Below are positions 1 to 64,000 of a stretch of 64,000 nucleotides of DNA, piece by piece; positions within the stretch are counted from its first letter, which is position 1, and each line of letters starts with the position of its first letter. The translations under genes were made by a program, and so were the position numbers. The notes beneath the pieces are model-generated. The model was not told where the DNA came from. It ran no database searches and saw only the letters and a list, made by a program, of their open reading frames with translations. The stretch spans positions 164,850 through 228,849 of the IMG/VR virus record IMGVR_UViG_3300034117_001294, one strand, 5' to 3'.

Positions 1-248
1 TGGGATATAAACATTCATACGATATTATCGAAGCCACTAACCAAATACGTGCTGCGGCACGTGAGTGTAGTAATCCACGCAATGACGGATTTGTTGCCTG
101 GGGTGTTAAACAAGACCTGTATCAACTGAAATGGCAGTTGGACAAATTATTAAAAGAATGTCCAACATTTAGTCCGGAAGAGGAATGGTTACATGAGCAA
201 GAGCAAAAACGGATCATTAACATCCTTAGCACAGATAAACCTGTATAA
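1..248 (+). CDS. hypothetical phage protein, 5' end at window edge
   Basis: Frame starting at base 3 is open: (M)GYKHSYDIIEATNQIRAAARECSNPRNDGF...STDKPV, TAA at 246-248; not in the ORF track. Confidence 0.6.
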   Translation, partial: GYKHSYDIIEATNQIRAAARECSNPRNDGFVAWGVKQDLYQLKWQLDKLLKECPTFSPEEEWLHEQEQKRIINILSTDKPV

Positions 249-510
249 AGAATTTACAGATGAACTGCAAAAAGACCCTGCACGGTTAAAAACATTTTTG
301 CGTAAAATTATGGGGCTGCCTCATATTACGTTGGAAGGTAAAGAAAAGGACAATGTTTTATTGTTGTTAGCATTAATGGAGCCGTTCAAGGCTACTAACA
401 ATCAGCACAGTTTTACAGAGTACTATATAATTGGTGAGACAGAATATCATGTTACTACCTTCCCTGGAGAAGATGTAATTGTTGACAAAATGTTAAAGGA
501 AGAAGAATGA
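193..510 (+). CDS. hypothetical protein (true start may be downstream of 193)
   Basis: ORF track; stop overlaps next ATG (ATGA). Confidence 0.6.
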   Translation: MSKSKNGSLTSLAQINLYKEFTDELQKDPARLKTFLRKIMGLPHITLEGKEKDNVLLLLALMEPFKATNNQHSFTEYYIIGETEYHVTTFPGEDVIVDKMLKEEE

Positions 511-659
511 AGTGTAATTTTTGTAGGAAAGAAATCGCACCAGATTGCGACTATAATCAGGGCCGCTGCCCCTATCGTGAGCCTATGCTGACAAATTATC
601 ATTTTAGATTTTACAATCTAATACAAACTATTAAAGGATTTTTCAAACGTGGAAATTGA
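507..659 (+). CDS. small Cys-rich hypothetical protein (50 aa, MKCNFCRKEIAPDCDYNQGRCP...)
   Basis: Read by hand; ATGA overlap with upstream stop, fills the gap; CxxC plus two further Cys. Confidence 0.55.
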   Translation: MKCNFCRKEIAPDCDYNQGRCPYREPMLTNYHFRFYNLIQTIKGFFKRGN

Positions 660-822
660 AGTACAACCAAAAGATACTAGCAAGGGACATTTTTATGTCA
701 GCATTTGTAAGAGTGCAGTACGTATTGCCGCAGGTGCAGCCCTTATTATGGGGTCATTAGTTGTGTGCGGTGCTTTGCTTATTCTAGCAGAAATTCTAGG
801 CATTGTTGAGGAAGTGGTATGA
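649..822 (+). CDS. small membrane protein (57 aa, GTG start)
   Basis: Read by hand: MEIEVQPKDTSKGHFYVS...AALIMGSLVVCGALLILAEILGIVEEVV; hydrophobic; TGA overlaps ATG of 819. Confidence 0.6.
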   Translation: MEIEVQPKDTSKGHFYVSICKSAVRIAAGAALIMGSLVVCGALLILAEILGIVEEVV

Positions 823-1277
823 TCTTCAACAAAATACAAGAACTTAAAAAGCAAGGAATGAAGATTGGCATTACCTTTAGCCAATTTGATATGTTACATG
901 CAGGACACATTGCCATGTTAAGTGAGGCCCGCAACCATTGCGATTACCTGATTGCAGGTTTGCAAAACAATGCCAAGTGGGATCGTCCAGAAAAGAATGA
1001 GCCCATTCAAAGTATTGTAGAACGACAAATACAATTGGCTGCAACTCGGTACGTGGACGAAATTGTGGTGTATAATACTGAAAAAGACCTTGAAGATCTC
1101 TTGCTCATTTTGCCAATTGATGTTAGAATATTAGGTATAGAGTACGAAAAGAAGGAATTTACTGGTAAAGCTATTTGCTTACAAAGAGGCATTAACTTAG
1201 TTTTTAACGGTAGAGATCACAGTTTTAGTTCATCCAGCCTACGCAAACGTGTGGCAGAAGCAGAAAGTAAAAAATGA
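819..1277 (+). CDS. cytidylyltransferase (TagD/glycerol-3-phosphate cytidylyltransferase-like, HIGH superfamily)
   Basis: FDMLHAGH motif, YLIAGL, ER..Q, VDEIVVY, SSSSLRKR. Confidence 0.85.
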   Translation: MIFNKIQELKKQGMKIGITFSQFDMLHAGHIAMLSEARNHCDYLIAGLQNNAKWDRPEKNEPIQSIVERQIQLAATRYVDEIVVYNTEKDLEDLLLILPIDVRILGIEYEKKEFTGKAICLQRGINLVFNGRDHSFSSSSLRKRVAEAESKK

Positions 1278-2122
1278 AGATCCAATTAGCGTCAGATTTA
1301 CATCTAGAGTTTCATGATTTGAATCTCCAAAACCAAAACGGTGCAGATGTACTGGTGCTGTCTGGCGACATTTGCACAGCACAGGATCTTCATGATCATC
1401 CTGCGGCTCAGTTTGATCCGTGGAGCCCCGGAGCATTAGAAGACCTTAAACGTCAAGCAGGTAAAGCACAAAGATTCCGAGACTTCTTCAAGCGTGTTAG
1501 TTTTCAATTCTCTCATGTTATCTACGTGATGGGTAATCACGAACACTATCATGGTAAGTTTGATCGTAGTGCAACCTATTTGAGGGACGAATTCACTAGT
1601 ATGGGTTTGGACAATGTTCATCTGTTAGACAACAACACTAAAGAAATTGACGGAGTTCATTTCATTGGGGGAACCTTGTGGACTGACATGAACAATCATG
1701 ATGCACTTACTTTGTATCATATTGAGAATATGATGAACGACTTCCGAATTATTCGCATTGCTAACGAAAACTTTAAAAAGTTCTTGCCCAAGCGAGCAGT
1801 AGTTGAACATATTAAGACCAAGCAATACCTTCAAACAGTTATACAAGGACTACCTCAAGATGCTAAAGTAGTTGTATGTACACATCATGCACCTACTTTC
1901 CTCAGTATCGGAGAGCAGTACAAAGATGACACATTGATGAACGGTGGTTATGCAAGTAATCTGAGTGAGTTTATATTAGATCATCCTAGAATCAAAGTAT
2001 GGACACACGGCCACATGCATCAGAAGTTTGACTATATGGTAGGGGACACTAGAGTTGTATGCAACCCTAGAGGTTATCCTGGCGAAATAGAATTTGATGA
2101 TAACTTTATTTTTGAGGTGTAA
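1274..2122 (+). CDS. calcineurin-like metallophosphoesterase
   Basis: SDLH, LSGD, GNHEHY, THHAP, HGHMH motifs. Confidence 0.9.
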   Translation: MKIQLASDLHLEFHDLNLQNQNGADVLVLSGDICTAQDLHDHPAAQFDPWSPGALEDLKRQAGKAQRFRDFFKRVSFQFSHVIYVMGNHEHYHGKFDRSATYLRDEFTSMGLDNVHLLDNNTKEIDGVHFIGGTLWTDMNNHDALTLYHIENMMNDFRIIRIANENFKKFLPKRAVVEHIKTKQYLQTVIQGLPQDAKVVVCTHHAPTFLSIGEQYKDDTLMNGGYASNLSEFILDHPRIKVWTHGHMHQKFDYMVGDTRVVCNPRGYPGEIEFDDNFIFEV

Positions 2123-2123
2123 A

Positions 2124-2585
2124 ATGGGTGATGAAGAACTAGAACCTTATGAGGTGTTTGCTGAACAAATGGAAACTCGCTTTCCAAAAATGTTCGAAGA
2201 AGGATACGGTGGATTTGCCTGCGGTGAAGGCTGGTGGCCTATTCTTGAAGCATTGTGTGTTAATATTCAGGGCCATATTGATTGGAAGAATAAGACTCGT
2301 GCTCAATTATTAGAAGACAATCCGTATAATCACGATATTCCAGACGAAGTAGAACAAGTTGTAGTTCGTCAAATTAAAGAAAAATTTGGCGGACTACGTT
2401 TCTACTACGATGGTGGTGACGACGAAATTAGCGGAATGGTTAGAATGGCAGAAAGCTGGGCACAAAGATCTTGCGAAGATTGCGGTTCACCTGCTACTAA
2501 ACAGACATCGGGTTGGATTAAGAATGTATGTGATAAACATTTTGAAGAATACGAAGCTAAACGTAAAGCAAGGTTTGCAGAATGA
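2124..2585 (+). CDS. hypothetical phage protein with C-terminal CxxC...C zinc motif
   Basis: GAGG RBS before ATG 2124; GEGWWP, QIKEKFGGLRFY, CEDCG. Confidence 0.75.
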   Translation: MGDEELEPYEVFAEQMETRFPKMFEEGYGGFACGEGWWPILEALCVNIQGHIDWKNKTRAQLLEDNPYNHDIPDEVEQVVVRQIKEKFGGLRFYYDGGDDEISGMVRMAESWAQRSCEDCGSPATKQTSGWIKNVCDKHFEEYEAKRKARFAE

Positions 2586-2734
2586 AATTACTCTGTGACG
2601 ACTATAAAGAAATATATGTTTGGGTTGACGACCTAAATGAAGACTTAGAATTGAGCCCGCATTTTGACTACGAAGAAGACGCAGTTAGGTGGCGGGATAG
2701 AATGAAGCAAGAACTACTGAGAGAAAAGAAATGA
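2582..2734 (+). CDS. small acidic hypothetical protein (50 aa)
   Basis: Read by hand: MKLLCDDYKEIYVWVDD...LREKK; ATGA overlaps at both ends. Confidence 0.6.
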   Translation: MKLLCDDYKEIYVWVDDLNEDLELSPHFDYEEDAVRWRDRMKQELLREKK

Positions 2735-3156
2735 AAATCGGATTAAGTTACAGCCGGTGTGTCCTGGACATTGTAGAAGGTCGAGTTGGCATAGAAGATG
2801 TACTAGTTTTAATTACTCGTACAAATTTTGATCCACGTGATGACGAACAATGGGCAGGAATTTGGTCTGGATATTGCTATGGCGGGCTGAGCAATCCCGA
2901 ATGGAGTGATTACGATTTTCATAGTAAAGATGACGAGGACAAATTCCGTAGCGTCAGCATTATGCTTTACGCAGATGGCAAGATGCATCAACCTCGACAG
3001 TTTGGAGCTCATCCCCGCCGCCGTCCTGAAATTTGGCTAGAAGCAGTCTTGCCAAGTAGTGAACTGGAAACAAATCCAGCCGCTAAGAAAGCGTGGGATA
3101 ACTTCCAAGTTATTGCCGGACTTACCAACACTACCTTAGATAAGGAATATCAATAA
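2731..3156 (+). CDS. hypothetical phage protein
   Basis: ORF track, translationally coupled to neighbours. Confidence 0.75.
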   Translation: MKIGLSYSRCVLDIVEGRVGIEDVLVLITRTNFDPRDDEQWAGIWSGYCYGGLSNPEWSDYDFHSKDDEDKFRSVSIMLYADGKMHQPRQFGAHPRRRPEIWLEAVLPSSELETNPAAKKAWDNFQVIAGLTNTTLDKEYQ

Positions 3157-3578
3157 TGAACTACGGTGCAGCAATAGCGTCGGCAAAATACGCAGAAGAA
3201 ACAGATGTAGAGTACAGAATCGAATCTGCACTACAAAAAAAGAAAGTTAAAAAGCCAGGATTCTTTTCTCGATGGCTCATGAAGAAGTTGGTAGAAGGTG
3301 CCGATTTTGAAAAGCGTCAGAATCAAGAACGTGAATCAGCACAGAAAATAAGTCGATTATCTGGTTCTTTAATTAGTGTAGGCCCTCCAAATATTGATCA
3401 GCCAGAACGTGCAATTCAATTCACTGTGTATAATGCTAATGGTGGTAGAGTTATTGAGACACGCCGCTATGACAAGAAGACAGACCGCAATACAAACGGT
3501 TTGTACGTCATTAACAACGATGCAGATTTTGGTAAAGAGATTGATAAGATTATTACTATGGAACATTTAAAATCATGA
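3156..3578 (+). CDS. hypothetical phage protein
   Basis: ORF track, TAATG coupling. Confidence 0.75.
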   Translation: MNYGAAIASAKYAEETDVEYRIESALQKKKVKKPGFFSRWLMKKLVEGADFEKRQNQERESAQKISRLSGSLISVGPPNIDQPERAIQFTVYNANGGRVIETRRYDKKTDRNTNGLYVINNDADFGKEIDKIITMEHLKS

Positions 3579-4498
3579 GCAAAGAACTCTGGGTAGAAAA
3601 ATACAGACCAAAGACAGTTGACGGCTATGTGTTCAAAGATGCACAGCAACGCAGGCAGGTCAATACATGGATTAAGGACAAGAGTATCCCTCATCTGTTG
3701 CTCAGTGGTACTGCCGGAATCGGCAAGACTACTATGGCTAAATTATTAATTAACGAGTTAGGCATTGAAGAATTTGATGTGTTGGAAATCAACGCCAGTC
3801 GTACTAACTCAGTTGAAGATGTTCGAGACAAAATCACAAACTTTGTTTCAATGATTCCTTTTGGACCTTTTAAAGTTGTACTACTTGATGAAGCAGATTA
3901 TCTTACACCTAATGCACAAGCTGCCCTCCGCGGAGTTATGGAGCAGTTTGCTTCGACCGCTCGTTTCATACTTACTTGCAATTATCCTGCTCGTATTATC
4001 CCTGCTATCCACAGTAGATGTCAAGGATTCCACATCGACAGAGTCGATCAAACCGAGTTCACCGGACGAGTTGCGGTCATCCTGGTAGAAGAGAATATTG
4101 AATTTGAATTAGACGATCTTGATACTTTCGTCAAAGCAACATACCCGGACTTGCGTAAATGTATTAATACCGTACAACAACATGTGCAGGGCGGACAATT
4201 AGTTAAGCCAACGTCAGAAACTTCCACTACATCAGATTGGAAGATTGATATGGTTGATCTCTTTAAAAAGAAAAAGTTTAAAGAAGCAAGAACACTAGTA
4301 TGTAGTAAAGCTAGACCTGAGGAGATTGATGAAATCTTTAGATGGCTATATGATAACCTAGACTTGTTCAGCACTGACGAAGATACTAAGGATGCTGCTA
4401 TCCTTATTATCAAACAAGGACTAGTTGACCACACTATTATTGCAGATCCAGAAATTAATCTGGCAGCAACTATAATTAAATTAGCTAGAATACAATAA
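3575..4498 (+). CDS. clamp loader AAA+ subunit (T4 gp44 / RFC-like)
   Basis: LWVEKYRP, Walker A GTAGIGKTT, EINAS, Walker B LLDEAD, SRC motif. Confidence 0.93.
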   Translation: MSKELWVEKYRPKTVDGYVFKDAQQRRQVNTWIKDKSIPHLLLSGTAGIGKTTMAKLLINELGIEEFDVLEINASRTNSVEDVRDKITNFVSMIPFGPFKVVLLDEADYLTPNAQAALRGVMEQFASTARFILTCNYPARIIPAIHSRCQGFHIDRVDQTEFTGRVAVILVEENIEFELDDLDTFVKATYPDLRKCINTVQQHVQGGQLVKPTSETSTTSDWKIDMVDLFKKKKFKEARTLVCSKARPEEIDEIFRWLYDNLDLFSTDEDTKDAAILIIKQGLVDHTIIADPEINLAATIIKLARIQ

Positions 4499-4502
4499 AA
4501 AA

Positions 4503-4545
4503 ATCAGGTAGTGTGCAGGCCGGATAAACGGTTACACTACCTGAT
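4503..4545. terminator. inverted repeat between convergent clamp loader and phoH genes
   Basis: ATCAGGTAGTGT (4503-4514) / ACACTACCTGAT (4534-4545), perfect 12-bp arms. Confidence 0.55.
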
Positions 4546-4575
4546 CGTACGATTTATGTTTAGCGAATGTGGTGT

Positions 4576-5316
4576 TTATTCGTTATCTGATTCCTTATAG
4601 ATCTTTAATACTTCTCGAACTACAGGGTGACGTTCAACGTCTTTTGTTTCAAACCTTGCCATCGCAATCATACGATACTCACCTCCTTGGGCGTATAAAC
4701 TGCAAAATTCTAGCAAGCCGTTCTCTCTAGGACGGTCCGCTTGATTCAAATCTCCTGTGACTACCATGCGACTGCCGTCGCCTAATCTAGTTAATAACAT
4801 TTTCATCTGTGACGGTGTGGCGTTTTGCATTTCGTCAGCAATGACAAAGGCGTTCTTAAAGGTTCTGCCTCGCATATAAGCTAACGGCGATATTTCAATC
4901 GCTCCATCCTCTAGCATTTCTGCTATTTCTTTTGGATGGTAATACTCTTCAAATACATCGAAAATGGGCCTTGTCCAAGGTGCCATCTTAGCATTCAAAT
5001 CACCCGGTAAAAAACCGTGTTCCTCATCTACGCTAACCGCAGGTCTGGTTACAATGATCTTACTGATTGCACCCTCTTTAAACAACTTAATGGCCATTTG
5101 AACGGCTAGCATAGTTTTACCCGTGCCGGCTGGACCAATAGCAAAAACAATGTATTTTCGAGGATTTTTCAGCAGTTCTAAGTATGTTTCCTGCGAAAGA
5201 TTTCGCGGAACTATATTGACCTGTGTTTTTTTACGCAGATATTGATTCATTTGAATCAGATTTTGACCTTGTTCGGGACGAGCCATTACTCTTTCCTTAC
5301 GTTTTGCTCTAGACAA
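4576..5316 (-). CDS. phoH: PhoH-like ATPase
   Basis: GPAGTGKT, VTRPAV, GFLPG, LAYMRGRT, DEMQN, GDLNQAD, RHP motifs. Confidence 0.93.
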   Translation of the reverse strand: MSRAKRKERVMARPEQGQNLIQMNQYLRKKTQVNIVPRNLSQETYLELLKNPRKYIVFAIGPAGTGKTMLAVQMAIKLFKEGAISKIIVTRPAVSVDEEHGFLPGDLNAKMAPWTRPIFDVFEEYYHPKEIAEMLEDGAIEISPLAYMRGRTFKNAFVIADEMQNATPSQMKMLLTRLGDGSRMVVTGDLNQADRPRENGLLEFCSLYAQGGEYRMIAMARFETKDVERHPVVREVLKIYKESDNE

Positions 5317-5348
5317 ATTATGCCTCCTTTGTGAGCGACCTGCATAGA

Positions 5349-5354
5349 TATTTA
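5349..5354 (-). promoter_or_regulatory. putative T4-like late promoter core TAAATA for phoH
   Basis: TATTTA on plus strand about 33 nt upstream of phoH start. Confidence 0.4.
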
Positions 5355-5399
5355 CTCAAGAGTATAAAAAAGCTAATCAAATAGGGTTCTTTCGAATCG

Positions 5400-5407
5400 T
5401 ATAAATA
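5400..5407 (+). promoter_or_regulatory. T4-type late promoter TATAAATA
   Basis: Exact T4 late consensus, 17 nt before ATG 5425. Confidence 0.65.
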
Positions 5408-5424
5408 TTACAAAGAGAACCCCT

Positions 5425-5985
5425 ATGCACGATATTGTAGATATTATTAAAAACGTACAGACTCTAAGCTCTAACGACACTGCATTTCAAATCCTAAAAG
5501 ATTTTGAACGTGTAATCGACGAGTTAGATATCTATGTGTTTAAAAACTGGGAAGACGGTGAACTTATCGAAGGTCCTACTGTAAACAGGTATTCAGTTAC
5601 CTGCAAGTTTATGTGGCCTCGTGAAGAGATGCCTGATCCTAGTGGCGGCGAAAGATTGTTAGACTATGGTTGCAAAATCACTTATCAGAAAGACAATCTA
5701 CTCGTTCCTAGAAAAGTATATAGTCCAGATGATTTTAGACCTAATACTAAAAAAGGAAAACTAGATGCACATCCTGTTTGGATTGTGACTATCACTATTC
5801 CTAAAAAATTAATGCAGGATATCTTCCAAGGATACGAAGATCGAGAGAATAGTGCGTTGGCAGATTCACTAAAATACGAACAGTTACAGCAGGCAAATCA
5901 ATCAGCTGTTGCTGGAGGTGGAGAAGAAGCCGCAGCAGGCGGCCAAGTTGCAGGAGGAGCACCTAATGAAGCACCAGTTGTTTGA
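5425..5985 (+). CDS. conserved hypothetical phage protein (late gene)
   Basis: 186-aa ORF after late promoter. Confidence 0.8.
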   Translation: MHDIVDIIKNVQTLSSNDTAFQILKDFERVIDELDIYVFKNWEDGELIEGPTVNRYSVTCKFMWPREEMPDPSGGERLLDYGCKITYQKDNLLVPRKVYSPDDFRPNTKKGKLDAHPVWIVTITIPKKLMQDIFQGYEDRENSALADSLKYEQLQQANQSAVAGGGEEAAAGGQVAGGAPNEAPVV

Positions 5986-6712
5986 AGGTCTTAGGAGAGG
6001 TGATCTGCAAGGATTTGTAGATACAACTTTTACTATTGATCAATATACTAGCAAGATGGGGCAAGACTCCGATGTACTAGTCTTAGGATTTAAAGTTAAC
6101 GATAAGCATCCTGCTATCGATTTGATGGAGTTTATTGAAAAGGGCTATCCTTTTGTACTCGATGCTGACATGAGCAGCGGAGAAGAGAGAGATGGCAAAT
6201 ATCAAGTGTTTGTAGAAATACAAAGAACTAAACATTTGCCTGGACAAATTAGAGATTTGTTAAGTGGCGTTGGTCAACTGGTCGACAGTGTTGATTGGAG
6301 ATACCGATACCATAAAGGCGGAAAAAGCAGAGCGTTTAGCGAACAGGCAATCCAAGAAGACATTCCGTTGTCTGAAGAAGATTACAAAAATAAAATGCTA
6401 GAAATTAAAGGAGACGCTATTAAAGAATTCTTTGATAGAACTCCGTTTGATTCTGTAAAAATTGACGAGAATCACAGCGTTACTATTTCTAAGCCATTTT
6501 CAGGATCTGTTAATTTAGAACTATTAGCAATGGGGCCGTATCAAGAAATACAAGACAGCTTACAAGGTGCTATTCAGTTAGACGAAGCTAGCCAAAGTCA
6601 GGTTAATTTTTTAGAAAAATATTTAGGTCCTTACGAAATACATAAAATTAATGATAAATTTTTAGTTCGTAATGGAGATACAGCGTTAGTTTTTAAAAAG
6701 GAACGATGGTAA
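5966..6712 (+). CDS. hypothetical phage protein
   Basis: GGAGG RBS before ATG 5966 (MKHQLFEG...). Confidence 0.8.
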   Translation: MKHQLFEGLRRGDLQGFVDTTFTIDQYTSKMGQDSDVLVLGFKVNDKHPAIDLMEFIEKGYPFVLDADMSSGEERDGKYQVFVEIQRTKHLPGQIRDLLSGVGQLVDSVDWRYRYHKGGKSRAFSEQAIQEDIPLSEEDYKNKMLEIKGDAIKEFFDRTPFDSVKIDENHSVTISKPFSGSVNLELLAMGPYQEIQDSLQGAIQLDEASQSQVNFLEKYLGPYEIHKINDKFLVRNGDTALVFKKERW

Positions 6713-6761
6713 TGGATCAAGAAGAATGCCCTAAATGCGGCGGAAAACATAAGAGGTAATA

Positions 6762-7391
6762 ATGAGCTTTACATTTGATTTTAAAAAAGAACATCTAGAA
6801 GAAATGATTCACGGCAATCCGTATGTGGATCAATGGTATGATGCATTATATGCAATTTTGCCAGAATACCAGATCAACACACCAGAACGTGTAGCAGCAT
6901 TTGTTGCTCAATGTGCTCACGAAAGTGGCGGCTTTAGAGCACTTAAAGAAAACTTAAACTACCGTGCAGTGACATTAAGGAAAGTATTTCCTAAATATTT
7001 CACAAGTGATGAAATGGCCGCACAATACGCTAACAAGCAAGAAGCAATTGCTAACAGAGTTTATGCGAATCGTATGGGCAACGGTAGCGAAGCAAGCGGA
7101 GACGGATTCCGTTATTGTGGTCGTGGATTAATTCAGTTAACTGGTAAAGAAAACTATTCTTGGTTTGCTGCTAGTTTAGAAATGTCTGTCGAAGAGGTTC
7201 CTGAATACTTGGCAACATTTGAAGGTGCTGTACAATCAGCGTGTTGGTTCTGGGAAAGCACTGGATTGAATAAAGAAGCAGATGCTGGCGATATTAAAAC
7301 AATGACCAAAAAAATCAACGGCGGTTTTATTGGTTTAGAAGATCGTATTAAGCATTACAATCACGCATTGCATGTTCTAGGAGCACACTAA
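6762..7391 (+). CDS. glycoside hydrolase family 19 (chitinase-like) endolysin
   Basis: AAFVAQCAHESGGF, ENLNY, IANRVYANRMGNG, GRGLIQLTGKENY, INGG..GLEDR. Confidence 0.92.
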   Translation: MSFTFDFKKEHLEEMIHGNPYVDQWYDALYAILPEYQINTPERVAAFVAQCAHESGGFRALKENLNYRAVTLRKVFPKYFTSDEMAAQYANKQEAIANRVYANRMGNGSEASGDGFRYCGRGLIQLTGKENYSWFAASLEMSVEEVPEYLATFEGAVQSACWFWESTGLNKEADAGDIKTMTKKINGGFIGLEDRIKHYNHALHVLGAH

Positions 7392-7392
7392 A

Positions 7393-7872
7393 ATGTGGCA
7401 ATTAACTTGGATGCTAGGTCTATTACCTGATTGGTTTTGGGCATTAGTATTAATAGCAGGAGTGCTGGCGGTGCTAGCATCATTTGTTCTCAAGTTCATT
7501 CCTTTTGTTTCTACATACCGCTTGCCTTTACAGGTTGGCGGTATTTTAGCTTTGTTAGTGGGAGTTTACTTTCAAGGAGTAATTGCCAATGAAGCAAAGT
7601 GGGAAGCACGAGTAAAAGAATTAGAAGCTAAGTTAGTAATAGCCGAACAAGAAAGCAAACAGACAAATACTGTTATACAAGAAAAGATTGTAAAACAAAA
7701 AGAATTTGTCAAAGGCAAAACTGAATATATTACAAGATATATTGATAAAGAAATTATCAAGAAAGAAGAAATTGTCAAATATATCGAAACTTGTCCAGTT
7801 CCAAAAGAAATTATTGAGCTACATAATGCTGCTACTGAAATGAACAAAGCCGCAGAAGGAGCAAAGAAATGA
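7393..7872 (+). CDS. putative inner-membrane spanin (Rz-like)
   Basis: N-terminal TM helices then coiled coil with C-terminal Cys; follows endolysin. Confidence 0.7.
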   Translation: MWQLTWMLGLLPDWFWALVLIAGVLAVLASFVLKFIPFVSTYRLPLQVGGILALLVGVYFQGVIANEAKWEARVKELEAKLVIAEQESKQTNTVIQEKIVKQKEFVKGKTEYITRYIDKEIIKKEEIVKYIETCPVPKEIIELHNAATEMNKAAEGAKK

Positions 7873-8138
7873 AATACAGTATTTTAGCACTTGTATTTTT
7901 TCTAGCAGCGTGTTCTACTGCGGTACCCGTAAAACAAAAATGGCCCGAGGCACCTAAAGAACTTTTAGACAAGTGCCAGGCTTTGCAAAAAGCAGACCCT
8001 TCAAAGCCTGCTATAACAGATTTGCTAAAAACTGTAGTAGAAAATTACGGACTGTATTATCAATGCAGTTTGAAGGTAGAAGGTTGGAATGAATGGTACA
8101 CTGAGCAAAAACGAATATTTGATAATTCAAATAAATAA
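7869..8138 (+). CDS. putative outer-membrane lipoprotein spanin (Rz1-like)
   Basis: Signal peptide with lipobox LAA-C, Pro-rich segment, two further Cys; overlaps Rz-like gene. Confidence 0.75.
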   Translation: MKYSILALVFFLAACSTAVPVKQKWPEAPKELLDKCQALQKADPSKPAITDLLKTVVENYGLYYQCSLKVEGWNEWYTEQKRIFDNSNK

Positions 8139-8165
8139 TTAACACTACACTTATTAGGAGCGACA

Positions 8166-8702
8166 ATGTCAGAAGTGAAACCACTATCACGTTCAGAGCG
8201 TGAAGCAAAGATTAAAGACAAAGCAGGATGGGTCATTACCGTCATTGCTCTGTTACTAGCAGGCAACACATATGTTGCTAGCGGATTTAGTAGCAAAATT
8301 TTAGGTAATACTATTAAAGCTAACGATACTTGGAACTTTTATCAGGCAAAAAGTATCAAGCAAAGTATTGCAGAAGGTCAATTAGAAGCTACTAATGATA
8401 CCCAACGTAAGGCCACACTACAGGCTAAAATTGATCGATACGAAAGTGATCCTAAGTCAGGTGAAGGAAAGAAAGAACTGATGGCCAAAGCTATCAGCAT
8501 CGAAGCAGAACGAGATCAGGCTAAACAACATACACCGTGGCTAACATTTGCTGGCATGGCTTTCCAACTAGGAATCGTGTTGTTAAGTGCAAGTATTCTA
8601 GCTGTCAGTATGCCCATGTTTTGGGGCAGTATTGCAGTAGGTGCATTTGGTTCTCTACTACTAAGTCAGGGCCTGTGGCTGTGGCTACCACTATCACTAT
8701 AA
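8166..8702 (+). CDS. DUF4337-like membrane protein
   Basis: TM helix, ANDTWNFYQAKSIKQ motif, two C-terminal TM helices; preceded by TAAATA (8132) and GGAG. Confidence 0.7.
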   Translation: MSEVKPLSRSEREAKIKDKAGWVITVIALLLAGNTYVASGFSSKILGNTIKANDTWNFYQAKSIKQSIAEGQLEATNDTQRKATLQAKIDRYESDPKSGEGKKELMAKAISIEAERDQAKQHTPWLTFAGMAFQLGIVLLSASILAVSMPMFWGSIAVGAFGSLLLSQGLWLWLPLSL

Positions 8703-8711
8703 GGGGCGATC

Positions 8712-9245
8712 ATGACAGAAGAAGTTAAACAAAGCGAAAGCGAAAAGAAAAAAGAAGATTGGATGAACAGTAAGTGGCGTCCAATGATGGGATGGATGTA
8801 TATGGTTGTCTGTACTATGGACATGGTTATATTTCCAATTCTGTGGAGTTTATTACAAACTACAACAGGCACACAAATCACACAATGGAATCCGTTAACC
8901 CTGCAAGGTGCTGGATTATTCCATATTGCAATGGGTGCTGTTTTAGGTATTGCGGCATTTGGTCGAACTCAGGAGAAATTAAATGGAGCAAACAATGGAG
9001 GCATCTCCGTACCATCAACTAACGGTCCAGCATTTGGCTCGCCGTCAGCAGGAGGCTTCGGCACACCCAGTAGCTTTGGTTCACCAGCAGCAACACCGAG
9101 TTTCGGAGCACCGGCAGCAGGCCCAAGTTTTGGAGCACCAGCAGCAAGGTCACCAGTAACTCAACCATCGTTTACTCCTAGCTCAACATTTGTTTCAAGC
9201 AGCGGTAAGCCGGGTCCTATGCAGGGCCCAGATCCAGAACTATAA
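8712..9245 (+). CDS. putative holin (GTA 3TM holin-like) with Pro/Ser/Gly-rich tail
   Basis: KWRPMMGWMY, TM segments, LGIAAFGRTQEK; located in lysis cassette. Confidence 0.7.
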   Translation: MTEEVKQSESEKKKEDWMNSKWRPMMGWMYMVVCTMDMVIFPILWSLLQTTTGTQITQWNPLTLQGAGLFHIAMGAVLGIAAFGRTQEKLNGANNGGISVPSTNGPAFGSPSAGGFGTPSSFGSPAATPSFGAPAAGPSFGAPAARSPVTQPSFTPSSTFVSSSGKPGPMQGPDPEL

Positions 9246-9256
9246 AAGGAAAAACT

Positions 9257-9460
9257 ATGAAAAATATTATTTTTGTCGCAGGTCTAGCATTAGCATTAGC
9301 TACAGGAGCCCAGGCTGAAGAAGCTAAACCAGAAACTAAAAAAGTGTGTGTTAAAACCACAGATGCAAAGACTCAGAAAGAAGTTGAAAAGTGCAAAACT
9401 GTAAAAATACACGAAAAGCACGAAGGAACAAAAGTTCCAGAAAAAGCACCTAAGAAATAA
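9257..9460 (+). CDS. small exported protein with a Cys pair
   Basis: Signal peptide (AQA-E), KKVC...EKC, lysine-rich; AAGGA RBS. Confidence 0.7.
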   Translation: MKNIIFVAGLALALATGAQAEEAKPETKKVCVKTTDAKTQKEVEKCKTVKIHEKHEGTKVPEKAPKK

Positions 9461-9466
9461 TCTTAG

Positions 9467-9495
9467 TTGACAATTAGAAAAAGGTATAGTATAAT
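9467..9495 (+). promoter_or_regulatory. consensus sigma70 promoter for dnaJ-def-clpA
   Basis: TTGACA (9467-9472), 17-nt spacer, TATAAT (9490-9495). Confidence 0.8.
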
Positions 9496-9512
9496 AAACT
9501 ATACCTTTTCTT

Positions 9513-10346
9513 ATGGACCATTACAAAACTTTAGGCATTTCAAAAGAAGCAACACAAGACGAAATTAAAAAAGCGTTTCGTAGTCTAGCTTCAAAACATC
9601 ACCCAGATAAGGGAGGTGATACTGCCTCTTTTCAAAAAATTCAAGAAGCATATGCTACACTGGGAGATCCAGAAAAACGAGCAGCATATGATAATCCCAG
9701 TCCGTTTGGACAAGATCCATTTGGAGGATGGCAACAGGCAAATACCGGCGGAGTTCCGCAAGGATTTGAACAATTCTTTCATCACTTTGGTCCAGACCTG
9801 GGTGCAGTGTTTGGCAGAAGGCCTCAGCGTAATAAAAATATAAATCTTGAAACAGTTATTAGTCTAGAAGAAGCATTTGCTGGTAAAGAAATTATTGCAA
9901 GCTATCGTTTAATAAATCATCAAGAAAGAACGTTTGAAGTTAAAATTCCTGCTGGTATTAATGATGGAATAGTACTAAGGATTGCAGGTGCAGGAGATAA
10001 TTCATTTGCAGGTATGCCTCCCGGTGATGCTATGCTGTCAGTAAGAATTCGCCCTCACTCAAGATTTCAGAGAAATGGAAATGATCTTGTTGAACAGATT
10101 AATATCACTGCCTGGGATGCAATGTTAGGCAAAGACCTTGAAGTAATTACAGTTGGAGGAGATAAACTAACTGTTCAAATAAAAGAAGGCACTCAACCAG
10201 ATTCGTTCCTACGAATACAAGGCTACGGAATGCCAGTAATGAATAATCCCGGTATTAAAGGCAATCATATGATACTGATTAAAGTATCAATTCCTAATAA
10301 CCTTACAGAGTATCAAAAGAATACACTGAGATCAATTGCATCTTAA
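9513..10346 (+). CDS. dnaJ: DnaJ/CbpA-type co-chaperone (J domain plus C-terminal domain, no Zn finger)
   Basis: HYKTLG, HPD motif (KHHPDKGG), G/F-rich linker, VKIPAG, GDAM, G.GMP. Confidence 0.9.
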   Translation: MDHYKTLGISKEATQDEIKKAFRSLASKHHPDKGGDTASFQKIQEAYATLGDPEKRAAYDNPSPFGQDPFGGWQQANTGGVPQGFEQFFHHFGPDLGAVFGRRPQRNKNINLETVISLEEAFAGKEIIASYRLINHQERTFEVKIPAGINDGIVLRIAGAGDNSFAGMPPGDAMLSVRIRPHSRFQRNGNDLVEQINITAWDAMLGKDLEVITVGGDKLTVQIKEGTQPDSFLRIQGYGMPVMNNPGIKGNHMILIKVSIPNNLTEYQKNTLRSIAS

Positions 10347-10354
10347 ATATTACT

Positions 10355-10855
10355 ATGTTGACAATTATAAAAAATCCAGACCCAATATTGGCTGAAAGAA
10401 TGCCAGAATTTGATTTTGAAAATCCACTAACCGATCCTGTTCAACTTGAAAAAGACATGATTGAAGCTATGCTTGCCAATGGCGGCATTGGATTATCTGC
10501 TAATCAAATAGGTGTTAGAACTCGTATGTTTGTTATGGGACATCAGAAATATCGAGATCATGCACAGGCATTTTTCAATCCAATCATTGCGAGAGTAACA
10601 GACGACTTGCTCGAAGAAGAGGAAGGATGCTTGAGTTTTCCCAACATTTATGCTAAAATAAAAAGACCAAGAGGAATTCTTGTTAGGTTTCAAAACTCAA
10701 AAGGTGAGACCCAAGAAGCTGAATTTTTTGGTTACGAGTGTCGATGCTTTTTACATGAATTTGATCATCTAGAAGGAATCACATTTCAAAATAGAACAAG
10801 TGCTCTCAAGTGGGCGTTGGCAGTAAAGAAATCAATCAAAAGGAAATACAAATAA
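10355..10855 (+). CDS. def: peptide deformylase
   Basis: GIGLSANQ, EGCLS, HEFDHLEG motifs. Confidence 0.93.
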   Translation: MLTIIKNPDPILAERMPEFDFENPLTDPVQLEKDMIEAMLANGGIGLSANQIGVRTRMFVMGHQKYRDHAQAFFNPIIARVTDDLLEEEEGCLSFPNIYAKIKRPRGILVRFQNSKGETQEAEFFGYECRCFLHEFDHLEGITFQNRTSALKWALAVKKSIKRKYK

Positions 10856-13125
10856 TGCTGGAACCAAATAACGATCTCGAAGGAATGTTTGAACGTGCGA
10901 TCGAAGTTGCCGCTAAACATAAACATGAGTATATCACGCTGGAACATTTTTTGTACAGTATGATAACTGATGAAAACTTCAAAGGGATGCTAAAAGATTT
11001 TGGTGCCGAAGTTGAGTTGTTAAAGAAGAGTCTCGAAAAGTTTATTCGAGATGATCTTAACGATATTAAAACTGACAAAGAAAATTATCGTCCAAAGAAA
11101 ACAAACACTGTAGAGCGTATGTTGAATCGTGCTTTTACACAAGTGTTGTTTAGCGGCCGTACAGTAATTGAACCAATTGACTGCTTTATTAGTATTTTTA
11201 GTGAAAAGAAGAGCTTTGCTAACTTCTTTCTACGCAAGGCTAAAATTGATAAAGACAAGTTTATTGAATTTCTACATAACAGTGCGTTAAACGAAGACGG
11301 TGAGGCTAGCGAAGTAGGTAGCAATCAACTAGAAAAAATGATTGTTCAATACTGTGCAAACTTAACTAATAGGGTCAAGCAGAAAAAGATTGATCCTGTT
11401 ATCGGTCGTGAGAAAGAAATTGAAGAAATTCAACTTGCACTAGCACGCCGTCAAAAATCAAATGTTATGTTGATCGGCGACCCAGGTGTAGGTAAAACTG
11501 CTATTGCAGAGGGCCTTGCTCGCAAGATTGAAGAAGGCAAGGTTCCTAAGTTTATTCAAGGTCATACTGTTTACAGTCTAGATATCAGTGCATTACTAGC
11601 AGGCAGTAAGTATCGTGGCGACTTTGAAGAACGCTTAAAGATGGTTATTACTGCACTTGAAAAGAAAAAGAACTGTATCTTGTTCATCGACGAAGCACAT
11701 ATGATGAACGGTGCTGGATCAGCAAGTGGCGGATCTAATGACATGGCAAATATGTTGAAACCAGCATTAGGTAAAGGTACTATCAAAGTTGTGGCATCGA
11801 CTACATGGGAAGAATTCCGTAAGCACTTTGAAAAGGATCGTGCCCTGATGCGTCGATTCCAACGTGTTGTAGTTAACGAGCCAGATGAAGCTACTGCTAT
11901 TAAAATCCTTAAAGGTCTTAAGAAGTACTATGAACAGCATCACGGTGTTAAGATCACTAATCAGGCAGTTATTGACAGCGTAAAATATTCTATCAAGTAT
12001 ATGACTGATAAGAAGCTGCCAGATAAAGCAATTGACCTAATTGACTGTGCATGTGCTAGATTCAAAGTCAGAGACGAAGAAGCAGGCATTGTTGATCACG
12101 ATGAAATTTTATTTGAAGTGTCAAAGTTAACTGGCTTACCTTTAGATCAAATTGCACAAAAAGAAAACAAGAATCTTAAAGACCTTGACAAGAACATGCG
12201 TAACAAAGTGTTTGGTCAGGAAACTGCAATTGAAATATTGTTAGATAAAATCTTTATTGCACAAGCAGGTTTAAAGAGCTTAAACAAACCAGTAGGTAGT
12301 TTCCTATTTACAGGACCAACCGGTGTAGGTAAGACTGAAACTGCAAAAGTATTGGCTGCAAGTATGGGAGTAGAACTAGTTCGCTTTGATATGAGTGAAT
12401 TCCAAGAGAAACACTCAATTGCTAAGTTTATTGGTGCTCCCCCCGGCTATATTGGATTTGAAGACAATGCAGGTATGTTGATTACCAAACTGCAAGAGCA
12501 TCCAACTGCTATTTTACTGTTTGATGAAATTGAGAAAGCTCATCCTGATGTTGCTAACTTACTACTACAAATGATGGACAATGGTTATGTTACTGGATCT
12601 AATGGTAAGAAGGCTGATGGTCGAAATGCCATTCTTATCCTTACTAGTAATTTAGGTGCTGCCGATAACGATCGTAATGCAGTTGGATTTAGTAGTTTAG
12701 AAAGAGGTGACGAAACTGATGGTGCAATTAACAGTTTCTTTAAACCAGAATTCCGCAATCGATTAGACGGTATTATCAAGTTTGGTAAACTAGATCACAA
12801 TACCATGGCTAAGATTGTCAAGAAGTTTATTGACGAACTAAACAGTTTGTTGAAAGATAAGAATGTTGCTGTTAAGTTAACTGCTGACGCTGCCGAATTG
12901 TTAATCAAGAAAGGATTTAATCGTAAGATGGGTGCTCGTCCACTACAACGTACAATTGATGATATGATTAAGAAGCCGCTGAGTAAGGAAATTTTATTTG
13001 GTCGGTTAGTAAACGGTGGAGTTGTTGAAGTAGGTGCTAACAGTAATGATCTTACCTTAACTTATCCTGAAATTTTACCCGTAGTAGAAAATGTTGAAAT
13101 TGATAAAGCGACAGAAAGTCGATAA
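10855..13125 (+). CDS. clpA: ClpA-like Hsp100 AAA+ chaperone
   Basis: Clp N domain (EYITLEH), two Walker A motifs (GDPGVGKT, GPTGVGKT), KYRGDFEER, GAPPGYIG, FKPEFRNRLD, GARPL; no ClpB middle domain. Confidence 0.92.
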   Translation: MLEPNNDLEGMFERAIEVAAKHKHEYITLEHFLYSMITDENFKGMLKDFGAEVELLKKSLEKFIRDDLNDIKTDKENYRPKKTNTVERMLNRAFTQVLFSGRTVIEPIDCFISIFSEKKSFANFFLRKAKIDKDKFIEFLHNSALNEDGEASEVGSNQLEKMIVQYCANLTNRVKQKKIDPVIGREKEIEEIQLALARRQKSNVMLIGDPGVGKTAIAEGLARKIEEGKVPKFIQGHTVYSLDISALLAGSKYRGDFEERLKMVITALEKKKNCILFIDEAHMMNGAGSASGGSNDMANMLKPALGKGTIKVVASTTWEEFRKHFEKDRALMRRFQRVVVNEPDEATAIKILKGLKKYYEQHHGVKITNQAVIDSVKYSIKYMTDKKLPDKAIDLIDCACARFKVRDEEAGIVDHDEILFEVSKLTGLPLDQIAQKENKNLKDLDKNMRNKVFGQETAIEILLDKIFIAQAGLKSLNKPVGSFLFTGPTGVGKTETAKVLAASMGVELVRFDMSEFQEKHSIAKFIGAPPGYIGFEDNAGMLITKLQEHPTAILLFDEIEKAHPDVANLLLQMMDNGYVTGSNGKKADGRNAILILTSNLGAADNDRNAVGFSSLERGDETDGAINSFFKPEFRNRLDGIIKFGKLDHNTMAKIVKKFIDELNSLLKDKNVAVKLTADAAELLIKKGFNRKMGARPLQRTIDDMIKKPLSKEILFGRLVNGGVVEVGANSNDLTLTYPEILPVVENVEIDKATESR

Positions 13126-13774
13126 GCTATTCTACAACAAGTGGCCCTACAAGATTGAATGTCTTGTATCGGCCTCTAGTAGAATAGTTCGATATGGTGC
13201 TGACACTGTTTTAGATTATTGTGACGGTAAGGTTGCTAATCTGGGATATTCAAAGATTGCAGTTGACAAGGATAAACTTCGTGAATTTACCAAGGCAGTT
13301 ATATCTTACCTAGGTCGCAAAGAAGAAATACAGGTCAGAGCAGAGGGCAGTAAGTTCTGCCTTTTCTGTAAAGACCCTGCTGTCTATGACAGTATTGTAA
13401 AAGACTTATCTCCTTGGGTATGGACAATATCCGAACCAGAAACTCCGGACCAATTAACATTCTTATTAGATAACGAAAACAAACGAATTTTATGTGATGT
13501 TATTCCATATGAAAAATACGCTTATAAAGTTGTTATGCGAAGTGTAGCATCTAATGTGAAATTTCAATTCTACGAGTGGGCTAAAAAATACGGCGACAAT
13601 ATTAAAATTAGTCCCACAACCGAAAAATGGATGACTGGAAGATACTCTTATAAACAAGATCCGTTCTTTTATGTCAAGGACAGTAAGATGTTAACCATGA
13701 CTCATTTGTTCTTAGGTAATAACATTCGTAAAGTGTACGAATACATACCTCGAGATACATTAGTTAAGGGCTAA
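13091..13774 (+). CDS. hypothetical phage protein
   Basis: 227-aa ORF overlapping clpA end. Confidence 0.75.
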   Translation: MLKLIKRQKVDKLFYNKWPYKIECLVSASSRIVRYGADTVLDYCDGKVANLGYSKIAVDKDKLREFTKAVISYLGRKEEIQVRAEGSKFCLFCKDPAVYDSIVKDLSPWVWTISEPETPDQLTFLLDNENKRILCDVIPYEKYAYKVVMRSVASNVKFQFYEWAKKYGDNIKISPTTEKWMTGRYSYKQDPFFYVKDSKMLTMTHLFLGNNIRKVYEYIPRDTLVKG

Positions 13775-13795
13775 ATATAGCTTTAGAGCCGTAAT

Positions 13796-14245
13796 ATGCC
13801 ATCACTAAGTAAGAGTTTTAAATTCACCGTATATACAGGAATAGGATCAACTGGTACCAGTGTAGCAGTTGCATACCCACTTTATCCTATTGGTACCACA
13901 GGTACTCAAGTCTTTACCAGTGTTCCGGAACACGGAGCAGGTTATTATGGAACTACTTCAGGTTTACACACGCTTATAGTGAATACTACTCCTACATTTG
14001 TAGGAACAGCAACTATCCAAGCTACGTTAGCAGTGAGTCCGGCGGATACTGACTGGTTCAATATAGACAATGCGGAGTTTGTCTATACTACAAATAGCCC
14101 GGGCTATATACCTCCAGCTAGAGTAGGTGCCATTGAAGGTCCTATTCGCACAGAACACCTTAATTTTACAGGACAATTTGCATGGTTACGTGCAATATTT
14201 GCTGTAAATTCCGGTGCTGTGACCTCAGTCAGCTACAATTACTAA
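13796..14245 (+). CDS. hypothetical beta-rich protein, probably virion-associated
   Basis: Preceded by TAAATA (13772); Thr/Gly-rich; TIQATL...DWF...NFTGQFAWLRA. Confidence 0.7.
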   Translation: MPSLSKSFKFTVYTGIGSTGTSVAVAYPLYPIGTTGTQVFTSVPEHGAGYYGTTSGLHTLIVNTTPTFVGTATIQATLAVSPADTDWFNIDNAEFVYTTNSPGYIPPARVGAIEGPIRTEHLNFTGQFAWLRAIFAVNSGAVTSVSYNY

Positions 14246-14316
14246 GCAAACATTTCAGCTAAATACTCTACTAGAGCGTTAGCCTCTCTATTGGTTATAT
14301 TAGGGCCTATAAACAT

Positions 14317-14691
14317 ATGCTATTAAATGAATTCTTTGGACGATTAAACATCAAAAACGACAAGCCGTCGAGAAATGAAGAAACTGACAAACTTCAAGAA
14401 ACACAGATGTTAGAGGATATACTAGAGTATATCATAAATGACGACAATTTGCATAAAAAGGTCTTCTTCCCAATCGCAGAAGAGATTGGAAACAAACCGA
14501 CTGATGAGCATACTCCAAAAGTTTGGATGCCATTGGCAAACAAAGGCTGCATGAAATTTTATCACAAATTTGATCTTAAAGAAGATCCTGTAAAGTTATT
14601 TTCTAAAGAGTTTAGAGAGTCTTTATGCACTCGATTATCAGAACACTATAACGGCGACATTCTCAAAGGCCTATATCAATTAGGAAAATAA
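14317..14691 (+). CDS. putative internal head protein (MLLNEF N-terminus)
   Basis: TAAATA at 14260; N-terminus resembles capsid-targeting/protease-site leader. Confidence 0.65.
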   Translation: MLLNEFFGRLNIKNDKPSRNEETDKLQETQMLEDILEYIINDDNLHKKVFFPIAEEIGNKPTDEHTPKVWMPLANKGCMKFYHKFDLKEDPVKLFSKEFRESLCTRLSEHYNGDILKGLYQLGK

Positions 14692-14692
14692 A

Positions 14693-17600
14693 ATGAATTT
14701 AAATGAGCTGTTTAGTAACAAAAAGAAAGTTGTGTCAGAAGGTGGAAATTTATCGCTACCTGGCGGGCACGATGCACAGCAAATCGATCTTAAAGTGCAT
14801 AATCGTTCCTACATTGTACCAATTTTAGATACACTGTTGATTAATATCAACAGTTCTTTTGCAAAAAAATACAAAAAACCTTTGTGGAATCCGCAACTAC
14901 TACAGAGTAAACAATTTCTAAGTGGAAGTAGTCTACACTTCTTTAATACCAAAGGTATTACTGACCAACAATTTGTAGAAAAGAAACCAAAAGTAGGCGA
15001 CATTGACACACAGGTCAACAAAGAAAACGAACAAGAATTAGAACAATGGTTATCTGCTAGTCAAGGTAAGATGGTAGGCAATGCCAAGTTCTTAGGTTTC
15101 CAAAGAGGCAACGAACAATTCTCCAGTTTATGGGAGCTACAAGACCCACCTATTAAAGTGCAAATTGACTTAGAATTTGTAGAGTTTGACAAAGACGAAC
15201 CCACTCCATGGAGCAAATTTAGTCATAGCAGCAGCTGGGATGATCTAAACGCAGGAGTTAAGGGTGTATTCCACAAGTTTTTAATTCAAAGTCTAGCATC
15301 ATTAAGTAGAAAAGATTTCTTACTACGCAAAGCTGTAGGACGAGGCAAGGCCAAAGAAATACAAGATGTTCCTACAACTGATAACATGGTCAGCTTTGCA
15401 GTATCCAGTAAAGAAGGCGGCGGCCTACGTGCCAAATACGAACCAGTATTAGATGCAAACGGACAGCCTTTAATTAGTAACGGTATGCCAGTTATGCAGG
15501 CATTACCAGCAACTGGTTACGAACAAGACATTGGAAAGATTTTTGGATCTATCTTTGGTTCGAGATTAAATCCTAAACAAGCTGCACAATTAGAAAGCAA
15601 GTACTGGAGCTTTACTGGTTTAGTTGATGCAATGAATACGCTAGTAACTCCAGAAGAAAAGCAGTCAGTGTTGTCTGCATTTATTGACAAAATATTTGGC
15701 AAGGGTGCCCAAGGTCTTTACAAAGGCGATCCAGAGCGTGATAGTGCAGAAAAATCTGCTGCATTGGATTTAATGATCAATAAATTAGGAGTTCAGACAC
15801 CTAGTGATCTTGAACAGATGAAGCAGCAATACAAGGCATCGTACAGAGTTACTGCTGAAAGTTTGCAAGAAGCAGAAGTTAAAGCACAGTTCCGTAAGAA
15901 CATGCCACACCTACGTGATCTAAAGCCTATTGACTTTTTAGATCTATTGGACGAGATTCACGATGGTAATGGTAATTTTAAATTACAAAACATTCCGTTA
16001 AATGTTAAGATTGACGGATTTGGCGGACGTTTTGGTAAGGATGCAGAAGGCAAGCCTTTTATGGCTACCAGCAATACTCCTCCAAGATATAAAGCAGGAT
16101 TTGTACAATATCATCAAGACAAGGGCACAACTGATCCTGAAATTTTAGGTCGTGCAGAAAAGTTTGATGAACTGTTTAATGAAATGATGAACGCTATCAA
16201 ATTGGTTGATAGCAAGCTAGGTGCAGACTTTCTTGTTAATAAACAGGTCACCTGTGAAGTATTGTTCTTGCCGTTTGCAGCCGAAACGTCAGAGGGCAAA
16301 TTAAAATTTGTAGGAATTCAATACGATAAGTTTCCTCCAGGTGTAGAATTAGTTCTTGTGCCGTTCCGTGTAGTAGATGCTAGTTCCGGAGAAGATGTAC
16401 CTGATGCTAACGATGTTGTTACAAGTCTAAGCAAATTAGGCGGACAAGGAAGTGTTAGATTCCTTAGTAATAGTCTAGTACAAAAAGACGGACTTGATGT
16501 TACTGAGATTATTAATCCTTTAGATAATATCGAAGAACTAAAACAAATTGTATCTGACACAGCAGGCAAAAGAGATCGTGCCAGTTTGCAACTAAGACGC
16601 GAAGTAGAAGAAAAATTAATGCCTGTTAAGATTGCACTGGAAAAGGCAATTGATGCAGATCCTAACATTATTGGCAAAGATATATTAGGTCAAGACTACG
16701 AAGGTATTGTTATCAACAGTCGTCTTGGCCCTATCAAAGTTACTAGCCAACAACAAAAAGATATTATTACCCAAAAGAACGCTGCCAAAGCTGCCGCTCG
16801 TGCAGAACAGCCGCGTGGTGAAAACAAAACTGCGGTAGTTGCTATCGGTAGCTTTGTGGGACACAAAGGTCATCAACAGCTATTTGGTCTTACAATTAAT
16901 AAGGCAAAAGAAGTCAGCGGCGATCCTTATCTGTTTATGGGCAGTGCAGTAGGTGCAGACGATCCTATTCCAGTTGCTGACAAAATTAAAACTTGGAAAC
17001 AATTGTATCCCGAGTATGCAGGCAATATCAGTGCTGTAACACAAGAGGGCGGATCTTTGATGCAAAAGATCAAGCACGAGTTAATCAACCCGTTGCCAGG
17101 CAAGCCACCACGCTACGATAATGTTATTATTATGGTAGGTGAAGATCAGGCCAAGATGCCTATCGCACAGGCCCTAATGAAGGCAGTTAATAAGTTTCCT
17201 GGATACGAGCATGTTAAGGTACAATTAGAAGTTACTCCTAGAGGAACTGGCATGAGCTTTACTAAGCTACGTAACGTGTTAAAAACTGGAGATGAGCAAC
17301 AAGCATTCCAAATGTGGAATGATGCATTCAATGGCGGCCAGGATGGAGCAAAACCATTACCGTCACAATGGATTAAACATTTAATGGATGTGTCAAAGAC
17401 CGGAATGAGCACACCTCAACCAAAGCCAGCAGTTAAGAAGCCTGCTGTACTACCTACTCCGCAGACTGTTCAACAACCTGCACTAGGTGAAATGAGATTG
17501 TTTAATGCACTAATGAGTCCTAAAAAAATTGTAAATGAAAAGACTATTGAAGAACGTAAACGTAAAAAAAGTAAAGGTGCAGCATGGGGTCCAGGGCCAT

Positions 17601-19501
17601 ATGGTTGGTACGGATTTGATGCAGGTTATAGTGGTAACGGTGGAGATGGTGGTAGTGATGGTGGTGAGAGCATGAATCAAGAAAACTTTGCTGATAGTCG
17701 TAATCCACAAGACAACAGCAACAGTAAACGGCAAATGTTAAAAATTGCATCATTAAACAATATTAAAGATGTGAACAAAATTAATGCAGGGCAGATGTTA
17801 AAATTGCCTAACGGCACAACTTATAAAGTAATGCCTGGAGATACCCTGTCTACAATTGCGGCAAGACAAGTGAAAGATCAATCTTCTCCAATGCCCCAAC
17901 CCTCAGTTAAACAAGGTCCAAACTCTAACATAGATCAAACGACAAGAGATAAAGCACAGGCATTTGTTGGTCAACAAAAACCAGAAATGGGTGGTGGCAG
18001 GGGGGTCGTTAATCCAGCAACCGTCCGGCCCGACGAACCAACCCAAACCGGAGTTCGAAGTGGTCCTAACACAAACATAGATCAACCAGCAAGAGATAGG
18101 GCCAAAGCGGCTGTTACTAAAATTTCTAGTGAAGACGATATCATGAATATGGTTAAAGATCATGAAGGTGTAAAAAATAAACCATACCAAGATACAAAAG
18201 GATTATGGACTGTAGGAGTAGGTCACTTAATTGGTGATGGCAAGACTCTCCCTTCAGAGTGGAAAAGAACATTTTCAGACGCAGAAATAATGAATCTGTT
18301 TAAAAAGGATTATCAGCATCATAAACAGGCAGCAGAAAAAATTCCTGGATTTAGTAATTTAAACATGAACGGACAGGCTGCTCTAATTGATCTAACATTT
18401 AACATGGGTCCAAGATGGTGGAAGGCTTGGCCTAATTTTACAAAAGCCATGCAAGCAGGAAACATAGATCAAGCAGCAAATGCATTAAAAAATAGTGCAT
18501 GGTATTCACAAGTTGGTAGAAGAGCACCTAAAATTGTATCTCTTTTACAGAGCGGAGATCGATCTGTAGCAGAAAACTTTGCGGATGGACGTAATCCACA
18601 AGACAAGGGCGACAGTAAACGTCACGGCGTTCCTACAAAATCGTCAGTGAGCAATCTACGTAAAGTAGCTAAACAAGGCGGCCGTAAAGGACAATTAGCA
18701 CATTGGATGGCAAATATGAAAGCAGGTAAAGCAAAAGCTAAGAATGAAGACTTCAACGGCGAATACGACGACGAAGCAGGAATGGCACAGAGTAATCTAC
18801 GCACAATGGCTCGTGCAGTTGATGGTTTATTAAAAACTATTAAGAGCAACGATAACTTGCCAGAATGGGGACAAGAAAAGATTGCCAAAGCAGAAATGAT
18901 GTTGGTCAGTGTCTGGGATTATTTGTTAAGCCAAAAAGAAATGGGCATGGATCCTAAGATCAACGAAAGCAAGGCTGTAGAAAGTTTAAGACAGATTGTC
19001 GCAGAGTTGTCCAATGAAAAATTAGGACAATATAAAAAGGCCGCCGGTGATCAAGCAACTGCCGCAGACAAAGCGGGCGACTATGCTAAGGGTCATAAAC
19101 GTTTCAAAGGAATTGTTAAAGCAACTAACAAGCAGTTTGATAATGATGCTAAAAAGCATAGAGAGCAAGGTATGGCGGAGGCTGGCAGCAATGCTATAGA
19201 TACTGTATCTAAACGCTTAACTGATCCTAAAGATGGAATGACAGCCAAACTTAGAGCAGCTGGTGATAAGAAACGCGATAGTCAGTACATGGGCACACAG
19301 ATTGCTAAGAATGATCGAACCAGTAAAGACGAATGGGGCAACTTAAAAGAAAAGATTAAAGGTGCAGACGGCAAAGCCTGTTGGAAAGGTTATAAGTACG
19401 CAGGTACTAAGAACGGTAAAGACAAGTGTGTGCCAATTGGCGAAGCCTACGAACTTGAAATGACCCTGGCTATTCTAAAGCTGTTTGAAAGTAATAAATG
19501 A
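14693..19501 (+). CDS. 1602-aa multidomain polyprotein: Pol-beta-like nucleotidyltransferase, ligase-like domain, HIGH nucleotidyltransferase, LysM-like, GH24 lysozyme, charged modules
   Basis: SGSS..GDID; KIDG..CEV..EGIVI..IKV; GHKGH..VGED..MSFTKLR; YKVMPGDTLSTIA; HEG..PYQDTKGLWTVGVGH..LIDLTFNMG..SAWYSQVGRRA. Confidence 0.8.
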   Translation: MNLNELFSNKKKVVSEGGNLSLPGGHDAQQIDLKVHNRSYIVPILDTLLININSSFAKKYKKPLWNPQLLQSKQFLSGSSLHFFNTKGITDQQFVEKKPKVGDIDTQVNKENEQELEQWLSASQGKMVGNAKFLGFQRGNEQFSSLWELQDPPIKVQIDLEFVEFDKDEPTPWSKFSHSSSWDDLNAGVKGVFHKFLIQSLASLSRKDFLLRKAVGRGKAKEIQDVPTTDNMVSFAVSSKEGGGLRAKYEPVLDANGQPLISNGMPVMQALPATGYEQDIGKIFGSIFGSRLNPKQAAQLESKYWSFTGLVDAMNTLVTPEEKQSVLSAFIDKIFGKGAQGLYKGDPERDSAEKSAALDLMINKLGVQTPSDLEQMKQQYKASYRVTAESLQEAEVKAQFRKNMPHLRDLKPIDFLDLLDEIHDGNGNFKLQNIPLNVKIDGFGGRFGKDAEGKPFMATSNTPPRYKAGFVQYHQDKGTTDPEILGRAEKFDELFNEMMNAIKLVDSKLGADFLVNKQVTCEVLFLPFAAETSEGKLKFVGIQYDKFPPGVELVLVPFRVVDASSGEDVPDANDVVTSLSKLGGQGSVRFLSNSLVQKDGLDVTEIINPLDNIEELKQIVSDTAGKRDRASLQLRREVEEKLMPVKIALEKAIDADPNIIGKDILGQDYEGIVINSRLGPIKVTSQQQKDIITQKNAAKAAARAEQPRGENKTAVVAIGSFVGHKGHQQLFGLTINKAKEVSGDPYLFMGSAVGADDPIPVADKIKTWKQLYPEYAGNISAVTQEGGSLMQKIKHELINPLPGKPPRYDNVIIMVGEDQAKMPIAQALMKAVNKFPGYEHVKVQLEVTPRGTGMSFTKLRNVLKTGDEQQAFQMWNDAFNGGQDGAKPLPSQWIKHLMDVSKTGMSTPQPKPAVKKPAVLPTPQTVQQPALGEMRLFNALMSPKKIVNEKTIEERKRKKSKGAAWGPGPYGWYGFDAGYSGNGGDGGSDGGESMNQENFADSRNPQDNSNSKRQMLKIASLNNIKDVNKINAGQMLKLPNGTTYKVMPGDTLSTIAARQVKDQSSPMPQPSVKQGPNSNIDQTTRDKAQAFVGQQKPEMGGGRGVVNPATVRPDEPTQTGVRSGPNTNIDQPARDRAKAAVTKISSEDDIMNMVKDHEGVKNKPYQDTKGLWTVGVGHLIGDGKTLPSEWKRTFSDAEIMNLFKKDYQHHKQAAEKIPGFSNLNMNGQAALIDLTFNMGPRWWKAWPNFTKAMQAGNIDQAANALKNSAWYSQVGRRAPKIVSLLQSGDRSVAENFADGRNPQDKGDSKRHGVPTKSSVSNLRKVAKQGGRKGQLAHWMANMKAGKAKAKNEDFNGEYDDEAGMAQSNLRTMARAVDGLLKTIKSNDNLPEWGQEKIAKAEMMLVSVWDYLLSQKEMGMDPKINESKAVESLRQIVAELSNEKLGQYKKAAGDQATAADKAGDYAKGHKRFKGIVKATNKQFDNDAKKHREQGMAEAGSNAIDTVSKRLTDPKDGMTAKLRAAGDKKRDSQYMGTQIAKNDRTSKDEWGNLKEKIKGADGKACWKGYKYAGTKNGKDKCVPIGEAYELEMTLAILKLFESNK
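17681..18621 (+). repeat. about 50-bp imperfect direct repeat (17681-17730, 18572-18621) flanking the LysM-lysozyme module
   Basis: GAAAACTTTGCTGATAGTCGTAATCCACAAGACAACAGCAACAGTAAACG vs GAAAACTTTGCGGATGGACGTAATCCACAAGACAAGGGCGACAGTAAACG. Confidence 0.85.
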
Positions 19502-19764
19502 AGCAATATCGAATAGCAGGATTTCCTGTAGATACTTCAACTGATCCAGACTGTGCTCTAAGCCCAGATGATCCTATACATGCACTACAATCTAGTAACT
19601 GGTTAGGAGAGTTAGGTGCAGAACAGCGTATGCGTGAATACTTAAAAAAGAGAGACACACCTTTGCATAGTCAGCACGGTAATGAAAATGCTCGCATAAT
19701 GCGTGAACAAGGAATTAAACCGGGTACACCGGCTTGGTTCGAACTTTGGTTTGGTAAAAAATAA
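19498..19764 (+). CDS. hypothetical protein (GIKPGTPAWFELWF motif)
   Basis: ORF coupled to polyprotein stop. Confidence 0.75.
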   Translation: MKQYRIAGFPVDTSTDPDCALSPDDPIHALQSSNWLGELGAEQRMREYLKKRDTPLHSQHGNENARIMREQGIKPGTPAWFELWFGKK

Positions 19765-19772
19765 ATAACATT

Positions 19773-20144
19773 ATGAGAGCAAAAGAATTCATCGCTGAAA
19801 GAAAAGAAGGTAAGATAACAAAACGTCAGCAACAATCTACTAGGGGTCTGCATCGTTATTCAGACGCCGAAAAAGCAGATAGCGGTTATGTTAGCTTTAG
19901 AGTAGGCATGGCCGCAGCTATGAGCGATGGAAAAAATAAATTAGACATCGATTCAAAGAGTTGGGCAGGAAAGAAAAAGACTGCACATCCTTACACTCAA
20001 GTGGAAGCAGACATGCTCAAAGCAGCATACAAAGCTGCCGGTGCCAGTTATGAAGATATGAATCACGGCGATATGGATAGTTGCGAGTTAGACTCGACTA
20101 ATATATACGGGCCTGTACCAGATAGAAAGAAACTAACAAAATGA
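19773..20144 (+). CDS. putative internal head protein (MRAKEFIAE leader)
   Basis: TAAATA at 19762; N-terminus closely resembles T4 capsid targeting sequence MKTYQEFIAE. Confidence 0.7.
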   Translation: MRAKEFIAERKEGKITKRQQQSTRGLHRYSDAEKADSGYVSFRVGMAAAMSDGKNKLDIDSKSWAGKKKTAHPYTQVEADMLKAAYKAAGASYEDMNHGDMDSCELDSTNIYGPVPDRKKLTK

Positions 20145-21328
20145 GAATTAAACAACTTTTAGAATCAGCAACTACTGGAGGCACAAGCTCAGCATCAGTA
20201 GCAACAGTTGCAAAAGGCAGTAAGGGAATGATTAAACGTCAGAAACCTACTGACAATGCATTGGATAGTGGAAAGTTGTTTCAAGAAACTAACGCTGCGG
20301 AAGGCAAGGAAGATAAGATTGCTCAACTAAAGAAAGACCATGACACCGCAGTGCATTGGAGCAAGAATGAAACAAGCCCACAAAAGCGTGAGGCTGCTCG
20401 TCAAAAGGCTGAAAAGATCAAGCGTCACTTAGATACACAATACAAGCAAGGTGTGGCGGAGGTTAGTGATGCTACGCTAACCAGTTATCTAACAAAATTA
20501 GATAAAGATAATCTTAAACACAGAATGGATCCCACAAAACGCAGTGACACAAAACGCATGAAAAGTGGTCCTAATTTTGTTAAAGCGTTTACCAAATTGG
20601 ATAATAAAAAGCAAGGTGTGGCGGAGGCCACAGGTGACGAAAAATTTGATAAATCAATGAGAAAAATGACTGGAAAAATTACTCCAGGCGATGCTGACGA
20701 GATGTGGCCGACACAAGAATTTGAACCAGTTGATCTTGATCCATCATACTTGCCAAGTATGGAAAAATACAAGGCAAAATTATTTCCATTGGCTTACCAA
20801 TACTGGACTGACGGCGACAATGCAGATGAATTAAGAGCATTAGGATGGGAACCCGATTATGGCGACGACTATGTTATGGTGGTGCTGTCTGGCATCGGAC
20901 ACGACGGTCACATTCAATACGACAAATATGATTTTGATGCTGAAGATGAAAACAATGAAGGTGTGGCGGAGGTAGCACCGCCGGGAGCCAAAGCCGAACG
21001 CATGGTCAAGCATATTAAAAAGGGATATGCTAAAGATGGTAAGTTAACTAAAACTGAAAAAAGCAAGGCATACGGTGCTGCATGGAAAGCACACAATGCC
21101 GGCAAAGTAGAAGAACAAAGTGTAGAAGAAAACAAGAAAGGTGTACGTGCTGTGAAACATGCAGTTAAGCCTAGAAACTTTGTTGCCAAGAACGCAGTAC
21201 AAAGTGGTGCAGGTGCTCACAAAGATAAAAAGAAAGCACAAAAGCAAGGTGATGTAAAACACAAGGCTAAAGAGCCAGCTTACGAATCTAAGCTATGGGC
21301 AGCATTAGATCGAAGAATTATCAAGTAA
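20141..21328 (+). CDS. modular charged protein with GVAE junctions, putative internal head polyprotein
   Basis: MRIKQLLE leader; three GVAE junctions; Lys-rich and Asp-rich modules. Confidence 0.75.
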   Translation: MRIKQLLESATTGGTSSASVATVAKGSKGMIKRQKPTDNALDSGKLFQETNAAEGKEDKIAQLKKDHDTAVHWSKNETSPQKREAARQKAEKIKRHLDTQYKQGVAEVSDATLTSYLTKLDKDNLKHRMDPTKRSDTKRMKSGPNFVKAFTKLDNKKQGVAEATGDEKFDKSMRKMTGKITPGDADEMWPTQEFEPVDLDPSYLPSMEKYKAKLFPLAYQYWTDGDNADELRALGWEPDYGDDYVMVVLSGIGHDGHIQYDKYDFDAEDENNEGVAEVAPPGAKAERMVKHIKKGYAKDGKLTKTEKSKAYGAAWKAHNAGKVEEQSVEENKKGVRAVKHAVKPRNFVAKNAVQSGAGAHKDKKKAQKQGDVKHKAKEPAYESKLWAALDRRIIK

Positions 21329-21744
21329 TGAAAATCATAGACCTATTAGAGGATGTAAATTCAAAACCTGATTTTATGAAAATACTTCAGGAGTTTCTTC
21401 CCTTTGCAGTCAATGAACTTAAATTAAAATCTGTTCCAAAAATTAAAATGCATTTACGTATTGGCAGCGTAGATGATCAACCTAGTTTTGGTAGTTTTAA
21501 CAGTGAAACTAAAATAATCAATATTGCAATTGAAGATAGACATCCTTTAGATATTTTAAGAACTCTTGCACACGAGATGGTACATTACAAACAAAACGAA
21601 GAAACTGGACTGAAGCCAGGTGCGGGTGCTACCGGTAGCCCTGAAGAAAATCAAGCACACGAACTAGCTGGTATTGTGATGCGTAAATTTAATAAAGCGA
21701 ACCCTGAATTTTTTAATACCGACGCTGTTAATCTAGAAGAATAA
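21328..21744 (+). CDS. putative zincin metallopeptidase-like protein (MKIIDLLE leader)
   Basis: LRTLAHEMVH (HExxH) followed by ENQA; TAATG coupling. Confidence 0.75.
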   Translation: MKIIDLLEDVNSKPDFMKILQEFLPFAVNELKLKSVPKIKMHLRIGSVDDQPSFGSFNSETKIINIAIEDRHPLDILRTLAHEMVHYKQNEETGLKPGAGATGSPEENQAHELAGIVMRKFNKANPEFFNTDAVNLEE

Positions 21745-21745
21745 A

Positions 21746-22381
21746 ATGAGTTTCTTAGTTGCAAACTTACCTCCGGTGCATTGTTTTGTACGCAAAGAAT
21801 TTTTGTATGATTTTAAGTCAGGACAGGGCGAATACGAACCGTGCATATGGGTGTCAATCAAAAGCCTGCGTAGTCAAGCATTCCGTATAGAAAGCTATTT
21901 GCCCAGATACGGAGCACTGTACGACAAACTACCTTTACATGCCTATGTAAGCAGAAACACCGATTTAGAGCCAGACAAGTTTGTACCACTCGATACACTG
22001 CAAATATGGGACTGCTTCAGCTATGATATTGCTGTAATACAAAAGGCGTTCTTACGTAATCTTTCCTGCGAGTTCTATGCCAAGGATCGTCAGCTACACA
22101 AAGGCGACTATATGTTTACCGTAGACAATGCTAGTCCAGATCTCAATGTTATAGACACTAGCTACTCAGAGTGGCCCGAAGATCACAAAAGTTTTAACTT
22201 TATACAACTAGATAATGGACAATATGCCGCACAGCCCAATAATCGTTGCAGATTCTTTGATGCAGCCAGTAACCCTAAAGAAATGTTATTTCCAGATTTT
22301 AAAGTTGCTACAAAAAAATGGGTTGTAGAAACAAACCCCAAATGGCGATTGGGCGACTCCGATACAGTAACTTACGAATAA
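21746..22381 (+). CDS. conserved hypothetical phage protein
   Basis: 211-aa ORF; LQIWDCFSY, EDHKS, GQYAAQPNNR. Confidence 0.8.
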   Translation: MSFLVANLPPVHCFVRKEFLYDFKSGQGEYEPCIWVSIKSLRSQAFRIESYLPRYGALYDKLPLHAYVSRNTDLEPDKFVPLDTLQIWDCFSYDIAVIQKAFLRNLSCEFYAKDRQLHKGDYMFTVDNASPDLNVIDTSYSEWPEDHKSFNFIQLDNGQYAAQPNNRCRFFDAASNPKEMLFPDFKVATKKWVVETNPKWRLGDSDTVTYE

Positions 22382-22385
22382 AAGT

Positions 22386-22414
22386 TTGACACTGTGGTTG
22401 CATTAGTATATACT
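22386..22414 (+). promoter_or_regulatory. sigma70 early promoter
   Basis: TTGACA, 17-nt spacer, TATACT. Confidence 0.75.
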
Positions 22415-22437
22415 TAATGTTCACAGGAGATTAATTT

Positions 22438-22707
22438 ATGTCAAAAGCATTCGGTGCACCAGAGCAAGCAAAGATTAAGCAGATTGTCGCAGAAGGTATG
22501 ACAGTTATGCAGGAAATTCAAGACTTAACAGAAGGATTGAATGAAACAATCAAAGCTGTTGCAGAGGAACTTGAAGTCAAGCCAAGCGTTATCAAGAAGG
22601 CTATCAAGATTGCACAAAAAGATACATGGGATCAAGTGTTCCGTGAGTTTGATGATTTGGAAACTATTGTTGATATTAGCGGTCACAGTTTTCGTAAGGA
22701 AGATTAA
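22438..22707 (+). CDS. small dsDNA-binding protein (T4 DsbA/GapR-like coiled coil)
   Basis: 89-aa helical protein, IKAVAEELEVKPSVIKKAIKIA; AGGAG RBS. Confidence 0.6.
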   Translation: MSKAFGAPEQAKIKQIVAEGMTVMQEIQDLTEGLNETIKAVAEELEVKPSVIKKAIKIAQKDTWDQVFREFDDLETIVDISGHSFRKED

Positions 22708-22994
22708 TGGGCCTTGTCCAAAAAATATATAATTGGGCGAGAACTGATTATCGAGAGTGGCCAACTCGATTTTCATTAGAAATTGCTGCCTGGCTAATGA
22801 GTCTCGGATGTTCCTTAACATTGGCCGCAGGAGCAACTGATCCTTTATTTTTCTATCTATATCCTATATTCATTTTACAATGTGCAATATTCGGGTGGGC
22901 TGCTTGGACTCGTAAGAGTACTGGCATGGTTGCAAACTATCTACTATTAGTCACTATTGACATTGTTGGATACGTTAGACTATTAAATATATAA
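22707..22994 (+). CDS. small membrane protein (about 3 TM helices)
   Basis: Hydrophobic segments; TAATG coupling. Confidence 0.7.
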   Translation: MGLVQKIYNWARTDYREWPTRFSLEIAAWLMSLGCSLTLAAGATDPLFFYLYPIFILQCAIFGWAAWTRKSTGMVANYLLLVTIDIVGYVRLLNI

Positions 22995-23004
22995 GAGAAA
23001 GGTT

Positions 23005-23058
23005 TGATCAGCCATAAATGATCATGTTGGTATTTGTAGGCCACAAACTACAAAGGAG
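23005..23058 (+). promoter_or_regulatory. twin stem-loops in DNA polymerase 5' UTR, putative translational operator
   Basis: TGATCA-GCCATAAA-TGATCA and TTTGTAG-GCCACAAA-CTACAAA, the second abutting AAGGAG. Confidence 0.65.
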
Positions 23059-23064
23059 AAAAAA

Positions 23065-25734
23065 ATGAGCTACGTCGATTCAATGTGGGATCGCGACAAG
23101 GACGTTATTCGCGTCGTTGAGCGTGATCCCAAAAAAGGCAGAATCTTTCAAGATTATCCTGCCAAATATGTATTATACTACCCAGACTCTAAAGGAAAAT
23201 ATCGTTCAATTTACGGTGATCCTCTTAGCAAAGTTTCTGTCAAAAATTACAAAGAGTTCCAAAAAGAAACCCGAATTCATTCAGGAAAGAAACTCTTTGA
23301 AAATGATATTAATCCTGTATTCCGATGCCTAGAAGAAAACTATTTAGGCAAAGATGCTCCTAAGCTCAATGTAGCATTTTGGGACATTGAAGTAGACTTT
23401 GATCCAGAACGTGGTTACAGTACTCCTGAAGATGCGTTCATGCCAATTACTGCGATTTCTGTCCACCTACAATGGTTAGATACATTAGTATGTCTTGCAG
23501 TCCCCCCAAAGACACTGACAATGGAGCAAGCAGTAGAGCAGGTAAAAGACTTTCCTAACACAATGCTGTTTGAAACAGAATACGAAATGTTGGAAACATT
23601 CCTGGGCTTGATTCAAGATGCAGATATTTTAAGCGGATGGAACAGTGAAGGATACGATATGCCTTATACTGTCAACCGCATCATTAAAGTTCTTAGCAAA
23701 GAAGATACCCGTAGGTTATGTCTATGGGACCAGTTCCCCAAGAAACGGGAGTACGAGAAGTATGGAAAAAAGGCTATTACTTATGATCTTGTTGGTCGTG
23801 TTCATTTGGACAGTCTCGAGTTGTACCGCAAGTACACCTATGAAGAGCGACATACATACCGATTGGATGCAATTGGAGAGATGGAGGTAGGTGAAACTAA
23901 GACGCAGTACGAAGGTACCCTAGATCAATTGTACAACAATGACTTCCGCAAGTTTATTGAATACAACAGGCAAGATACTGCATTGCTGAATAAACTAGAT
24001 AATAAATTAAAATTTATTGACCTAGCAAATACACTAGCACATGAATGTACTGTGTTGTTACAGACCACAATGGGTGCTGTGGCTGTAACTGAGCAGGCCA
24101 TTGTAAATGAAGCTCATCATCGAGGACTAATTGTTCCGGGTCGTCCTAAACGTGATGATGATTTAGAAACACAAGCCGCTGGTGCGTATGTTGCATATCC
24201 TAAGAAAGGATTGCATGACTGGATTGGATCAATGGACATTAACTCATTGTATCCGTCAGCTATTCGTGCATTAAACATGGGACCAGAAACTATTGTTGGG
24301 CAGTTACGTCAATCTTATACCAAAGCTGAAATTGAAGGTAAGATAGCAAAGGGTTCTAGCTTTGCAGCCTCTTGGGAAGGCAAGTTCGGCAGTAACGAAT
24401 ACGAACTTGTCATGGCAAAAGATCGTGTAACTGATATCACAGTTGATTGGGAAGATGGCAGAGTTGATGTGCTAAGTGGGGCTCAAATTTATGAACTGAT
24501 TTTTGAAAGTAATCAGCCGTGGGTTATCTCAGCAAACGGTACTATCTTTACCTATGAGAAAGAAGGGATCATTCCTGGATTGTTGAAACGTTGGTATGCC
24601 GAACGTAAAGAAATGCAGGCAAAATTAAAAGAATGTATTGCATCGGGGAATAAAGTTGAAGAAGAATATTGGGATAAAAGACAGCTGGTTAAAAAGATTA
24701 ACCTTAATAGCTTATACGGTGCTATTCTTAACGCTGGTTGTAGGTTCTTTGATAATCGTATTGGGCAATCCACAACTCTTACTGGTAGACGGATCGCCAG
24801 GCATATGGCTTCGAAAGTAAATGAAGTTATTACTGGAGACTATAACTACACCGGCAAGAGTGTGATATACGGTGATACTGACTCTGTATATTTTAGTGCA
24901 TACACTACTTTAAAAAATGATATCAATAAAGGGGTAATTCCCTGGAACAAAGAAGTTGTCGTTCAACTATACGATACTATCTCTGAAGAAGTAAATGGAA
25001 CATTTCCACAATTTATGTTGGACGATTTTCATTGCCCAAAAACTCGAGGAGATGTTATTAAGGCCGGTCGAGAATTTGTTGCTATCAAAGGCATCTTTAT
25101 GACCAAGAAGCGATACGCTATCTTGTACTTTGACAAGGAAGGTAAGAGGCAAGATATAGATGGCAAGCCAGGTAAAATCAAAGCCATGGGCTTAGATTTG
25201 AAACGTAGTGATACTCCTGAATTTATGCAAAACTTTTTAAGCGAGATTTTAACCAAAGTTCTTAACAATGCTCAAGAAGAAGAAATTCTAGAACGTATCG
25301 GTGAGTTCCGAAGTGAATTCAAACAGAGGCCTGGGTGGGAGAAGGGTAGTCCTAAACGTGCAAATAACATTGCAGAGTATCAGGCCAAAGAAGTCAAAGC
25401 GGGTAGAACCAACATGCCCGGACATGTTCGTGCTAGTATTAATTGGAATACTCTTAAACGTATGAACGGTGACAAATACTCGATGGGTATTGTAGACGGC
25501 ATGAAAGTTATTGTGTGCAAGATGAAAGACAATCCATTAGGATACACTTCAATTGCATATCCAGTTGACGAAATGCGTTTACCGAAATGGTTCCAAGAAC
25601 TTCCGTTTGATCATGGGGAGATGGAGGCAACCATTATTAACAATAAGCTAGAAAACCTTATTGGAGTACTAGAGTGGGATTTAGAATCCACTACACAAAA
25701 TAATACATTCGGCAGTTTATTCAGCTTTGAATAA
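23065..25734 (+). CDS. B-family DNA polymerase (T4 gp43-like)
   Basis: ExoI DIE, ExoII GWNSEGYD, ExoIII YNRQD, motif A DINSLYPS, motif B KINLNSLYG, motif C YGDTDS, KKRY. Confidence 0.96.
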   Translation: MSYVDSMWDRDKDVIRVVERDPKKGRIFQDYPAKYVLYYPDSKGKYRSIYGDPLSKVSVKNYKEFQKETRIHSGKKLFENDINPVFRCLEENYLGKDAPKLNVAFWDIEVDFDPERGYSTPEDAFMPITAISVHLQWLDTLVCLAVPPKTLTMEQAVEQVKDFPNTMLFETEYEMLETFLGLIQDADILSGWNSEGYDMPYTVNRIIKVLSKEDTRRLCLWDQFPKKREYEKYGKKAITYDLVGRVHLDSLELYRKYTYEERHTYRLDAIGEMEVGETKTQYEGTLDQLYNNDFRKFIEYNRQDTALLNKLDNKLKFIDLANTLAHECTVLLQTTMGAVAVTEQAIVNEAHHRGLIVPGRPKRDDDLETQAAGAYVAYPKKGLHDWIGSMDINSLYPSAIRALNMGPETIVGQLRQSYTKAEIEGKIAKGSSFAASWEGKFGSNEYELVMAKDRVTDITVDWEDGRVDVLSGAQIYELIFESNQPWVISANGTIFTYEKEGIIPGLLKRWYAERKEMQAKLKECIASGNKVEEEYWDKRQLVKKINLNSLYGAILNAGCRFFDNRIGQSTTLTGRRIARHMASKVNEVITGDYNYTGKSVIYGDTDSVYFSAYTTLKNDINKGVIPWNKEVVVQLYDTISEEVNGTFPQFMLDDFHCPKTRGDVIKAGREFVAIKGIFMTKKRYAILYFDKEGKRQDIDGKPGKIKAMGLDLKRSDTPEFMQNFLSEILTKVLNNAQEEEILERIGEFRSEFKQRPGWEKGSPKRANNIAEYQAKEVKAGRTNMPGHVRASINWNTLKRMNGDKYSMGIVDGMKVIVCKMKDNPLGYTSIAYPVDEMRLPKWFQELPFDHGEMEATIINNKLENLIGVLEWDLESTTQNNTFGSLFSFE

Positions 25735-25741
25735 AATTTAT

Positions 25742-25770
25742 TTGACATTATACAAATTTCTAAATATACT
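25742..25770 (+). promoter_or_regulatory. sigma70 promoter overlapping a late-type TAAATA
   Basis: TTGACA, 17-nt spacer, TATACT; TAAATA at 25761-25766. Confidence 0.7.
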
Positions 25771-25787
25771 AAACAAAAGGATTTAAA

Positions 25788-26522
25788 ATGAAAGACATTC
25801 TTCAAGACATCGTAGGTCACACACATAACCTTGGTTTCCTAAACATTGTGAAAATTACTGGAGACGATAAAAAGACCTCCGTTGACAGTATGGCAGATGA
25901 CCGTTCAGTTATCATGTACGCCGAAACTGCTAACCCATATCCAGATATGATTGGCGTATTTGGTATGCCACAAATGAACAAACTCAAGTATTTGCTAGAT
26001 TGCCCTGAGTATAAAGAAGATGCTAAGATTGAAGTTACTACCGCAGACCGTAATGGCGATACTATCCCAACTGGTTTGCACTTTGAAAATAAGACCAAGG
26101 ATTTTAAGAACGATTACCGTTTTATGAACACTGACATCATTAACGAAAAGTTAAAGACTGTTAAGTTTCGCGGAGTTAGATGGGATGTCGAGATCGAGCC
26201 CAGCGTTCAAAGTGTACAACGTTTTCAGTTCCAGGCGGCTGCAAACAACGAGCACACTACATTCCTTGCAAAGACTGATGGTGGTAATTTAAAGTTTACA
26301 TTTGGTGACCAAAGTACACACGGTGGTGAATTTATTTTTGCAACAGGTGTTACTGGTAGCCTAAATAAAGGATGGACATGGCCTGTTCAAAGTGTATTGA
26401 GCATTCTTAAAATTGCCGATGCAAACAATGCCAAAGTTAGTTTTAGCAATGAAGGTGCTATGCAGATTACATTAGATAGCGGTCTAGCTACTTACAAATA
26501 TATTATTCCAGCACAGGCATGA
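25788..26522 (+). CDS. putative DNA sliding clamp (gp45/PCNA-like)
   Basis: 244 aa, directly after polymerase; PCNA-like C-terminus (GAMQITLDSGLATYKYIIPA); clamp loader present in window. Confidence 0.65.
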   Translation: MKDILQDIVGHTHNLGFLNIVKITGDDKKTSVDSMADDRSVIMYAETANPYPDMIGVFGMPQMNKLKYLLDCPEYKEDAKIEVTTADRNGDTIPTGLHFENKTKDFKNDYRFMNTDIINEKLKTVKFRGVRWDVEIEPSVQSVQRFQFQAAANNEHTTFLAKTDGGNLKFTFGDQSTHGGEFIFATGVTGSLNKGWTWPVQSVLSILKIADANNAKVSFSNEGAMQITLDSGLATYKYIIPAQA

Positions 26523-26890
26523 TAAAAGGGTTAACCCACAGTGGACTATACCTCCAGGTAACTGGAGGCAGTCCAATGAATCCTTACATTCCTTCCGGAA
26601 ACCAATCAGCAGGTATGATGAGATATAATACCTCTAATCATAATATAGAAGTGTATGACGGTTCATCGTGGCAAGAGTTAGCCAGCAGCTATGCTAGTGT
26701 ATCAATGACCAGTGAAGCAGTAGCATTGCTTGACTGGGCTCGAAAGAAGCGTGACGAAGAATTGCAACTTGAAGCATTGGCCCGAGAACATCCTGCTATT
26801 AATATTGCCTTGGGCAATTTAAAGAAGGCCAAGATACAATTAGATGCTACAATAATATTAAGTAAAGAACATGACGAAACAACAAGTTAA
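26519..26890 (+). CDS. hypothetical protein
   Basis: GMMRYNTSNHNIEVYDGSSW motif plus helical C-terminus. Confidence 0.75.
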   Translation: MIKGLTHSGLYLQVTGGSPMNPYIPSGNQSAGMMRYNTSNHNIEVYDGSSWQELASSYASVSMTSEAVALLDWARKKRDEELQLEALAREHPAINIALGNLKKAKIQLDATIILSKEHDETTS

Positions 26891-28508
26891 CCTAACACCA
26901 TTACAGAAAGACTATGCTGTCTATTTGCCAGCTATTAGTAGTTTCTATAGTACCTATGTTGCCAAACAACGACTAGAAGAATTCGTGCCTAAAGCTCGAG
27001 TTCCGGCAGGATTTGATCGTGGTATTGAAGGTATGAATTTTTTAAATCCTGAACAAGGATATTTCACATACAAGTACGGTCTATACTCTGCGGGTCACGC
27101 ACAGTTGGACTTGAATAAGAGTATAACGCAGGAGTCAATGATCCAACAACGTGATCGCGGGAATACAATGATTCTGGGAGACTCCGGCGGATACCAAATT
27201 GGTAAGGGCGTTCTAAAGTTTGACTGGTTAGACTTTGAAGGTAAAAGTGCTACTAAGACACGCCAAAGTATTTTAGAATGGCTCGAGCTCACAGCCGACT
27301 GGTCAATGATGTTAGACGTTCCTACATGGGCTTGCGATCACATCCATAGTCCAAAGACAGGCTTAAAAACATTCGATGACTGTTTAGACAAGACTCGCTA
27401 CAACAACGATTACTTCCTAATGAATCGATTAGGCCAAACTAAATGGCTCAATGTTTTACAAGGTTCAGATTGGGACACTGCTGAAAAGTGGTATGCAGGT
27501 GTAAAAGAATTCAGCGATCCTAAAGGTAAGTATGCAGGTCGCGAAGCAGAAGGTTGGGCCTTCGGTGGTGCCAATATGTGCAAGATGGATATTACACTCA
27601 AGCGTCTAATGACCTTGCGTGAAGATGGTTTGCTGAAGGGCAAAAACTGGATCCACTTCTTGGGTACAGCACAACTCGACTGGAGTTGTTACTTAACTTT
27701 GATTCAACGACAAATTAGGAAACATATTAATGAAGAGCTTACCATATCTTTTGACTGTGCCTCACCGTTCATCGCAACAGCACACGGACTTGTCTACACA
27801 AACGCAGTCCACACGCCAAAAAGGTGGAGTGTTATTATGGACAAAGCCCCAGATAACAAAGCACTTTCAGGATCAGATATCCCGTTCCCATTCGAATCGT
27901 CAATCGGTCGCAGACTAACAATGAAGGATATTGCCTACTATGATCTAGGCGAGAGAAAGACTGACGCAGAATTAAATGGTGCTAAGTTTGATCACTTAAA
28001 TCCTGCTCACTATAACACTGTGCCGAGACTTAATAAACTAGGTAAGATTCCAAACAAAACATCGTGGGATAGTTTTGCCTATGCATTGATGATGGGTCAT
28101 AATGTTGAGTGTCATATTGTTGCGGTACAACGTGCTCAACAGTTAATGGATATTGAGATTGCCAAGACTTCCGGCAAGCTACATTGGACACATTGGAAAA
28201 AAGTTAAGGGCTCTGATATGAGCGACGAACACAGTGACTGGGTTCCTAGAAATGTGTTATACTTTAATACCTTTGTAGAGGATCTATTCAATACTAAGGA
28301 TAAAGCAGAAGCATTTGCAATGATCGAACAAGCTATGCCTTTCTTAAAGAGTTTAGAAGGTTCTCGCTTGCAAGGCGGTCCTGCTCAAAACAAGTTTAAC
28401 AACTTATTCGAAATTGAAGAAGTTACTACTTCGTCGGAAGTAGATTTAGAAAATCCAGACGATGACGACCTACGTTCTTTAGAAGAAGGAATTATTAATG
28501 AATCGTGA
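26871..28508 (+). CDS. tRNA-guanine transglycosylase-fold protein, DpdA-like deazaguanine insertion enzyme
   Basis: LGDSGGYQ, MMLDVP, LNVLQG, GWAFGG, IHFLG, SFDCASP, late HN; clustered with folE and queE. Confidence 0.8.
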   Translation: MTKQQVNLTPLQKDYAVYLPAISSFYSTYVAKQRLEEFVPKARVPAGFDRGIEGMNFLNPEQGYFTYKYGLYSAGHAQLDLNKSITQESMIQQRDRGNTMILGDSGGYQIGKGVLKFDWLDFEGKSATKTRQSILEWLELTADWSMMLDVPTWACDHIHSPKTGLKTFDDCLDKTRYNNDYFLMNRLGQTKWLNVLQGSDWDTAEKWYAGVKEFSDPKGKYAGREAEGWAFGGANMCKMDITLKRLMTLREDGLLKGKNWIHFLGTAQLDWSCYLTLIQRQIRKHINEELTISFDCASPFIATAHGLVYTNAVHTPKRWSVIMDKAPDNKALSGSDIPFPFESSIGRRLTMKDIAYYDLGERKTDAELNGAKFDHLNPAHYNTVPRLNKLGKIPNKTSWDSFAYALMMGHNVECHIVAVQRAQQLMDIEIAKTSGKLHWTHWKKVKGSDMSDEHSDWVPRNVLYFNTFVEDLFNTKDKAEAFAMIEQAMPFLKSLEGSRLQGGPAQNKFNNLFEIEEVTTSSEVDLENPDDDDLRSLEEGIINES

Positions 28509-29016
28509 TTATGCAACGGGCACTAGTGATCAGGTAATTTTCTTTACAGGAAAAGAAATTGAACATACTGCGGCATATGGAATGGACACTTTGTTTGTAA
28601 CAGGTGTCCAAAATCCAGCCGAAGTATTACTGCTTGCAAAACAAGAAAAAGTAAAACATGTATACTTTGGAGCAAATCAAAGTTTTAAACCAAGAAGTAC
28701 AGAAGAACTCGAAAATTGGAAACTAATGATTATGGCTCTTTTGAAACAAGATTTTTGGTGTACTCTAGATTTTGATTGCAAATATGCAGAAGATATTTTG
28801 GAAACGGGACTGAATGAGCAAAGAAAATTCATTTCGATGATTTCTGTTAAGCTACCCTACTTGACACAGTTCAATTATAATGCTACAATAAAGCTAGACG
28901 ACAAAGATTTTGAAGCAACTAATGCAGGAGTTTGGACGCATAGGTTGCACGACTTGTTGGATAGTAATAAGTTTACCGATTGGGATCAATATAAAGAGGA
29001 CGAAATAGCAAAATGA
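28498..29016 (+). CDS. conserved hypothetical protein in deazaguanine cluster
   Basis: 172-aa ORF overlapping the TGT-like gene; HVYFGANQSF, IKLDDKDFEATNAGVW. Confidence 0.75.
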   Translation: MNRDYATGTSDQVIFFTGKEIEHTAAYGMDTLFVTGVQNPAEVLLLAKQEKVKHVYFGANQSFKPRSTEELENWKLMIMALLKQDFWCTLDFDCKYAEDILETGLNEQRKFISMISVKLPYLTQFNYNATIKLDDKDFEATNAGVWTHRLHDLLDSNKFTDWDQYKEDEIAK

Positions 29017-29219
29017 AAGAGTTTACAGTTAAAGAAAATAAAGCGTTTAGACTTCGAGTACAAAGTAAAAAATGTCTTACTCCTACAGATTTAAACCATG
29101 TACAGTTTATTCAAGAATGTTTTAACAAAGATGGTGAAGTTGACTTTACTTCAAACTATCAATTTTTCCTAACCGATTCAGAGATTAAATCTCTTGCAAA
29201 GGAATTAGTTAATGACTGA
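29013..29219 (+). CDS. hypothetical protein
   Basis: 68-aa ORF, overlaps neighbours, GAGG RBS. Confidence 0.65.
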   Translation: MKEFTVKENKAFRLRVQSKKCLTPTDLNHVQFIQECFNKDGEVDFTSNYQFFLTDSEIKSLAKELVND

Positions 29220-29595
29220 TCTTAATATGATTTGGGTTACCTTTCGCAAGGAAGGTGTTCATCTGTATCCCGCAGCGGCCACAGATCCTAAACTTAAAAC
29301 AGGCGACATGTATGATGTTAGCTTCCTTGGTACTCCGCACCGTCATATTTTCCATTTTAAAATCTATATTCAAGTATTTCACGATGATCGTGATATTGAG
29401 TTTATTCAGTTTAAGCGTTGGTTAGAGCACTGCTACACAGATGGCACACTCGAACTTAACCATAAATCCTGCGAAATGATAAGCCGTGATCTTCACGGAA
29501 CTATTTCTGCAAGATATCCAGGTCGTGAGATTTGGATTGACGTAAGTGAAGACGGCGAGAATGGCTGCTTCATTAAATTTCCTTCAACCCTTTAA
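29212..29595 (+). CDS. QueD-like T-fold protein with LxxxHRHxF motif (DpdL-like candidate CDG decarboxylase)
   Basis: EGVH, FLGTPHRHIFHF, DIEF, SCE, VSEDGENG; lacks the CxxxHGH motif of canonical QueD. Confidence 0.7.
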   Translation: MTDLNMIWVTFRKEGVHLYPAAATDPKLKTGDMYDVSFLGTPHRHIFHFKIYIQVFHDDRDIEFIQFKRWLEHCYTDGTLELNHKSCEMISRDLHGTISARYPGREIWIDVSEDGENGCFIKFPSTL

Positions 29596-29610
29596 TTAGG
29601 TATTATAAAA

Positions 29611-29865
29611 ATGGCACAGCCAAATTACATTCAAAAAACCCTGTTCATGAAACCCGAAGTTGAAAAGATCTTTGATGATCTCGATAAGTGGCTTGATTAT
29701 TGCCGTTTCAACTTGTTGGATTTTAATCCAGCAGACTTGTATCGCTCTCCAGAATACAAGAATTATCAGCGTTGGAACAGCGGAGGTGAACGTCGGCCTC
29801 GCACTGAATACAAGGGTAAAAACCCTCGTCCACAATACAACAGAAATGACAGTTTTTCTCGTTGA
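29611..29865 (+). CDS. hypothetical protein
   Basis: 84-aa ORF; IFDDLDKWLDYCR..FNPADLY. Confidence 0.7.
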   Translation: MAQPNYIQKTLFMKPEVEKIFDDLDKWLDYCRFNLLDFNPADLYRSPEYKNYQRWNSGGERRPRTEYKGKNPRPQYNRNDSFSR

Positions 29866-30940
29866 TTTAGAATCAGTTGAGACTAGGTACACGGGTCAGT
29901 GGAAGACTCATGTACCTAATCTCTTACGAAAGGCAGGACACAATGTTCAAATTATCTCTGGTCCCGCAGATATTCCTAGTGCTACTACCCCTGGGGCTTT
30001 TCTTAATTTTGGCGGCACAAACATCTACAAAGCTCGGCAGGTTGAGCAGATGGGTCGGCTATTTTGCGACGGAGCCGTTCATGCAGGTGATCATTTTATA
30101 TTTACTGATGCTTGGCACCCTGGTATCATCAATCTCAAGTACATGAGTGAACTGCTGGGTATTCCAGTAACAACACACGGTCTTTGGCATGCTGGCAGTT
30201 ATGATCCACAAGACTTCCTAGGACGTCTTGTTGGCAACAAGCCTTGGGTCAGACACGCTGAAAAAAGTTTCTACCATGCTTTTGATCACAACTACTTTGC
30301 CACAGACTTTCATATTCACATGTTTTACGAAAACTTGATCCAACCAGATCCGGATCGTAAAGCAAGTATGTATAAGACTGTATTTGACGATACGTTATTC
30401 AACAACAAGGTTGTACGCACAGGCTGGCCCATGGAGTATATGGATGATATACTTACCGCATACAAGGGTATGCCAAAGCGTGACTTAATTTTATTTCCGC
30501 ATCGTATTGCACCCGAGAAGCAAGTTGAAATCTTTCGTGACTTAAAAGAACACTTGCCACAATATGAATTTGTAGTGTGTCAGGATCAACAACTGACTAA
30601 AAACGAATATCATAATTTGTTAGGCGAAGCAAAAATAGTGTTCAGTGCTAACTTGCAGGAAACTCTTGGCATTAGCTGTTACGAAGGTGCCTTAGTAGAT
30701 GCCGTTCCAATGGTACCAGATCGTCTTAGCTACTCTGAAATGTATTTCGATACATTTAAGTATCCGGAAATCTGGACTCGTAACTGGGAAAACTATCAAG
30801 GCTATCGACCGCAAATATGTCAAAAGATAATGCAGTACATGGAAAATTATAATAAATTCCTTCCTCAATTAAACAAACAAGCACAGGATCTAACCAGTTT
30901 GTTTTTCAGTGCTAACATTCTTTTAGAGAATATAAAATGA
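29846..30940 (+). CDS. GT-B fold glycosyltransferase (GT4-like)
   Basis: ILFPHRIAPEKQ, ETLGISCYEG, PMVPDRLSYSE; start reassigned to ATG 29846. Confidence 0.8.
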   Translation: MTVFLVDLESVETRYTGQWKTHVPNLLRKAGHNVQIISGPADIPSATTPGAFLNFGGTNIYKARQVEQMGRLFCDGAVHAGDHFIFTDAWHPGIINLKYMSELLGIPVTTHGLWHAGSYDPQDFLGRLVGNKPWVRHAEKSFYHAFDHNYFATDFHIHMFYENLIQPDPDRKASMYKTVFDDTLFNNKVVRTGWPMEYMDDILTAYKGMPKRDLILFPHRIAPEKQVEIFRDLKEHLPQYEFVVCQDQQLTKNEYHNLLGEAKIVFSANLQETLGISCYEGALVDAVPMVPDRLSYSEMYFDTFKYPEIWTRNWENYQGYRPQICQKIMQYMENYNKFLPQLNKQAQDLTSLFFSANILLENIK

Positions 30941-31749
30941 ATGACTCTTTTTATCCCAGAATAGGAATTGTAGGGTTAGGCTTTGTAGGTGAAGCTGTTC
31001 GATCTTCTACCGAGTTTGTACCAGATAATGTTGTATGTGTGGACTCAGATGTACGTAAAGGATACGTTGGAACTTACGCAGAGTTGATGACATGTGAGGG
31101 CATCTTTATATGTGTCCCAAGTCCAATGAATGATGACGGAAGTTGTGATACAAGTATTTTAGAAAGTGTTTTAGAAAAACTAAAAGACTTTCGAGGTGTT
31201 ATTATTTCTAAAGTAACTGCACCGCCAAATGTATATCAACGTCTTAATAAAGTCTATCCTAATCTAGTACACAGTCCAGAATTTTTGACCGCGGCTAATG
31301 CCAGTAGAGATTATGCCAACGCAAAGTGGTGTATTATTGGCGGTGATGTTAGAGCATATCGAAACGAAGCAGAACGCATTATCAAAATGACGCAGCCGAA
31401 TTTAGAATCAGTTAAGTTCTGTAATATTGGAGATGCTGCCTTGGCCAAATATGCTATTAACAACTTTCTTGCTACTAAGGTAGTGTTCATGAATGAACTT
31501 TATCAACTAGCTGAAAAAGCTGGATTAAATTATGACGTGATTGTTAATTTAATTAAACAAGATGTACGTATTGGTGAAAGTCATATGCGTGTTCCGGGTA
31601 TAGATGGTTCTTTAGGATTTGGTGGATACTGCTTTCCAAAAGATACAGAAGCACTAATAAACTATGCCAAAGAACATAATGTTAACCTAAATGTAATTTC
31701 ATCAGCCGTGCAGAAAAATTTGCTACTACGGTTGACTGAACCTAAATAA
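30937..31749 (+). CDS. UDP-glucose/GDP-mannose dehydrogenase family (short form lacking C-terminal domain)
   Basis: GIVGLGFVG, FICVPSP, HSPEFL, KYAINNFLATKV.F.NE, GFGGYCFPKD. Confidence 0.88.
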   Translation: MNDSFYPRIGIVGLGFVGEAVRSSTEFVPDNVVCVDSDVRKGYVGTYAELMTCEGIFICVPSPMNDDGSCDTSILESVLEKLKDFRGVIISKVTAPPNVYQRLNKVYPNLVHSPEFLTAANASRDYANAKWCIIGGDVRAYRNEAERIIKMTQPNLESVKFCNIGDAALAKYAINNFLATKVVFMNELYQLAEKAGLNYDVIVNLIKQDVRIGESHMRVPGIDGSLGFGGYCFPKDTEALINYAKEHNVNLNVISSAVQKNLLLRLTEPK

Positions 31750-31760
31750 TAGTATAGAAT
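31732..31760 (+). promoter_or_regulatory. sigma70 promoter for folE, containing TAAATA
   Basis: TTGACT, 17-nt spacer, TAGAAT; TAAATA at 31743-31748. Confidence 0.6.
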
Positions 31761-31804
31761 ATATACATGGCAATCCACTGCCTCAACATCGGAGAAAAAC
31801 TACA

Positions 31805-32506
31805 ATGACAGATACAAGTAAAAACTTATCGCAAGCCATACGCGATAAAATGAAAGCAAACGGAAAAAGATTCTGGGCTGGTGATAATATTTCAGAATAT
31901 ATCAAACCCATGGATAAAATAGACCTTATCAACGAAGCGACAACCGCATTTGAAAAAGTGCTAGATACATTGCTTATTGATCGCGAAACTGATCCAAATA
32001 GTAAAGGCACAGCACGTCGACTGGCCAAAATGTACTACAACGAAATAATGGCAGGAAGATATGATGATGCACCAGACGCAACAGCGTTTCCAAATGATTC
32101 GGAGGACCGTTACGAAGGTATGTTGGTTGTTCGTAGCGAGCTTCGCAGTATGTGTAGCCATCATCACCAACCCGTTAGTGGCGTTGCTTATATTGGTATT
32201 ATTGCGGCTGAGAAACTCATCGGACTTAGCAAGTATACAAGGATCGCTCAGTGGTGTGCCCGTCGAGGTACTCTCCAGGAGGAACTTGCTAATGACATTG
32301 CTAGGGAAATCCAAAAAGCCACTGACGCCAAAGACGTAGGCGTTTACATTCAAGCAGTGCATGGATGCTGTGAGAATCGAGGTATTATGGCACATAGCTC
32401 ATTGACGCAGACTACTGTGCTTAAAGGTGCGTTTAAAGACGACCAAAGTACAAAGAAAGAATTCTTTGACAACATCAAACTACAGCAAGACTTTGCTCCG
32501 AGGTAA
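31805..32506 (+). CDS. folE: GTP cyclohydrolase I
   Basis: SMCSHHHQP, IGLSKYTRI, LQEEL, HGCCENRG. Confidence 0.95.
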   Translation: MTDTSKNLSQAIRDKMKANGKRFWAGDNISEYIKPMDKIDLINEATTAFEKVLDTLLIDRETDPNSKGTARRLAKMYYNEIMAGRYDDAPDATAFPNDSEDRYEGMLVVRSELRSMCSHHHQPVSGVAYIGIIAAEKLIGLSKYTRIAQWCARRGTLQEELANDIAREIQKATDAKDVGVYIQAVHGCCENRGIMAHSSLTQTTVLKGAFKDDQSTKKEFFDNIKLQQDFAPR

Positions 32507-32508
32507 TT

Positions 32509-32721
32509 ATGGCAACACGTAAAAAGAAAGAAACAACAATAGAGATGCCCGGCACAATCGGCGGTGCTAAGATAGTTTTTGCAGAAACAAAAGTTGTCAA
32601 AGGTAGTCACTTAACTGTTACCACTCATCCGGATGGTAAAACAACACTAGAGTGGGACGATGAAGCATTGTTACGTGATGTACGTGCGGCATTCACTAAA
32701 GGCTCAACACAAGGCGGTTAA
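32509..32721 (+). CDS. hypothetical protein
   Basis: 70-aa ORF, GAGG RBS. Confidence 0.65.
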   Translation: MATRKKKETTIEMPGTIGGAKIVFAETKVVKGSHLTVTTHPDGKTTLEWDDEALLRDVRAAFTKGSTQGG

Positions 32722-32722
32722 T

Positions 32723-32938
32723 ATGAATTCAGTAGATATGGCTAATAACTTAATCTTCAGAGCAAGACATCTGCAAGAATTTATTGTTACTACCGACGTG
32801 CCGGAAGACTTTAGATTTAACGGAGTAATACCGTTTGATATTAATATTGCAGATAATATATTAGAGGCCAAAGTTTACGGCGTTGACTTTGACGAAGCAG
32901 TGAATCGATTAAACGACTGGCTGGAGACATGCAAATGA
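32723..32938 (+). CDS. hypothetical protein
   Basis: ATG 32723 (MNSVDMANNLI...). Confidence 0.65.
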   Translation: MNSVDMANNLIFRARHLQEFIVTTDVPEDFRFNGVIPFDINIADNILEAKVYGVDFDEAVNRLNDWLETCK

Positions 32939-33396
32939 AATGGTTCCTAAACTTTTTAGAGCAAATTGGTCGTAAACGAATTGTAATGGACAGGCAAGAA
33001 AATGAACCGTATCTCGAACGCTACTACTTATTTCTTAAAGATAGAAAGCACTTCCCCTTTAATATCTTTCTTCACAAGTTCCTTAAGTCAGACCCCGATG
33101 ATGTGCATGATCATCCATGGCCTTACGCTACTTTAATCCTTAAAGGTGGTTATTATGAATGGACTCCTAAATTTAATTCACAAGGTGCCAAGATCGGTGA
33201 GACACGGCATTGGCGTGGGCCTGGTCACTTCCGCATTTGCCCTGCTACTAGCTATCACCGTGTTGAGCTTGAAGCAGGAACAGACTGCTGGACAATGTTC
33301 ATGCCTGGACCACAAAGACGTGAATGGGGATTCCTTGTTAATAACAAATGGATCCACAACGACAAATATCTAACTGATAGAGCAAATAATGGATAG
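32929..33396 (+). CDS. cupin-fold protein
   Basis: LHKF..SDPDDVHDHPW...GGYYE...YHRVEL...REWGF. Confidence 0.7.
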   Translation: MQMKWFLNFLEQIGRKRIVMDRQENEPYLERYYLFLKDRKHFPFNIFLHKFLKSDPDDVHDHPWPYATLILKGGYYEWTPKFNSQGAKIGETRHWRGPGHFRICPATSYHRVELEAGTDCWTMFMPGPQRREWGFLVNNKWIHNDKYLTDRANNG

Positions 33397-33667
33397 TAAA
33401 ACAAAAGAAGTAATGGACATTCTACAAGAAGAATGTGCAGAAGTAATTCAAGCGGTGAGCAAGATTAGTCGATTTGGCATTGACAACTTCAAGCCAGGCA
33501 AGCCCAAAACTAATCGAGAACACCTTGAAGAAGAATTGGGCGACATGCTGGCAATGATTGACATCATGCTGGAAAAGAATGTAATATCATTAGAACACTT
33601 AGAAGTTGCAAAAGCTGCTAAGATCGAAAAATTAAAACAATGGTCAAACATATATGAGCAAAATTAA
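33389..33667 (+). CDS. MazG-like nucleotide pyrophosphohydrolase
   Basis: LQEECAEVIQAVSK...LEEELGDML (ExxE...ExxD). Confidence 0.8.
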   Translation: MDSKTKEVMDILQEECAEVIQAVSKISRFGIDNFKPGKPKTNREHLEEELGDMLAMIDIMLEKNVISLEHLEVAKAAKIEKLKQWSNIYEQN

Positions 33668-34511
33668 AATAAGCGAATTATTCTATTCGATTCAAGGAGA
33701 AGGACGCTACATGGGCGTGCCTTCTGTATTTCTACGTACATACGGATGTAACTTTACCTGTCAAGGATTTGGCATGCCCCGAGGCGAGGTAAGTCACGAA
33801 GCAACAGACATTGCGGCACAGCATACAATGATAACTCCATTTACAGAGTACAAGTCTTTGCCTCTTGTTAGTACAGGTTGTGACAGTTATGCAAGTTGGC
33901 ATCCTGCATTTAAAGATCTAAGTCCAATGATTGAGGCTGACGGAATTGTAGAACGCATTATAGAAATGCTTCCTAACAACGAATGGGGGGATGCTCATCT
34001 TGTTATTACGGGTGGTGAGCCGTTGTTGGGTTGGCAGAAGGCTTACCCAGACTTACTGGATCATCCCAAGATGGTAGGGTTAAAAGAAATCACATTTGAA
34101 ACAAATGGTACAATGCGACTGACTAGTGCATTTAAAAATTATCTACGTATTTGGACTACAGAGAATCTAGAACGAGAAATTACTTTCTCAGTCAGTGCAA
34201 AACTACCTTGTAGTGGAGAACCGTGGGATGATGCTATCAAGCCAGAAGTTGTTTGCGATTACGAAAATTACGGCACAGCATATTTGAAGTTTGTTATAGC
34301 TACAGAGCAAGACTTTGCAGATGCAATGAAGGCAACTAAAGAATTCCGTGATGCAGGATTTAAAGGACACGTTTATCTAATGCCAGTGGGTGGTGTAGAA
34401 AGTGTCTATGCACTAAACAACAAGGCAGTGGCCATTATGGCAATGAACGCAGGCTTACGTTATAGCGACCGTTTACAAGTGCCGTTATTTAAAAATGAGT
34501 GGGGAACTTAA
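33654..34511 (+). CDS. queE: 7-carboxy-7-deazaguanine synthase (radical SAM)
   Basis: ISELFYSIQGEG..G.PSVFLR..GCNFTC...CDS, VITGGEP, FETNGT, SVSAKL, YLMP, RLQV. Confidence 0.9.
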   Translation: MSKIKISELFYSIQGEGRYMGVPSVFLRTYGCNFTCQGFGMPRGEVSHEATDIAAQHTMITPFTEYKSLPLVSTGCDSYASWHPAFKDLSPMIEADGIVERIIEMLPNNEWGDAHLVITGGEPLLGWQKAYPDLLDHPKMVGLKEITFETNGTMRLTSAFKNYLRIWTTENLEREITFSVSAKLPCSGEPWDDAIKPEVVCDYENYGTAYLKFVIATEQDFADAMKATKEFRDAGFKGHVYLMPVGGVESVYALNNKAVAIMAMNAGLRYSDRLQVPLFKNEWGT

Positions 34512-34957
34512 TGAACAATATCTTTAAAAAATTATTTGGTATCGATAAAATTGAAGCCGAAACTAGACGTGCAATAGAAGATGCAGAACGTGCTACAAAA
34601 ATTGCTAAAGAAGCAACTGAGCAAGCAGAACGTGCTAAAGAATTAGAACGGTTGTCAAAACTCAGTCCAAAAGAAATAGCAAACGAAAAGAAAGAGCCCT
34701 GGGTAGCTGTATTGGATACTCATGTCAATAAAGAAAACGTGCGTAACGGATTCTTTGAACTTGACTGGAATGAGTATTTCGTGTTACAATTAAGGTCCGC
34801 TGGTTATACTGGCGAAACAGATGAGGCCATTGTAGATAAATGGTTCCAAGAACTTTGCAGAGGCGTAGGTGCCGAAGAAGGTGTAGATATGGAACGTAGA
34901 GGCAGTGGCTTTGTAAATGTAAACAATTTAGGTAATGGGAAAGTTGAGGTTAGTTAA
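34511..34957 (+). CDS. conserved hypothetical phage protein
   Basis: TAATG coupling; EPWV, GFFELDWN. Confidence 0.75.
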   Translation: MNNIFKKLFGIDKIEAETRRAIEDAERATKIAKEATEQAERAKELERLSKLSPKEIANEKKEPWVAVLDTHVNKENVRNGFFELDWNEYFVLQLRSAGYTGETDEAIVDKWFQELCRGVGAEEGVDMERRGSGFVNVNNLGNGKVEVS

Positions 34958-35961
34958 TGGCACAGACATTTATTCACGTTGATACTGCAAATACATTCTT
35001 CCGAGCTCGACATGTAGTACGTGGCGGTCTTGAAGACAAAGTGGGCATGAGTCTGCATACTATTCTCAGCAGTGTACGCAAGGCGTGGCGTGATTTTAAA
35101 GGTGACCATGTTATCTTTCACCTCGAGGGGCGTAGCTGGCGTAAGGACTTTTATGCTCCTTACAAGCGTCAACGTACAGAAGCTCGTGCGGCACAGAGTC
35201 CTCGAGAAGCCGAGGAAGACCGCGTATTTTGGGAAACGTTTGATCAGTTTAAAGACTTTGTGACTAACAAGACTAACTGTACTGTGTTGCAAAATCCACG
35301 ATTAGAAGCAGATGATCTTATTGCAGGATTCATTCAAGCACATCCCGAAGATCAGCATATTATCATTTCGACAGATGGCGATTTTGCACAATTAGTTGCA
35401 CCCAATGTGAAACAATATAATGGTGTCAGTCAAGTAACTACTACTCACGAGGGGTACTTTGATGAAAAGGGCAAACGAGTTAAAGACAAGAAAACTGGAC
35501 TCATAAAACCTGAACCTGATCCAGAATGGCTATTGTTTGAGAAATGTATGCGTGGCGACACTAGCGACAATATCTTTAGTGCATATCCCGGTGTGCGTGA
35601 AAAAGGCACTAAAAATAAAGTAGGGCTTCGTGAAGCATTTGCCGACCGTAATTCTAAAGGCTATTCTTGGAACAATCTCATGTTGCAGAAGTGGGTAGAC
35701 CACGAAGGCATTGAACATAAAGTGCTAGATGATTATAATCGAAATCGTCTATTGTGTGACTTGACTGAACAGCCAGAAGAGATTCGCAATCTCATTACCG
35801 AAACTATTAACACTGCAATTACCGCAGAAAAGAATGTTCCGCAAGTTGGCATTAGACTTATGAAGTTTTGTGCAACTTATGATTTGCAAAAAATTACAGA
35901 CCAAGCACAAAGTTATGCGGAGCCTTTTAATGCAAGATATACTAGTAACGTGTCAGTTTGA
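34957..35961 (+). CDS. rnh: RNase H / 5'-3' flap exonuclease (T4 rnh-like)
   Basis: VDTAN, SWRK..YAPYK..R, LEADD, STDGDF.QL, GDTSDNI. Confidence 0.88.
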   Translation: MAQTFIHVDTANTFFRARHVVRGGLEDKVGMSLHTILSSVRKAWRDFKGDHVIFHLEGRSWRKDFYAPYKRQRTEARAAQSPREAEEDRVFWETFDQFKDFVTNKTNCTVLQNPRLEADDLIAGFIQAHPEDQHIIISTDGDFAQLVAPNVKQYNGVSQVTTTHEGYFDEKGKRVKDKKTGLIKPEPDPEWLLFEKCMRGDTSDNIFSAYPGVREKGTKNKVGLREAFADRNSKGYSWNNLMLQKWVDHEGIEHKVLDDYNRNRLLCDLTEQPEEIRNLITETINTAITAEKNVPQVGIRLMKFCATYDLQKITDQAQSYAEPFNARYTSNVSV

Positions 35962-36004
35962 AGACACTTGTAAAAATAAAACAGATACATGTTGGGAGAC
36001 AAAA

Positions 36005-36490
36005 ATGACAACTATTGCAAAACCTTTAATACCTAACAAAAGTTGGCTATTAGAAAGAGACGGACTCAAAGTAGGTACCCTGAACAAAGAACGCAGTTCG
36101 TATTCTATTTTAAAGAACGGTAATAAAATTGCCATAGGCACAGTAAAAGATGTCAAAGAAAAACTAGGCGTTGTATTTTTTGACGTTGTTAAATCTGTAA
36201 AATCTGAAACTACAGAATATGCAGTTTATGATTTTCCGTGTGGATCAAGGCCGTTTGGATCAGTATACGACATTAGAAAAAGATTACCTATCTATGCTAA
36301 GAGTACAAAAAGTAAAAGTCAATATTGTGCAGGACACTATGTAATTAAATTCCGCAAAGGGTGGGTTAAAAGTTTTTGTCCTAAGCTAATTACATTAGAT
36401 CGATATCCATTTCACGGACCTTTTAAAACAGAAGTTGAAATGAAACAGATGCTCACTACTCTAAGTAAAAAAGAAAATGAAACAAATTAA
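36005..36490 (+). CDS. hypothetical phage protein
   Basis: GGAG RBS before ATG 36005. Confidence 0.75.
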   Translation: MTTIAKPLIPNKSWLLERDGLKVGTLNKERSSYSILKNGNKIAIGTVKDVKEKLGVVFFDVVKSVKSETTEYAVYDFPCGSRPFGSVYDIRKRLPIYAKSTKSKSQYCAGHYVIKFRKGWVKSFCPKLITLDRYPFHGPFKTEVEMKQMLTTLSKKENETN

Positions 36491-36704
36491 CACATTAGCC
36501 ATCGAAAACTATCTCGAAAAGGCTCGTATTGCAAAGAAATCAGGTCAAAAGACTGTAGTTCTAGACATAAATGAAGCCACTGCATTAGCAGACAGTCTTG
36601 CGGTTGTTATGACTAGACTAGTGGGAAAATTAGAAGACTTTGTACAGCAACCTAGTCAAGAAGATGTGATACAGGTCTCAATGGACGGGGGCGGATTTCG
36701 ATAA
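36477..36704 (+). CDS. hypothetical protein
   Basis: 75-aa ORF ending MDGGGFR. Confidence 0.7.
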   Translation: MKQINTLAIENYLEKARIAKKSGQKTVVLDINEATALADSLAVVMTRLVGKLEDFVQQPSQEDVIQVSMDGGGFR

Positions 36705-36748
36705 GTCCCAACTAAATAAATGCGTATATAACGGAGAATGTACGCATC

Positions 36749-37048
36749 ATGAGCAGACCTAAACCTACAGTATTATTAGAACTAACAAATAAAAAAAATT
36801 ACAAGACTGAACAGGTATTGGAAGCTGATGCCATTTGGGCAGTTTTTTATAAAGACAGGCCTGTCAACTTAAAAACTACCAGCATAGTAGCACAAGACCT
36901 AGGTCCAAAGTATAAAAAAGTTAGTTTTTCCAACAGCGGACATGCACACAATCTAGCGGAACGACTGAACAAAATGTTTAATTGCCAGGACTTCTCCGTT
37001 TATAAACTCACAACTGGTGAAAAACTAGGCAATGAATCAGCGGACTGA
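36749..37048 (+). CDS. conserved hypothetical phage protein
   Basis: TAAATA at 36713, GGAG RBS; MSRPKP..KYKKVSFSNSGHA. Confidence 0.8.
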   Translation: MSRPKPTVLLELTNKKNYKTEQVLEADAIWAVFYKDRPVNLKTTSIVAQDLGPKYKKVSFSNSGHAHNLAERLNKMFNCQDFSVYKLTTGEKLGNESAD

Positions 37049-37439
37049 AATAGTCAAATACGTTTTAGAAACACTAGGAAAGCCTCATCACGACGAGTAT
37101 GTTAAAAAAATGCTGCCTGCATTTTGGATGAATCCTAGACAAAAAGCAACAGGCGGATTAAGACTAACTGATTCCGGGCAAGAATGGATGCAACTTGCTG
37201 ACATCAAATGCTATCAAATTGATCTCCCAAAAGAAATTGAATGGACAAATCGGTTAATTATCCAAATGGATCAATTTATTGATTGTCCATTTTATCTAAC
37301 CAAAAAAGCTATCTTTGTATATAGAGAAAAGATGGCTGTGCAATTAGTGTTATTTTCCGGAAATATTCAAAAATACGGCCTTTCTAAAGCTATGAGTGTT
37401 GCAAAAACACAACAGCAAAAACCATTGACAACTGACTAA
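37032..37439 (+). CDS. hypothetical phage protein
   Basis: 135-aa ORF; GGLRLT. Confidence 0.75.
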   Translation: MNQRTEIVKYVLETLGKPHHDEYVKKMLPAFWMNPRQKATGGLRLTDSGQEWMQLADIKCYQIDLPKEIEWTNRLIIQMDQFIDCPFYLTKKAIFVYREKMAVQLVLFSGNIQKYGLSKAMSVAKTQQQKPLTTD

Positions 37440-37453
37440 AAAGCCTGTATAAT
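37425..37453 (+). promoter_or_regulatory. consensus sigma70 early promoter
   Basis: TTGACA, 17-nt spacer, TATAAT. Confidence 0.8.
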
Positions 37454-37512
37454 CAATACATACGCTAACGATACAGCGTACAAATTTTCAACACATTTTT
37501 TAAGGTTTTAAA

Positions 37513-38595
37513 ATGGCAGAAGCTCTCAGCGGTAATCGTGCAGTCACTCCTAACGAAGCAAAAAAGTCTATTCGCAAGTGCGTAAAGATTAAGCGTCCAG
37601 TATTCATGTGGGGTGCTCCAGGCATCGGCAAGTCCGATATTGTTAAACAAATTGGCGATGAACAAAATCGCGAAGTGATTGACGTTCGTTTGTCACTTTG
37701 GGAACCTACCGATATCAAAGGTATTCCTTATTACAACTCTACTTCCAACACAATGACTTGGGCACCTCCTGCAGAACTGCCCACTGATCCAGAATCTACT
37801 GCAATCTTGTTCTTGGATGAATTGAATTCAGCGGCACCTGCTACACAGGCCGCGGCATACCAGCTAGTTTTAAACCGCCGAGTTGGTACTTACAAATTGC
37901 CAGATGGTGTTTCAATTGTTGCCGCAGGTAACCGTGAAACTGACAAGGGTGTTACTTATCGTATGCCTGCTCCGTTGGCTAACCGTTTCTTGCACTTAGA
38001 ACTCCGTACAGATTTCGAAGACTGGCTCATGTGGGCTACTAAGAATCGTATCCATGAACAGGTTGTTGGATACTGCTCGTTTGCCAAACAAGACCTGTAT
38101 GACTTTGATCCAAAGTCTAGTTCACGTGCCTTTGCTACACCTCGCTCTTGGAGCTTTGTATCCGATCTGTTGATTGACGACGACTTGGATGAACGTACAC
38201 TGACTGACCTAGTGTCGGGTGCTATTGGTGAAGGTCTTGCTGTTAAGTTTATGGCACACCGCAAGGTTGCTAAACAGATGCCACAGCCCGAAGACATTCT
38301 GTCAGGCAAGGTTACTAAGATCAATATCAAAGAAATCTCCGCTATGTATTCTTTGACAACTTCTATGTGCTACGAGCTTCAAGAAGCAGATCGCAAGAAA
38401 GTCAAAGAGTGGGACAGTATGGCAGATAACTTCTTTGGATTTATGATGGATAATTTTCCAACTGAATTGGTTGTTATGGGTGCAAAGGTTGCGTTGACTA
38501 ACTATCAACTGCCGTTTGATGCGTCTAAGTTGAAGAACTTTGACAAGTTCCATGACAAGTACGGCAAGTACATTATCCAAGCAATGGAAGGTTAA
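37513..38595 (+). CDS. MoxR-like AAA+ ATPase
   Basis: WGAPGIGKS, LFLDELN, AAGNR, PLANRF, TPRSW. Confidence 0.88.
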   Translation: MAEALSGNRAVTPNEAKKSIRKCVKIKRPVFMWGAPGIGKSDIVKQIGDEQNREVIDVRLSLWEPTDIKGIPYYNSTSNTMTWAPPAELPTDPESTAILFLDELNSAAPATQAAAYQLVLNRRVGTYKLPDGVSIVAAGNRETDKGVTYRMPAPLANRFLHLELRTDFEDWLMWATKNRIHEQVVGYCSFAKQDLYDFDPKSSSRAFATPRSWSFVSDLLIDDDLDERTLTDLVSGAIGEGLAVKFMAHRKVAKQMPQPEDILSGKVTKINIKEISAMYSLTTSMCYELQEADRKKVKEWDSMADNFFGFMMDNFPTELVVMGAKVALTNYQLPFDASKLKNFDKFHDKYGKYIIQAMEG

Positions 38596-38599
38596 AATT

Positions 38600-38620
38600 G
38601 GGCCCTTCGGGGCCCTTTTT
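38600..38620 (+). terminator. Rho-independent terminator
   Basis: GGGCCC-TTCG-GGGCCC-TTTTT. Confidence 0.9.
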
Positions 38621-38622
38621 GC

Positions 38623-38651
38623 TTGACTTTTAACAGTTTTGGGTATATAAT
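38623..38651 (+). promoter_or_regulatory. sigma70 promoter
   Basis: TTGACT, 17-nt spacer, TATAAT, immediately after terminator. Confidence 0.75.
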
Positions 38652-38678
38652 AATACATAGACAACAAAAGGACACAAT

Positions 38679-39941
38679 ATGTCAACAGTTATGAAAGCAG
38701 AAAAAGTCAAAAAGACTGCACCTGCAAAAGAATACACTTCCGCCGAAAAGGCAAAAATTGTAGATAAACTGATCACCGCACGAGTTGGTCTGTTGCTCCG
38801 TCATCCGTTCTTTGGTAATCTTGCCACACGTATGAAGTTAATTGATGCATCAGAATGGTGTTCAACATTAGCAACAGACGGACGTAATTTCTATTACAAT
38901 CTAGACTTTGTGAATAAACTTAAACCCAAAGAGGCAGAGTTTGGATTTGCACACGAAGTTCTTCACAACGTTTTTGATCACATGGGCCGCCGTGATGGAC
39001 GAGATCCTAAACTGTCAAACATTGCCGCAGATTATGCAGCCAATCAGATTCTCAAAGATGAGAAAATTGGGGAAGTGCCTAATTTTATTAAAATCTTCCA
39101 AGACAACAAATACCGCGGTTGGAGTTACGAACAGATTTATGACGAGTTATACGAGAAGGCTGAAAAGATTGATCTAAGTCAGCTCGGCGAACTACTCGAC
39201 GAGCACTTGGACGGAGAAGGCGATGGAGAGAGTGAAGGCGAGGATGGCGAGGAAGTAGACGGTAGTGGTAAAGGTCGTCCTCGACTAACTGCTGAAGAAA
39301 AGAAAGCTATCCGAGACGAGATTAAAGAAGCAATGGTAGCGGCTGCTCAGGCAGCAGGTGCCGGCCGTATTCCTGCAGGTGTTCAACGTCTTATCAAAGA
39401 CTTCACTGAGCCTAAAATGGATTGGCGTCAACTGCTCCGCATGAATATCCAAAGTATCATTAAGAGCAATTTTAGCTTCCAGCGTCCTAATCGTAAGTCA
39501 CAGCACTGTGGTGCTATCTTGCCAGGTATGATGAACGAAGAAACTATCGATGTGTCTGTTGCAATTGACATGAGTGGTAGTATTTCGGACTCTATGGCAA
39601 AAGACTTCTTAAGTGAAGTTAAGGGCATTATGGACGAGTATCAAGACTTTAAACTTGATCTGTGGTGCTTTGATACCAGTGTCTATAACTATGCAAAATT
39701 CACTGGTGACACTGCTGACGAAATTATGAGCTACGATGTTAAAGGTGGCGGTGGAACTGATTTTGATGCCAACTGGGACTTCATGAAAGAAGAAGGTATT
39801 GAGCCTAAGCGTTTTATTATGTTTACAGACGGATATCCTTGCGGTAGCTGGGGCGACGAAAACTACTGTGAAACACTGTTTGTGATCCACGGTACTGAAT
39901 CTATTGTTTCTCCATTCGGCCAGACTGCCTATTATAAATAA
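38679..39941 (+). CDS. DUF2201-like metallopeptidase plus VWA domain protein (MoxR partner)
   Basis: ATDG, AHEVLH (HExxH), NIAAD; MIDAS DMSGS, GGGGTDF, FTDG. Confidence 0.88.
   Translation: MSTVMKAEKVKKTAPAKEYTSAEKAKIVDKLITARVGLLLRHPFFGNLATRMKLIDASEWCSTLATDGRNFYYNLDFVNKLKPKEAEFGFAHEVLHNVFDHMGRRDGRDPKLSNIAADYAANQILKDEKIGEVPNFIKIFQDNKYRGWSYEQIYDELYEKAEKIDLSQLGELLDEHLDGEGDGESEGEDGEEVDGSGKGRPRLTAEEKKAIRDEIKEAMVAAAQAAGAGRIPAGVQRLIKDFTEPKMDWRQLLRMNIQSIIKSNFSFQRPNRKSQHCGAILPGMMNEETIDVSVAIDMSGSISDSMAKDFLSEVKGIMDEYQDFKLDLWCFDTSVYNYAKFTGDTADEIMSYDVKGGGGTDFDANWDFMKEEGIEPKRFIMFTDGYPCGSWGDENYCETLFVIHGTESIVSPFGQTAYYK
39933..39940 (+). promoter_or_regulatory. T4-type late promoter TATAAATA
   Basis: Exact consensus 13 nt before ATG 39954. 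Confidence 0.55.
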
Positions 39942-39953
39942 AGTAGGTATATT

Positions 39954-40232
39954 ATGGCTATCAGTAAAGGAAGGGTGAATCCGTTAAATGTTCTCTCAAT
40001 GAGGAGATTGGATCGGATTCCTCCTAATTTTAGCAAGCTCCAAATTAAAAAAATGCTCGATATTAGAGAGCTAGATAAATGGATTTATCTTAATTTGGAT
40101 AGTCGTTATTGCGTCAGAAAATGCACCATCGTGGATGATAATAAGCTAACTACTGCTATCGAGATAGGTGTTGAAGATGCAAAAGAACTATCTATGCTAT
40201 CGTTAGCCTGTCCACTTTTGCATAAGGATTAA
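39954..40232 (+). CDS. hypothetical protein
   Basis: 92-aa ORF. Confidence 0.7.
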   Translation: MAISKGRVNPLNVLSMRRLDRIPPNFSKLQIKKMLDIRELDKWIYLNLDSRYCVRKCTIVDDNKLTTAIEIGVEDAKELSMLSLACPLLHKD

Positions 40233-40234
40233 AA

Positions 40235-40450
40235 ATGTCAGAACAAGAAAAACAAGCCCCTGAGCTAACAATTACAGATCTACAAAATGTAAGATCTATT
40301 ATTGATATTGCCGCAACTCGCGGTGCATTCAAAGCAGCCGAGATGGCCGCAGTTGGAGGTGTATTTAATAAATTAGATACCTTCTTGGCTGCTGTTGTAC
40401 CTGCACAGAAAGCACCAGAGGCTGCTGAGCAAACTGCTCAACCAGAATAA
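40235..40450 (+). CDS. hypothetical protein
   Basis: 71-aa ORF; IIDIAATRGAFKA.E. Confidence 0.75.
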   Translation: MSEQEKQAPELTITDLQNVRSIIDIAATRGAFKAAEMAAVGGVFNKLDTFLAAVVPAQKAPEAAEQTAQPE

Positions 40451-40459
40451 GGATAAAAT

Positions 40460-41086
40460 ATGAAACATGTTGGAAAAATGAAGAACAACGGAGCAAAGTT
40501 AGCCGTTGTGTTTAGAACACTGCCCGGCGAAGCTACCAGTGCTCTAGTATGCGGTACTAATGCATTACCTGATGCATTCCACGATTCTCTTATGAGTCTA
40601 ATTGAAAGCGAGTCCGGTCAGCAAGCAAATGAACTTGCAGATGTACTGGCTGTACGCAGGTTCCCAGATGGTTCCAACATGTTGGAATTCTTACACCGTA
40701 ATGGACTATTGACCAAAGTTGCAACCAACATGGTCACTATGGTATTTGATAATAAGAATCAAATTGCATTAAGTGAACTAAATCAACTAGTTGCTGACCA
40801 AAAAGGTATTACTATTGATCAATTATCTATTACAGAATCAACTGAGCAGAAACCAGCAAGTCCTGTTGCAAAGGAATCTGTAAAAACTAAATGGGACAGA
40901 GCTAGAGAAGACAAAATCAAAGAAAACGAAATTGTCGTTGACAGCACACCTGTAGAGTTGTCTCCTACAGAAATGCGTAGCCGAGCAGATGCACTTTTTA
41001 AAGAGGCTGCAAGATTACGAAAAGAGGCAGACACTATTGATCCGCCAAAGAAGAAAACTTCAAAAGTAGAAACTACTGAAGCATAA
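40460..41086 (+). CDS. hypothetical phage protein
   Basis: 208-aa ORF, AAGGA RBS. Confidence 0.8.
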   Translation: MKHVGKMKNNGAKLAVVFRTLPGEATSALVCGTNALPDAFHDSLMSLIESESGQQANELADVLAVRRFPDGSNMLEFLHRNGLLTKVATNMVTMVFDNKNQIALSELNQLVADQKGITIDQLSITESTEQKPASPVAKESVKTKWDRAREDKIKENEIVVDSTPVELSPTEMRSRADALFKEAARLRKEADTIDPPKKKTSKVETTEA

Positions 41087-41109
41087 AAAGCCCCGGAAGG
41101 GGCTTTTTT
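41085..41109. terminator. bidirectional Rho-independent terminator at the strand switch
   Basis: AAAAAGCCCC-GGAA-GGGGCTTTTTT between convergent stop codons. Confidence 0.9.
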
Positions 41110-42487
41110 AATATACCATTACTTCAATAACGCCTGTTTCACCGTCAAAGTCTTGGAGTGCCTTTCCTAGCACTGCCATTGGATTTGTTCTATGTCCGTA
41201 CTTACGAACTTCAGCATGTCCAGGGATGTTAGACGAAACTAGTACATCACCTTTCTTAACTGGTCCTTTTACTTTACAAGGTACACGGCCTTTAAGTGCA
41301 ATAGCAACTCCGTTGACCAAATCTCTATTCAGTAGATACCCAGGTTGAGTAGATACAATGCCTGCAATACCTTCATGTTCGTAACTTGCACAGATAGTAA
41401 CTTCTGCTGTTCCGCCCAAACGTAGTACAGTGCCCGGTTCGTATTGAGCATCTGCAAGATAATTTTCTGCCAAGTCAGCACCCGCTGTATTAAACTCGTT
41501 ACCGTATATGATGTTAAAAGGATTTGAAGCACTGCCAATATTAACCAAGGTTCCCAGTGTTCTACTTGCAAGCAATGCTGGATTATCGCTAGCATCAACG
41601 TTAACAACATTTATAATTTCTTGGTTAGTATCAGTGACATTTAAACTAATTCTATATAAACTTGAAGTAACTTGAGCACCGTTTACATTGGAAAATAATC
41701 TTAATTGATTTTGTGCAATGTTAACTCCACTGACATTATTAACCTGTACCTGTGCTGTAAAAATAGGAGATTCGTATGTGACAAAATCACTAGACTCCTT
41801 GCCGTTTAATCGAATACTGTCAGAAGCTGTGCCCCATAGTAAGTAACCTTCAGGACTTCCAGAACTGTAAGATACTCCAAAACTGTTTGTTCCGGGTAAT
41901 GTTAATCCTCTTTTGATAATAGGATAATCTGAATAATCTCCAGATGTTGGAACAAATTGAGCCCTTGAAGCAATTACAATATCTTTAAGGTCTGTTTCAA
42001 CGAACTGATCTTGAATTTGGTGCTTCAGTACATAATGTACTTGCCCGTTTGATTCTTGTAGAAGAACAGGTGTTACTGTGTTAATTGCAGATTTGCCTGT
42101 TAGTTGTGGTCCAATTAAAACGTATCCTGTACCATCATAATAGTAAAGTTTACCTTCAGTTTCGTTGTAATGCAGATCACCTTTATATTGATCAGTGGGA
42201 TAATCTGTTGATGATTGTAACGAAGGAACTGGTTTAAACTCTGCACCATTGTAGAATTTAATTTTTCTATTAGTGCTATCGTACCAAATTTGACCAGTAA
42301 TTGGTTTAGGTGGTTGTTTACTGTTTGAGAAATTTTCTAAAAGTTTAACAAAATTAGTTGCGATAGATTCGCCATAGCCGGCATAATTTTTACCAACTAA
42401 AGATAGATCACAAACAGAAACGTTAATAGATCCATCCTCGATAGTAACTAATTTTGCACCGTTTGATTTGTTAATAATATATGACAT
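41108..42487 (-). CDS. tail fibre/baseplate-associated protein with C-terminal ADLAE domain (peptidase G2/chaperone-like)
   Basis: Shared N-terminus (LVGKNYAGYG..NFVKLLENF..P..GQIWYD); C-terminal ADLAENY..YEPGTV..GIVST.P..GRVPCKV.G...GD.LV. Confidence 0.75.
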   Translation of the reverse strand: MSYIINKSNGAKLVTIEDGSINVSVCDLSLVGKNYAGYGESIATNFVKLLENFSNSKQPPKPITGQIWYDSTNRKIKFYNGAEFKPVPSLQSSTDYPTDQYKGDLHYNETEGKLYYYDGTGYVLIGPQLTGKSAINTVTPVLLQESNGQVHYVLKHQIQDQFVETDLKDIVIASRAQFVPTSGDYSDYPIIKRGLTLPGTNSFGVSYSSGSPEGYLLWGTASDSIRLNGKESSDFVTYESPIFTAQVQVNNVSGVNIAQNQLRLFSNVNGAQVTSSLYRISLNVTDTNQEIINVVNVDASDNPALLASRTLGTLVNIGSASNPFNIIYGNEFNTAGADLAENYLADAQYEPGTVLRLGGTAEVTICASYEHEGIAGIVSTQPGYLLNRDLVNGVAIALKGRVPCKVKGPVKKGDVLVSSNIPGHAEVRKYGHRTNPMAVLGKALQDFDGETGVIEVMVY

Positions 42488-42490
42488 TCA

Positions 42491-44113
42491 TTAGCCTCTT
42501 GTTACCATTACTTCAATTACTCCCACATTTGGAGAGTTATAATTTTCCATTGCTTTCGCTACAATTGTTCCCGGACTTGGGAATAGCGAAGTTGTAAGGA
42601 CTCCCGGAATATGACTCACAACTAATAAATTACCTCGAGTGATATTGCCTGTTACCTTGCAAGGTACTCGGCCAACTAAAGCAATTGCAACTGAGTCAGT
42701 TAAATCAGAATTTAAAATTTGTGCAGGTTCTGTTGTTACAATTCCGGCAACTGCGGCGGTGCTGTGGACATTTGCAATAGTCACTTCCGATGTCCCGCCA
42801 AACATTACTACTGTTCCAGATTCATACTGCACATCACTTGCATATCTTTCTGCAATGTCAGCATAGTATGATGTTGTACCAATTGGTAATGTTAAAGATG
42901 AACCTGGGCCAAACGACCACTGGCCTACAAATGTTCCGTTAGTGCTAGGACTACCTGCTGATAATTTTGGTGAAATAACATTAATTATTGCAGTTACAGT
43001 GTTAGCATCCGAAGTAGCCGAAATAAACGAGCCGCCTGACACATCAAGAGAACTACCTGCACCTAATTTCCAAGCACCAGTAATGGTGCCTTCTTCAGTA
43101 GTTCCTCCAGAATTTAATCCTTTAGAGAATAAAGTAGCAAAGCGGGCATTTGATGCACCAAAACTAATTGTACCATCAGTACCTGGTTCAATTTTACTAC
43201 TAGAACTTAAAATAAACTTACCAACTAAATTTGCAGAAGTTATACTACTACCTGCATTAATTTCACTTGTGTAAACTTTAGCAAATTTATTTGAAGAATT
43301 TCCTAATGTTGTTAAATTACTTCCCGGCCTAAATTCAGATGCATTAACCACAACACTTCTATTTGTAGATTGTAATGTTAAATTGCCAGCTTCGCTCGAA
43401 TAGATAGTAGATGTACCAATTCCAATACCGCTACTATTAGTAAAAGACCATCTTGCGGTAATTACTTCAGCAACATCTGCTTTTAAATATATATCGTCGG
43501 AACTAATACTTGCACCAGATGCAAAATTAAAGCCTCTACCAACATGTGGAATTCCTGCAAGGTATACTGCTTCAGTAGATTTAACATCAAAGTCATCATT
43601 AGACACTGCACCTAAAATTATGCCATCGGCGTACATCACAATACAGGCATGCAATCCGTCGGCAGTATCAATAACTTTAGTTGACACAAACTTAGTAGTG
43701 CCAAATCCAGGAACTGCTTCTGGTCCAATTAATGAATAATTGGATAGCGTGTTCTTAATAAACAATTGTCCTGCAGAAGTTTCGTACCAAAAATCACCAA
43801 GTGTTGCATTTGTTGCAGAGGTTACACCTGAGGTAACAATTCCAATAGTTCTCCATTCTGCACCGTCGTATACTTTTGGTTTTAACACACTAATAGATTT
43901 GTCAAACCAAAGTTGCCCTTGTACTTTATTAACAGGTTCTACTGTTCCTGCAAAATTTTCAGTCAACCAAAGGAAGTTATCGTTTTGAATAGTACCATAA
44001 CTAGTAACATCTTTACCAATTAAATAGAGACTAGAAGAAGCCTGCTGATCGACTACCCCGTCTGCAAGGGTTATAAAAGCTCTCCCGTCAAAATAATTCA
44101 AATTATAAGGCAT
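42491..44113 (-). CDS. tail fibre/baseplate-associated protein, paralogue of 41108-42487
   Basis: Same N-terminal domain and ADIAERY C-terminal domain. Confidence 0.75.
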   Translation of the reverse strand: MPYNLNYFDGRAFITLADGVVDQQASSSLYLIGKDVTSYGTIQNDNFLWLTENFAGTVEPVNKVQGQLWFDKSISVLKPKVYDGAEWRTIGIVTSGVTSATNATLGDFWYETSAGQLFIKNTLSNYSLIGPEAVPGFGTTKFVSTKVIDTADGLHACIVMYADGIILGAVSNDDFDVKSTEAVYLAGIPHVGRGFNFASGASISSDDIYLKADVAEVITARWSFTNSSGIGIGTSTIYSSEAGNLTLQSTNRSVVVNASEFRPGSNLTTLGNSSNKFAKVYTSEINAGSSITSANLVGKFILSSSSKIEPGTDGTISFGASNARFATLFSKGLNSGGTTEEGTITGAWKLGAGSSLDVSGGSFISATSDANTVTAIINVISPKLSAGSPSTNGTFVGQWSFGPGSSLTLPIGTTSYYADIAERYASDVQYESGTVVMFGGTSEVTIANVHSTAAVAGIVTTEPAQILNSDLTDSVAIALVGRVPCKVTGNITRGNLLVVSHIPGVLTTSLFPSPGTIVAKAMENYNSPNVGVIEVMVTRG

Positions 44114-44127
44114 CTAGTTGCTCTCCG

Positions 44128-46350
44128 TTATAGGTCTCTTCTAATAATCCACGATGTGAATGTTGATGTTGTTGCAGTATTGTATGCAGCGGTTACATTA
44201 ACTGTTAAGTTAGTTCCTGAATATTCAGAAATTGTTCCCTGTAGGTAGTTAACCTGTGTATCAGTTTCTCTAATTGTTATGCTAGTGCCGGTACTGAATA
44301 TGCTGCCCCATAATGTTGGGAAGCTATAAATTGTAGAACTACTTTTGTTAACTGTGAAAGTTTTTAATCCTGTAGTTAGAGTAGATGCACTATCAGATGT
44401 TAGATATGTAGTATCAACATCTTCAATAAATGTCCAGTAACCTGCAATAACTGCAAACAATTTTACAGTTCTAACAATACGAGGCATAGGAGTAGCAATT
44501 GTTACATTACCTGCTAATTCAAAGTCGGTAACTAGTAGTGTAGATGTACTTGTTATTGTATTAATAAACGAAGTAGTTGTTGAAGTTGCTGTGTAATCGA
44601 TTCCAGTAACAATATTAAATAATTTTCTAACGGTAGAAGTGTTTAAGTTATTCAACAAATATGTTGCAGTAGTAGCTTCATACTTGGTACATAATATAGT
44701 ACATCTAGCACCGTCAGGCTGAACATAATAAGGATCACCAAAACCGTCAACTGGCAACGTAACATCTAGTATTGCAATAATATCTTCATTTACTGTGTCA
44801 AAATCAGTTATATCGATGGCTAATGTATATGGCTTTCTAGCACTATAACCACCTAATGCACCAGCAAGTCGTCCTTCAAAGTATCCCTTAGACACTGCGG
44901 TGTCATCTGTGTCAAGGTCAATTGTGGCTGCTAGGCCAACAATCTTGTTAGAATTATCTAAATTAACGTAACCACTAGACGGAGTTAAATATAAATCAGT
45001 TAACGGTGTTGAAACTGTTGTGATATTTTTATCGTAGATAACAACACTAGAAACAGTCAGTCCTTGAAGAACTGGTAAATTAATTAATCCTGGAGCAAAC
45101 TTAACTGATGAACTTAATTTGTAGTCAGCAGCACCTGCCCATTCTAATACAGGAACCCCCGCAATTTTATAAGATCCAGAAGTAGTTAAAGTGTCAATGC
45201 CAATATTAGATTGCCACGAATCAGACGAATCGTTAAACACCCAAAGTTTGTCAGTAGTACCATGCAGTGTAATGCCGCCGCCGTCAATAAAAGCATCGGT
45301 TGCAGTAGTTTGACCAGTTGCAAGTTCGATATTTTTATCTTCAATTCGCATAAATGTAGTTTCTACACTTACCTGTGTACCAAGTACTGTTAAGTTTCCA
45401 GAAATATTTACATCTCCGGCAATGTCTACATCAACTGTAGGATTTCGTTTGAAAATTCCAATTCGATCATTATCAGAATCAATATGAATTGCCACTGCAT
45501 CAGTACCAGTAGTTACACTATTATATCTAATTTCTAAAGGTTCACCCTGTATTGTGCCACGGATTACACTAGTAACTACACCAGTATTGTCAACTAATAT
45601 TTCAACATTTGAATTTGTTCCAACTGAAATACCGTTATCGTTAACAAAATCAAATTTACCAGTAATTTCTGTTGAAGAATTTGATCTTAATACACTATCA
45701 AGACTAACACCCTGAATACTTTCTGCACTAGTTGCTACACCATAAAATTTAGCACCAATTGCACTGTTAATCATTAGACCAGATCTAATAGTGCTAGTAC
45801 CTAAAGCAATTGCTGTTAATGTTTCAGGTTGAAGAGAAATAGTTGATGTAGACATCACTGCCCAACGAACACCCTGGCTATAGAAAATAGACAGCTCGTG
45901 ATCGAAACCTGAACTGTCTGATATTGTATCTACGAACCACCCTTCTTTACCTACGCTGTCAGAATATTGTTTAGCAGCAAGTTGCCAAACTGTTCCGTCA
46001 TACCATTTTAATAAATTGTCAGTAGTATCCACCCACAAATCGCCGCGGACTACTCCAGCTGGTTCAGTTGTGCTTATAATCGGAGCACCAACTGGTTTGA
46101 ATGTGCCTGTTGAATAAACTTTTAGTCGACCCTCGCTTGTATCAAACCATGTTTGTCCCACAACAGGACTAGACGGTTCAATTAAGTTTGAAAAGTTTTC
46201 AAGTAACGAAACAAAATTAGCGTTAACATATTGTCCGTAATTATTAACATTCTTACCTACTAAAGTTATGCTAGTTGACACGTCGTCAATTGATTGATCA
46301 GCTACTACTGCTAATGTTTTTCCGTTTGTAAATTTAATCGTATATGACAT
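44128..46350 (-). CDS. tail fibre/baseplate-associated protein
   Basis: Same N-terminal domain (LVGKNVNNYG..LLENFS..GQTWFD); Thr/Ser-rich beta repeats. Confidence 0.75.
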   Translation of the reverse strand: MSYTIKFTNGKTLAVVADQSIDDVSTSITLVGKNVNNYGQYVNANFVSLLENFSNLIEPSSPVVGQTWFDTSEGRLKVYSTGTFKPVGAPIISTTEPAGVVRGDLWVDTTDNLLKWYDGTVWQLAAKQYSDSVGKEGWFVDTISDSSGFDHELSIFYSQGVRWAVMSTSTISLQPETLTAIALGTSTIRSGLMINSAIGAKFYGVATSAESIQGVSLDSVLRSNSSTEITGKFDFVNDNGISVGTNSNVEILVDNTGVVTSVIRGTIQGEPLEIRYNSVTTGTDAVAIHIDSDNDRIGIFKRNPTVDVDIAGDVNISGNLTVLGTQVSVETTFMRIEDKNIELATGQTTATDAFIDGGGITLHGTTDKLWVFNDSSDSWQSNIGIDTLTTSGSYKIAGVPVLEWAGAADYKLSSSVKFAPGLINLPVLQGLTVSSVVIYDKNITTVSTPLTDLYLTPSSGYVNLDNSNKIVGLAATIDLDTDDTAVSKGYFEGRLAGALGGYSARKPYTLAIDITDFDTVNEDIIAILDVTLPVDGFGDPYYVQPDGARCTILCTKYEATTATYLLNNLNTSTVRKLFNIVTGIDYTATSTTTSFINTITSTSTLLVTDFELAGNVTIATPMPRIVRTVKLFAVIAGYWTFIEDVDTTYLTSDSASTLTTGLKTFTVNKSSSTIYSFPTLWGSIFSTGTSITIRETDTQVNYLQGTISEYSGTNLTVNVTAAYNTATTSTFTSWIIRRDL

Positions 46351-46356
46351 AACTTA

Positions 46357-48600
46357 TTAGGCCTTGATAATATAATTCATAGCATGGAACGGATTCATTA
46401 CAGTAGTTACCATGCCTGTTGCAGTTCCGCCAAAGCCCGGAGTCGGATACGGAAACTGTTGCGAGAATGAAGTTGCAGTCATAGTAGCAGTAGTCGATCC
46501 GCCAACTACTCGAGGTGCTGTTCCTTGGGATGCTAAGAAACTATTAGGTGTATTTGCTCCTACTACTCTATTTGCAGTTCCTCCACTACTGGTAAGTCCG
46601 TTGGTCATGTTATCATAACCAATAATTGTTCTTCCTCGTAGATCGGGCAATCTAAACTGACCGTTAACTAATGTCTTACCATAAGTGTATCCGATTGCTG
46701 CAAATAGGGCAGGATAGTCTGTGCGGCCAACAACCGCACCATCACAAAATAACCATCCTTTGCTTAAAGGTGTTGCAGGATTTGGTTTTTCAATTCCGGC
46801 ATATGGCATAATTGTACCAGGCGGAATTAAGAAATCTAACACACTGGACAATAAAGCGTCTCTACTAGCCTTAGCTAGACCAGTAACTCCTGTACCCGAA
46901 ACTGCTGTAAACAATGCAGTATTTGTTGGGGCACTACCCAAAACATTAACACTCGGTATGGTTATCGACATGTCGTTGATATTGTTTTCGCCGCCTAACA
47001 ATGTTCCGGGAACTGTTAATACATCGTTAGCAAGATAGTTAGTTCCGCTATTTGCAACTCTGTCAATAATATATGTTCCAGCAGCTTGACGAGTAATATC
47101 AAATGCAATGCCGCTACCAGAGCCCCCGTTAGCAGGTATTGAAACAAAACTAACACTCTTAACAGCTACTAATAATTCATCAGTTGATGCAACACTGGTA
47201 ACTGTGCTTCTTGAAGTAATTGCATTAGCCTGCAATTGAGTTGTAAAAGTTCTAGTTTCACTTGTTCCGCCATAGGTAATACCTGCACTATATATATCGC
47301 CGGCCATTGTAAACGTTGCAGAAGATGCTAATCTAGTTGCTACTGTGGATGTTCCATCAAGTGTTCCTTTAAATACAGCACTGTGTACTTCTTTAAATGA
47401 CTTGGTAACAGATCCTAATGTATAAACATTGTGAACTGCTGGTTGAATAATTTCTTTAGAGAATAAAGAAGTATCAGTAACTGTATTTCCTATTTTAATC
47501 CCATTAAAAAATGTAGATGTTGAATTAAATGTTGCAGTACTACTGAACGAAGTGTTCTTACCAAATGCAACTGCACCTGAAATAGTCAATGCATCGTCAG
47601 CATTAGTAGTAATTGTGACAGTTCCGGAAAATCTAGCACTACCAGTAACATCTAAAGTAAATTGAGGATTAGGAGTGTTTATTCCTATTCTTTTATTTTC
47701 TCCTTGGATAGTTAAAATTTCGTTATAAATTTCACTTTCATCAACAACTTGAAATGCAAATGTTCCATTGAGTTTACTGTTGACAAATTTATTTTTAAAT
47801 GTGCCTTCCTTTTGAATTAAGAAAGTAGGGTCAACTCCTAATGTAAAGCCGTTCTTGGCGTTCAATACTCCATTGATAGATGTATCGATATCATTACGAA
47901 CAAAATAATTTCCACTAATAACACCTCGAGTAGGTGTAGTTACAATAAGATTCTGTGCTGCATAAGCAGTAGAATTTAAAATTGCAGAATTGACTGCTGT
48001 TAAATTGAGACCAGCTTTGATTGATTCAAACCCGTCAATCTTAATCTGTGGAGTAAATTGTTCAGGACTAATAATTTCTACAATGTTGCCGTCAACATAG
48101 TTTGCAATAATTTTATGACCAACACCTACAGTATCTAAGACCGTTTCTGCAATTGGTCCAGACTTACTGCTGCCGTCAACTGCCGGGCCTACTAATATCC
48201 ATTCACTGTTTTCGTTCTTAACTTTTAACTGGAACGTAGTTGTATCTACCCAGATATCACCAGTAACTGCTTCTGGGGGTTCTGAAGACTCTTGATACAC
48301 TCCGTTAATTGATTTCCAATTTGCACCGTTCGCGGTACCATCATTAATTTTTAATTTGTAATTAGCATTGTCGTACCAAAGCTGTCCTTCAATAGGATTA
48401 TTTGGAGGAGTGCTGTTAGCATGATTTTCTAGCAAGTGTAAGAAATTAGAGGCAAAGTCATATGCATAGCCTGAAGCATTTTTTCCAACTAGTGTTAGAC
48501 TAGTAGAATAATTATTTCCAGGATTTCCAGGAAGACCATCATCAACTAGAATAGCACTGCTATACTTTGTAGGATCAGAAAAATAAACTGTATAGGCCAT
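46357..48600 (-). CDS. tail fibre protein with phage tail collar domain
   Basis: Shared N-terminus; PPGTIMPYAG..GWLFCDG..YPALFAAIG..YG..FRLPDLRGR..NYIIKA. Confidence 0.85.
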   Translation of the reverse strand: MAYTVYFSDPTKYSSAILVDDGLPGNPGNNYSTSLTLVGKNASGYAYDFASNFLHLLENHANSTPPNNPIEGQLWYDNANYKLKINDGTANGANWKSINGVYQESSEPPEAVTGDIWVDTTTFQLKVKNENSEWILVGPAVDGSSKSGPIAETVLDTVGVGHKIIANYVDGNIVEIISPEQFTPQIKIDGFESIKAGLNLTAVNSAILNSTAYAAQNLIVTTPTRGVISGNYFVRNDIDTSINGVLNAKNGFTLGVDPTFLIQKEGTFKNKFVNSKLNGTFAFQVVDESEIYNEILTIQGENKRIGINTPNPQFTLDVTGSARFSGTVTITTNADDALTISGAVAFGKNTSFSSTATFNSTSTFFNGIKIGNTVTDTSLFSKEIIQPAVHNVYTLGSVTKSFKEVHSAVFKGTLDGTSTVATRLASSATFTMAGDIYSAGITYGGTSETRTFTTQLQANAITSRSTVTSVASTDELLVAVKSVSFVSIPANGGSGSGIAFDITRQAAGTYIIDRVANSGTNYLANDVLTVPGTLLGGENNINDMSITIPSVNVLGSAPTNTALFTAVSGTGVTGLAKASRDALLSSVLDFLIPPGTIMPYAGIEKPNPATPLSKGWLFCDGAVVGRTDYPALFAAIGYTYGKTLVNGQFRLPDLRGRTIIGYDNMTNGLTSSGGTANRVVGANTPNSFLASQGTAPRVVGGSTTATMTATSFSQQFPYPTPGFGGTATGMVTTVMNPFHAMNYIIKA

Positions 48601-48601
48601 G

Positions 48602-49255
48602 TTATGCTCCTACTCCACTAATACTTTGAACTCTAACAGTATAATCAATTTGGATCATTCTGTTTAAGCTCTTCTGTACAGGGTGAAAAATAACGTGGGT
48701 TAACAACAATTCATTTCCAGTAGAATCATATCCTACTAGTCCTAGTTCATCAAATACAAATTGTCCGTCTAAATTTGCACTGTTATCAAATGCTAGCTGA
48801 CCGTTAGGCTCTCCAAAATCTAATAAACAACTAACAAGAAGATCGCTATATGTTGCACCAACTAAATGCCTAGATTCCATAAAGTTTCTTGTGGGATCTA
48901 AGTTAGATGAACTAGCAGCATCAACTGATTTTTCATAGGTTTTGTTATACAATGCTGCGTTTTGACCAACAGAATTAGGTGTCAAGTATGTAATAATTCC
49001 GGTAGGATCAACTCTGCTGCCGCCGTTTCCAAATGCCATTTTACTGACCCAACCGTAACCTTGATTTCCAACACTGTTAACTAGTGCTAGACTAAAGTTT
49101 TCATAATGGATAGCATTGCGTTTATTAACAAAGACTTCTTTAGTAGTAGGATCAAAGATCTTAATGTGCCCTTGAAGGCTAATACCGCCAACTTCGTCTG
49201 GAGTTTTAGCCGGAGTTTCGGGCTGCTTTAATTTATTTTCGTCTTGCATGTTCAT
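48602..49255 (-). CDS. virion structural protein (tail/baseplate region)
   Basis: GHIKIFD..NAIH..MAFGNGG..FDELGL..THVIFHPVQKS; located in structural operon. Confidence 0.7.
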   Translation of the reverse strand: MNMQDENKLKQPETPAKTPDEVGGISLQGHIKIFDPTTKEVFVNKRNAIHYENFSLALVNSVGNQGYGWVSKMAFGNGGSRVDPTGIITYLTPNSVGQNAALYNKTYEKSVDAASSSNLDPTRNFMESRHLVGATYSDLLVSCLLDFGEPNGQLAFDNSANLDGQFVFDELGLVGYDSTGNELLLTHVIFHPVQKSLNRMIQIDYTVRVQSISGVGA

Positions 49256-49272
49256 ACTTATCCAATATTATT

Positions 49273-51405
49273 TTATACTATGTTAATAGTGTTACCCATT
49301 GATGCATGTATTCCGCACTGATAATACAATGTAGAAGGAGCATTCATAGGAACTGTGATTGTAGTTGTACCTGTAGAACTTCCAGTCACTCCATTTGTAT
49401 ATGCAGCTCCACCGTTACTCACTCTAATTAAGAATGGATGACTTGCTCCAGTACTGTTGATAAAATTATACGTAAATCCTTTGTAAAGATACAATATAGG
49501 ATCATCTGTATTGCCGGTAATAATTCCCGGACCACTAAATGTATAGGCAATTGTGCCGTTACTAGATAATGTCCATGTTAATCCTGCAAAAATACCTGTT
49601 GCACCTGCTGGTCCTGTTGCACCTGCTGGTCCTGTTGCACCTGCTGGTCCTGTTGCACCGCCTGGATCTCCCTGAGGGCCAGTAGACCCAGTAGGGCCAG
49701 TAGCACCAGTAGAACCTTGAGGTCCGGTAGCTCCAGTTGCACCTTCTGGTCCTGTTGCACCTGTAAGACCAGTAGGTCCTAATTCACCTGTTAGATCAAA
49801 CAACCAACTGCTGTATGTACCAGTTCCTTCTGTAGTAATTGGATTAAGTGTGAGGTTTTTATTTGTAAAACTTACAATTTGCCCGTAAATTGTTGCACTA
49901 GATCCTGCATACGCAAATACGTAGTTGCCGCCCATAAATGCAGATTCAGAAATCGCAGATTTGTTAGTAACAAATGTCACTGTGGATGTTCCGATAGCAA
50001 CTGTACTAGTTGATATTAATCCTGCAAATCCAGGACCGGTTGCACCTTGTGGCCCAGTAGATCCAGTAGGACCAATGTCACCAGTTCTAGCAAATGTTAA
50101 AATAAGTTCAGCTTGATCATCAAATCTAAATGCACCATCTACATGGGCACAGTCTATTTTAAAATAACCATCTTCTTCAGTAATTGCAGTGATTGTAAAA
50201 ATTGCAAAGGTGCTAGGAGTATTAGCAACTCCAACTCTAAAATGACCTTTTAAAGGACTTGTGCTATCGTCAATTGTTCGTAGGAAACTCTGAAGATCAA
50301 CACCGTTAATATCCCGGTCATCGACATAGAATAAGGTAGCATCAGGCAAAGTTTGATTGTCAAATTTAATTCTACCGTTACCTGGATCGTCATCTGTTAC
50401 CGCAGTGCTAAATCTATAGTTAACAGTTAGGCCGCCAAAACTTCCAGCAGGTCCAGTTGATCCTTGTGGACCAGTAGCACCCGTTCCGCCTCGAAGACCA
50501 GTTGCACCCGTAGTACCGTTAACGCCTTGAATGCCAGTTGCACCTGTAGCACCTGTACTACCTATTGGTCCAGTTGCACCTCCCGGGTCTCCTGCATCAC
50601 CTTTTAGGCCAGTAGCACCAGTAGAACCTAGTGTGCCTGTAGCCCCTGTAGATCCCTGATACCCTTGGGCACCAATTTCTCCCTGGACTCCTTGAGGACC
50701 AGTTGCACCTCGGGTACCTTGACCGCCAACTAAAGTTATAGTCCAATTGGTAAAAGTACCAGAGCCAAAGCTAGTTAATGGTCTAACAGTAAGTTGATTT
50801 CCAACAAAACTCTCAACAATACCGTCAAAGTTTGAGGTAAGGTCTGTACTAGAACTAGCTGTTGCCCTTACCCTAGAACTTGCAGTATATGCAACGGTAC
50901 TAGATGATAAGTGAGTTATAAATGTTACAGTGTTCAAACTGATTGTTGCAGTAGTTAGTGAAAAGAGGGGCACAAATCCAACTCCGGTTGCACCTGTGCT
51001 GCCACTGCCTGTTTCTCCAGTTGCACCCTCAGGACCCGAAGGACCAGTTGCACCAGTAGATCCTGCACCAGTAGATCCTGTAGGTCCTGTTGCTCCGTTA
51101 AATCCAGTAGCACCAATCGGACCAGTTGATCCCTGCGGGCCCGTTGCACCGTCAACTCCATTCAACCCACTTTGTCCAGTAGCACCTTGACTTCCAGTTG
51201 CTCCTGTTGACCCAATTCCAGTTGAACCAGTTGGTCCTGTTGCACCAGTCGATCCCTGCGGGCCTGTACTACCTTGTGCAGCGGCTTGGATCTGTTGTTT
51301 AAAATTTGCAAATGTTACTTGAAAATTTGTCCCACTAGAAACAACCGGAAATATTGTTTGATCCGTTACGTTGGTTAAAGTTGTAAGTTGCGATATTCTT
51401 GCCAT
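49273..51405 (-). CDS. collagen-like fibre protein with C-terminal cupredoxin-like domain
   Basis: Several (G-X-Y)n blocks (GAT/GPT/GST); C-terminal HPF...[12 protein letters not shown]. Confidence 0.85.
49595..49659 (-). repeat. perfect 18-bp tandem repeat (about 3.6 copies) in collagen gene
   Basis: CCTGTTGCACCTGCTGGT x3 plus partial copy, encoding GATGPA repeats. Confidence 0.9.
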
Positions 51406-51406
51406 A

Positions 51407-54400
51407 TTATGAACCTATTAAAGGATCTCCTGTTTCACTGTCTAATGTATCCCCAAATTCAAGGATTAGGTATTGATCTGTTGCAGTATTCTGACCATAG
51501 TAATATTTATCTGGTAGGAAAGATGGTCTCTCCAACAAGAACTTAACTTGCTCAACATTTCTAGAATGGATGTCAGAATATTCAATTCCGGACTCTTGAG
51601 ACACTGTTTGAATTACTTTTAATTCTGACCCTACTCTAGGAGTAAAGTTTAAATTAATAGTATTTGTTGCAGTAGTAATGCTGTATTCAGCTGCCAACAA
51701 AACTGTACTTGCAGTGTTATAAGAATTAGTTTCTCCCGAATCATATGCAACACTAACATCAGTAGTTCGATAAGTCGAAGTTGTATTTTTAACAACCTTT
51801 ACTCCGTTGTTAAACAACGATGTGAAAGTATCAGATAACGGCTTACGCAGTACTCTACCTTGATAAACAACGTCAACATGATTATAAGAGTTAATAACTC
51901 CGCCATCAAACACAATATTTGTCAATGTTAGTACTGTGTTAGTTGTGCTATTGATAGTAAACTTATCTTGTTTCTTATATTCAACTACTGGAATATTTTG
52001 CTCAGGCCCTTGATCTAACACTATAGAACTTTCTTTGTGTAAAGATTTGATACCTGTACCTAATGTTCCCCTACGTAACCAGCTAAGTTTATTGCCTTCT
52101 ACTTTATAAAATTCAATTCGTTCTCCGTCAATTAAAATAACGCCAGGACGATTGTTGTTGTGATTAGGCAATGTTAATACATCTGCATCTTCTACCGTAA
52201 TGGAAGTGTCAGTTGGCAGTAAGTCTGCTGCAAGTTGAGTAGAATTTTCTTGACTAATTCTCTTGTAATGTGTTCTACCAAGATTATCGCGGAAAATTCT
52301 ATATCCAACAAGTGCTTCACTTGTTTGATCTACTACACTCATAATCACTACTGTATCAGTAGATTTTAATTTATATTGCTCGTTCAAGATAACTGTTCTG
52401 TTGTCAGAGCCAATTTTAAATTCAGTTTCTCTAGTAATCGGGCGACCATTTACTTCAACCCAAACATAGTTGCTGTTAACCACAGTTCTGCTTAATTTGA
52501 ATATGCCTGCATAATTACCGTTGAAACGTTCTCTTCTAAATAAACTGTTATCGTGATTATTAAAAGTTGTAACTTTAATTGTACTGGAGCTAGCAACGTC
52601 AACTCGATCAGTTAGTGTTAATGTCGATCCAGTAACATAATAATCGTGATCTCTTAACAGTGTAATAGCAACAACGTCAGAATTGTTTAACACCTGAGTG
52701 TTAAATTCTACCAAGTTTTCATCTTGATTTAATCTAACTGTGGTGTCAAAATCTCGTCGGATGCCGTTAACATAAACTTCTAATTTAGCTCTATCAGGTA
52801 AGCCTTGCGGATAATCAATGTGCTGATCTAGAGAGAATGTCCTAACTCCGTTTGCCGCAGAATAATAAACTGTATCCGGCGGACTTAAACGTACACCGTT
52901 ACGTTCAACAATTAATTGACTATGGAATGGTTGAATATTTCCTGGAGGTGAGGTTAATGTGAACACTGTAGTACTCGAAGTAGCTGCAATTATTTGTTCT
53001 TTAATTTCGCTAAAGGCTTTGTGATCGCTGGCAAAAAACCAAACTTGCAGAGTATCTCCAATTGCTAAGTTAGTATCAAATGTTAATTTTACTCTACCAG
53101 AAGTTCCCTTAACTAGACCAGATAATGCATAATCAGTGCGTTTAACTCCGTTAATTGTTACATAACTGCTCTTGATATCTGCAAAACTAGATGCAAAATC
53201 AAATACTTTCTGGCCACTGGCATATGTAATAGGAACTGATGCTTTTTCTAGCAAGTTCTTGCCACCGACGCTCATAGTAGTAATGGATAACAATTCTGGA
53301 TCTGGATTTTGATTCTTAAATGGATCAAAGCTTCCTCGGCCAGCATATTGCCAATTACCACCATTGCTAGTGCTATAAAATACATGACTAGTATTATTTT
53401 GAATATTAGCATCATCTACTAGAATACCGGTACCTGGTGTGCTACCAGAACGGCCCAATGCAACTCCAGTAATGAATCCTTGGTCGCCGTTGAAGTTTGC
53501 CCCCCTCCATGTATTTTCATAAATCATTTCGATGTACTGATTTGTTCCATCACTGTATAACGTGACTTCAAATTGGTATGCGGGCACTGTTGTAGTTGAA
53601 GTTCTTTGATTATAATGAGAACCTTGAAAACGCAGTCTCCAGTATACAAAGTTGCCTACTTCGCCACCGCTTAAGAATAGACCCGGAGTTTCGCCAGTTG
53701 ATAGCGGAGTATTCCGTAGCCCTGTACTAGGATTAATACCATAGTCTTGCCACAAGTCACAATATTCAATATAAATCGCAGGTGCTATTAGTTGCCCTAG
53801 TACTAGAGGAGTCCATTGACTATCACCGGCTCCGAAAGTTAAATAGCCGTTGGTTCCAACATATACTTCATTGTATAATGTTCCAAACATGTTCCAGGAA
53901 AATCCAAGAGGGTACGGACCGGTAAATGTGTCATCACCTGCATTACTTTCAATTACTGTGCCTTGACGCCTTGGCAAAACATCCGAAGGATTAAAATAAG
54001 GTCCACGAATACCTGCATACGGGTCTGCTAAGAAAACAACTTCATTAGTTTGATAATCTAAAATATAATCTACACCGTATGATAGCAATCTGTTGTTTAA
54101 CATTACTTCAACAGATTCATTACTAGGAGGTGTAAATCCAATTGGATATCTGCTAGTGAACGCATCTTTGAAATATTTTTTGTTAATCATTAATGCTGCA
54201 CCCGCTGTAGGATAAGTGTAGACGTTGATTCCTAGACTGTCAGAAACTCTGCCTGGAAGATTTTCTTCAGGACCGTAGCTGTTGTTTGCACTGATTAACT
54301 TATCACCATCAATATTGATATCTTCCAAGTCATCAGACTTAGTAGGTACCATCATACCATTGATGTTATCATAGTACCATCCCGGGCTAGTAGCACCGTT

Positions 54401-57400
54401 AGGATTAATGTAGGTATCTAAATCTAAATCAACAACCGGTAAAGAGCCGTCGCTCGAAGTAGACCTAAACAATACTCTATCATTAGAATTATAAATTGCA
54501 GGAACTGTAATTGTACTAACGTATCCGTTGCCAACAAATGCTGTAGCAGTAGTATCAATTCTTACAAAATTATTAGTACCAGAATACTTAATATATGCAT
54601 TGTATCCTTGTCCCAATGTCGGAACAAAAGGCAAAGTGTAAACTAATGGATTTGGATTTACAAATGATAAAGAGGCACCGGGCGTTACTCCGACCGGTGC
54701 ACCTAACTGCAATACCCATCTAGTCATATTTGCAGTATCTATTGTAGAAGAAGTTACTGTATAAATTACTGTTGCAATAGTAACTGTAGATCCTATACGA
54801 ACTCCTGTAATATCTTTATTAGTTGCTAATGTAAAATACAATACTGACCCAGCACTGATACTGGTAGTTGCTGCTACGGTAGCAGTTACTCTCGGTCCTT
54901 TAGTTTCATACGCACCAACTTCTGGTATAAAGTCATCCCAATTACTGTCGCCGAACAGGGTAGTATCCCAACCTTTTGAAACTTCAAACGGTAGTGTATC
55001 AATTGTTACTCCGGGATATTCTAAGCCATTCATTAACATGGTTGCAGTATTGCCCGGCATTCCGGATACCGGTGCATAGTAATCTCTGATTCTATCAACT
55101 GCATGATATAAAGAATGATCTTTCTTATATTCAATTGTAATCTTTGATAGTTTTTTAGGTATGTCTGCAAGTACTATTTTGCCGTACTGTTTAGAATAGC
55201 CGTTAAACTTTTCAGAATATTTCTCAACTGTATAATCTCCAGACAGCACACGGATACCATCTACTTTAACTGTGATGTTATTCTTATCAGGGCTAGGAGC
55301 CCATGTTAAATCAAACTCTCGACTAGCACCTGTTGCGGTGTAAGAATCAAATGCGGTAGCTGTAGTAATTTCGTTGTATCCAGATACTCTATCAAATTTC
55401 ATTGTGATAGAATTTGATCTAACAGCACCGTTAGTAATTCTTACAGATACTCTTGCCGGAATAAGAGTTGTTGGGCCGCCCCCAATTAGTTTAACAATAG
55501 GAGTAGCAGTGTATCCAGAACCCGAGTCAGTAACAACAATTTGACTTACTTTACCAAGTGCAATATATGCAATAGCTTTGGCACCAGTACCGGTAGTATC
55601 TCCCGGTTGAGGAGTAATTTCAACCAGTGGTTGTAATTCATACCCAGATCCGCCGTCATACACATCAATTGCATTAACTGAATACGAATAACTCTGTAGC
55701 CAAGATTTCCAAGGATACGTGTTCAACTCTGCTCTACCAAATGTGACAGGAATAAATCTGCCTTGACTAGGACTGTAAACTGACGGTAGGTCAAAGTCTG
55801 TAATGACTGCACTTGTAACGTCTGTTGCAGTATAATTGTTAGTAAAATTCCTAATCTTAGTATGGTACGGTTTAGTTTCGTTGATGTATTCTTGATAATA
55901 AGATTCGTTGTTTAACTTGTAAACAGGTCGTTGATCCAGGCTTCCAGCATGATTATACACGTTAATGAACGATGTTTTAAATGCCCAGTCTAAGAATTTT
56001 TGCTCGCTTAGTGCATATTTGATCAGCTTAAAGAAAAGTCTGTTATAGTAAACTTTTAACGGACCTACAAATACATCTTCAAGTAAGCCGTATATAATGT
56101 TTTCAGTTTCTTTAGCAGGATTTTGATCCCAAGAAGTCTGATCCCATCCGGATACTTGATCCCATCCGTATACTGATGCTTTATAATTCCAGATAGACTC
56201 GTCTAATTTAATAGTACCATTTTCTTGATAGATTAAATCAAAAGAGCCATTATAAGTTCCGACACCGGCTGTAGACAATCGCTTTCTTAAAATAATATAT
56301 CTGCCGTCGCCGCCGTTTCTTACTTTAACATAATTGCCAGCAGGGATACTAGATACACTGGCTAGCTGGTACGGTGCATCTATGGTAGCAAGTATATCTT
56401 GTGCAGGGTTATAAGTTGTATCAACCCAGTCAATATATTTCCAGAAGTTAGCAGTATCGTAGGATTGAGTATACTTTCTTAAAAATACTTTAAGATCATA
56501 TTCCCACTCGTAACGACTCCAGCGACCATTTACTGTGTCGTCTGTTCTTACTATTACTGTGAACGGTCTAACAGTTAATGTTGGAGAAGCTGTATAATTT
56601 TTTCCAGGATTTACTACTGTGACTTTAACAATTTCGCCAACAATATTAACTTCAGTTACAATTTTTGCATCACTACCGTTGCCGTCAATAGCCACAGTTG
56701 GACCAACATAGTTGACTGCTTCTTGGTTAGAGTTAACTAAAACTTTTTCTAATGTACCGTGACCAAATCCCGGATTAATAATTGTAACAGAAATAATTTT
56801 ACCATTTCTTACCTGGCAGGTTAGCTCTGCTCTCTTAAGATTTCTAGTACTGACTGCAAAATCTCGTTCAATTAAGTCTTCAACTAATACATCATAAGTT
56901 CCTAATACTTGGTTAGGAATCTCATCTTTAGCATTAAACTTGGTAAAGTTTACACTGTCAACAATGTTGTTATTTTTCAATACGGTGTTGGTATATTCAA
57001 CTAATGTTCTCAAAGCACCAATCCTGTCTTTGAACATACTTTGTCTTGGTCTAAACTCAATTCCATACTTTAATCTATCAGACAACATTGTGTCTGGTAC
57101 TGAGTTACCTGCCGTATCTTTTCCTAATAGACTGTCTATTAGTTTTCTAATCATTAATGTATTAGGTACACTAGATGCATTTCCGTCTTGCAGCAACAAC
57201 CATTCAGTGTGTTTATTAATTTCTTTTCCGGTTGTATCTATATCAATTGACAAATTGATATCAGTTCCGATAATAGAACTGCCCATGTTGGTTAACATGA
57301 ACGCATTGTTTGCAATCATAGATGCAAACTTAACGCCTTTTGCTTTAGGATCTGCAATAAGACTTGCAACATCATATGCACTTAGTCTTCTAGATGCCCC

Positions 57401-60400
57401 TTCAGGAATAGTAATCTTGTTTTTAACCCAATAATAATAGACATTACTAAACGAGTTAGAAACAGGATTCCAAATTTGTTTTACAGAAATGACTGAATTG
57501 TCAATAAATTTAGGCTGGCCGCTAATGCCTTGTGCTAGTCCTTCGTTAGTGTCAGCAATAGCACTCCACTGGCTAGGAAGAGAAGATGTTCTTACCCACT
57601 CGTATACATCGATCATTGATCCAGGGAATAAAGTATTCCAACTATTTCTACGGAATTCTAACTCACCTTGCTCATACCAAACATATTTGACTGAGCTCAG
57701 ATCCCACCATAATTTTCCAACGTGTTCGTCTAACCAGTTATTGTTAGTGTTAGTCACAACACCGCTAACACCTATAGAATAAACCGCAGGATCAAATAAA
57801 GACTTATAAGAAAGTTCTTGATCTGCAAAGCCAGAGATCTTACCTTTTAAGGGATCTATAATTTCTAAATAATCAACCACTGACTGATCTTTTGTGTTGA
57901 TAGTTTTAACTGTTTTAATTGAGCTTAGGTCAACAAGGTCTTCCTCAGATCTAATAAGTTTCCAGCTGTTCAATGAATCAGATTTAGCTGTATAAAAATA
58001 TAAAGCACCAATCTGAGCCTGTTGCCTATCTAAGCCAGGTGCACCTACTACAACACCGGAGTTGTGTACATGTACACTATTTCCGTATAGTTGGCCAGCA
58101 ATTGATAACTGATTGAAAAGTTCTTCACCAAAAATGTATTTTTCATTTTCTTTTACAAAGGTAAAGACTGCACCAGAATTCTTAATTACAGAATAAAAAT
58201 TAGTTGTATCAGAATCAAACGTAGTGTTTGATGGTTTTGGATTACTATTAGGATCTAGTACATATTTTTCTCTGCCAGTAAGTGCAGAAGTATAGCTGTC
58301 AAATGTAGCAAAAGGTCTGTGACTTGCACCTGCCGAAGATACTACTAACGTTTTATTGTCCGGGGACAATTCCATGGTACTACCAAAATCATAACCATTA
58401 TTTAAATAAGGATTATCAATAACTTGCTCTACTACATATTGCCCGCTGGTTAATTTCATTGCAATAACTTTACCCGAACGAGTAGTTTTATCACTTGCTT
58501 TAGTTGCAGAAATAAACAAATAGTCTCCGGATTCACTCATTACTATGCTTTCGCCAAACCCGGTTCCGGGTCCTGCAATACCAATAAATGCATCATCTAA
58601 AGAAGTAATTGTCTGGACATTAGTGTAAGTTCCAGAGACTGCACGTGAGTAAACAAAAACTGCACCAGTTGAAGTAGACCATCCGGGGGCCGCTACTGCA
58701 ATTTTAGTACCAGCAGCATTGCCAGTAATTGCATTACCAAATTTACTGTTAGCAGTTAGTCCGCTAACTGCAATCCTTGCATTTGTATCTGCACTAGCTG
58801 CAATACTGACAGAACTGGTAGTTACATTCAATACAGAATAATGGACCGCACCAGTGCCATCGTGATCAGGACTTGAAACAAATAGTACCTTAGAGGTTGA
58901 AGAAATACTTCCAACATGCATAGCATGTCCAAAGTTTGCACCGGACTGCGGCTGAGGGCTGCTAATTGCTGCATTAAATAAAATTTCATCGTTGTCAAAA
59001 TCAATTCTAGCTATTCTAACAAATCCTTGTTCTAAAAAGTTTGATGTTGCAGTAGTTAAGTTAACTGTGCTGAATTTGTTAGTTGCAGTAACTTGTCGAA
59101 TATACGAAGTGCCCGGTGATCCGATAAAAACTAAATCATTATCGTCGTCAAATTTAACTGATTGCCCAAATAAAGAAGTATTAGTTCCTGTGAAGTACGT
59201 GTCTGATATAGAAATATTTGGGTACACTGCACTAGAGAATAAAGCCTGTCCACTATTGATTTTGTAGGTATAAACTTTTCCAAAATCTAGCGAGCGGCCA
59301 TCGGCTGAGTAGTAAAAATTAGGAGAACTGGTTACTAGTTTTGTTCCTGCAGAGTTGCCTGCAACTTTATAACCATACTGTTGATTCTGTCCTAGTGTGT
59401 AGGCAACATAAGGAGATTTAAATTCTGTTGAGGCAAAATTATCTGTCTTTTGATACACTGCCCATTTACCCAGTCGATCATCTACCCATATCTTTTCATC
59501 AACTCCAATCTTATCAAGTAATATAGAATTTTCTAAATCGTCAAACTGTCCGAGTCTTGAGCTGACAAATTTAAACAACAATCCTATTGCTGGAGAAAAC
59601 GGAGTTGTTAATGTTGTAAGAACAGACGAAACCACAAACTGATTAAGTTCTATAATTTGATCTACTGTGTACACTCCGTCAACTTGACCGTCAAACTGAC
59701 TGATACTGACAATATCGCCAATGGCTAAATTATGTCTAAAATCAGTTGTTACTAGTAAACTAGACCCTGGAGAGTAGACATCTACATCTACAATTCTTGT
59801 AGAAATCTGAGTATATCTGTAGATATCCCAGTTGCCGTTAGGTAGGAATCCAACCCACACAGTGTCTCCATCTTTTAGACTTCTGTTATTAGCAATGTCA
59901 AGGAGACTGTCTTTGTTAAAGGCAGTAGCCGTAACATCATCAAGTCTAGCATAACCAGCAGTTGGTAAGATAGCTACACTGTCAGAAAGGGCAGTGCTAG
60001 TTGTTTTAAAAGGTGTACTAGAGTAATCACTCGTTTTAATAGCAATATTTTCAGGAGTCTGATAGCTTATAAACTCACTGTATATGATTGGTTCAGTTTC
60101 AACAAATTTAACAATTTGTGGATTCTCTTTGAATTGCAATTCATTTAAAGTAAGCTCCAATGTTTCGTTAGTAGGGAATGACCCATAGTTACCAATCCTA
60201 AATGCCCAGTCTTCGTAGAAATCTACAAATCCGCCTTGAGAAATAATACTGGCTTTGGCCAATTTGCTAATTGTATTTCTAGTACCTTTTTCTTTAATAT
60301 AACCTTGATAGAATTTATACTGACTTGTTGCGTTAGTAAAAATGTTATCAAGATAACTTCTTGGACTATATCCAACAAGGTGTTGTGCAAGACTTTGTTG

Positions 60401-63400
60401 GGTTGCATCAAAGTTATCAATATCAAGACTGTAAAAATCTTCAAACTGACCAATTTTGTAATCAAAGTTAGGAAGAAGTTCTGCTACAGGTTTTTCTCCT
60501 AGCACAGACCATTCGTTAAAATTAAATTCAGCTGCACCTAAAACTTTTGAAATTGCAGAATAATAATTGCCTGCATAGAATACCACATCACCTGTGGAAT
60601 AATCTGTAAATTTTTCCCAAGTAGAAATTTGTGCTTCGTCATATATGAAGCCGGGACTAAACATGTCGCCATTCCAGCCGCCAGTAATAAAGCCCATTAA
60701 CTTAATTCTACGTTGCTTATATCCAGTCTCTGGTTCGTAGATCACATCATTGAACAAAGTAGAATTATTCAATACCAAGGTATGTTCTTTTTGTACTAGA
60801 TTTAGTCTTGCAAAGAAAATCCCGTCAGTGGTATTCACCGTTCTAATTGTAAAAACGTTTTCGTCTCTTGAAGTAGAAATAGACTTGTTAGAAAGCACAG
60901 TACCGTCTGCTTTTAAAACACTATAGTCATAAAATGCATTAGTTAATCCGTCAACTACTGCGGTTGTATCTTCAAATTTAACACCGTTTGCAAAAGGACT
61001 CAAAGTAATTACACTGCCGACTGACCACTTTTGGGTAGTCCAATATAACATTTCTTTAGAGCTAAATGTCCAATCTAAAATTTCTGTAAGGTCTTTGTTG
61101 TACTCATCAAAAACAAATCCTTGACTTTCAAGCCACTTGCTATAACCTAATAGAACTGCATGGATATCTTCAGGGTTCTCATACTCAATACCGTAAGGAA
61201 TTTCTGTAATTGTTGAACTAAATTTAGAAGGGCGGCGTACTGATACTCCGCCTATAACTGGCAATGCCGGAAGTGGTTGGAATTTAGCAGAGTCAAATGC
61301 TGCTCCGGAATTGTGACCCATCTTTACTCGATAGAATCCACCTAAATATCTAACTACTTGCCCTTGTTTGTAATATCTATATCCAGAATTTGTACTAACT
61401 GATGTAGTATCAAGCCCGGTCATAGGATTTGCACTAGAAGCCGCCCAGTCTACATATGCTTCTGATTTTCCGCCTACTGTAATTGCAGGATCAGTTGCTG
61501 TGAAATTTGGCATCAAGCAATTGAAGTAAGGATTCTTTGTATCGTATCCTCTAATAGAGTAGCCCTTTTCTGTTCGTTGGACAATAACTCCACTAATTCC
61601 TAAACTTTTAACTGGACTACTTTTGTCTAAAAATATCTCGTGATCTTCGTTAACTAATGCAACTCCGGTGCTAACACTGTTAGGACTTACACTGTCTACA
61701 ATAACTTTAAATTTTTCTTTATTAACAAATCCGCCCAATTTATGACTTAGTTTAAAGGAAATAAAATTCAATTCAGATTTAAGTTCAGATAGATACTTTC
61801 TGTTTTTTTGTTTACCTGCTTCGATTAAAAACACACTGTACCCAGCGGCAAGAGTATCCTGATCGTCAAGAACATCTTGATATAATTTAAGAATATCAAA
61901 GCTGACAAATTCTTTATTTTCACCGTAGCCGTATTGTCCTGCAAGATTTTTTGTTATTCGACTAGTGTCAAATAGCATAGCTGCATAACTAGCAGGTTGA
62001 GCTAAAGACATTAAAATCTGTACAGCAAAAGGATACAAAGCACTTCTTCTCCAAGCAGCTTCAACTGGAGCAATATCCCCAAATTTCCAATTATCGGTTG
62101 TGCTAAGATAATCTAGTCCAGTAGCAATACTAGCTGATGCCGGGTCTAAAAGATTTCCGTTATCGTCAACTGGTAGTATTCTAGACAATCCTGTTCTAAT
62201 ATATTTTGTATTAACTGTGGAATTGTTAGGCTCTCTAATAAAACCTTTTTCAATATCATCCCATAAAATAGTATTGCCTTTGGTATACGGTGCAGGTCCG
62301 TATGCATCAATCCACCATTTAGGCATAATAGGAAAACCTAACATTTCCCAAGGGTGAGTGTGAGGGCGATCTGTATCAAAGAAATATTTGTAGATACCTC
62401 TCCAGTTACCAGGAAGTGGCAATTTAGTAACTAAATCTTTGCCTGTTTTATAGTTCCAAGTTTTTCTATCTTCAGTAGCAGTAGTGTTAAAGGAATAATT
62501 AAATCCGTAGAAAGCATCCCACTTTAAAAATTCTCTAGAAAGAATATCATTAACTTCTTTAAGGTTATATTTGTTAGTTCTAAACGCACCCGGAAGAATA
62601 CTATTGATGTCTAGTAATTCAGGATTGTAATTAATCTTAATATTATTAAAGACTCGTTTTTCAAATTCTAAAATTATATCATCTCGATAGTCATCAAAGG
62701 CCAGCATAATACTGCCGTCATGTCCTTGAATAACATTTCTAGCTTCGCCTGCAAAAGTGTCATCAAGATAAATCTTAGGTTCAAATTTAGGATATAGCCC
62801 TAACTTAGTTGGCGTAGGCGGTACATAGCACCCCCTAGTACTAGGATAATCATTAACAGTAATAACGTCTCCCTTGACTAAATCAATTTTGATATTGACT
62901 GATGAATCAACTAGATCAAATTCATATTCAGATCCGTGAACTAATTGTACTACGTTACCAGCAGTGTCTGTTCTGTATACTACAACAGACCTCAAAGACA
63001 ATTCAGTTAAATTAAATGTTGACGCTAATGAATAATTTTTATTCCTGCTGTCGGTTACAGGATACGATCTAGAAACTAAATCAGTACCGTAGGCAACCAT
63101 ATCAGTTAGTGCATAAGGAAAAGATACTTCTTTATTCACATTCATATTGTATAATGCAATATCTAATGCTTTCGCCGAAGTATAATTACCTTTAAGTTTT
63201 GTAATTTGATCAATCAACCCTAATTTAAATTGATTGTAATGTTGTGCTACTGTTCTTGTTGCAGACAATAAATTATATTTGTCGTTGGCAATGAAATATG
63301 CAGCAAATGCAAGAGGATTTTTGTTGCAGATTAATCTAGTGCCGTAACTAGGCAATTGATCAATATCTCTAATATTGCTAGTCCCTGGGAAACTTCCAAC

Positions 63401-64000
63401 GAAGTTAGGATGTCTATCAATCATAGTCTTAACGTGATCAGACAATTCAGAAAGGGTAAATTGAGAAATGGGTCCGTTTAATGGATTATTAGTAAATCCT
63501 AAAGAGGTTTCGTATGCACCTGTTAGACTGGGCTTTCCAGTCCCTTTAACTTTAAGAAGTACCCTGTCTCCGACTGTTACTGGATTTTTAAAAACTACAA
63601 AATATCTTCTACCAGATGCATATAATGTATACTCGTCCAATAAAACTTTTTTATCTTCGTTGACGAATACATCTACTTCAATATTTTGATATCCGGCGTT
63701 TTCAACCGCAGTAATTTCCAATTCAGTAATTACAGAATCTGCAACTGTGTATTGAATAATAGGAATTTGATATCCGGCAGATTCTGTCCACACATTGATA
63801 TAAACGGAGTCGTTTCTATTAACGTTCCTTTTTATAAAGCCGTTGGACACCGGAACTGAGTAAGAATTGTTGCCGTCGACAACAAAATTAACATCAGTCA
63901 TGAAATAATTTTCAAACAAATAATATGCTTGATTAGAAATATTTTTGTATTTTAAAGAAAATCCTAATACAGAATCTGCAACGCCAGTGCCGATACTATA
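51407..64000 (-). CDS. giant virion structural protein (baseplate/tail hub-like, >4190 aa), 5' end outside window
   Basis: Frame stays open from 63919 to 64000 ([14 protein letters not shown]...); beta-propeller-like repeats, GSGY...P repeats, KPYHTKIR motif. Confidence 0.85.

Follow-up and report, generated by a model that had tools for sequence, protein, structure and literature searches.

The internal head proteins of phage T4 (IPI-III and Alt) are variable cargo behind a conserved short leader, which ends in hydrophobic-x-Glu and is removed at the mature N-terminus, in a phage that has a gp21-type protease and a gp23-type capsid; Alt is also an enzyme delivered with the DNA. The T4 capsid-targeting sequence comprises ~10 residues and its processing is determined at P3 and by Glu at P1 (PMC9026906). 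A precedent of another kind is found in bacteria and jumbo phages in which RlaP (PF10127), a Pol-beta-fold enzyme, is genetically linked to an ATP-dependent RNA ligase: RlaP extends damaged RNA 3' ends by 1-2 nucleotides, after which they are sealed (PMC12776372, PMC7824862). The polymerase plus ligase of ASFV are a known viral repair pair.

The gene described here lies in a window of 64,000 nucleotides (the whole stretch of DNA that was analyzed) from a jumbo T4-like phage. Its product resembles the T4 internal head proteins in having variable cargo behind a conserved leader of the same kind (its removal being putative here), and in belonging to a phage whose prohead protease is of the gp21 type and whose capsid is of the gp23 type. 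It differs from them in that the cargo is ~180 kDa, consists of three predicted nucleotidyltransferases and has putative cleavage sites within it; by sequence it is similar to none of the T4 internal proteins, and virion presence is known for a single-domain homologue only, that of Campylobacter phage IBB_35. As in the RlaP pairs, a Pol-beta-fold domain (D1) is linked to a ligase-fold domain (D2), but D1 does not match PF10127 and D2 matches neither PF09414 nor PF09511, the two are fused to each other and to a third, HxGH enzyme (D3), a Pnkp-type healing enzyme is lacking and the protein is probably virion-delivered.

Three predicted nucleotidyltransferase domains in one reading frame

The initial annotation had placed three different nucleotidyl-transfer folds at positions 14740-17410, a segment that makes up the N-terminal 57% of a 1602-residue open reading frame (14693-19501, + strand; Table 1). 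Every motif string it quoted is found in this single frame, and its three blocks (aa 17-389, 393-706 and 710-906) agree with the domain limits 17-393, 394-705 and 706-910, which were taken from natural architectures: stand-alone D1, D1 + D2, D2 + D3 and D3 proteins. Structure prediction and Foldseek for each domain, a check set beforehand, gave folds of the superfamilies claimed. The AlphaFold2 models (pLDDT 95.9 for D1 and 92.2 for a second model, in which D2 runs into D3) match the three different expected superfamilies only, and each quoted motif is located on its canonical secondary-structure element in these high-confidence models. The motif match goes beyond chance, since even divergent relatives keep the key residues unchanged. 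By alignment and modeling, the protein is a set of three predicted nucleotidyltransferases with intact catalytic residues and three unrelated folds. By megablast against 50,697 phage records the gene gave no match. The remaining part of the frame, after D1-D3, encodes a Pro/Gln linker, LysM, a GH24 lysozyme and a conserved C-terminal module.

Table 1 Features of the open reading frame (positions in the window)
Feature	Position	Strand	Basis or content
Whole ORF P0001	14693..19501	+	1602 aa: leader, D1, D2, D3, linker, LysM, lysozyme, conserved C-terminal module
16-aa N-terminal leader MNLNELFSNKKKVVSE, T4 capsid-targeting-like, ends V-x-E16 directly before mature GGN	14693..14740	+	conservation
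D1 (aa 17-393), predicted Pol-beta superfamily nucleotidyltransferase	14741..15871	+	alignment, model, fold matches
L391-Q-E393, putative processing site at D1/D2 border	15863..15871	+	conservation, gene split
D2 (aa 394-705), predicted ligase-type covalent nucleotidyltransferase domain	15872..16807	+	alignment, model, fold matches
D3 (aa 706-910), predicted HxGH (HIGH-type) adenylyltransferase, NMNAT/NaMNAT/PPAT/FMNAT class	16808..17422	+	alignment, model, fold matches
Pro/Gln-rich linker ending L-G-E933, putative third processing site	17423..17491	+	conservation
LysM-lysozyme cassette within 54-nt direct repeat	17680..18624	+	repeats 17680-17733 and 18571-18624, 87% identity
LysM peptidoglycan-binding sequence (aa 1013-1058)	17729..17866	+	Pfam LysM, 28.9-34.5 bits, cut-off 20.9, two stretches
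GH24 phage lysozyme (aa 1155-1279)	18155..18529	+	PF00959 E 1e-15, 58.5 bits, cut-off 22.3
C-terminal module, common to most relatives	18968..19498	+	consensus of 105 tails; phrog_26930

The D1 motifs SGSS (aa 77-80), GDID (102-105) and QIDLE (157-161) contain G78-S79, D103xD105 and D159, none of which varies among 84 sequences at 30-60% identity; D184, K190, D350 and K354 are invariant as well. In the model G78-S79 are at the start of helix 62-67, D103xD105 on strand 87-93 and D159 on strand 139-147. D1 has the hG[GS]-DxD-third carboxylate pattern, with a GS-to-DxD spacing of ~24 residues versus the usual 9-13. Nearly all of its top 50 fold matches by VIA were Pol-beta-superfamily nucleotidyltransferases, TUT7 being the best (Z 8.1), and the longest alignments, in which palm plus thumb superpose over 162-182 residues (Z 6.5-7.3), were to Pol beta, lambda, mu, TdT and ASFV Pol X; Pol beta, lambda and mu aligned over 175-180 residues at Z ~7. 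Foldseek gave a probability of 0.97 for Pol beta (PDB), with AFDB and BFVD in agreement, and matched D1 to an AFDB cluster named 'Polymerase nucleotidyl transferase domain' (E 1e-5). D1 differs from the family X DNA polymerases in lacking their helix-hairpin-helix and lyase domains, and the likeness is at Z ~7 and 8-16% identity. Pfam and NCBIfam searches with D1 gave zero matches at E <= 10, NTP_transf_2, PF10127 and PF01743 included, and single-sequence and profile searches of PDB sequences gave nothing meaningful. As it matches no curated family model, we consider D1 a separate unnamed family, phrog_19290, annotated as function unknown; the PHROGs covering D1 and D2 all carry the label 'unknown function'. 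Membership of D1 in RlaP or the class II CCA-adding enzymes was rejected, PF10127 and PF01743 being unmatched in D1 and in the whole record, and a search of the record for the Rnl1, Rnl2, RlaP and CCA-enzyme families found no match. CCA addition, for which the initial annotation had named an assay, is without support, as D1 does not match PF01743 and, in Vibrio phage Va1, a separate tRNA nucleotidyltransferase adjoins the D1 homologue.

In D2 the residues K439xD441-G442 (motif I, NVKIDG, aa 437-442), E522 (motif III, CEVLF, 521-525), E670-G671 (motif IV, YEGIVI, 669-674) and K682 (motif V, PIKV, 680-683) do not vary across 36 sequences and map to the expected strands of the model, motif V having a single Lys rather than KxK. 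The best structural matches were nick-sealing RNA ligases of the Rnl5 (Naegleria NgrRnl, Deinococcus DraRnl) and Rnl2 (T4 Rnl2, trypanosome REL1) types, at Z 8.7-10.8. NgrRnl (5cot) scored 10.8, TbREL1 9.8, Pmar-Lig 8.8, T4 Rnl2 8.7, and Trl1 and T4 Rnl1 ~8. VIA also matched LigD and the ASFV ligase, and Foldseek assigned a probability of 1.00 to RNA/DNA ligases. The likeness to Rnl5 and Rnl2 extends to the canonical places of motifs I, III, IV and V, but identity is ~11-14%, and D2 differs from both in its single motif V lysine, a long helical insert and the lack of their N-terminal OB-like and C-terminal domains. The D2 model is a nucleotidyltransferase domain plus the helical insert, continuing straight into D3, with neither an OB domain nor a family-specific C-terminal domain. 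A capping enzyme was rejected for D2, zero capping enzymes being present in the top 50 fold matches. No Pfam or NCBIfam model matched D2 at E <= 10 (PF09414, PF09511 and PF01068 included), nor did single-sequence and profile searches of PDB sequences give anything meaningful. Foldseek against Swiss-Prot ranked Trl1 first for D2 + D3, but we did not adopt a Trl1-like architecture because the TM-score was 0.18 and the D3 part aligned to the Trl1 kinase domain.

The D3 motifs are GHKGH (aa 723-727), MVGED (814-818) and MSFTKLR (854-860), within which H724xG726-H727, T857 and R860 do not vary among 25 sequences. The model has a Rossmann-like fold in which H724-K-G-H727 stands at the helix start after strand 1 and S855-F-T857-x-x-R860 begins the C-terminal helix, the arrangement of archaeal/NadM-type NMNAT, NadD, PPAT and the RibF FMN adenylyltransferase module (HxGH after strand 1, S-x-T-x-x-R at the last helix). 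VIA gave Z 11.9 for NadM (2qjt), 11.8 for NadD, 11.5 for NMNAT (1f9a), 11.4 for PPAT and 10.7 for RibF, so that NMNAT/NaMNAT lead, whereas by Foldseek PPAT and FMNAT are ahead (RibF E 7e-6). In the models, the fold does not separate D3 from PPAT or FMNAT. In contrast to these enzymes D3 falls below Pfam thresholds and is ~40 residues longer than their 160-170 residues; its only Pfam match was FAD_syn (E 0.004, 17.5 bits, below the cut-off of 27), with CTP_transf_like unmatched, and a profile search of the PDB found RibF (E 9e-4) by the HxGH segment only.

Relatives and gene cassettes

The query matches at least 893 clusters at 50% identity. Among 268 relatives the architecture was D1-D2-D3 in 152, D1 alone in 67, D2-D3 in 13 and D1-D2 in 8, the D1-D2-D3 fusions being metagenomic jumbo-phage proteins. 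In one relative D1 and D2-D3 are separate genes that lie side by side within a syntenic DnaJ-Def-ClpB locus. Xanthomonas phage BUDD carries a cassette of D1, a gene X, D2 and a CTP_transf_like gene (hhalign probability 100% for D1 and 99.5% for D2), and Stenotrophomonas phage Ps15 has the same gene order. The unfused adenylyltransferase partner in Ps15 is by sequence nearest NadM (E 9e-5) and archaeal NMNAT (E 5e-4); hhalign of D3 with the small adenylyltransferases encoded in the BUDD and Ps15 cassettes was collinear but not significant (E 0.018). Sequence comparison indicates that D1, D2 and D3 are a conserved functional unit across phages, as a fusion or as neighboring genes.

The 333-residue X gene product of BUDD was considered as a D1 paralogue and rejected (hhalign E 0.19). 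The X gene of Ps15 is not related to that of BUDD, and neither matches Pfam; a D...(D/E)xK-like pattern was seen by eye in both.

Leader, putative processing sites and probable head packaging

The Glu-containing linkers that the initial annotation had picked out, VVSE (aa 13-16), SLQE (390-393) and ALGE (930-933), proved to be conserved hydrophobic-x-Glu sites at domain borders. E16 is kept in 119 of 121 close relatives, and a hydrophobic-x-E triplet directly precedes GGN in 185 of the 186 leader-bearing relatives. Residue 393 is E in 110 and D in 11 of the 121, with a hydrophobic P3, and a natural D1/D2 gene split, in a syntenic relative, falls exactly at this site to give a 394-residue D1 gene and a 514-residue D2-D3 gene. 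E933, likewise with a hydrophobic P3, is kept in 96 of the 121. The leader fits the T4 capsid-targeting sequence rules (PMC9026906). Against the packaging reading, five further conserved hydrophobic-x-E triplets occur inside folded domains, and hence the motif alone is weak evidence.

A gp21-type prohead protease (Peptidase_S77, PF03420, E 3e-26) adjoins a gp23-type capsid gene (PF07068, E 3e-95) on a contig that overlaps this genome by 7.5 kb at 100% identity. Neither family was found in the 228.8-kb record itself, because the record is truncated and the head module lies on the overlapping identical contig. The product of gene 1-56 of Campylobacter phage IBB_35, a single-domain D1 homologue with the leader MKLSELMFILE directly before GGN, was detected in purified virions by mass spectrometry with 17% coverage (PMC3322345 supplement).

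The tails of some relatives contain lysozyme, VanY, LysM or PG_binding domains, peptidoglycan domains being present in ~9 of 105 tails. The lysozyme region of the present protein belongs to phrog_7 and phrog_2083, 'internal virion lysozyme motif', and the C-terminal module ends in a conserved C-W-K-G-Y...G-T-K...C-V-P motif. The LysM halves read as if in permuted order.

Taken by sequence, the D1-D3 protein is probably loaded into the phage head, cut up and delivered with the DNA. The 'injected polyprotein' of the initial annotation is thereby upheld indirectly, through the capsid-targeting-like leader, the gp21-type protease, the gp23-type capsid, the IBB_35 virion homologue and the peptidoglycan tail, with cleavage and ejection as such being putative. 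However, the gene neighbors are chaperone and replication genes (DnaJ-like, peptide deformylase, ClpB-like and DNA polymerase) rather than the head module. Moreover, the leader is absent from 30 relatives, which start at M-GGN and some of which also lack the tail. As these make up about one tenth of the relatives, virion delivery is not family-wide.

Possible functions

The explanation we favor, although tentatively and with somewhat less than even confidence, is that the protein is a multi-enzyme precursor which a T4-related jumbo phage packages in its head and which delivers add-and-seal repair of polynucleotide ends on entry. The 16-residue leader would act like a T4 capsid-targeting sequence and carry the precursor into the prohead core, where the gp21-type protease of the phage would then cut after Glu16, Glu393 and Glu933 to give a ~43 kDa D1 enzyme, a ~60 kDa D2-D3 enzyme and a C-terminal piece of variable make-up, in this phage LysM and the GH24 lysozyme; all of these would exit the head together with the DNA. 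More speculatively, D1 might extend damaged 3'-OH ends by one nucleotide or a few and D2 might seal 3'-OH/5'-phosphate breaks via a lysyl-AMP intermediate, a division of labor that would by analogy be that of RlaP plus RNA ligase in RNA (tRNA) repair. The 39 tRNA genes of the record, together with its lack of matches to the Rnl1, Rnl2, RlaP and CCA-enzyme families, agree with this analogy. Repair would thus be on hand before any phage gene expression, against host nucleases firing upon infection. D3 would make an adenylylated dinucleotide-type cofactor from ATP, NAD+ or NaAD being the nearest guess, and its product may feed or back up D1 and D2, but any part assigned to D3 in a repair scheme is ad hoc. 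Further observations weigh against this explanation. By HMM, D1 does not belong to RlaP. Classic tRNA repair requires an end-healing kinase or phosphatase, and none is fused or adjacent to the gene. In addition, the enzymes presumably also work without delivery, as there are leaderless relatives, some of them tailless.

Because the longest D1 alignments are to family X DNA polymerases, DNA is as possible a substrate as RNA. An unlikely but tenable reading is that D1, in the manner of family X, fills gaps or acts as a terminal transferase and that D2 is a ligase sealing DNA nicks; both would be delivered with the DNA and would mend nicks and gaps in the incoming genome, or join or blunt its ends, before host exonucleases or restriction act. 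The Foldseek match of D1 to Pol beta agrees with this, as do the DNA_pol_B_palm and thumb domains in Atlas neighbors, the D2 matches to minimal DNA ligases (Pmar-Lig, LigD and the ASFV ligase) and the primase-helicase and UvsX genes that the BUDD and Ps15 cassettes adjoin, and packaging would be explained only by an activity required before gene expression. The best D2 matches are nevertheless RNA ligases (NgrRnl, TbREL1), D2 lacks an OB domain, the D1 model is without the helix-hairpin-helix fingers and the 8-kDa domain that family X polymerases have, and D3 would have no obvious role. That the protein is not packaged at all, and instead is an early cytoplasmic multi-enzyme for RNA/tRNA upkeep serving the 39 tRNAs whose genes are in the record, with a lytic tail and with a leader and Glu sites having no capsid-targeting role, seems to us rather more doubtful. 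The near-universal hydrophobic-x-E junction exactly at the mature GGN start, the D1 homologue in IBB_35 virions and the T4-type protease of the same phage all speak for packaging, against which stand the leaderless, tailless versions in syntenic loci, the neighboring non-head genes and the small share of tails having peptidoglycan domains.

We consider it improbable that D3 is, as the initial annotation had it, an NMN adenylyltransferase that overcomes SIR2 or TIR NADase defenses by resynthesizing NAD+ at the time of infection. This proposal is weakened by a canonical NampT (E 6e-58) already encoded in the genome 2 kb from an NMNAT-Nudix gene, and by NADase products not being restorable to NAD+ by NMNAT alone; a few dozen injected molecules would also be poorly suited against bulk NAD+ depletion late in infection. 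The NMNAT and NaMNAT matches that lead by VIA, and the NadM-like partner in Ps15, speak for it, but PPAT and FMNAT score almost equally and better by Foldseek, and Pfam CTP_transf_like misses D3. Host take-over by nucleotidylylation we hold to be equally improbable. Here the enzymes, once injected, would modify proteins of the host or small molecules by AMPylation or NMPylation, or would synthesize or degrade signaling nucleotides. Packaged host-modifying enzymes have precedent (PMC3012670), T4 Alt modifies host proteins on entry, and CD-NTases, OAS, MenT/AbiEii toxins and protein or small-molecule nucleotidyltransferases are all among the D1 matches; D1 is, however, no closer to any of these subfamilies (Z 5-7), and polynucleotide ends are suggested by its tight linkage, kept across lineages, to an enzyme of the ligase type. 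Least probable, and hardly to be expected, is that the virion-delivered trio chemically caps polynucleotide ends instead of repairing them. D2 would then leave an adenylylated (A-pp-N) 5' end, the NMNAT-like D3 would form an NAD-like cap by accepting, in the place of ATP, an end that is adenylylated or 5'-ATP-terminated, and D1 would tail the 3' end. If this were true, phage DNA or first transcripts would be hidden from host exonucleases or sensors, and D3 would be a post-transcriptional NAD-type capping enzyme, an activity that the field has so far sought without success (PMC8131947).

D1-D3 constitute an enzyme set that is conserved in T4-related and jumbo phages and named in no database, two of its members, D1 and D2, having no Pfam family. 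Cultured phages amenable to genetics are available (Ps15, BUDD, X1 and the CP220 and IBB_35 types). The three compact, highly conserved nucleotidyltransferases are predicted to be a new terminal transferase, a minimal OB-less ligase and a new HxGH adenylyltransferase, and terminal transferases, ligases and adenylyltransferases are enzyme kinds used in molecular biology. If packaging holds, the T4-like capsid-targeting route would deliver a whole nucleic-acid-end enzymology, beyond inhibitors and an ADP-ribosyltransferase, and would widen the view of what phages bring into the cell ahead of gene expression.

Three nucleotidyl-transfer domains in one reading frame

The window is the final 64 kb of a 228.8-kb IMG/VR record rated 65% complete. 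The record's family B DNA polymerase is nearest to those of Sinorhizobium phage Phosso, Agrobacterium phage Atu_ph07 and GAP32-like coliphages (42-51% identity), and hence the source is a T4-related jumbo myovirus. The initial annotation had read three different nucleotidyl-transfer folds from motif strings in blocks corresponding to aa 17-389, 393-706 and 710-906. All of the strings were found where it had placed them in the translation of a single ORF, which we divide into D1 (Pol-beta-type, aa 17-393), D2 (ligase-type, aa 394-705) and D3 (HxGH adenylyltransferase, aa 706-910). The D1 residues invariant in 84 sequences (30-60% identity to the query) include G78, S79, D103, D105 and D159, and no variation was seen at K439, D441, G442, E522, E670, G671 and K682 of D2 (36 sequences) or at H724, G726, H727, T857 and R860 of D3 (25 sequences). 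This invariance among relatives indicates that the motifs are beyond chance.

D1 and D2 gave no matches in Pfam, NCBIfam or profile searches against PDB sequences, and for D3 the sequence methods yielded nothing beyond a weak match to RibF, in its FMN adenylyltransferase module. AlphaFold2 models built from the alignments of relatives (mean pLDDT 95.9 and pTM 0.92 for D1; mean pLDDT 92.2 for D2-D3) were compared with known structures. When 48,161 PDB representatives were scanned with a structural aligner, the D1 matches were almost all Pol-beta superfamily nucleotidyltransferases: TUT7 (Z 8.1), Pol beta, lambda, mu and TdT (Z about 7 across 175-180 residues), GLD-2, Trf4, OAS, cGAS-like receptors, CD-NTases and MenT. 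Foldseek concurred, and the model places GS at the canonical helix start and the DxD and third Asp on the canonical strands. D2, which lacks an OB domain, matched ligase nucleotidyltransferase domains (NgrRnl Z 10.8, TbREL1 9.8, Pmar-Lig 8.8, T4 Rnl2 8.7, with Rnl3, Trl1 and T4 Rnl1 also present); no capping enzyme was among its top structural matches. D3 matched HxGH adenylyltransferases (NadM Z 11.9, NadD 11.8, archaeal NMNAT 11.5, PPAT 11.4, RibF 10.7), with FMNAT and PPAT on top in Foldseek. As these matches are split among NMNAT/NadD, PPAT and FMNAT, no acceptor substrate can be assigned from the fold. The models and per-domain matches thus bear out three different folds in one protein.

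Features of the window, the whole virus record (G000) and phage loci L002 (Xanthomonas phage BUDD), L030 (Stenotrophomonas phage Ps15), L003 (Campylobacter phage CP220) and L008 (Campylobacter phage IBB_35)
Feature	Position	Strand	Remark
Small cytidylyltransferase-like ORF, 152 aa	window 819-1277	+	
Small cytidylyltransferase-like ORF, 173 aa	G000 about 59.5-60.0 kb		
277-aa ORF	within window 9513-13125	+	precedes deformylase/ClpA/B pair; counterpart in relative carries DnaJ domains
Peptide deformylase	window 10355-10855	+	
ClpA/B-type two-AAA+ ATPase	window 10810-13125	+	
Transferase ORF, 1602 aa	window 14693-19501	+	holds the whole finding
Leader, 16 aa, MNLNELFSNKKKVVSE	aa 1-16		directly before invariant GGN
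54-nt direct repeat, 87% identity	window 17680-17733, 18571-18624		codes for ENFAD[S/G]RNPQD..SKR; flanks LysM + lysozyme cassette
LysM	window 17729-17866		C-terminal half aa 1013-1039, N-terminal half aa 1043-1058
74-nt repeat, 70%	window 17895, 18042		
Extreme C-terminus, aa 1550-1602	window about 19340-19498		two Cys; C-W-K-G-Y...G-T-K...C-V-P-V-S-E-D
211-aa ORF	window 21746-22381	+	phrog_3704 'ferredoxin' (auxiliary metabolic gene), E 2e-86
Family B DNA polymerase	window 23065-25734		211-aa ORF just upstream
Four tail-fibre-like genes	window 41108-51405	-	giant ORF directly downstream
Giant ORF, >4170 aa	window 51407-64000	-	runs past window end
NMNAT (CTP_transf_like) + Nudix protein, 340 aa	G000 48378-49400		outside window
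NampT/NAPRTase-family protein, 483 aa	G000 51100-51855		outside window
tRNA genes	G000 86566-126505		outside window; most in one 16-kb array, nearly all amino acids
Variable gene between D1 and D2 homologues	L002 5849-6850; L030 4722-5666		
QueE-like/radical-SAM gene upstream of D1 homologue	L002 1-550; L030 1-506; L003 3999-4958; L008 512-1483		

Linkage of the trio across phages

A word-indexed search gave >765 relatives, the best 120 of which are 63-95% identical up to residue ~905, beyond which all similarity is lost; HMMER, run exhaustively over 1.84 billion cluster representatives, returned 893 matches. Sorting 268 retrieved proteins by domain content gave 152 D1-D2-D3, 67 D1 alone, 8 D1-D2, 13 D2-D3, 13 D3 alone, 2 D2 alone and 13 fragments, and these natural architectures set the domain borders at about aa 17, 393-397, 705 and 905-915. 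A metagenomic relative with the window's DnaJ, peptide deformylase and ClpB-like neighbourhood has two genes, D1 (394 aa) and D2-D3 (514 aa), broken exactly at the D1/D2 border. In phage BUDD an adjacent cassette encodes D1, an unrelated 333-aa gene, D2 and a 162-aa CTP_transf_like protein (hhalign probabilities 100% for D1 and 99.5% for D2). The gene order of phage Ps15 is the same, and its small adenylyltransferase is nearest in sequence to NadM and archaeal NMNAT. Domains that are fused in one lineage and encoded by operon-linked genes in others are a classic sign of a shared pathway; at the level of sequence, this argues that D1, D2 and D3 are one functional unit.

The order DnaJ, Def, ClpB, two small ORFs and transferase gene is kept in the metagenomic contig. 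The variable genes of BUDD and Ps15 are unrelated to each other and lack Pfam matches; by eye, both have a candidate D...(D/E)xK-like pattern. The QueE-like or radical-SAM gene, which directly adjoins the D1 homologue in CP220 and IBB_35, may be there by chance or through a link to 7-deazaguanine DNA modification.

Packaging and processing

Capsid targeting in T4 needs no more than about 10 N-terminal residues, of which those at positions 8 (P3) and 10 (the P1 Glu) control gp21 cleavage; in T4-like phages, leaders of this kind are followed by cargo of many sorts (PMC9026906, PMC3012670). The ORF leader follows the same logic, hydrophobic-x-Glu before the mature start: among relatives having a leader of at least 6 residues, 185 of 186 have Glu next to GGN, with a hydrophobic residue two positions ahead of that Glu, and 30 relatives start M-GGN. 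Triplets of the same hydrophobic-x-Glu type are conserved at E393, on the D1/D2 border at which the metagenomic relative has separate genes, and at E933, where a Pro/Gln linker ends. Head genes were not found in the truncated 228.8-kb record (65% complete). A 122-kb IMG/VR contig, identical (100%) across 7.5 kb around the transferase gene, extends further and encodes a Peptidase_S77 (gp21-type) protease (E 3e-26) adjoining a gp23-type capsid protein (E 3e-95). In Campylobacter phage vB_CcoM-IBB_35, gene 1-56 encodes the D1 homologue (44,446 Da, N-terminus MKLSELMFILE|GGN), which was detected in purified virions by ESI-MS/MS (17% coverage); this phage also encodes a gp21 homologue (PMC3322345 and supplements). 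The ORF tail, with LysM and a GH24 lysozyme (phrog_2083, 'internal virion lysozyme motif'), was also counted for packaging. Against it we counted five other conserved hydrophobic-x-Glu triplets inside folded domains, versions without leader or tail, and the gene's setting among chaperone and replication genes. On balance, it is fairly probable that the protein is packaged in the head and processed.

A few relatives have VanY or PG_binding domains in the tail instead of lysozyme/LysM. The LysM-lysozyme cassette looks as if inserted by recombination, and the LysM appears circularly permuted, its C-terminal half preceding the N-terminal half. The C-W-K-G-Y C-terminus, which matches no family, is common to most relatives whatever the variable tail middle.

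Candidate substrates and novelty

The closest precedent for D1 and D2 is the linked pair of RlaP, a transferase of the Pol-beta fold, and RNA ligase. Ahead of the sealing step, RlaP puts back one or two nucleotides where an RNA 3' end is damaged, and jumbo phages often carry both enzymes (PMC12776372, PMC7824862). We counted 39 tRNA genes in the record and obtained no match to Rnl1, Rnl2, RlaP or CCA-enzyme families, and thus, by analogy, D1 and D2 could be this lineage's version of the RlaP-ligase function. DNA as their substrate is equally possible on the models: D1 superposes over its greatest length on DNA polymerases of family X, and minimal DNA ligases are also among the D2 matches. CCA addition, an option in the initial annotation, is an unlikely role for D1, as a separate tRNA nucleotidyltransferase lies near the D1 homologue of Vibrio phage Va1. 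The proposal of NAD+ resynthesis is weakened because the genome already has a canonical NampT (E 6e-58) about 2 kb from the NMNAT-Nudix gene, and also two other small cytidylyltransferase-like genes, which bring its total to four HxGH-type transferases.

Capsid-targeted cargo, transferase-plus-ligase repair pairs and HxGH adenylyltransferases are known kinds. We found no specific description in the literature of the conserved trio, of its fusion as a ~180 kDa precursor that starts with a capsid-targeting-type leader, or of D1 and D2 as families, both of which are unnamed. All cultured-phage homologues are annotated hypothetical. The transferase family is large and highly conserved, its biochemistry is testable, and cultured model phages exist.

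Follow-up and report, generated by a model that had tools for sequence, protein, structure and literature searches.

Several bacteriophages replace guanine in their DNA by a 7-deazaguanine. FolE, QueD and QueE make 7-carboxy-7-deazaguanine (CDG), and phage DpdA homologues of TGT put deazaguanines into DNA as an anti-restriction measure. In Cellulophaga phage phiST, which encodes DpdA3, DpdL, FolE, QueD, QueE and a MazG-like protein but no QueC, the DNA contains dDG, and the QueD paralogue DpdL, with its LxxxHRHxF signature, has been proposed to be the CDG decarboxylase (Cui et al., 2023; PMC10516641). In the same study, dpdL and dpdA of Acidovorax phage ACP17, expressed without the glycosyltransferase, gave no dDG in E. 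coli (PMC10516641). Sugars are found on pyrimidines in phage DNA, such as glucosyl-5hmC in T4 and arabinosyl-5hoC in RB69 and DLP3 (PMC13326640), but are not known for any purine in DNA. In animal tRNA, galactosyl- and mannosyl-queuosine carry a sugar on a 7-deazaguanine derivative that was put into the nucleic acid by a TGT enzyme.

We examined a stretch of 64,000 nucleotides (the window; positions 164,850 to 228,849 of IMG/VR record IMGVR_UViG_3300034117_001294) from a lake-water jumbo phage. From the sequence alone, it had been predicted to encode, directly after DNA polymerase and clamp, a 7-deazaguanine DNA-modification cluster with an embedded glycosyltransferase and NDP-sugar dehydrogenase.

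Results

The genes of the cluster

The observation underlying the original prediction was confirmed, as all of the listed open reading frames are present on the + strand at the stated coordinates (Table 1). The arrangement is not due to chance, since it is syntenic in 80 IMG/VR loci.

Table 1. Features of the cluster and its replication-gene context, in window coordinates.
Position	Strand	Assignment	Sequence matches and occurrence
23065-25734	+	Family B DNA polymerase (context)	PF00136, 133 bits; PF03104, 64.5 bits; 51% identical to PolB of PA5oct and Phosso
25788-26522	+	Sliding-clamp-like protein (context)	phrog_12062, E 3.5e-38; 33% identical to the Phosso gene annotated as sliding clamp
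26871-28508	+	TGT-fold, DpdA-like guanine transglycosylase candidate, 545 aa	No Pfam TGT or DpdA hit
28498-29016	+	o172, conserved acidic protein of unknown function	No family or PDB match; 67 of 81 loci
29013-29219	+	Small ORF, 68 aa, function unknown, variable	No family match; 36 of 81 loci
29212-29595	+	DpdL, QueD paralogue, proposed CDG decarboxylase	phrog_17812
29846-30940	+	GT-B/GT4-like glycosyltransferase, 364 aa	32 of 55 relatives hit PF00534
30937-31749	+	Two-domain UDP-glucose-dehydrogenase-like oxidoreductase (accessory)	PF03721 and PF00984 only; 34 of 81 loci
31805-32506	+	FolE, GTP cyclohydrolase I	PF01227, 139.6 bits; phrog_2197
32929-33396	+	Cupin ("cysteine dioxygenase" PHROG)	phrog_4786, E 1.7e-40
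33389-33667	+	MazG-like NTP pyrophosphohydrolase (accessory)	PF03819, 29.3 bits; phrog_4856; 24 of 81 loci
33654-34511	+	QueE-like radical SAM enzyme (CDG synthase)	phrog_2076, E 7.7e-49; best NCBIfam hits all QueE models, below their cut-offs

Three assignments required correction. The T-fold gene had been called QueD-like, but its LGTPHRHIF sequence matches the DpdL signature, and the protein is 55.6% identical to ACP17 DpdL and 31% identical to phiST gp040. The real QueD is encoded about 23 kb upstream of the window (G000:C1:141498-141911, in coordinates of the record) and is of the same CxxxHGY type as in phiST and ACP17. With respect to QueC, searches confirmed that neither QueC nor QueF lies in the window, but two weak QueC-family matches were found elsewhere in the genome. 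Both are short PP-loop ORFs with no added amidotransferase domain, and this is the extent of the evidence regarding Gat-QueC, which had also been reported as not recognisable.

The third correction concerns the predicted NDP-sugar dehydrogenase, whose gene overlaps the glycosyltransferase stop codon by 4 nt. GLGFVG and GFGGYCFPKD are present, but the protein scored only 134.8 bits against TIGR03026 (cut-off 189.8) and lacks the C-terminal UDP-binding domain; no PF03720 was detected anywhere in the record. It belongs to a broad viral two-domain family of 259-293 aa. The gene is present in only 34 of 80 related loci and absent from all cultured phages that carry both the glycosyltransferase and DpdL. 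The cupin is conserved in this clade but is not specific to deazaguanine systems, as its family is found in more than 100 unrelated phages, with homologues in 107 phage records, mostly mycobacteriophages, and no hit was obtained in the cluster loci of the cultured glycosyltransferase- and DpdL-containing phages.

Predicted structures of the TGT-like protein and the glycosyltransferase

Because Pfam TGT and DpdA models did not recognise the 545-aa protein, its assignment rests initially on fold. The model (pLDDT 81) consists of a TIM-barrel core of about 400 aa and an acidic helical tail. The fold matches TGT with Z 18.8; TGT chains scored Z 16-19, compared to 11.8 or less for other TIM barrels. 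The motifs GDSGGYQ (D104) and SFDCASP (D295) are invariant in 34 clade sequences, and D104, S105, G106, G107, Q109 and D295 remained invariant in an alignment that adds PA5oct and two distant contigs. Profile-profile comparison (hhalign) with the DpdA-type proteins of ACP17, X1 and BCSR5 gave a probability of 96.4% (E 1e-9), and the protein is 42.7% identical to PA5oct EST35_0316.

The glycosyltransferase ORF opens at 29660 with TTG, but the likely start is the ATG at 29846, which gives a protein of the size of its homologues. The protein was modelled confidently as a GT-B/GT4-like fold (pLDDT 94.2, pTM 0.91). Its best PDB matches are BshA, MshA, glycogen synthase and BGluT, and its best viral match is the ACP17 protein (TM 0.86/0.91). 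The predicted donor site is intact, with E272-x7-E280, R220 and K225 conserved, and the N-terminal (acceptor) domain has many invariant aromatic and acidic residues.

Genetic linkage of the glycosyltransferase

We next investigated whether the glycosyltransferase co-occurs with the deazaguanine genes in other phages, a test that had been proposed with the original prediction. In the window's large freshwater clade, the glycosyltransferase is linked to DpdL in 72 of 81 IMG/VR loci, the remainder being truncated. The family also sits beside DpdL, and usually beside a TGT-like gene, in five cultured lineages (PA5oct, ACP17, Phosso, X1/BUDD and BCSR5). The gene order is TGT-GT-DpdL in PA5oct, o172-DpdA-GT-DpdL-QueE in ACP17, and GT-TGT-DpdL-QueE in X1. 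Of six distant metagenomic homologues (31-35% identity), five lie beside DpdL, and the sixth, on a 2.7 kb contig, lies beside o172 instead. The linkage extends across about eleven lineages with shuffled gene order, and the glycosyltransferase travels with the deazaguanine genes in every phage lineage examined that has it. The association ends at the next glycosyltransferase subfamily, for which PhiXhv-12 has GlmS and a BshB-like deacetylase beside the gene instead. The glycosyltransferase stays at 76-85% identity where the TGT-like protein falls to 34%, which indicates strong purifying selection.

The small protein o172 also travels with the glycosyltransferase. Among cultured phages it occurs only in PA5oct-like phages and ACP17, all of which carry the glycosyltransferase and DpdL. 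It is directly adjacent to the glycosyltransferase in the locus designated L108 and lies a few genes upstream of it in the locus designated L106.

Discussion

The interpretation offered in the original prediction was partly supported. The reading as a 7-deazaguanine DNA-modification cluster built around a TGT-fold enzyme held, as did the genetic tie of the glycosyltransferase to it, and we found no paper describing a glycosylated deazaguanine in DNA. However, because the T-fold gene is DpdL, the expected base is of the dDG type rather than CDG. The suggestion of a uronic-acid-bearing base is weak given the missing UDP-binding domain, the broad family and the patchy distribution of the dehydrogenase.

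The explanation we favour, although we consider it about as likely as not, is a DNA guanine-hypermodification module of the DpdA/DpdL type, expressed with the replication genes. In this view, FolE would make dihydroneopterin triphosphate from GTP, the upstream QueD would make 6-carboxy-tetrahydropterin (CPH4), and QueE would contract the ring to CDG. DpdL would then process CDG, possibly by the decarboxylation to 7-deazaguanine proposed for phiST, and the TGT-fold protein would exchange guanine in phage DNA for the deazapurine. We propose that the GT4-like, retaining-type glycosyltransferase, which together with o172 travels with DpdL, transfers a sugar from an NDP-sugar onto the deazapurine, either on the free base before insertion or on the base in DNA, resulting in a sugar-bearing 7-deazaguanine that blocks restriction enzymes. 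The dehydrogenase, MazG and the cupin would be accessory or unrelated. Whereas the gene identities, folds, motifs and conserved linkage come directly from our analysis, every chemical step is inferred, including the acceptor atom, the sugar, and the order of glycosylation and insertion. A glycosylated deazapurine is therefore plausible but chemically unproven, no chemistry being available for any phage of this class. In favour of the proposal, the DNA of PA5oct resists five G-containing restriction enzymes and is hit by a nuclease that senses hypermodified DNA, although its base is unidentified (PMC12191111), and ACP17 dpdL plus dpdA without the glycosyltransferase gave no dDG in E. coli. Several observations argue against the proposal. 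7-Deazaguanine has no hydroxyl, such that O-glycosylation would need an unidentified extra step or an unusual C-, N- or ester linkage. DpdL works without any glycosyltransferase in phiST-like, RHph_I1_18-like and other phages, the TGT-like protein escapes the Pfam models, and the record is only about 65% complete. In addition, the glycosyltransferase family is acidic (median pI 5.7) and its nearest solved structures act on small molecules, and hence it may not touch DNA.

These latter features could instead suggest that the enzyme acts on a small-molecule intermediate, either a pterin or a free deazapurine, with the sugar being a transient carrier or protecting group removed before or at insertion, or ending up in a metabolite that is not in DNA; the DNA would then carry plain dDG or dCDG. 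The closest structures, BshA, MshA and the tetrahydrobiopterin glucosyltransferase 5zer, the invariant residues of the acceptor domain, and the BshA/BshB-like context of the next subfamily are consistent with this possibility. We nevertheless consider it doubtful, since the DNA arabinosyltransferases of DLP3 and RB69 also hit 3mbo and 6kih best (PMC13326640), and the structural neighbours therefore do not discriminate. Furthermore, phiST makes dDG without any glycosyltransferase, so that a sugar carrier is not needed for that chemistry, and PA5oct behaves as a hypermodified phage towards END nucleases.

It is unlikely that the glycosyltransferase belongs to a second, independent modification of 5-hydroxymethyl- or 5-hydroxy-pyrimidines, as in T4 or RB69, that merely shares the replication-module operon, a variant of which (a co-regulated second sugar modification) had also been raised in the original prediction. 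Phage DNA glycosyltransferases known so far do act on hydroxylated pyrimidines (PMC13326640), and PA5oct and Phosso each encode a ThyA-family protein. However, in a search that covered ThyA-type but not TET/5mYOX-type routes, no ThyA-family gene was found in the 229 kb examined, only ThyX, and none was found in the complete genomes of ACP17, X1 and BCSR5. Moreover, the linkage is to DpdL specifically and survives gene-order shuffling. Modification of a protein or host envelope component, with the linkage reflecting only shared timing of expression, appears least likely. GT4-like enzymes are common auxiliary genes of large phages, and the same genome has a separate NDP-sugar cluster with its own glycosyltransferase, but shared timing would not keep one specific glycosyltransferase clade within two genes of DpdL in backgrounds as unrelated as PolB phages, PolA phages and the T4-like ACP17.

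Compared with described systems, the cluster shares with phiST a DpdL with the signature motif, a QueD of the CxxxHGY type, FolE, QueE, a MazG-like gene, a TGT-like gene next to the polymerase, and the absence of a canonical QueC or QueF in the cluster. phiST has neither the glycosyltransferase nor o172 and has a kinase-like ATPase instead, and its 259-aa DpdA3 is only marginally alignable with the 545-aa protein (hhalign probability 22%). In the T4 and RB69/DLP3 systems a GT-B glycosyltransferase is likewise encoded beside nucleotide and replication genes, and the DLP3 and RB69 arabinosyltransferases have the same PDB neighbours (3mbo, 6kih) as the glycosyltransferase of the window, but those systems need a ThyA-family hydroxylase or hydroxymethylase, a dCTPase and a dNMP kinase, whereas here the partner genes make a deazapurine. 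In galactosyl- and mannosyl-queuosine, which occur in RNA and not DNA, the sugar goes on the cyclopentenediol hydroxyl of queuosine, which the present pathway cannot make (no QueC, QueF, QueA or QueG), and the glycosyltransferases are unrelated. UDP-glucose:tetrahydrobiopterin glucosyltransferase (BGluT, PDB 5zer/9v0w) has a GT4-like fold and acts on a FolE/PTPS-derived bicyclic heterocycle (Foldseek E 5e-7, TM 0.56), but it is only 11% identical, is not the best structural match, and its pathway lacks QueE and TGT. The uncharacterised clusters of Acidovorax phage ACP17, Pseudomonas jumbo phage PA5oct (Wroclawvirus), Sinorhizobium phage Phosso, Xanthomonas phages X1/BUDD and Burkholderia phage BCSR5 have the same glycosyltransferase family (23-49% identity), mostly annotated as hypothetical in these records and not discussed in the papers that we could search. 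In these clusters it lies beside DpdL and a DSGG-motif TGT-like gene, with QueE and FolE, and o172 is present in ACP17 and PA5oct. Their gene order differs from that of the window, none has the two-domain dehydrogenase or the cupin in the locus, and o172 in PA5oct and the TGT-like gene in Phosso sit elsewhere.

Genomic setting and gene content of the cluster

The window covers bases 164850-228849 of a 228,849-bp IMG/VR virus record that CheckV rates about 65% complete, and the same sequence occurs in more than 20 lake-water metagenomes. The available assembled contigs of lake-water metagenomes and three metatranscriptomes show its presence and some RNA-library fragments over the glycosyltransferase, FolE and MazG, but carry nothing about base modification. 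The + strand of the first 40 kb is a replication module with a clamp loader, a Lon-like protease, PolB, a clamp, a flap endonuclease and an HNH endonuclease, and also contains a 1602-aa protein with an internal lysozyme/endolysin-like domain (phrog_7, phrog_2083). The - strand beyond 41 kb encodes tail fibres, next to which a single 4164-aa ORF runs to the end of the window. PolB is about 51% identical to those of Pseudomonas jumbo phage PA5oct and the 469-kb Sinorhizobium phage Phosso.

The gene cluster named in the original prediction holds up, since every listed ORF is present and co-directional, mostly with overlapping stop and start codons. FolE (139.6 bits), MazG (29.3 bits) and the N-terminal and central domains of UDP-glucose dehydrogenase were recognized by sequence. 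The QueE-like radical SAM protein matches phrog_2076 ('QueE-like', E 7.7e-49) over residues 2-284; its five best NCBIfam hits are all QueE models, but at 42-52 bits against cut-offs of 200-300, and PF04055 scores 27.6 against 29.5. The TGT-like protein, the glycosyltransferase, the T-fold protein and o172, a conserved 172-aa ORF, have no Pfam or NCBIfam match. Family and PDB searches at the sequence level gave nothing for the TGT-like protein, the glycosyltransferase, o172 and the small ORFs, and the ESM atlas gave no lead for o172. We therefore tested these proteins in other ways. Scans for promoters and terminators, Rfam families and tRNAs added nothing. The only sizeable intergenic gap in the cluster, 250 nt between DpdL and the ATG of the glycosyltransferase, where the mechanically called ORF opens at a TTG, has no Rfam match and no convincing promoter or terminator.

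Positions of features in the window, the virus record (G000:C1) and related loci
Feature	Sequence	Position	Strand
1602-aa protein with lysozyme/endolysin-like domain	window	14693-19501	+
Gap between DpdL and the glycosyltransferase ATG	window	29596-29845	
Likely start (ATG) of the glycosyltransferase	window	29846	
Segment with divergent counterpart in IMG/VR relatives L041 and L043	window	29846-32506	
4164-aa ORF	window	51407-63901	-
QueD (PTPS/QueD)	G000:C1	141498-141911	
Separate NDP-sugar cluster (L104), outside the window	G000:C1	79089-85470	-
Further SDR	G000:C1	about 133 kb	
PP-loop ORF with QueC-like C-terminus	G000:C1 (L003)	~100.6 kb (L003 1474-2094)	-
PP-loop ORF with QueC-like C-terminus	G000:C1 (L004)	~4 kb (L004 1498-2088)	-
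Phosphoribosyltransferase (PF00156) variant	distant contig L096	2537-3007	
Second PF00534 glycosyltransferase variant	distant contig L106	6289-7350	
PolA fused to uracil-DNA glycosylase	distant contig L107	5382-7958	
ORFs between FolE and the glycosyltransferase	Xanthomonas phage X1 (L089)	7332-8944	
ORFs upstream of the glycosyltransferase	Burkholderia phage BCSR5 (L090)	7137-8975	
Homologue of the window-type TGT-like protein	MG592671.1 (Vibrio phage 2.275.O)	330294-331808	

The T-fold protein is DpdL rather than QueD

The T-fold gene had been read as QueD-like, but its product contains LGTPHRHIF. DpdL has been defined as a QueD paralogue in which CxxxHGH has become LxxxHRHxF; it is found in phages that have DpdA, FolE, QueD and QueE but no QueC, and is proposed to be the 7-carboxy-7-deazaguanine (CDG) decarboxylase that yields 2'-deoxy-7-deazaguanine (dDG), which was measured in phiST DNA (Cui et al. 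2023, PMC10516641). The window protein is 55.6% identical to DpdL of Acidovorax phage ACP17 and 31% identical to phiST gp040, and it aligns in register with the motif, which is the same in both. A true PTPS/QueD (52 bits) lies about 23 kb upstream of the window and shares the unusual HCxxxHGY motif of the phiST and ACP17 QueDs. FolE, the QueE-like gene and the TGT-like gene are in the cluster.

No QueF was found in the record. Two PP-loop ATPase ORFs of roughly 200 aa, with an SGGxDS motif and a QueC-like C-terminal cysteine cluster, pass the Pfam QueC cut-off, but only through their C-terminal 60 residues, which make up the zinc region. They lie 64 kb and 160 kb from the window, and one is next to a dual-specificity phosphatase-like ORF. 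Because none of five cultured phages with the glycosyltransferase and DpdL has a QueC over the cut-off, we do not count these ORFs as part of the module, although they are not excluded as the missing QueC.

The 545-aa protein has a predicted TGT fold

A structural model built on 34 relatives (pLDDT 81) matches tRNA-guanine transglycosylases with Z 16-19 over about 300 residues. In VIA-align comparisons the score was Z 18.8 for Z. mobilis TGT with 308 residues aligned, 18.7 for archaeosine TGT and 17.6 for human QTRT1, whereas the best unrelated TIM barrel scored 11.8; the Foldseek E value was 1.3e-7. GDSGGYQIGKG and SFDCASP are invariant across the clade of 34 sequences, and D104 of the former motif and D295 of the latter remain invariant when PA5oct and two distant contigs are added. 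They align with VDSGGLQ and ISYDS of the ACP17-type proteins, and we infer that they are equivalent to Asp102 and Asp280 of Z. mobilis TGT.

The curated models PF01702 (TGT) and PF23859 (DpdA) did not recognize the protein, its 34 relatives or the six-frame translation of the genome, and no PDB sequence hit was obtained. Single-sequence hhalign runs against the phiST, ACP17 and X1 proteins were too weak to be informative, with phiST gp042 (CGPG_00065), the 259-aa DpdA3, reaching a probability of only 22%. A profile-profile comparison was needed: a profile of the window type, including PA5oct and two distant contigs, aligned with a profile of the ACP17, X1 and BCSR5 proteins at 96.4% probability (E 1e-9) over the DSGG, HxLG and (F/Y)D(C/S) motifs. 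The latter proteins are those that sit in the dpdA position, and that of X1 is annotated as queuine tRNA-ribosyltransferase. We therefore call the 545-aa protein a DpdA-like transglycosylase of the ACP17/PA5oct type, a designation that does not imply formal DpdA3 membership. Vibrio phage 2.275.O carries a homologue of the window-type protein (30% identity), but appeared in neither the glycosyltransferase nor the DpdL tblastn lists.

The glycosyltransferase has a predicted GT-B fold and a conserved donor site

The likely ATG start gives a glycosyltransferase of 364 aa, as in its homologues. The model is confident (pLDDT 94.2, pTM 0.91) and is a two-Rossmann GT-B fold closest to GT4-type retaining enzymes, namely BshA (3mbo; Foldseek E 3e-10, TM 0.63-0.67), MshA, glycogen synthase, sucrose-phosphate synthase and the tetrahydrobiopterin glucosyltransferase. 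In an alignment of 55 diverse relatives, built without rows from annotated GenBank loci, E280 of E272-TLGISCY-E280 is invariant and E272, R220 and K225 are conserved in at least 90%. These residues correspond to the EX7E motif and the Arg/Lys pair of the NDP-sugar site of GT4 enzymes, and the donor site therefore looks intact. The window protein itself has no PF00534 hit, but 32 of the 55 family members hit this model (best E 1.3e-8).

The glycosyltransferase is linked to DpdL across phage lineages

Comparative analysis provided the main result. The glycosyltransferase family is very large, with more than 8000 clusters at 90% identity, and 1115 clusters at 50% identity with E of 1e-3 or better. 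In 80 IMG/VR loci chosen through the glycosyltransferase alone, the neighbours are DpdL (72), o172 (67), FolE (67), QueE (65) and the TGT-like gene (62), the shortfalls being mostly due to contig ends. In two IMG/VR relatives, L041 and L043, the flanking genes are 96-99% identical to the window but the glycosyltransferase is only 79% and FolE 89% identical, such that the glycosyltransferase-FolE segment looks exchanged by recombination between close relatives.

Among 50,697 GenBank phage records, 22 have the glycosyltransferase and 28 have DpdL; seventeen have both, always within a few genes of each other. The order is TGT-like, glycosyltransferase, DpdL in the PA5oct group; o172, DpdA, glycosyltransferase, DpdL, QueE in the T4-like ACP17; and glycosyltransferase, TGT, DpdL, QueE in Xanthomonas phages X1/BUDD. 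Burkholderia phage BCSR5 also has both genes, and in Phosso the order is DpdL, glycosyltransferase, then another gene, then FolE, with the TGT-like gene elsewhere. In X1 a PAPS-reductase-type PP-loop protein and two unknown ORFs (215 aa and 143 aa) lie between FolE and the glycosyltransferase, and BCSR5 has ORFs of similar sizes (215, 235 and 155 aa) just upstream of its glycosyltransferase; these may be further pathway steps in those lineages.

We next sampled six distant family members (31-35% identity) from metagenomes. Five have DpdL adjacent, and the sixth, on a 2.7-kb contig, has o172 adjacent. Two of the six also have a DSGGFQ TGT-like gene nearby, and these contigs have PolA, PolA-UDG or PolB backgrounds. 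Distant contigs also showed variants of the module: a phosphoribosyltransferase between QueD and DpdL (L096), a second, ordinary PF00534 glycosyltransferase immediately upstream of DpdL (L106), and a PolA fused to uracil-DNA glycosylase next to the module (L107). The association stops at the next glycosyltransferase subfamily, as the PhiXhv-12 enzyme (26% identity over 66% of the query) sits with GlmS and a BshB-like deacetylase and no deazaguanine genes. Among cultured phages, o172 is found only in those that also have the glycosyltransferase and DpdL, and it is absent from the DpdL phages phiST, RHph_I1_18 and Ahp1, which lack the glycosyltransferase. Conserved linkage despite rearranged order, across unrelated replication backgrounds, argues for a shared pathway rather than shared timing.

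Accessory genes and other sugar genes

The dehydrogenase retains GLGFVG, the GxGxxG NAD site, and GFGGYCFPKD, the catalytic Cys motif (GGxCxxKD), but it lacks the third, C-terminal UDP-sugar-binding domain of UDP-glucose/GDP-mannose dehydrogenases. Only PF03721 (partial) and PF00984 were found, the protein ends about 10 residues after the central domain, PF03720 is absent from the whole record, and TIGR03026 scores below its cut-off. All relatives are 256-271 aa, and the protein belongs to a widespread viral two-domain family. It is present in only 34 of 81 loci and in none of the loci of cultured phages with the glycosyltransferase and DpdL, and is therefore neither a normal UDP-sugar dehydrogenase nor a core part. 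These data weaken its suggested role as a maker of UDP-glucuronate. MazG is in 24 of 81 loci.

We also considered whether the cupin could be the hydroxylase that creates a sugar acceptor, but rejected it as a core part. Its family occurs in 107 mostly unrelated phage records, it is not in the cluster loci retrieved from ACP17, PA5oct, X1, BCSR5 or Phosso, and it is unrelated to the phiST cupin. A separate NDP-sugar cluster outside the window encodes two SDR dehydratase/epimerases, an FkbM methyltransferase, a split transketolase, a DegT-type aminotransferase and a GT34-like glycosyltransferase, with a further SDR elsewhere in the record. It could supply an unusual sugar donor or serve another target.

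Possible acceptors of the sugar

Known phage DNA glycosyltransferases use 5-hydroxymethyl- or 5-hydroxy-pyrimidines made by ThyA homologues (PMC13326640). No ThyA-family gene (PF00303) was found in the 229-kb record, which is about 65% complete and has only ThyX, and none was found in the complete genomes of ACP17, X1 or BCSR5; within a search that did not extend to TET-like routes, this disfavours a pyrimidine acceptor. A small-molecule acceptor remains a serious possibility, because the glycosyltransferase family is acidic (median pI 5.7), its nearest solved structures act on small molecules, and the acceptor domain is rich in invariant aromatic and acidic residues, which would suit recognition of a guanine-like ring. 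If the enzyme does act on a free base, the sugar could still reach DNA, provided that the enlarged TGT-like enzyme accepts the glycosylated base.

The original prediction of a deazaguanine cluster making a glycosylated, possibly uronic-acid-bearing base is supported only in part. The gene assignments, predicted folds, motifs and conserved linkage come from the analysis itself, whereas insertion of a deazaguanine into DNA, transfer of a sugar, the nature of that sugar and the atom that would receive it are all inferred. We consider it likely that the glycosyltransferase works in the deazapurine pathway, but that virion DNA carries a sugar-bearing deazapurine is at best an even possibility and may well be less. 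In this tentative reading, the window's freshwater clade, PA5oct, ACP17, Phosso, X1 and BCSR5 would replace G by a sugar-bearing 7-deazaguanine made by a dedicated GT4-like enzyme together with DpdL and o172. In some members the two-domain UGDH-like enzyme might oxidize the attached sugar in place, which would explain the loss of its UDP-binding domain, but this suggestion is speculative.

Full-text literature searches found no report of a glycosylated deazaguanine in DNA, but two published observations fit the proposal. DNA of PA5oct, a therapy candidate, resists five G-containing restriction enzymes and is attacked by END nucleases that sense hypermodified DNA, and the authors infer a modified G of unknown identity (PMC12191111). 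In addition, dpdL plus dpdA of ACP17, expressed without the glycosyltransferase, gave no dDG in E. coli (PMC10516641), for which the omission of the glycosyltransferase and o172 offers a concrete reason. Because PA5oct, ACP17, Phosso and X1 are cultured phages that carry the same module, the hypothesis is directly testable. Given the abundance of the glycosyltransferase family in lake metagenomes, whatever it makes would be a common feature of freshwater phage DNA and would matter for sequencing bias, restriction mapping and defence-system specificity.

Comparison with known DNA modification systems

The cluster is a real deazaguanine module of the DpdA/DpdL type, which is already known. Compared with phiST, it shares the DpdL signature and the HCxxxHGY motif of QueD, but its TGT-like protein resembles the shorter phiST DpdA3 only marginally, and it carries a dedicated glycosyltransferase, plus o172, that has not been characterized. 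It differs from the T4/RB69-type glycosylated-pyrimidine systems in that no ThyA-family dCMP/dUMP hydroxymethylase or hydroxylase to supply the acceptor was found in the about 65% complete record or in the ACP17, X1 or BCSR5 genomes. All known sugar modifications of DNA sit on pyrimidines, and a glycosylated deazapurine would be the first glycosylated purine in any DNA, a new class of DNA base and a new substrate class for DNA-modifying glycosyltransferases.

What the first reader, a model, noticed from the sequence alone, without database searches (positions are those of the whole stretch)
29212..29595. QueD-like protein carries LxxxHRHxF rather than CxxxHGH
Seen: FLGTPHRHIFHF and no catalytic CxxxHGH. 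Recalled knowledge (needs verification): phage DpdL CDG decarboxylases are QueD paralogues with this motif and yield unsubstituted 7-deazaguanine. Inference: this would explain the missing QueC, and true QueD activity would come from the host or another locus. It also creates a puzzle, because unsubstituted 7-deazaguanine has no side chain for the neighbouring glycosyltransferase, so another step (cupin 32929 or ORF 28498) may supply one.
Basis: partly seen in the sequence, partly recalled or inferred. Interest (0 to 1): 0.7.

Follow-up and report, generated by a model that had tools for sequence, protein, structure and literature searches.

The report
DpdL-type QueD paralogue paired with glycosyltransferase
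This phage gene is a member of DpdL, a recently named and still unproven enzyme family that helps replace guanine in phage DNA with 7-deazaguanine, and in its large environmental clade it always sits next to a sugar-adding enzyme, which suggests an undescribed sugar-bearing form of that DNA base.

Summary
ORF 29212-29595 (127 aa) carries L39-GTP-H43-R44-H45-I-F47 and has no CxxxHGH. The protein is a DpdL-family QueD paralogue:
- It is 55.6% identical to Acidovorax phage ACP17 DpdL and 31% to the founding Cellulophaga phiST DpdL.
- Its model (pLDDT 96) is a T-fold closest to E. coli QueD.
- The motif is conserved across a very large viral family.

It lies in a 7-deazaguanine module: a DpdA-like transglycosylase (26871-28508), a conserved unknown (28498-29016), DpdL, a GT4-like glycosyltransferase (29846-30940), FolE, MazG and QueE.

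- A true QueD is encoded by the phage itself, about 23 kb upstream of the window.
- There is no canonical QueC, but two remote QueC-like PP-loop genes lie elsewhere in the record.
- The cupin belongs to a generic phage family and is a poor candidate for the missing step.

The main new result is that in 92 of 92 related viral contigs with enough flank, DpdL is followed by a GT4-like gene (median gap 278 bp). The GT subtype and the accompanying sugar-nucleotide genes vary between contigs. The same pairing occurs in ACP17, PA5oct, Phosso and a cyanophage, but not in phiST, whose DNA carries plain dDG. The end product here is therefore probably a glycosylated deazaguanine. DpdL's chemistry remains unproven.

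The parts
29212..29595 (+). DpdL-family T-fold protein (QueD paralogue), 127 aa. This is the finding itself.
   Evidence: ORF. phrog_17812 at 5e-33. Homologues in 28 phage records, including ACP17 and phiST DpdL. At least 1823 clusters at 50% identity with E<=1e-3. AF2 pLDDT 96 and best fold matches to QueD/PTPS.
29326..29352 (+). Signature LGTPHRHIF (L39...H43-R44-H45...F47), which replaces QueD's CxxxHGH.
   Evidence: Sequence. Conservation. The HMMER alignment places HRHiF over the HGHtF of PTPS 2dj6. Motif definition from PMC10516641.
26871..28508 (+). DpdA-like (TGT-superfamily) DNA transglycosylase candidate, 545 aa, with a DSGGYQ motif.
   Evidence: No Pfam or NCBIfam hit. ESM Atlas feature scores 0.93 to a TGT-like cluster and 0.89 to a DpdA cluster; structure TM 0.81. 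Collinear weak BLASTP to ACP17 ASD50403 across the DSGG motif, E 0.008. 42.7% identical to PA5oct gp168. Its homologue in Vibrio phage 2.275.O sits beside QueF, YhhQ, QueC and FolE.
28498..29016 (+). Conserved 172-aa protein of unknown function, the usual upstream neighbour of DpdL.
   Evidence: Present in 72 of 80 related loci directly upstream of DpdL. Also in PA5oct-like phages and inside the ACP17 cluster. 27 invariant residues. AF2 pLDDT 89.6. No significant PDB fold match; the weak matches with the longest coverage are QueE, but hhalign against QueE gives probability 0.3%. Fused to DpdL in P0173, seen on a single 1.5 kb contig.
29013..29219 (+). Small ORF (68 aa) whose stop overlaps the DpdL start.
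   Evidence: Homologue in 19 of 80 related loci.
29611..29865 (+). Small ORF (84 aa) between DpdL and the GT.
   Evidence: Homologue in 48 of 80 related loci in the same position. No family hit.
29846..30940 (+). GT-B / GT4-like glycosyltransferase, 364 aa. The start is the ATG at 29846, not the TTG at 29660.
   Evidence: Translation. ESM Atlas clusters with GT1/GT4 families, and its nearest cluster has a GT-B structure. 5 of 22 orthologues hit PF00534, best E 2.5e-4. Invariant E272 and E280, an EX7E spacing. Orthologues lie next to DpdL in Phosso, PA5oct, ACP17, X1, BUDD and BCSR5.
30937..31749 (+). UDP-glucose/GDP-mannose dehydrogenase-like protein, 270 aa, with N-terminal and central domains only.
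   Evidence: PF00984 at 6e-23 and PF03721 at 7e-14. TIGR03026 scores 135 bits, below its cutoff, and the match ends at model position 293 of 413. Present in 18 of 80 related loci.
31805..32506 (+). FolE (GTP cyclohydrolase I).
   Evidence: PF01227 at 9e-41. phrog_2197.
32929..33396 (+). Cupin of the phage 'cysteine dioxygenase' family. Probably not specific to the pathway.
   Evidence: phrog_4786 at 1.7e-40. Homologues in 107 phage records, mostly mycobacteriophages and others without deazaguanine genes.
33389..33667 (+). MazG-like nucleotide pyrophosphohydrolase.
   Evidence: PF03819 at 29.3 bits, cutoff 22.
33654..34511 (+). Divergent QueE-like radical SAM enzyme (CDG synthase).
   Evidence: phrog_2076 at 7.7e-49. 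QueE NCBIfam models score 43-52 bits, all far below their cutoffs.

Best explanation
ORF 29212-29595 encodes a DpdL-family enzyme. It is a QueD-derived T-fold protein that keeps the metal-binding histidines (H17, H43, H45) and acidic residues in the positions where QueD/PTPS anchors its substrate (E88, E113). It has lost QueD's catalytic cysteine (Leu39), so it is not a CPH4 synthase.

It belongs to a phage module that replaces guanine in DNA. FolE, the phage's own QueD (outside the window) and QueE make 7-carboxy-7-deazaguanine (CDG). DpdL takes the place that QueC holds in preQ0 pathways and most likely removes or replaces the carboxyl group. The founding family member, in phiST, is associated with DNA carrying 2'-deoxy-7-deazaguanine. 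The DpdA-like transglycosylase (26871-28508) then exchanges the resulting base into DNA.

In this clade the pathway very probably continues, because the GT4-like glycosyltransferase that invariably follows DpdL would add a sugar. That sugar would be supplied or tailored by variable sugar-nucleotide genes, here the UGDH-like ORF. The final base would then be a glycosylated 7-deazaguanine derivative rather than bare dDG.

Shown here: family membership, fold, motif conservation, module composition and the DpdL-GT linkage. Inferred: the substrate (CDG), the reaction (decarboxylation), the acceptor atom and the sugar.
For: Family membership:
- tblastn finds ACP17 DpdL at 55.6% identity (3e-37) and phiST DpdL at 31% (6e-6).
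- The model is a T-fold closest to QueD.
- The motif and the acidic residues are conserved.

Module:
- FolE, MazG and QueE lie in the window.
- The phage's QueD lies at C1:141444-141950.
- The DpdA-like assignment rests.

Alternative branch to QueC:
- Vibrio phage 2.275.O has the same DNAP-clamp-DpdA...FolE...QueE backbone, but carries QueF, YhhQ and QueC in place of DpdL and the GT.

GT coupling:
- All 92 IMG/VR loci with at least 3 kb downstream of DpdL carry a GT4-like gene. The median gap is 278 bp, and 98 of 112 GT genes lie within 1.5 kb.
- There are at least two divergent GT subtypes, about 22% identical to each other.
- Some loci carry SDR, 4,6-dehydratase/epimerase and DegT aminotransferase genes between DpdL and FolE.
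- The same pairing occurs in Phosso, PA5oct, ACP17, X1, BUDD and BCSR5 and in cyanophage BUCT-ZZ01, where DpdL is flanked by two GT4 genes.

Other support:
- PA5oct DNA resists restriction enzymes whose sites contain G (PMC12191111).
- phiST has DpdL but no GT in its module, and its DNA carries plain dDG.
- One Vut_1/YhhQ-DpdL fusion protein hints that the substrate is a free deazapurine base.
Against: - No DpdL has been shown to have any activity. phiST and ACP17 dpdL co-expressed with dpdA in E. coli gave no dDG (PMC10516641).
- Unsubstituted 7-deazaguanine offers no ordinary O-glycosylation site, so the acceptor is unexplained.
- GT4 enzymes are not known to act on DNA bases (my own knowledge, not tested here).
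- The GT assignment rests on language-model features, a near relative's predicted fold, weak Pfam hits in 5 of 22 orthologues and an EX7E spacing. A profile search of the PDB found nothing.
- RHph_I1_18 and Ahp1 have DpdL with no GT within 6 kb.
- The 123 loci sampled are all at least about 60% identical in DpdL, so they are phylogenetically related and not independent observations.
- The record is only about 65% complete.
Confidence: 0.6

Rival explanations
1. Plain dDG is the end product, as in phiST. The adjacent glycosyltransferase is unrelated to the deazaguanine pathway and acts, for example, on another DNA base, a host envelope component or a virion protein.
For: phiST DNA contains unsubstituted dDG. 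DG has no obvious O-acceptor. The record has two further GT1 genes at C1:~127-128.5 kb, so the phage has other glycosylation activities.
Against: Adjacency holds in 92 of 92 loci with a median gap of 278 bp, and it persists although the GT subtype changes. In ACP17 the GT lies between DpdA and DpdL inside a tight seven-gene cluster. No ThyA-like hydroxymethylase that could supply hmC or hmU is present in the 228 kb record. phiST, the one phage proven to carry bare dDG, has no GT in its module.
Confidence: 0.15
2. DpdL acts on a pterin, not on CDG. For example, it could decarboxylate or otherwise alter QueD's product CPH4. The divergent QueE would then contract a modified tetrahydropterin and give DG, or a 7-substituted base that offers a handle for the GT.
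For: The scaffold is that of a pterin-binding enzyme (QueD/PTPS). The QueE here is very divergent, scoring 43-52 bits against cutoffs of 200-300. The phiST data do not say at which step the carboxyl is lost.
Against: One Vut_1/YhhQ-DpdL fusion points to a deazapurine base as substrate, but it is a single contig. There is no direct evidence for altered QueE specificity. The authors' model of phiST DpdL favoured CDG.
Confidence: 0.13
3. DpdL is not a catalyst. It would be a base-binding accessory subunit that presents the deazaguanine base or nucleotide to the glycosyltransferase, to DpdA or to the 172-aa protein.
For: Strict adjacency to the GT. One fusion to the 172-aa protein. No activity was found in heterologous expression.
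Against: The His triad, the acidic residues and a near-invariant S-C-E motif are conserved across the 40-sequence alignment drawn from this family, which is the pattern expected of an active site. The GT-DpdL complex prediction gave no answer and is not evidence either way.
Confidence: 0.07
4. The protein is a genuine QueD (CPH4 synthase) with an unusual motif.
For: QueD-like T-fold with the metal-binding histidines retained.
Against: The catalytic Cys is replaced by Leu in at least 90% of aligned family members, and QueD is inactive without that Cys (PMC10516641). The same genomes also encode a PF01242-positive QueD. PF01242 does not match this protein.
Confidence: 0.03

Closest known systems
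DpdL (proposed 7-carboxy-7-deazaguanine decarboxylase) of Cellulophaga phage phiST (CGPG_00067) and Acidovorax phage ACP17 (ASD50405); Cui et al., NAR 2023, PMC10516641
   Same: Homologous over the full length: 31% identity to phiST DpdL and 55.6% to ACP17 DpdL. It has the same LxxxHRHxF signature and the same conserved His and Glu residues. It sits in the same kind of module, with FolE, QueD, QueE, MazG and a DpdA-type transglycosylase and no canonical QueC.
   Different: phiST pairs DpdL with a 259-aa DpdA3 and has no glycosyltransferase. Here the transglycosylase is a 545-aa protein with no detectable similarity to DpdA3, and a GT4-like gene always follows DpdL. A conserved 172-aa partner is present that shows no similarity to phiST CGPG_00066, the gene next to DpdL there. 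The function of the whole family is still only proposed.
QueD (6-carboxy-5,6,7,8-tetrahydropterin synthase, EC 4.1.2.50) / PTPS, Pfam PF01242
   Same: Same T-fold: TM 0.70-0.74 to E. coli QueD 4ntk. The three metal-binding His positions and the acidic residues are retained.
   Different: The catalytic Cys of CxxxHGH is Leu, and Gly is Arg. The protein scores below the PF01242 threshold. It co-exists with a true QueD in the same phage.
Pseudomonas jumbo phage PA5oct (Wroclawvirus) gp168-gp166 region
   Same: Collinear DNAP, clamp, DpdA-like (42.7% identical), GT (41%), DpdL (49.6%), QueE and 5'-3' exonuclease. PA5oct DNA resists restriction enzymes whose sites contain G, and a modified G is suspected (PMC12191111).
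   Different: In PA5oct the GT precedes DpdL, the 172-aa homologue lies about 27 kb away, and the motif reads HFH rather than HRH. The chemical nature of its modification has not been reported.
preQ0/preQ1-type phage deazaguanine modules (FolE-QueD-QueE-QueC plus or minus QueF, with DpdA), e.g. Vibrio phage 2.275.O
   Same: Same upstream pathway to CDG, the same genomic slot, and a homologous long DpdA-like gene.
   Different: Those modules convert CDG with QueC, with or without QueF or a GATase. This one has DpdL plus a GT instead.
T4-type DNA glucosylation (alpha- and beta-glucosyltransferases acting on 5-hydroxymethylcytosine)
   Same: Concept only: a phage GT-B-fold enzyme encoded with a base-modification pathway and presumably decorating a non-canonical base. 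This comparison is from my own knowledge.
   Different: The base is different (G-derived rather than C), and there is no hydroxymethyl acceptor and no hydroxymethylase. The GT is GT4-like rather than T4-like, and there was no Pfam or PDB sequence match to the T4 enzymes.

Membership tests
DpdL (Cui et al. 2023) | Sequence homology to the founding members phiST CGPG_00067 and ACP17 DpdL | tested here: met
   tblastn: ACP17 at 55.6% identity over 97% of the query, E 3e-37; phiST at 31.1% over 92%, E 6e-6. Confirmed locally.
DpdL (Cui et al. 2023) | Signature LxxxHRHxF in place of QueD's CxxxHGH | tested here: met
   L39-GTP-H43-R44-H45-I-F47. Each position is at least 90% conserved in the family.
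DpdL (Cui et al. 2023) | QueD/PTPS-like T-fold | tested here: met
   AF2 pLDDT 96.2. Top Foldseek matches are QueD/PTPS, probability 1.0, TM about 0.7.
DpdL (Cui et al. 2023) | Encoded with FolE, QueD, QueE and a DpdA, without QueC | tested here: inconclusive
   FolE and QueE lie in the window, QueD at C1:141444-141950, and a DpdA-like 545-aa protein is supported indirectly. There is no canonical QueC, but two remote QueC-like PP-loop ORFs match TIGR00364 only over their C-terminal roughly 50 residues, at 35 and 20 bits against a cutoff of 150. The record is about 65% complete.
DpdL (Cui et al. 2023) | CDG decarboxylase activity, with dDG in virion DNA | not testable with these tools
   Needs enzymology and LC-MS/MS. 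The activity is also unproven for the founding members.
QueD / PTPS (PF01242) | CxxxHGH with the catalytic cysteine | tested here: not met
   The Cys position is Leu39 and HGH is HRH.
QueD / PTPS (PF01242) | Match to the family HMM above its gathering score | tested here: not met
   No PF01242 hit at E<=0.1. No TIGR03367 or TIGR00039 hit.
TGT / DpdA superfamily (for neighbour 26871-28508) | TGT-like fold with the DSGG catalytic motif, plus association with deazaguanine synthesis genes | tested here: inconclusive
   PF01702 and PF23859 give no hit. A DSGGYQ motif is present. Atlas feature scores are 0.93 and 0.89, and a close cluster's model has TM 0.81 to a TGT-like cluster. Homologues lie next to deazaguanine genes in three independent phage lineages. 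No structure was predicted for this protein itself.
GT4-like retaining glycosyltransferases (for neighbour 29846-30940) | GT-B fold, Glycos_transf_1 domain, EX7E motif | tested here: inconclusive
   Atlas features and a near relative's structure agree with GT1/GT4 families. PF00534 matches 5 of 22 orthologues, all sub-threshold or weak. E272 and E280 are invariant. The PDB profile search found nothing.

The most novel reading that the evidence does not exclude
A very abundant clade of environmental large phages, together with the cultured phages PA5oct, ACP17, Phosso and a T4-like cyanophage, carries a previously undescribed glycosylated 7-deazaguanine in its DNA. In this reading DpdL, possibly working with the 172-aa partner, does not simply make inert 7-deazaguanine. 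It creates or presents the acceptor for the GT. One route would be an oxidative decarboxylation of CDG to a 7-hydroxy derivative. Another would be direct C-glycosylation of the electron-rich pyrrole carbon of DG. The sugar would differ between lineages, as the swapped GT subtypes and sugar-nucleotide genes suggest.
Probability: 0.35. Interest if true: 0.85.

Novelty: new variant of a known kind. Interest (0 to 1): 0.62.

Why it matters
- DpdL is the least understood enzyme of the phage 7-deazaguanine pathways. It has been named but never shown to work. This analysis shows that most DpdL genes sampled here are tied to a glycosyltransferase, and often to sugar-nucleotide tailoring genes. That may explain why dpdL plus dpdA alone gave no product in E. 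coli.
- If the inference holds, it points to a new class of purine DNA hypermodification, a sugar on a deazaguanine.
- The family is very large: more than 8000 clusters at 90% identity, on contigs up to 375 kb.
- It includes PA5oct, a phage that has been tested against P. aeruginosa in airway infection models and whose modified G is still chemically undefined.
- The result therefore bears on restriction evasion, on defences that sense modified DNA, and on sequencing or engineering of these phages.
- It can be tested directly by mass spectrometry on phages already in culture.

Tried and rejected
1. Single-sequence and profile HMMER searches of the PDB with DpdL gave only a marginal PTPS hit (2dj6, E 0.11). 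The fold comparison was needed to place the protein.
2. hhalign of the DpdL family against three phage QueDs gave only 46% probability, and only over the C-terminal half. I treat this as weak.
3. I first took the cupin as a possible supplier of the acceptor. It co-varies with the window-type GT (18 of 22 loci with that GT, against 2 of 19 without it). I rejected it as a core step because the family occurs in 107 unrelated phages and was not detected in the ACP17, PA5oct or Phosso DpdL regions, so the co-variation is probably phylogenetic.
4. I first counted 19 of 41 loci as lacking a GT. This was wrong: those loci carry a different GT4 subtype.
5. The 172-aa protein as a degenerate QueE. Structural matches are weak (VIA Z 5.8-6.1, Atlas TM 0.60), the profile comparison is negative, and there is no conserved Cys cluster. 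It remains unassigned.
6. No similarity was found between the 172-aa protein and phiST CGPG_00066, PA5oct gp164 or the Phosso 'glycosylase'.
7. The two QueC-like ORFs as hidden members of the pathway. They have one phage homologue each, and neither is in a DpdL phage.
8. The GT-DpdL complex prediction returned 'no answer', so it is not used as evidence.
9. Sampling of distant DpdL contexts through the look-up of encoding contigs mostly returned short contigs, plus one T4-like context with no nearby pathway genes.
10. The supplementary tables of PMC10516641 are not held, so I could not check which ACP17 gene the authors called DpdA.
11. Megablast of the region against the phage collection found nothing.
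12. Literature searches found no report of DpdL activity or of a glycosylated deazaguanine in DNA.
Full report
**1. Observation**

ORF 29212-29595 (+) is a 127-aa ATG-initiated frame whose start overlaps the stop of the upstream 68-aa ORF. Residues 38-49 read FLGTPHRHIFHF, so the pattern L39-x3-H43-R44-H45-x-F47 is present. There is no HGH and no CxxxH.

**2. What the protein is**

Curated libraries do not recognise it. Pfam and NCBIfam give no hit, and only PHROG 17812 ('unknown function') matches, at 5e-33.

It has homologues in 28 phage records:
- Sinorhizobium phage Phosso, 65% identity.
- Rhizobium phage RHph_I1_18, 57%.
- Acidovorax phage ACP17, 55.6% (E 3e-37).
- The PA5oct group of Pseudomonas jumbo phages, 49.6%.
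- Cellulophaga phage phiST and its relatives, 31% (E 6e-6).

The phiST protein (CGPG_00067) and the ACP17 protein are the ones for which Cui et al. (NAR 2023, PMC10516641) coined the name DpdL. That paper gives LxxxHRHxF versus CxxxHGH as the distinguishing signature and proposes CDG decarboxylation as the function. It also reports that dpdL co-expressed with dpdA gave no dDG in E. coli.

The family is very large. There are 1823 clusters at 50% identity.

In an alignment of 40 members, H45, S86 and E88 are invariant. H17, L39, H43, R44, F47, R60, E63, C87, E113, D114 and G118 are each at least 90% conserved.

An AlphaFold2 model (pLDDT 96.2) is a T-fold. Its best Foldseek matches are P. horikoshii PTPS and E. 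coli QueD (TM 0.70-0.74, probability 1.0), followed by other T-fold enzymes. A profile search aligns HRHiF over the HGHtF of PTPS 2dj6, and kSCEm over its PTTEN. So the protein is a QueD paralogue that keeps the metal-binding histidines and the acidic residues but lacks the catalytic cysteine.

**3. The module around it**

The window is the last 64 kb of a 228,849-bp IMG/VR record that is about 65% complete. The gene order around the finding is as follows (all on the + strand):
- Family-B DNA polymerase (23065-25734).
- A clamp-like gene (25788-26522).
- A 545-aa protein (26871-28508).
- A 172-aa protein (28498-29016).
- A 68-aa ORF (29013-29219).
- DpdL (29212-29595).
- An 84-aa ORF (29611-29865).
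- A 364-aa glycosyltransferase (29846-30940).
- A UDP-glucose-dehydrogenase-like protein lacking the C-terminal domain (30937-31749).
- FolE (31805-32506).
- A cupin (32929-33396).
- MazG (33389-33667).
- A divergent QueE (33654-34511).
- A 5'-3' exonuclease (34957-35961).

The 545-aa protein has no HMM match to TGT or DpdA. Four indirect lines nevertheless point to a DpdA-type transglycosylase:
- It contains DSGGYQ. That DSGG is the TGT catalytic motif is from my own knowledge.
- Its language-model feature scores are 0.93 to a TGT-like cluster and 0.89 to a DpdA cluster.
- It aligns collinearly, though weakly, with ACP17 ASD50403 across the DSGG motif.
- Its homologue in Vibrio phage 2.275.O lies in the same DNAP-clamp slot, directly beside QueF, a YhhQ-type transporter, QueC, a GATase, FolE and QueE.

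The comparison with 2.275.O is informative in a second way. The same backbone carries either QueC and QueF, or DpdL and a GT. This fits DpdL being an alternative branch after CDG.

**4. QueD and QueC**

A PF01242-positive QueD (52 bits, 168 aa) lies at C1:141444-141950, about 23 kb upstream of the window. It is 51% identical to ACP17 QueD and 33% to phiST QueD. All three read HCxxxHGY rather than CxxxHGH. In 12 of 80 relatives this QueD lies within 10 kb of DpdL.

No canonical QueC exists in the record. Two PP-loop ORFs are present, at C1:100634-101254 and C1:3952-4542. They match the QueC model only over their C-terminal Cys-rich roughly 50 residues, far below the cutoff. Each has a single phage homologue, and neither is in a DpdL phage. 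They are unlikely to be part of the pathway, but this cannot be excluded.

**5. The glycosyltransferase link (the main finding)**

The GT has orthologues next to DpdL in Phosso (50% identity), PA5oct gp167 (41%), ACP17 ASD50404 (34%, lying between DpdA and DpdL), Xanthomonas phages X1 and BUDD, and Burkholderia phage BCSR5.

In 80 IMG/VR loci retrieved with the DpdL alignment, the order DNAP, clamp, 545-aa, 172-aa, DpdL, (84-aa), GT, FolE, QueE, exonuclease recurs.

Loci that seemed to lack the GT instead carry a different GT4 subtype, about 22% identical to the window type. Next to it they carry an SDR, an NAD-dependent 4,6-dehydratase/epimerase and a DegT-type aminotransferase, between DpdL and FolE. 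The T4-like cyanophage BUCT-ZZ01 has the order QueE, XGPRT, QueD, FolE, GT4, DpdA, DpdL, GT4.

I scored a panel of five GT sequences on 123 loci. All 92 loci with at least 3 kb downstream of DpdL carry a GT4-like gene. The median gap is 278 bp, and 98 of 112 GT genes lie within 1.5 kb.

Two caveats apply. These loci are all at least about 60% identical in DpdL, so they are related and not independent. RHph_I1_18 and Ahp1 show no GT within 6 kb.

phiST, the one phage shown to contain bare dDG, has no GT in its module. The pairing therefore persists while the GT subtype and the sugar-tailoring genes change. That is the pattern expected if the GT decorates the product of this pathway with a lineage-specific sugar.

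I found no ThyA-like hydroxymethylase that could provide hmC or hmU as an alternative acceptor. PA5oct DNA is reported to resist restriction enzymes whose sites contain G, and its modification is chemically undefined (PMC12191111).

**6.

The cupin belongs to a PHROG found in 107 phages, mostly mycobacteriophages and others without deazaguanine genes. It was not detected in the ACP17, PA5oct or Phosso DpdL regions. Its co-variation with the window-type GT is probably phylogenetic.

The 172-aa protein is the better candidate:
- It precedes DpdL in 72 of 80 loci.
- It occurs in PA5oct-like phages and inside the ACP17 cluster.
- It has 27 invariant residues.
- It is fused to DpdL in one metagenomic protein, though only on a single 1.5 kb contig.

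Its model (pLDDT 89.6) has no significant PDB match. The weak matches with the longest coverage are QueE structures (Z about 6, TM 0.60). The profile comparison with QueE is negative, and there is no Cys cluster. Its function stays open.

Other single-contig fusions are a Vut_1/YhhQ-DpdL protein, followed on its contig by a 355-aa gene of GT size, and a DpdL-dUTPase protein. The first hints that the substrate is a free deazapurine base.

**7. How it most likely works**

Shown:
- Membership of the DpdL family, the fold and the conserved putative active-site residues.
- Membership of a FolE, QueD, QueE, DpdA-like module with no canonical QueC.
- Obligatory pairing with a GT4-like gene within the sampled clade.

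Inferred:
- DpdL takes CDG from QueE and removes or replaces the carboxyl group, by analogy with dDG in phiST.
- The DpdA-like enzyme inserts the base into DNA.
- The GT, fed by variable sugar-nucleotide enzymes, adds a sugar.

The acceptor is unknown. Bare 7-deazaguanine has no hydroxyl. Either DpdL chemistry in this clade differs (for example an oxidative decarboxylation giving a 7-hydroxy derivative), or another protein such as the 172-aa one installs a handle, or the sugar is attached to carbon or nitrogen.

The rivals considered are that the GT is unrelated to this pathway, that DpdL acts on a pterin, that DpdL is a non-catalytic adaptor, and that it is a true QueD. They are set out with their evidence in the rival-explanations section.

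**8. Comparison with what is known, and novelty**

The protein passes every sequence and structure test for DpdL, and it fails the defining tests for QueD. As a gene it is a new member of a named but unvalidated family.

The GT-coupled architecture, the long DpdA-like protein and the 172-aa partner are not described in the paper that defined DpdL (its main text was read; the supplements are not held). Nor are they described in any paper found by searches up to late 2026. I therefore rate it a new variant of a known kind. The more novel reading is a glycosylated deazaguanine in DNA, at a probability of roughly one in three.

**9. What led nowhere**

- The GT-DpdL complex prediction returned no answer and is not used.
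- The profile search of the PDB with the GT family found nothing.
- hhalign of DpdL against the phage QueDs was weak.
- Distant DpdL contexts obtained by exact-protein look-up were mostly too short to be informative.

Noticed in passing
G000:C1:141444-141950 (outside the window; L001:1447-1953), with ACP17 L006:2781-3257 and phiST L007:3481-3975: The phage QueDs that accompany DpdL share HCxxxHGY rather than the canonical CxxxHGH: the last His is Tyr and an extra His precedes the Cys. They form their own subgroup, 51% and 33% identical to the copy in this record.
   Followed up: partly
G000:C1:100634-101254 (-) and G000:C1:3952-4542 (-), outside the window: Two small PP-loop ATPases (206 and 196 aa) have an SGGxDS motif and a QueC-like C-terminal Cys cluster. 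They score far below the QueC cutoffs. Each has one phage homologue (Ralstonia RsoM2USA, Saccharomonospora PIS 136), and neither of those phages has DpdL.
   Followed up: partly
window 30937-31749: The UDP-glucose/GDP-mannose dehydrogenase-like ORF is only 270 aa and lacks the C-terminal UDP-binding domain. FolE starts 56 nt after it, so no separate ORF supplies that domain. Whether it is a functional sugar-nucleotide dehydrogenase is open.
   Followed up: no
window 29660-30940 versus 29846-30940: The mechanical ORF list extends the GT frame to a TTG at 29660 (426 aa), overlapping the 84-aa ORF. Orthologue lengths (357-367 aa) and the N-terminal alignment show that the real start is the ATG at 29846.
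   Followed up: yes
P0173 (L143:322-1290), P0182, P0257: Fusion proteins occur among the 50%-identity representatives: 172-aa protein plus DpdL; Vut_1/YhhQ-type transporter plus DpdL, followed by a 355-aa gene; and DpdL plus a dUTPase/DCD-like domain. Each was seen on one short contig, so gene-calling or assembly artefacts are not excluded.
   Followed up: partly
L141 (Vibrio phage 2.275.O, MG592671.1 322294-339808): A 349-kb Vibrio phage shares the DNAP, clamp and long DpdA-like backbone with this window. It carries QueF, a YhhQ-type transporter, QueC, a GATase and FolE where this phage has DpdL and the GT. This is a natural swap of the post-CDG branch.
   Followed up: partly
L091 (Synechococcus phage BUCT-ZZ01) 1444-1905, and 7 IMG/VR loci (e.g. 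L113, L119, L123, L125, L126): A xanthine-guanine phosphoribosyltransferase-like gene sits inside some DpdL/GT modules. It raises the possibility that the deazapurine is also converted to a nucleotide, as a PRPP-dependent enzyme does with CDG in tubercidin biosynthesis (that parallel is from my own knowledge).
   Followed up: no
G000:C1:~126.5-128.5 kb (L096, L097), outside the window: Two further Glycos_transf_1 (PF00534) genes lie side by side elsewhere in the phage record, with 63 and 30 bits.
   Followed up: no
L089 (Rhizobium phage RHph_I1_18) 6405-7229: In this phage a macro-domain ('Appr-1-p processing') protein follows DpdL directly, not a GT. QueD, FolE and a QueE-like gene are nearby.
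   Followed up: no
L039:4438-6660: Relatives with the second GT subtype carry SDR, NAD-dependent epimerase/4,6-dehydratase and DegT/DnrJ/EryC1 aminotransferase genes between DpdL and FolE. This is the toolkit for an amino-deoxy sugar nucleotide.
   Followed up: partly
window 1-64000: No tRNA or tmRNA genes were found in the 64-kb window.
   Followed up: yes
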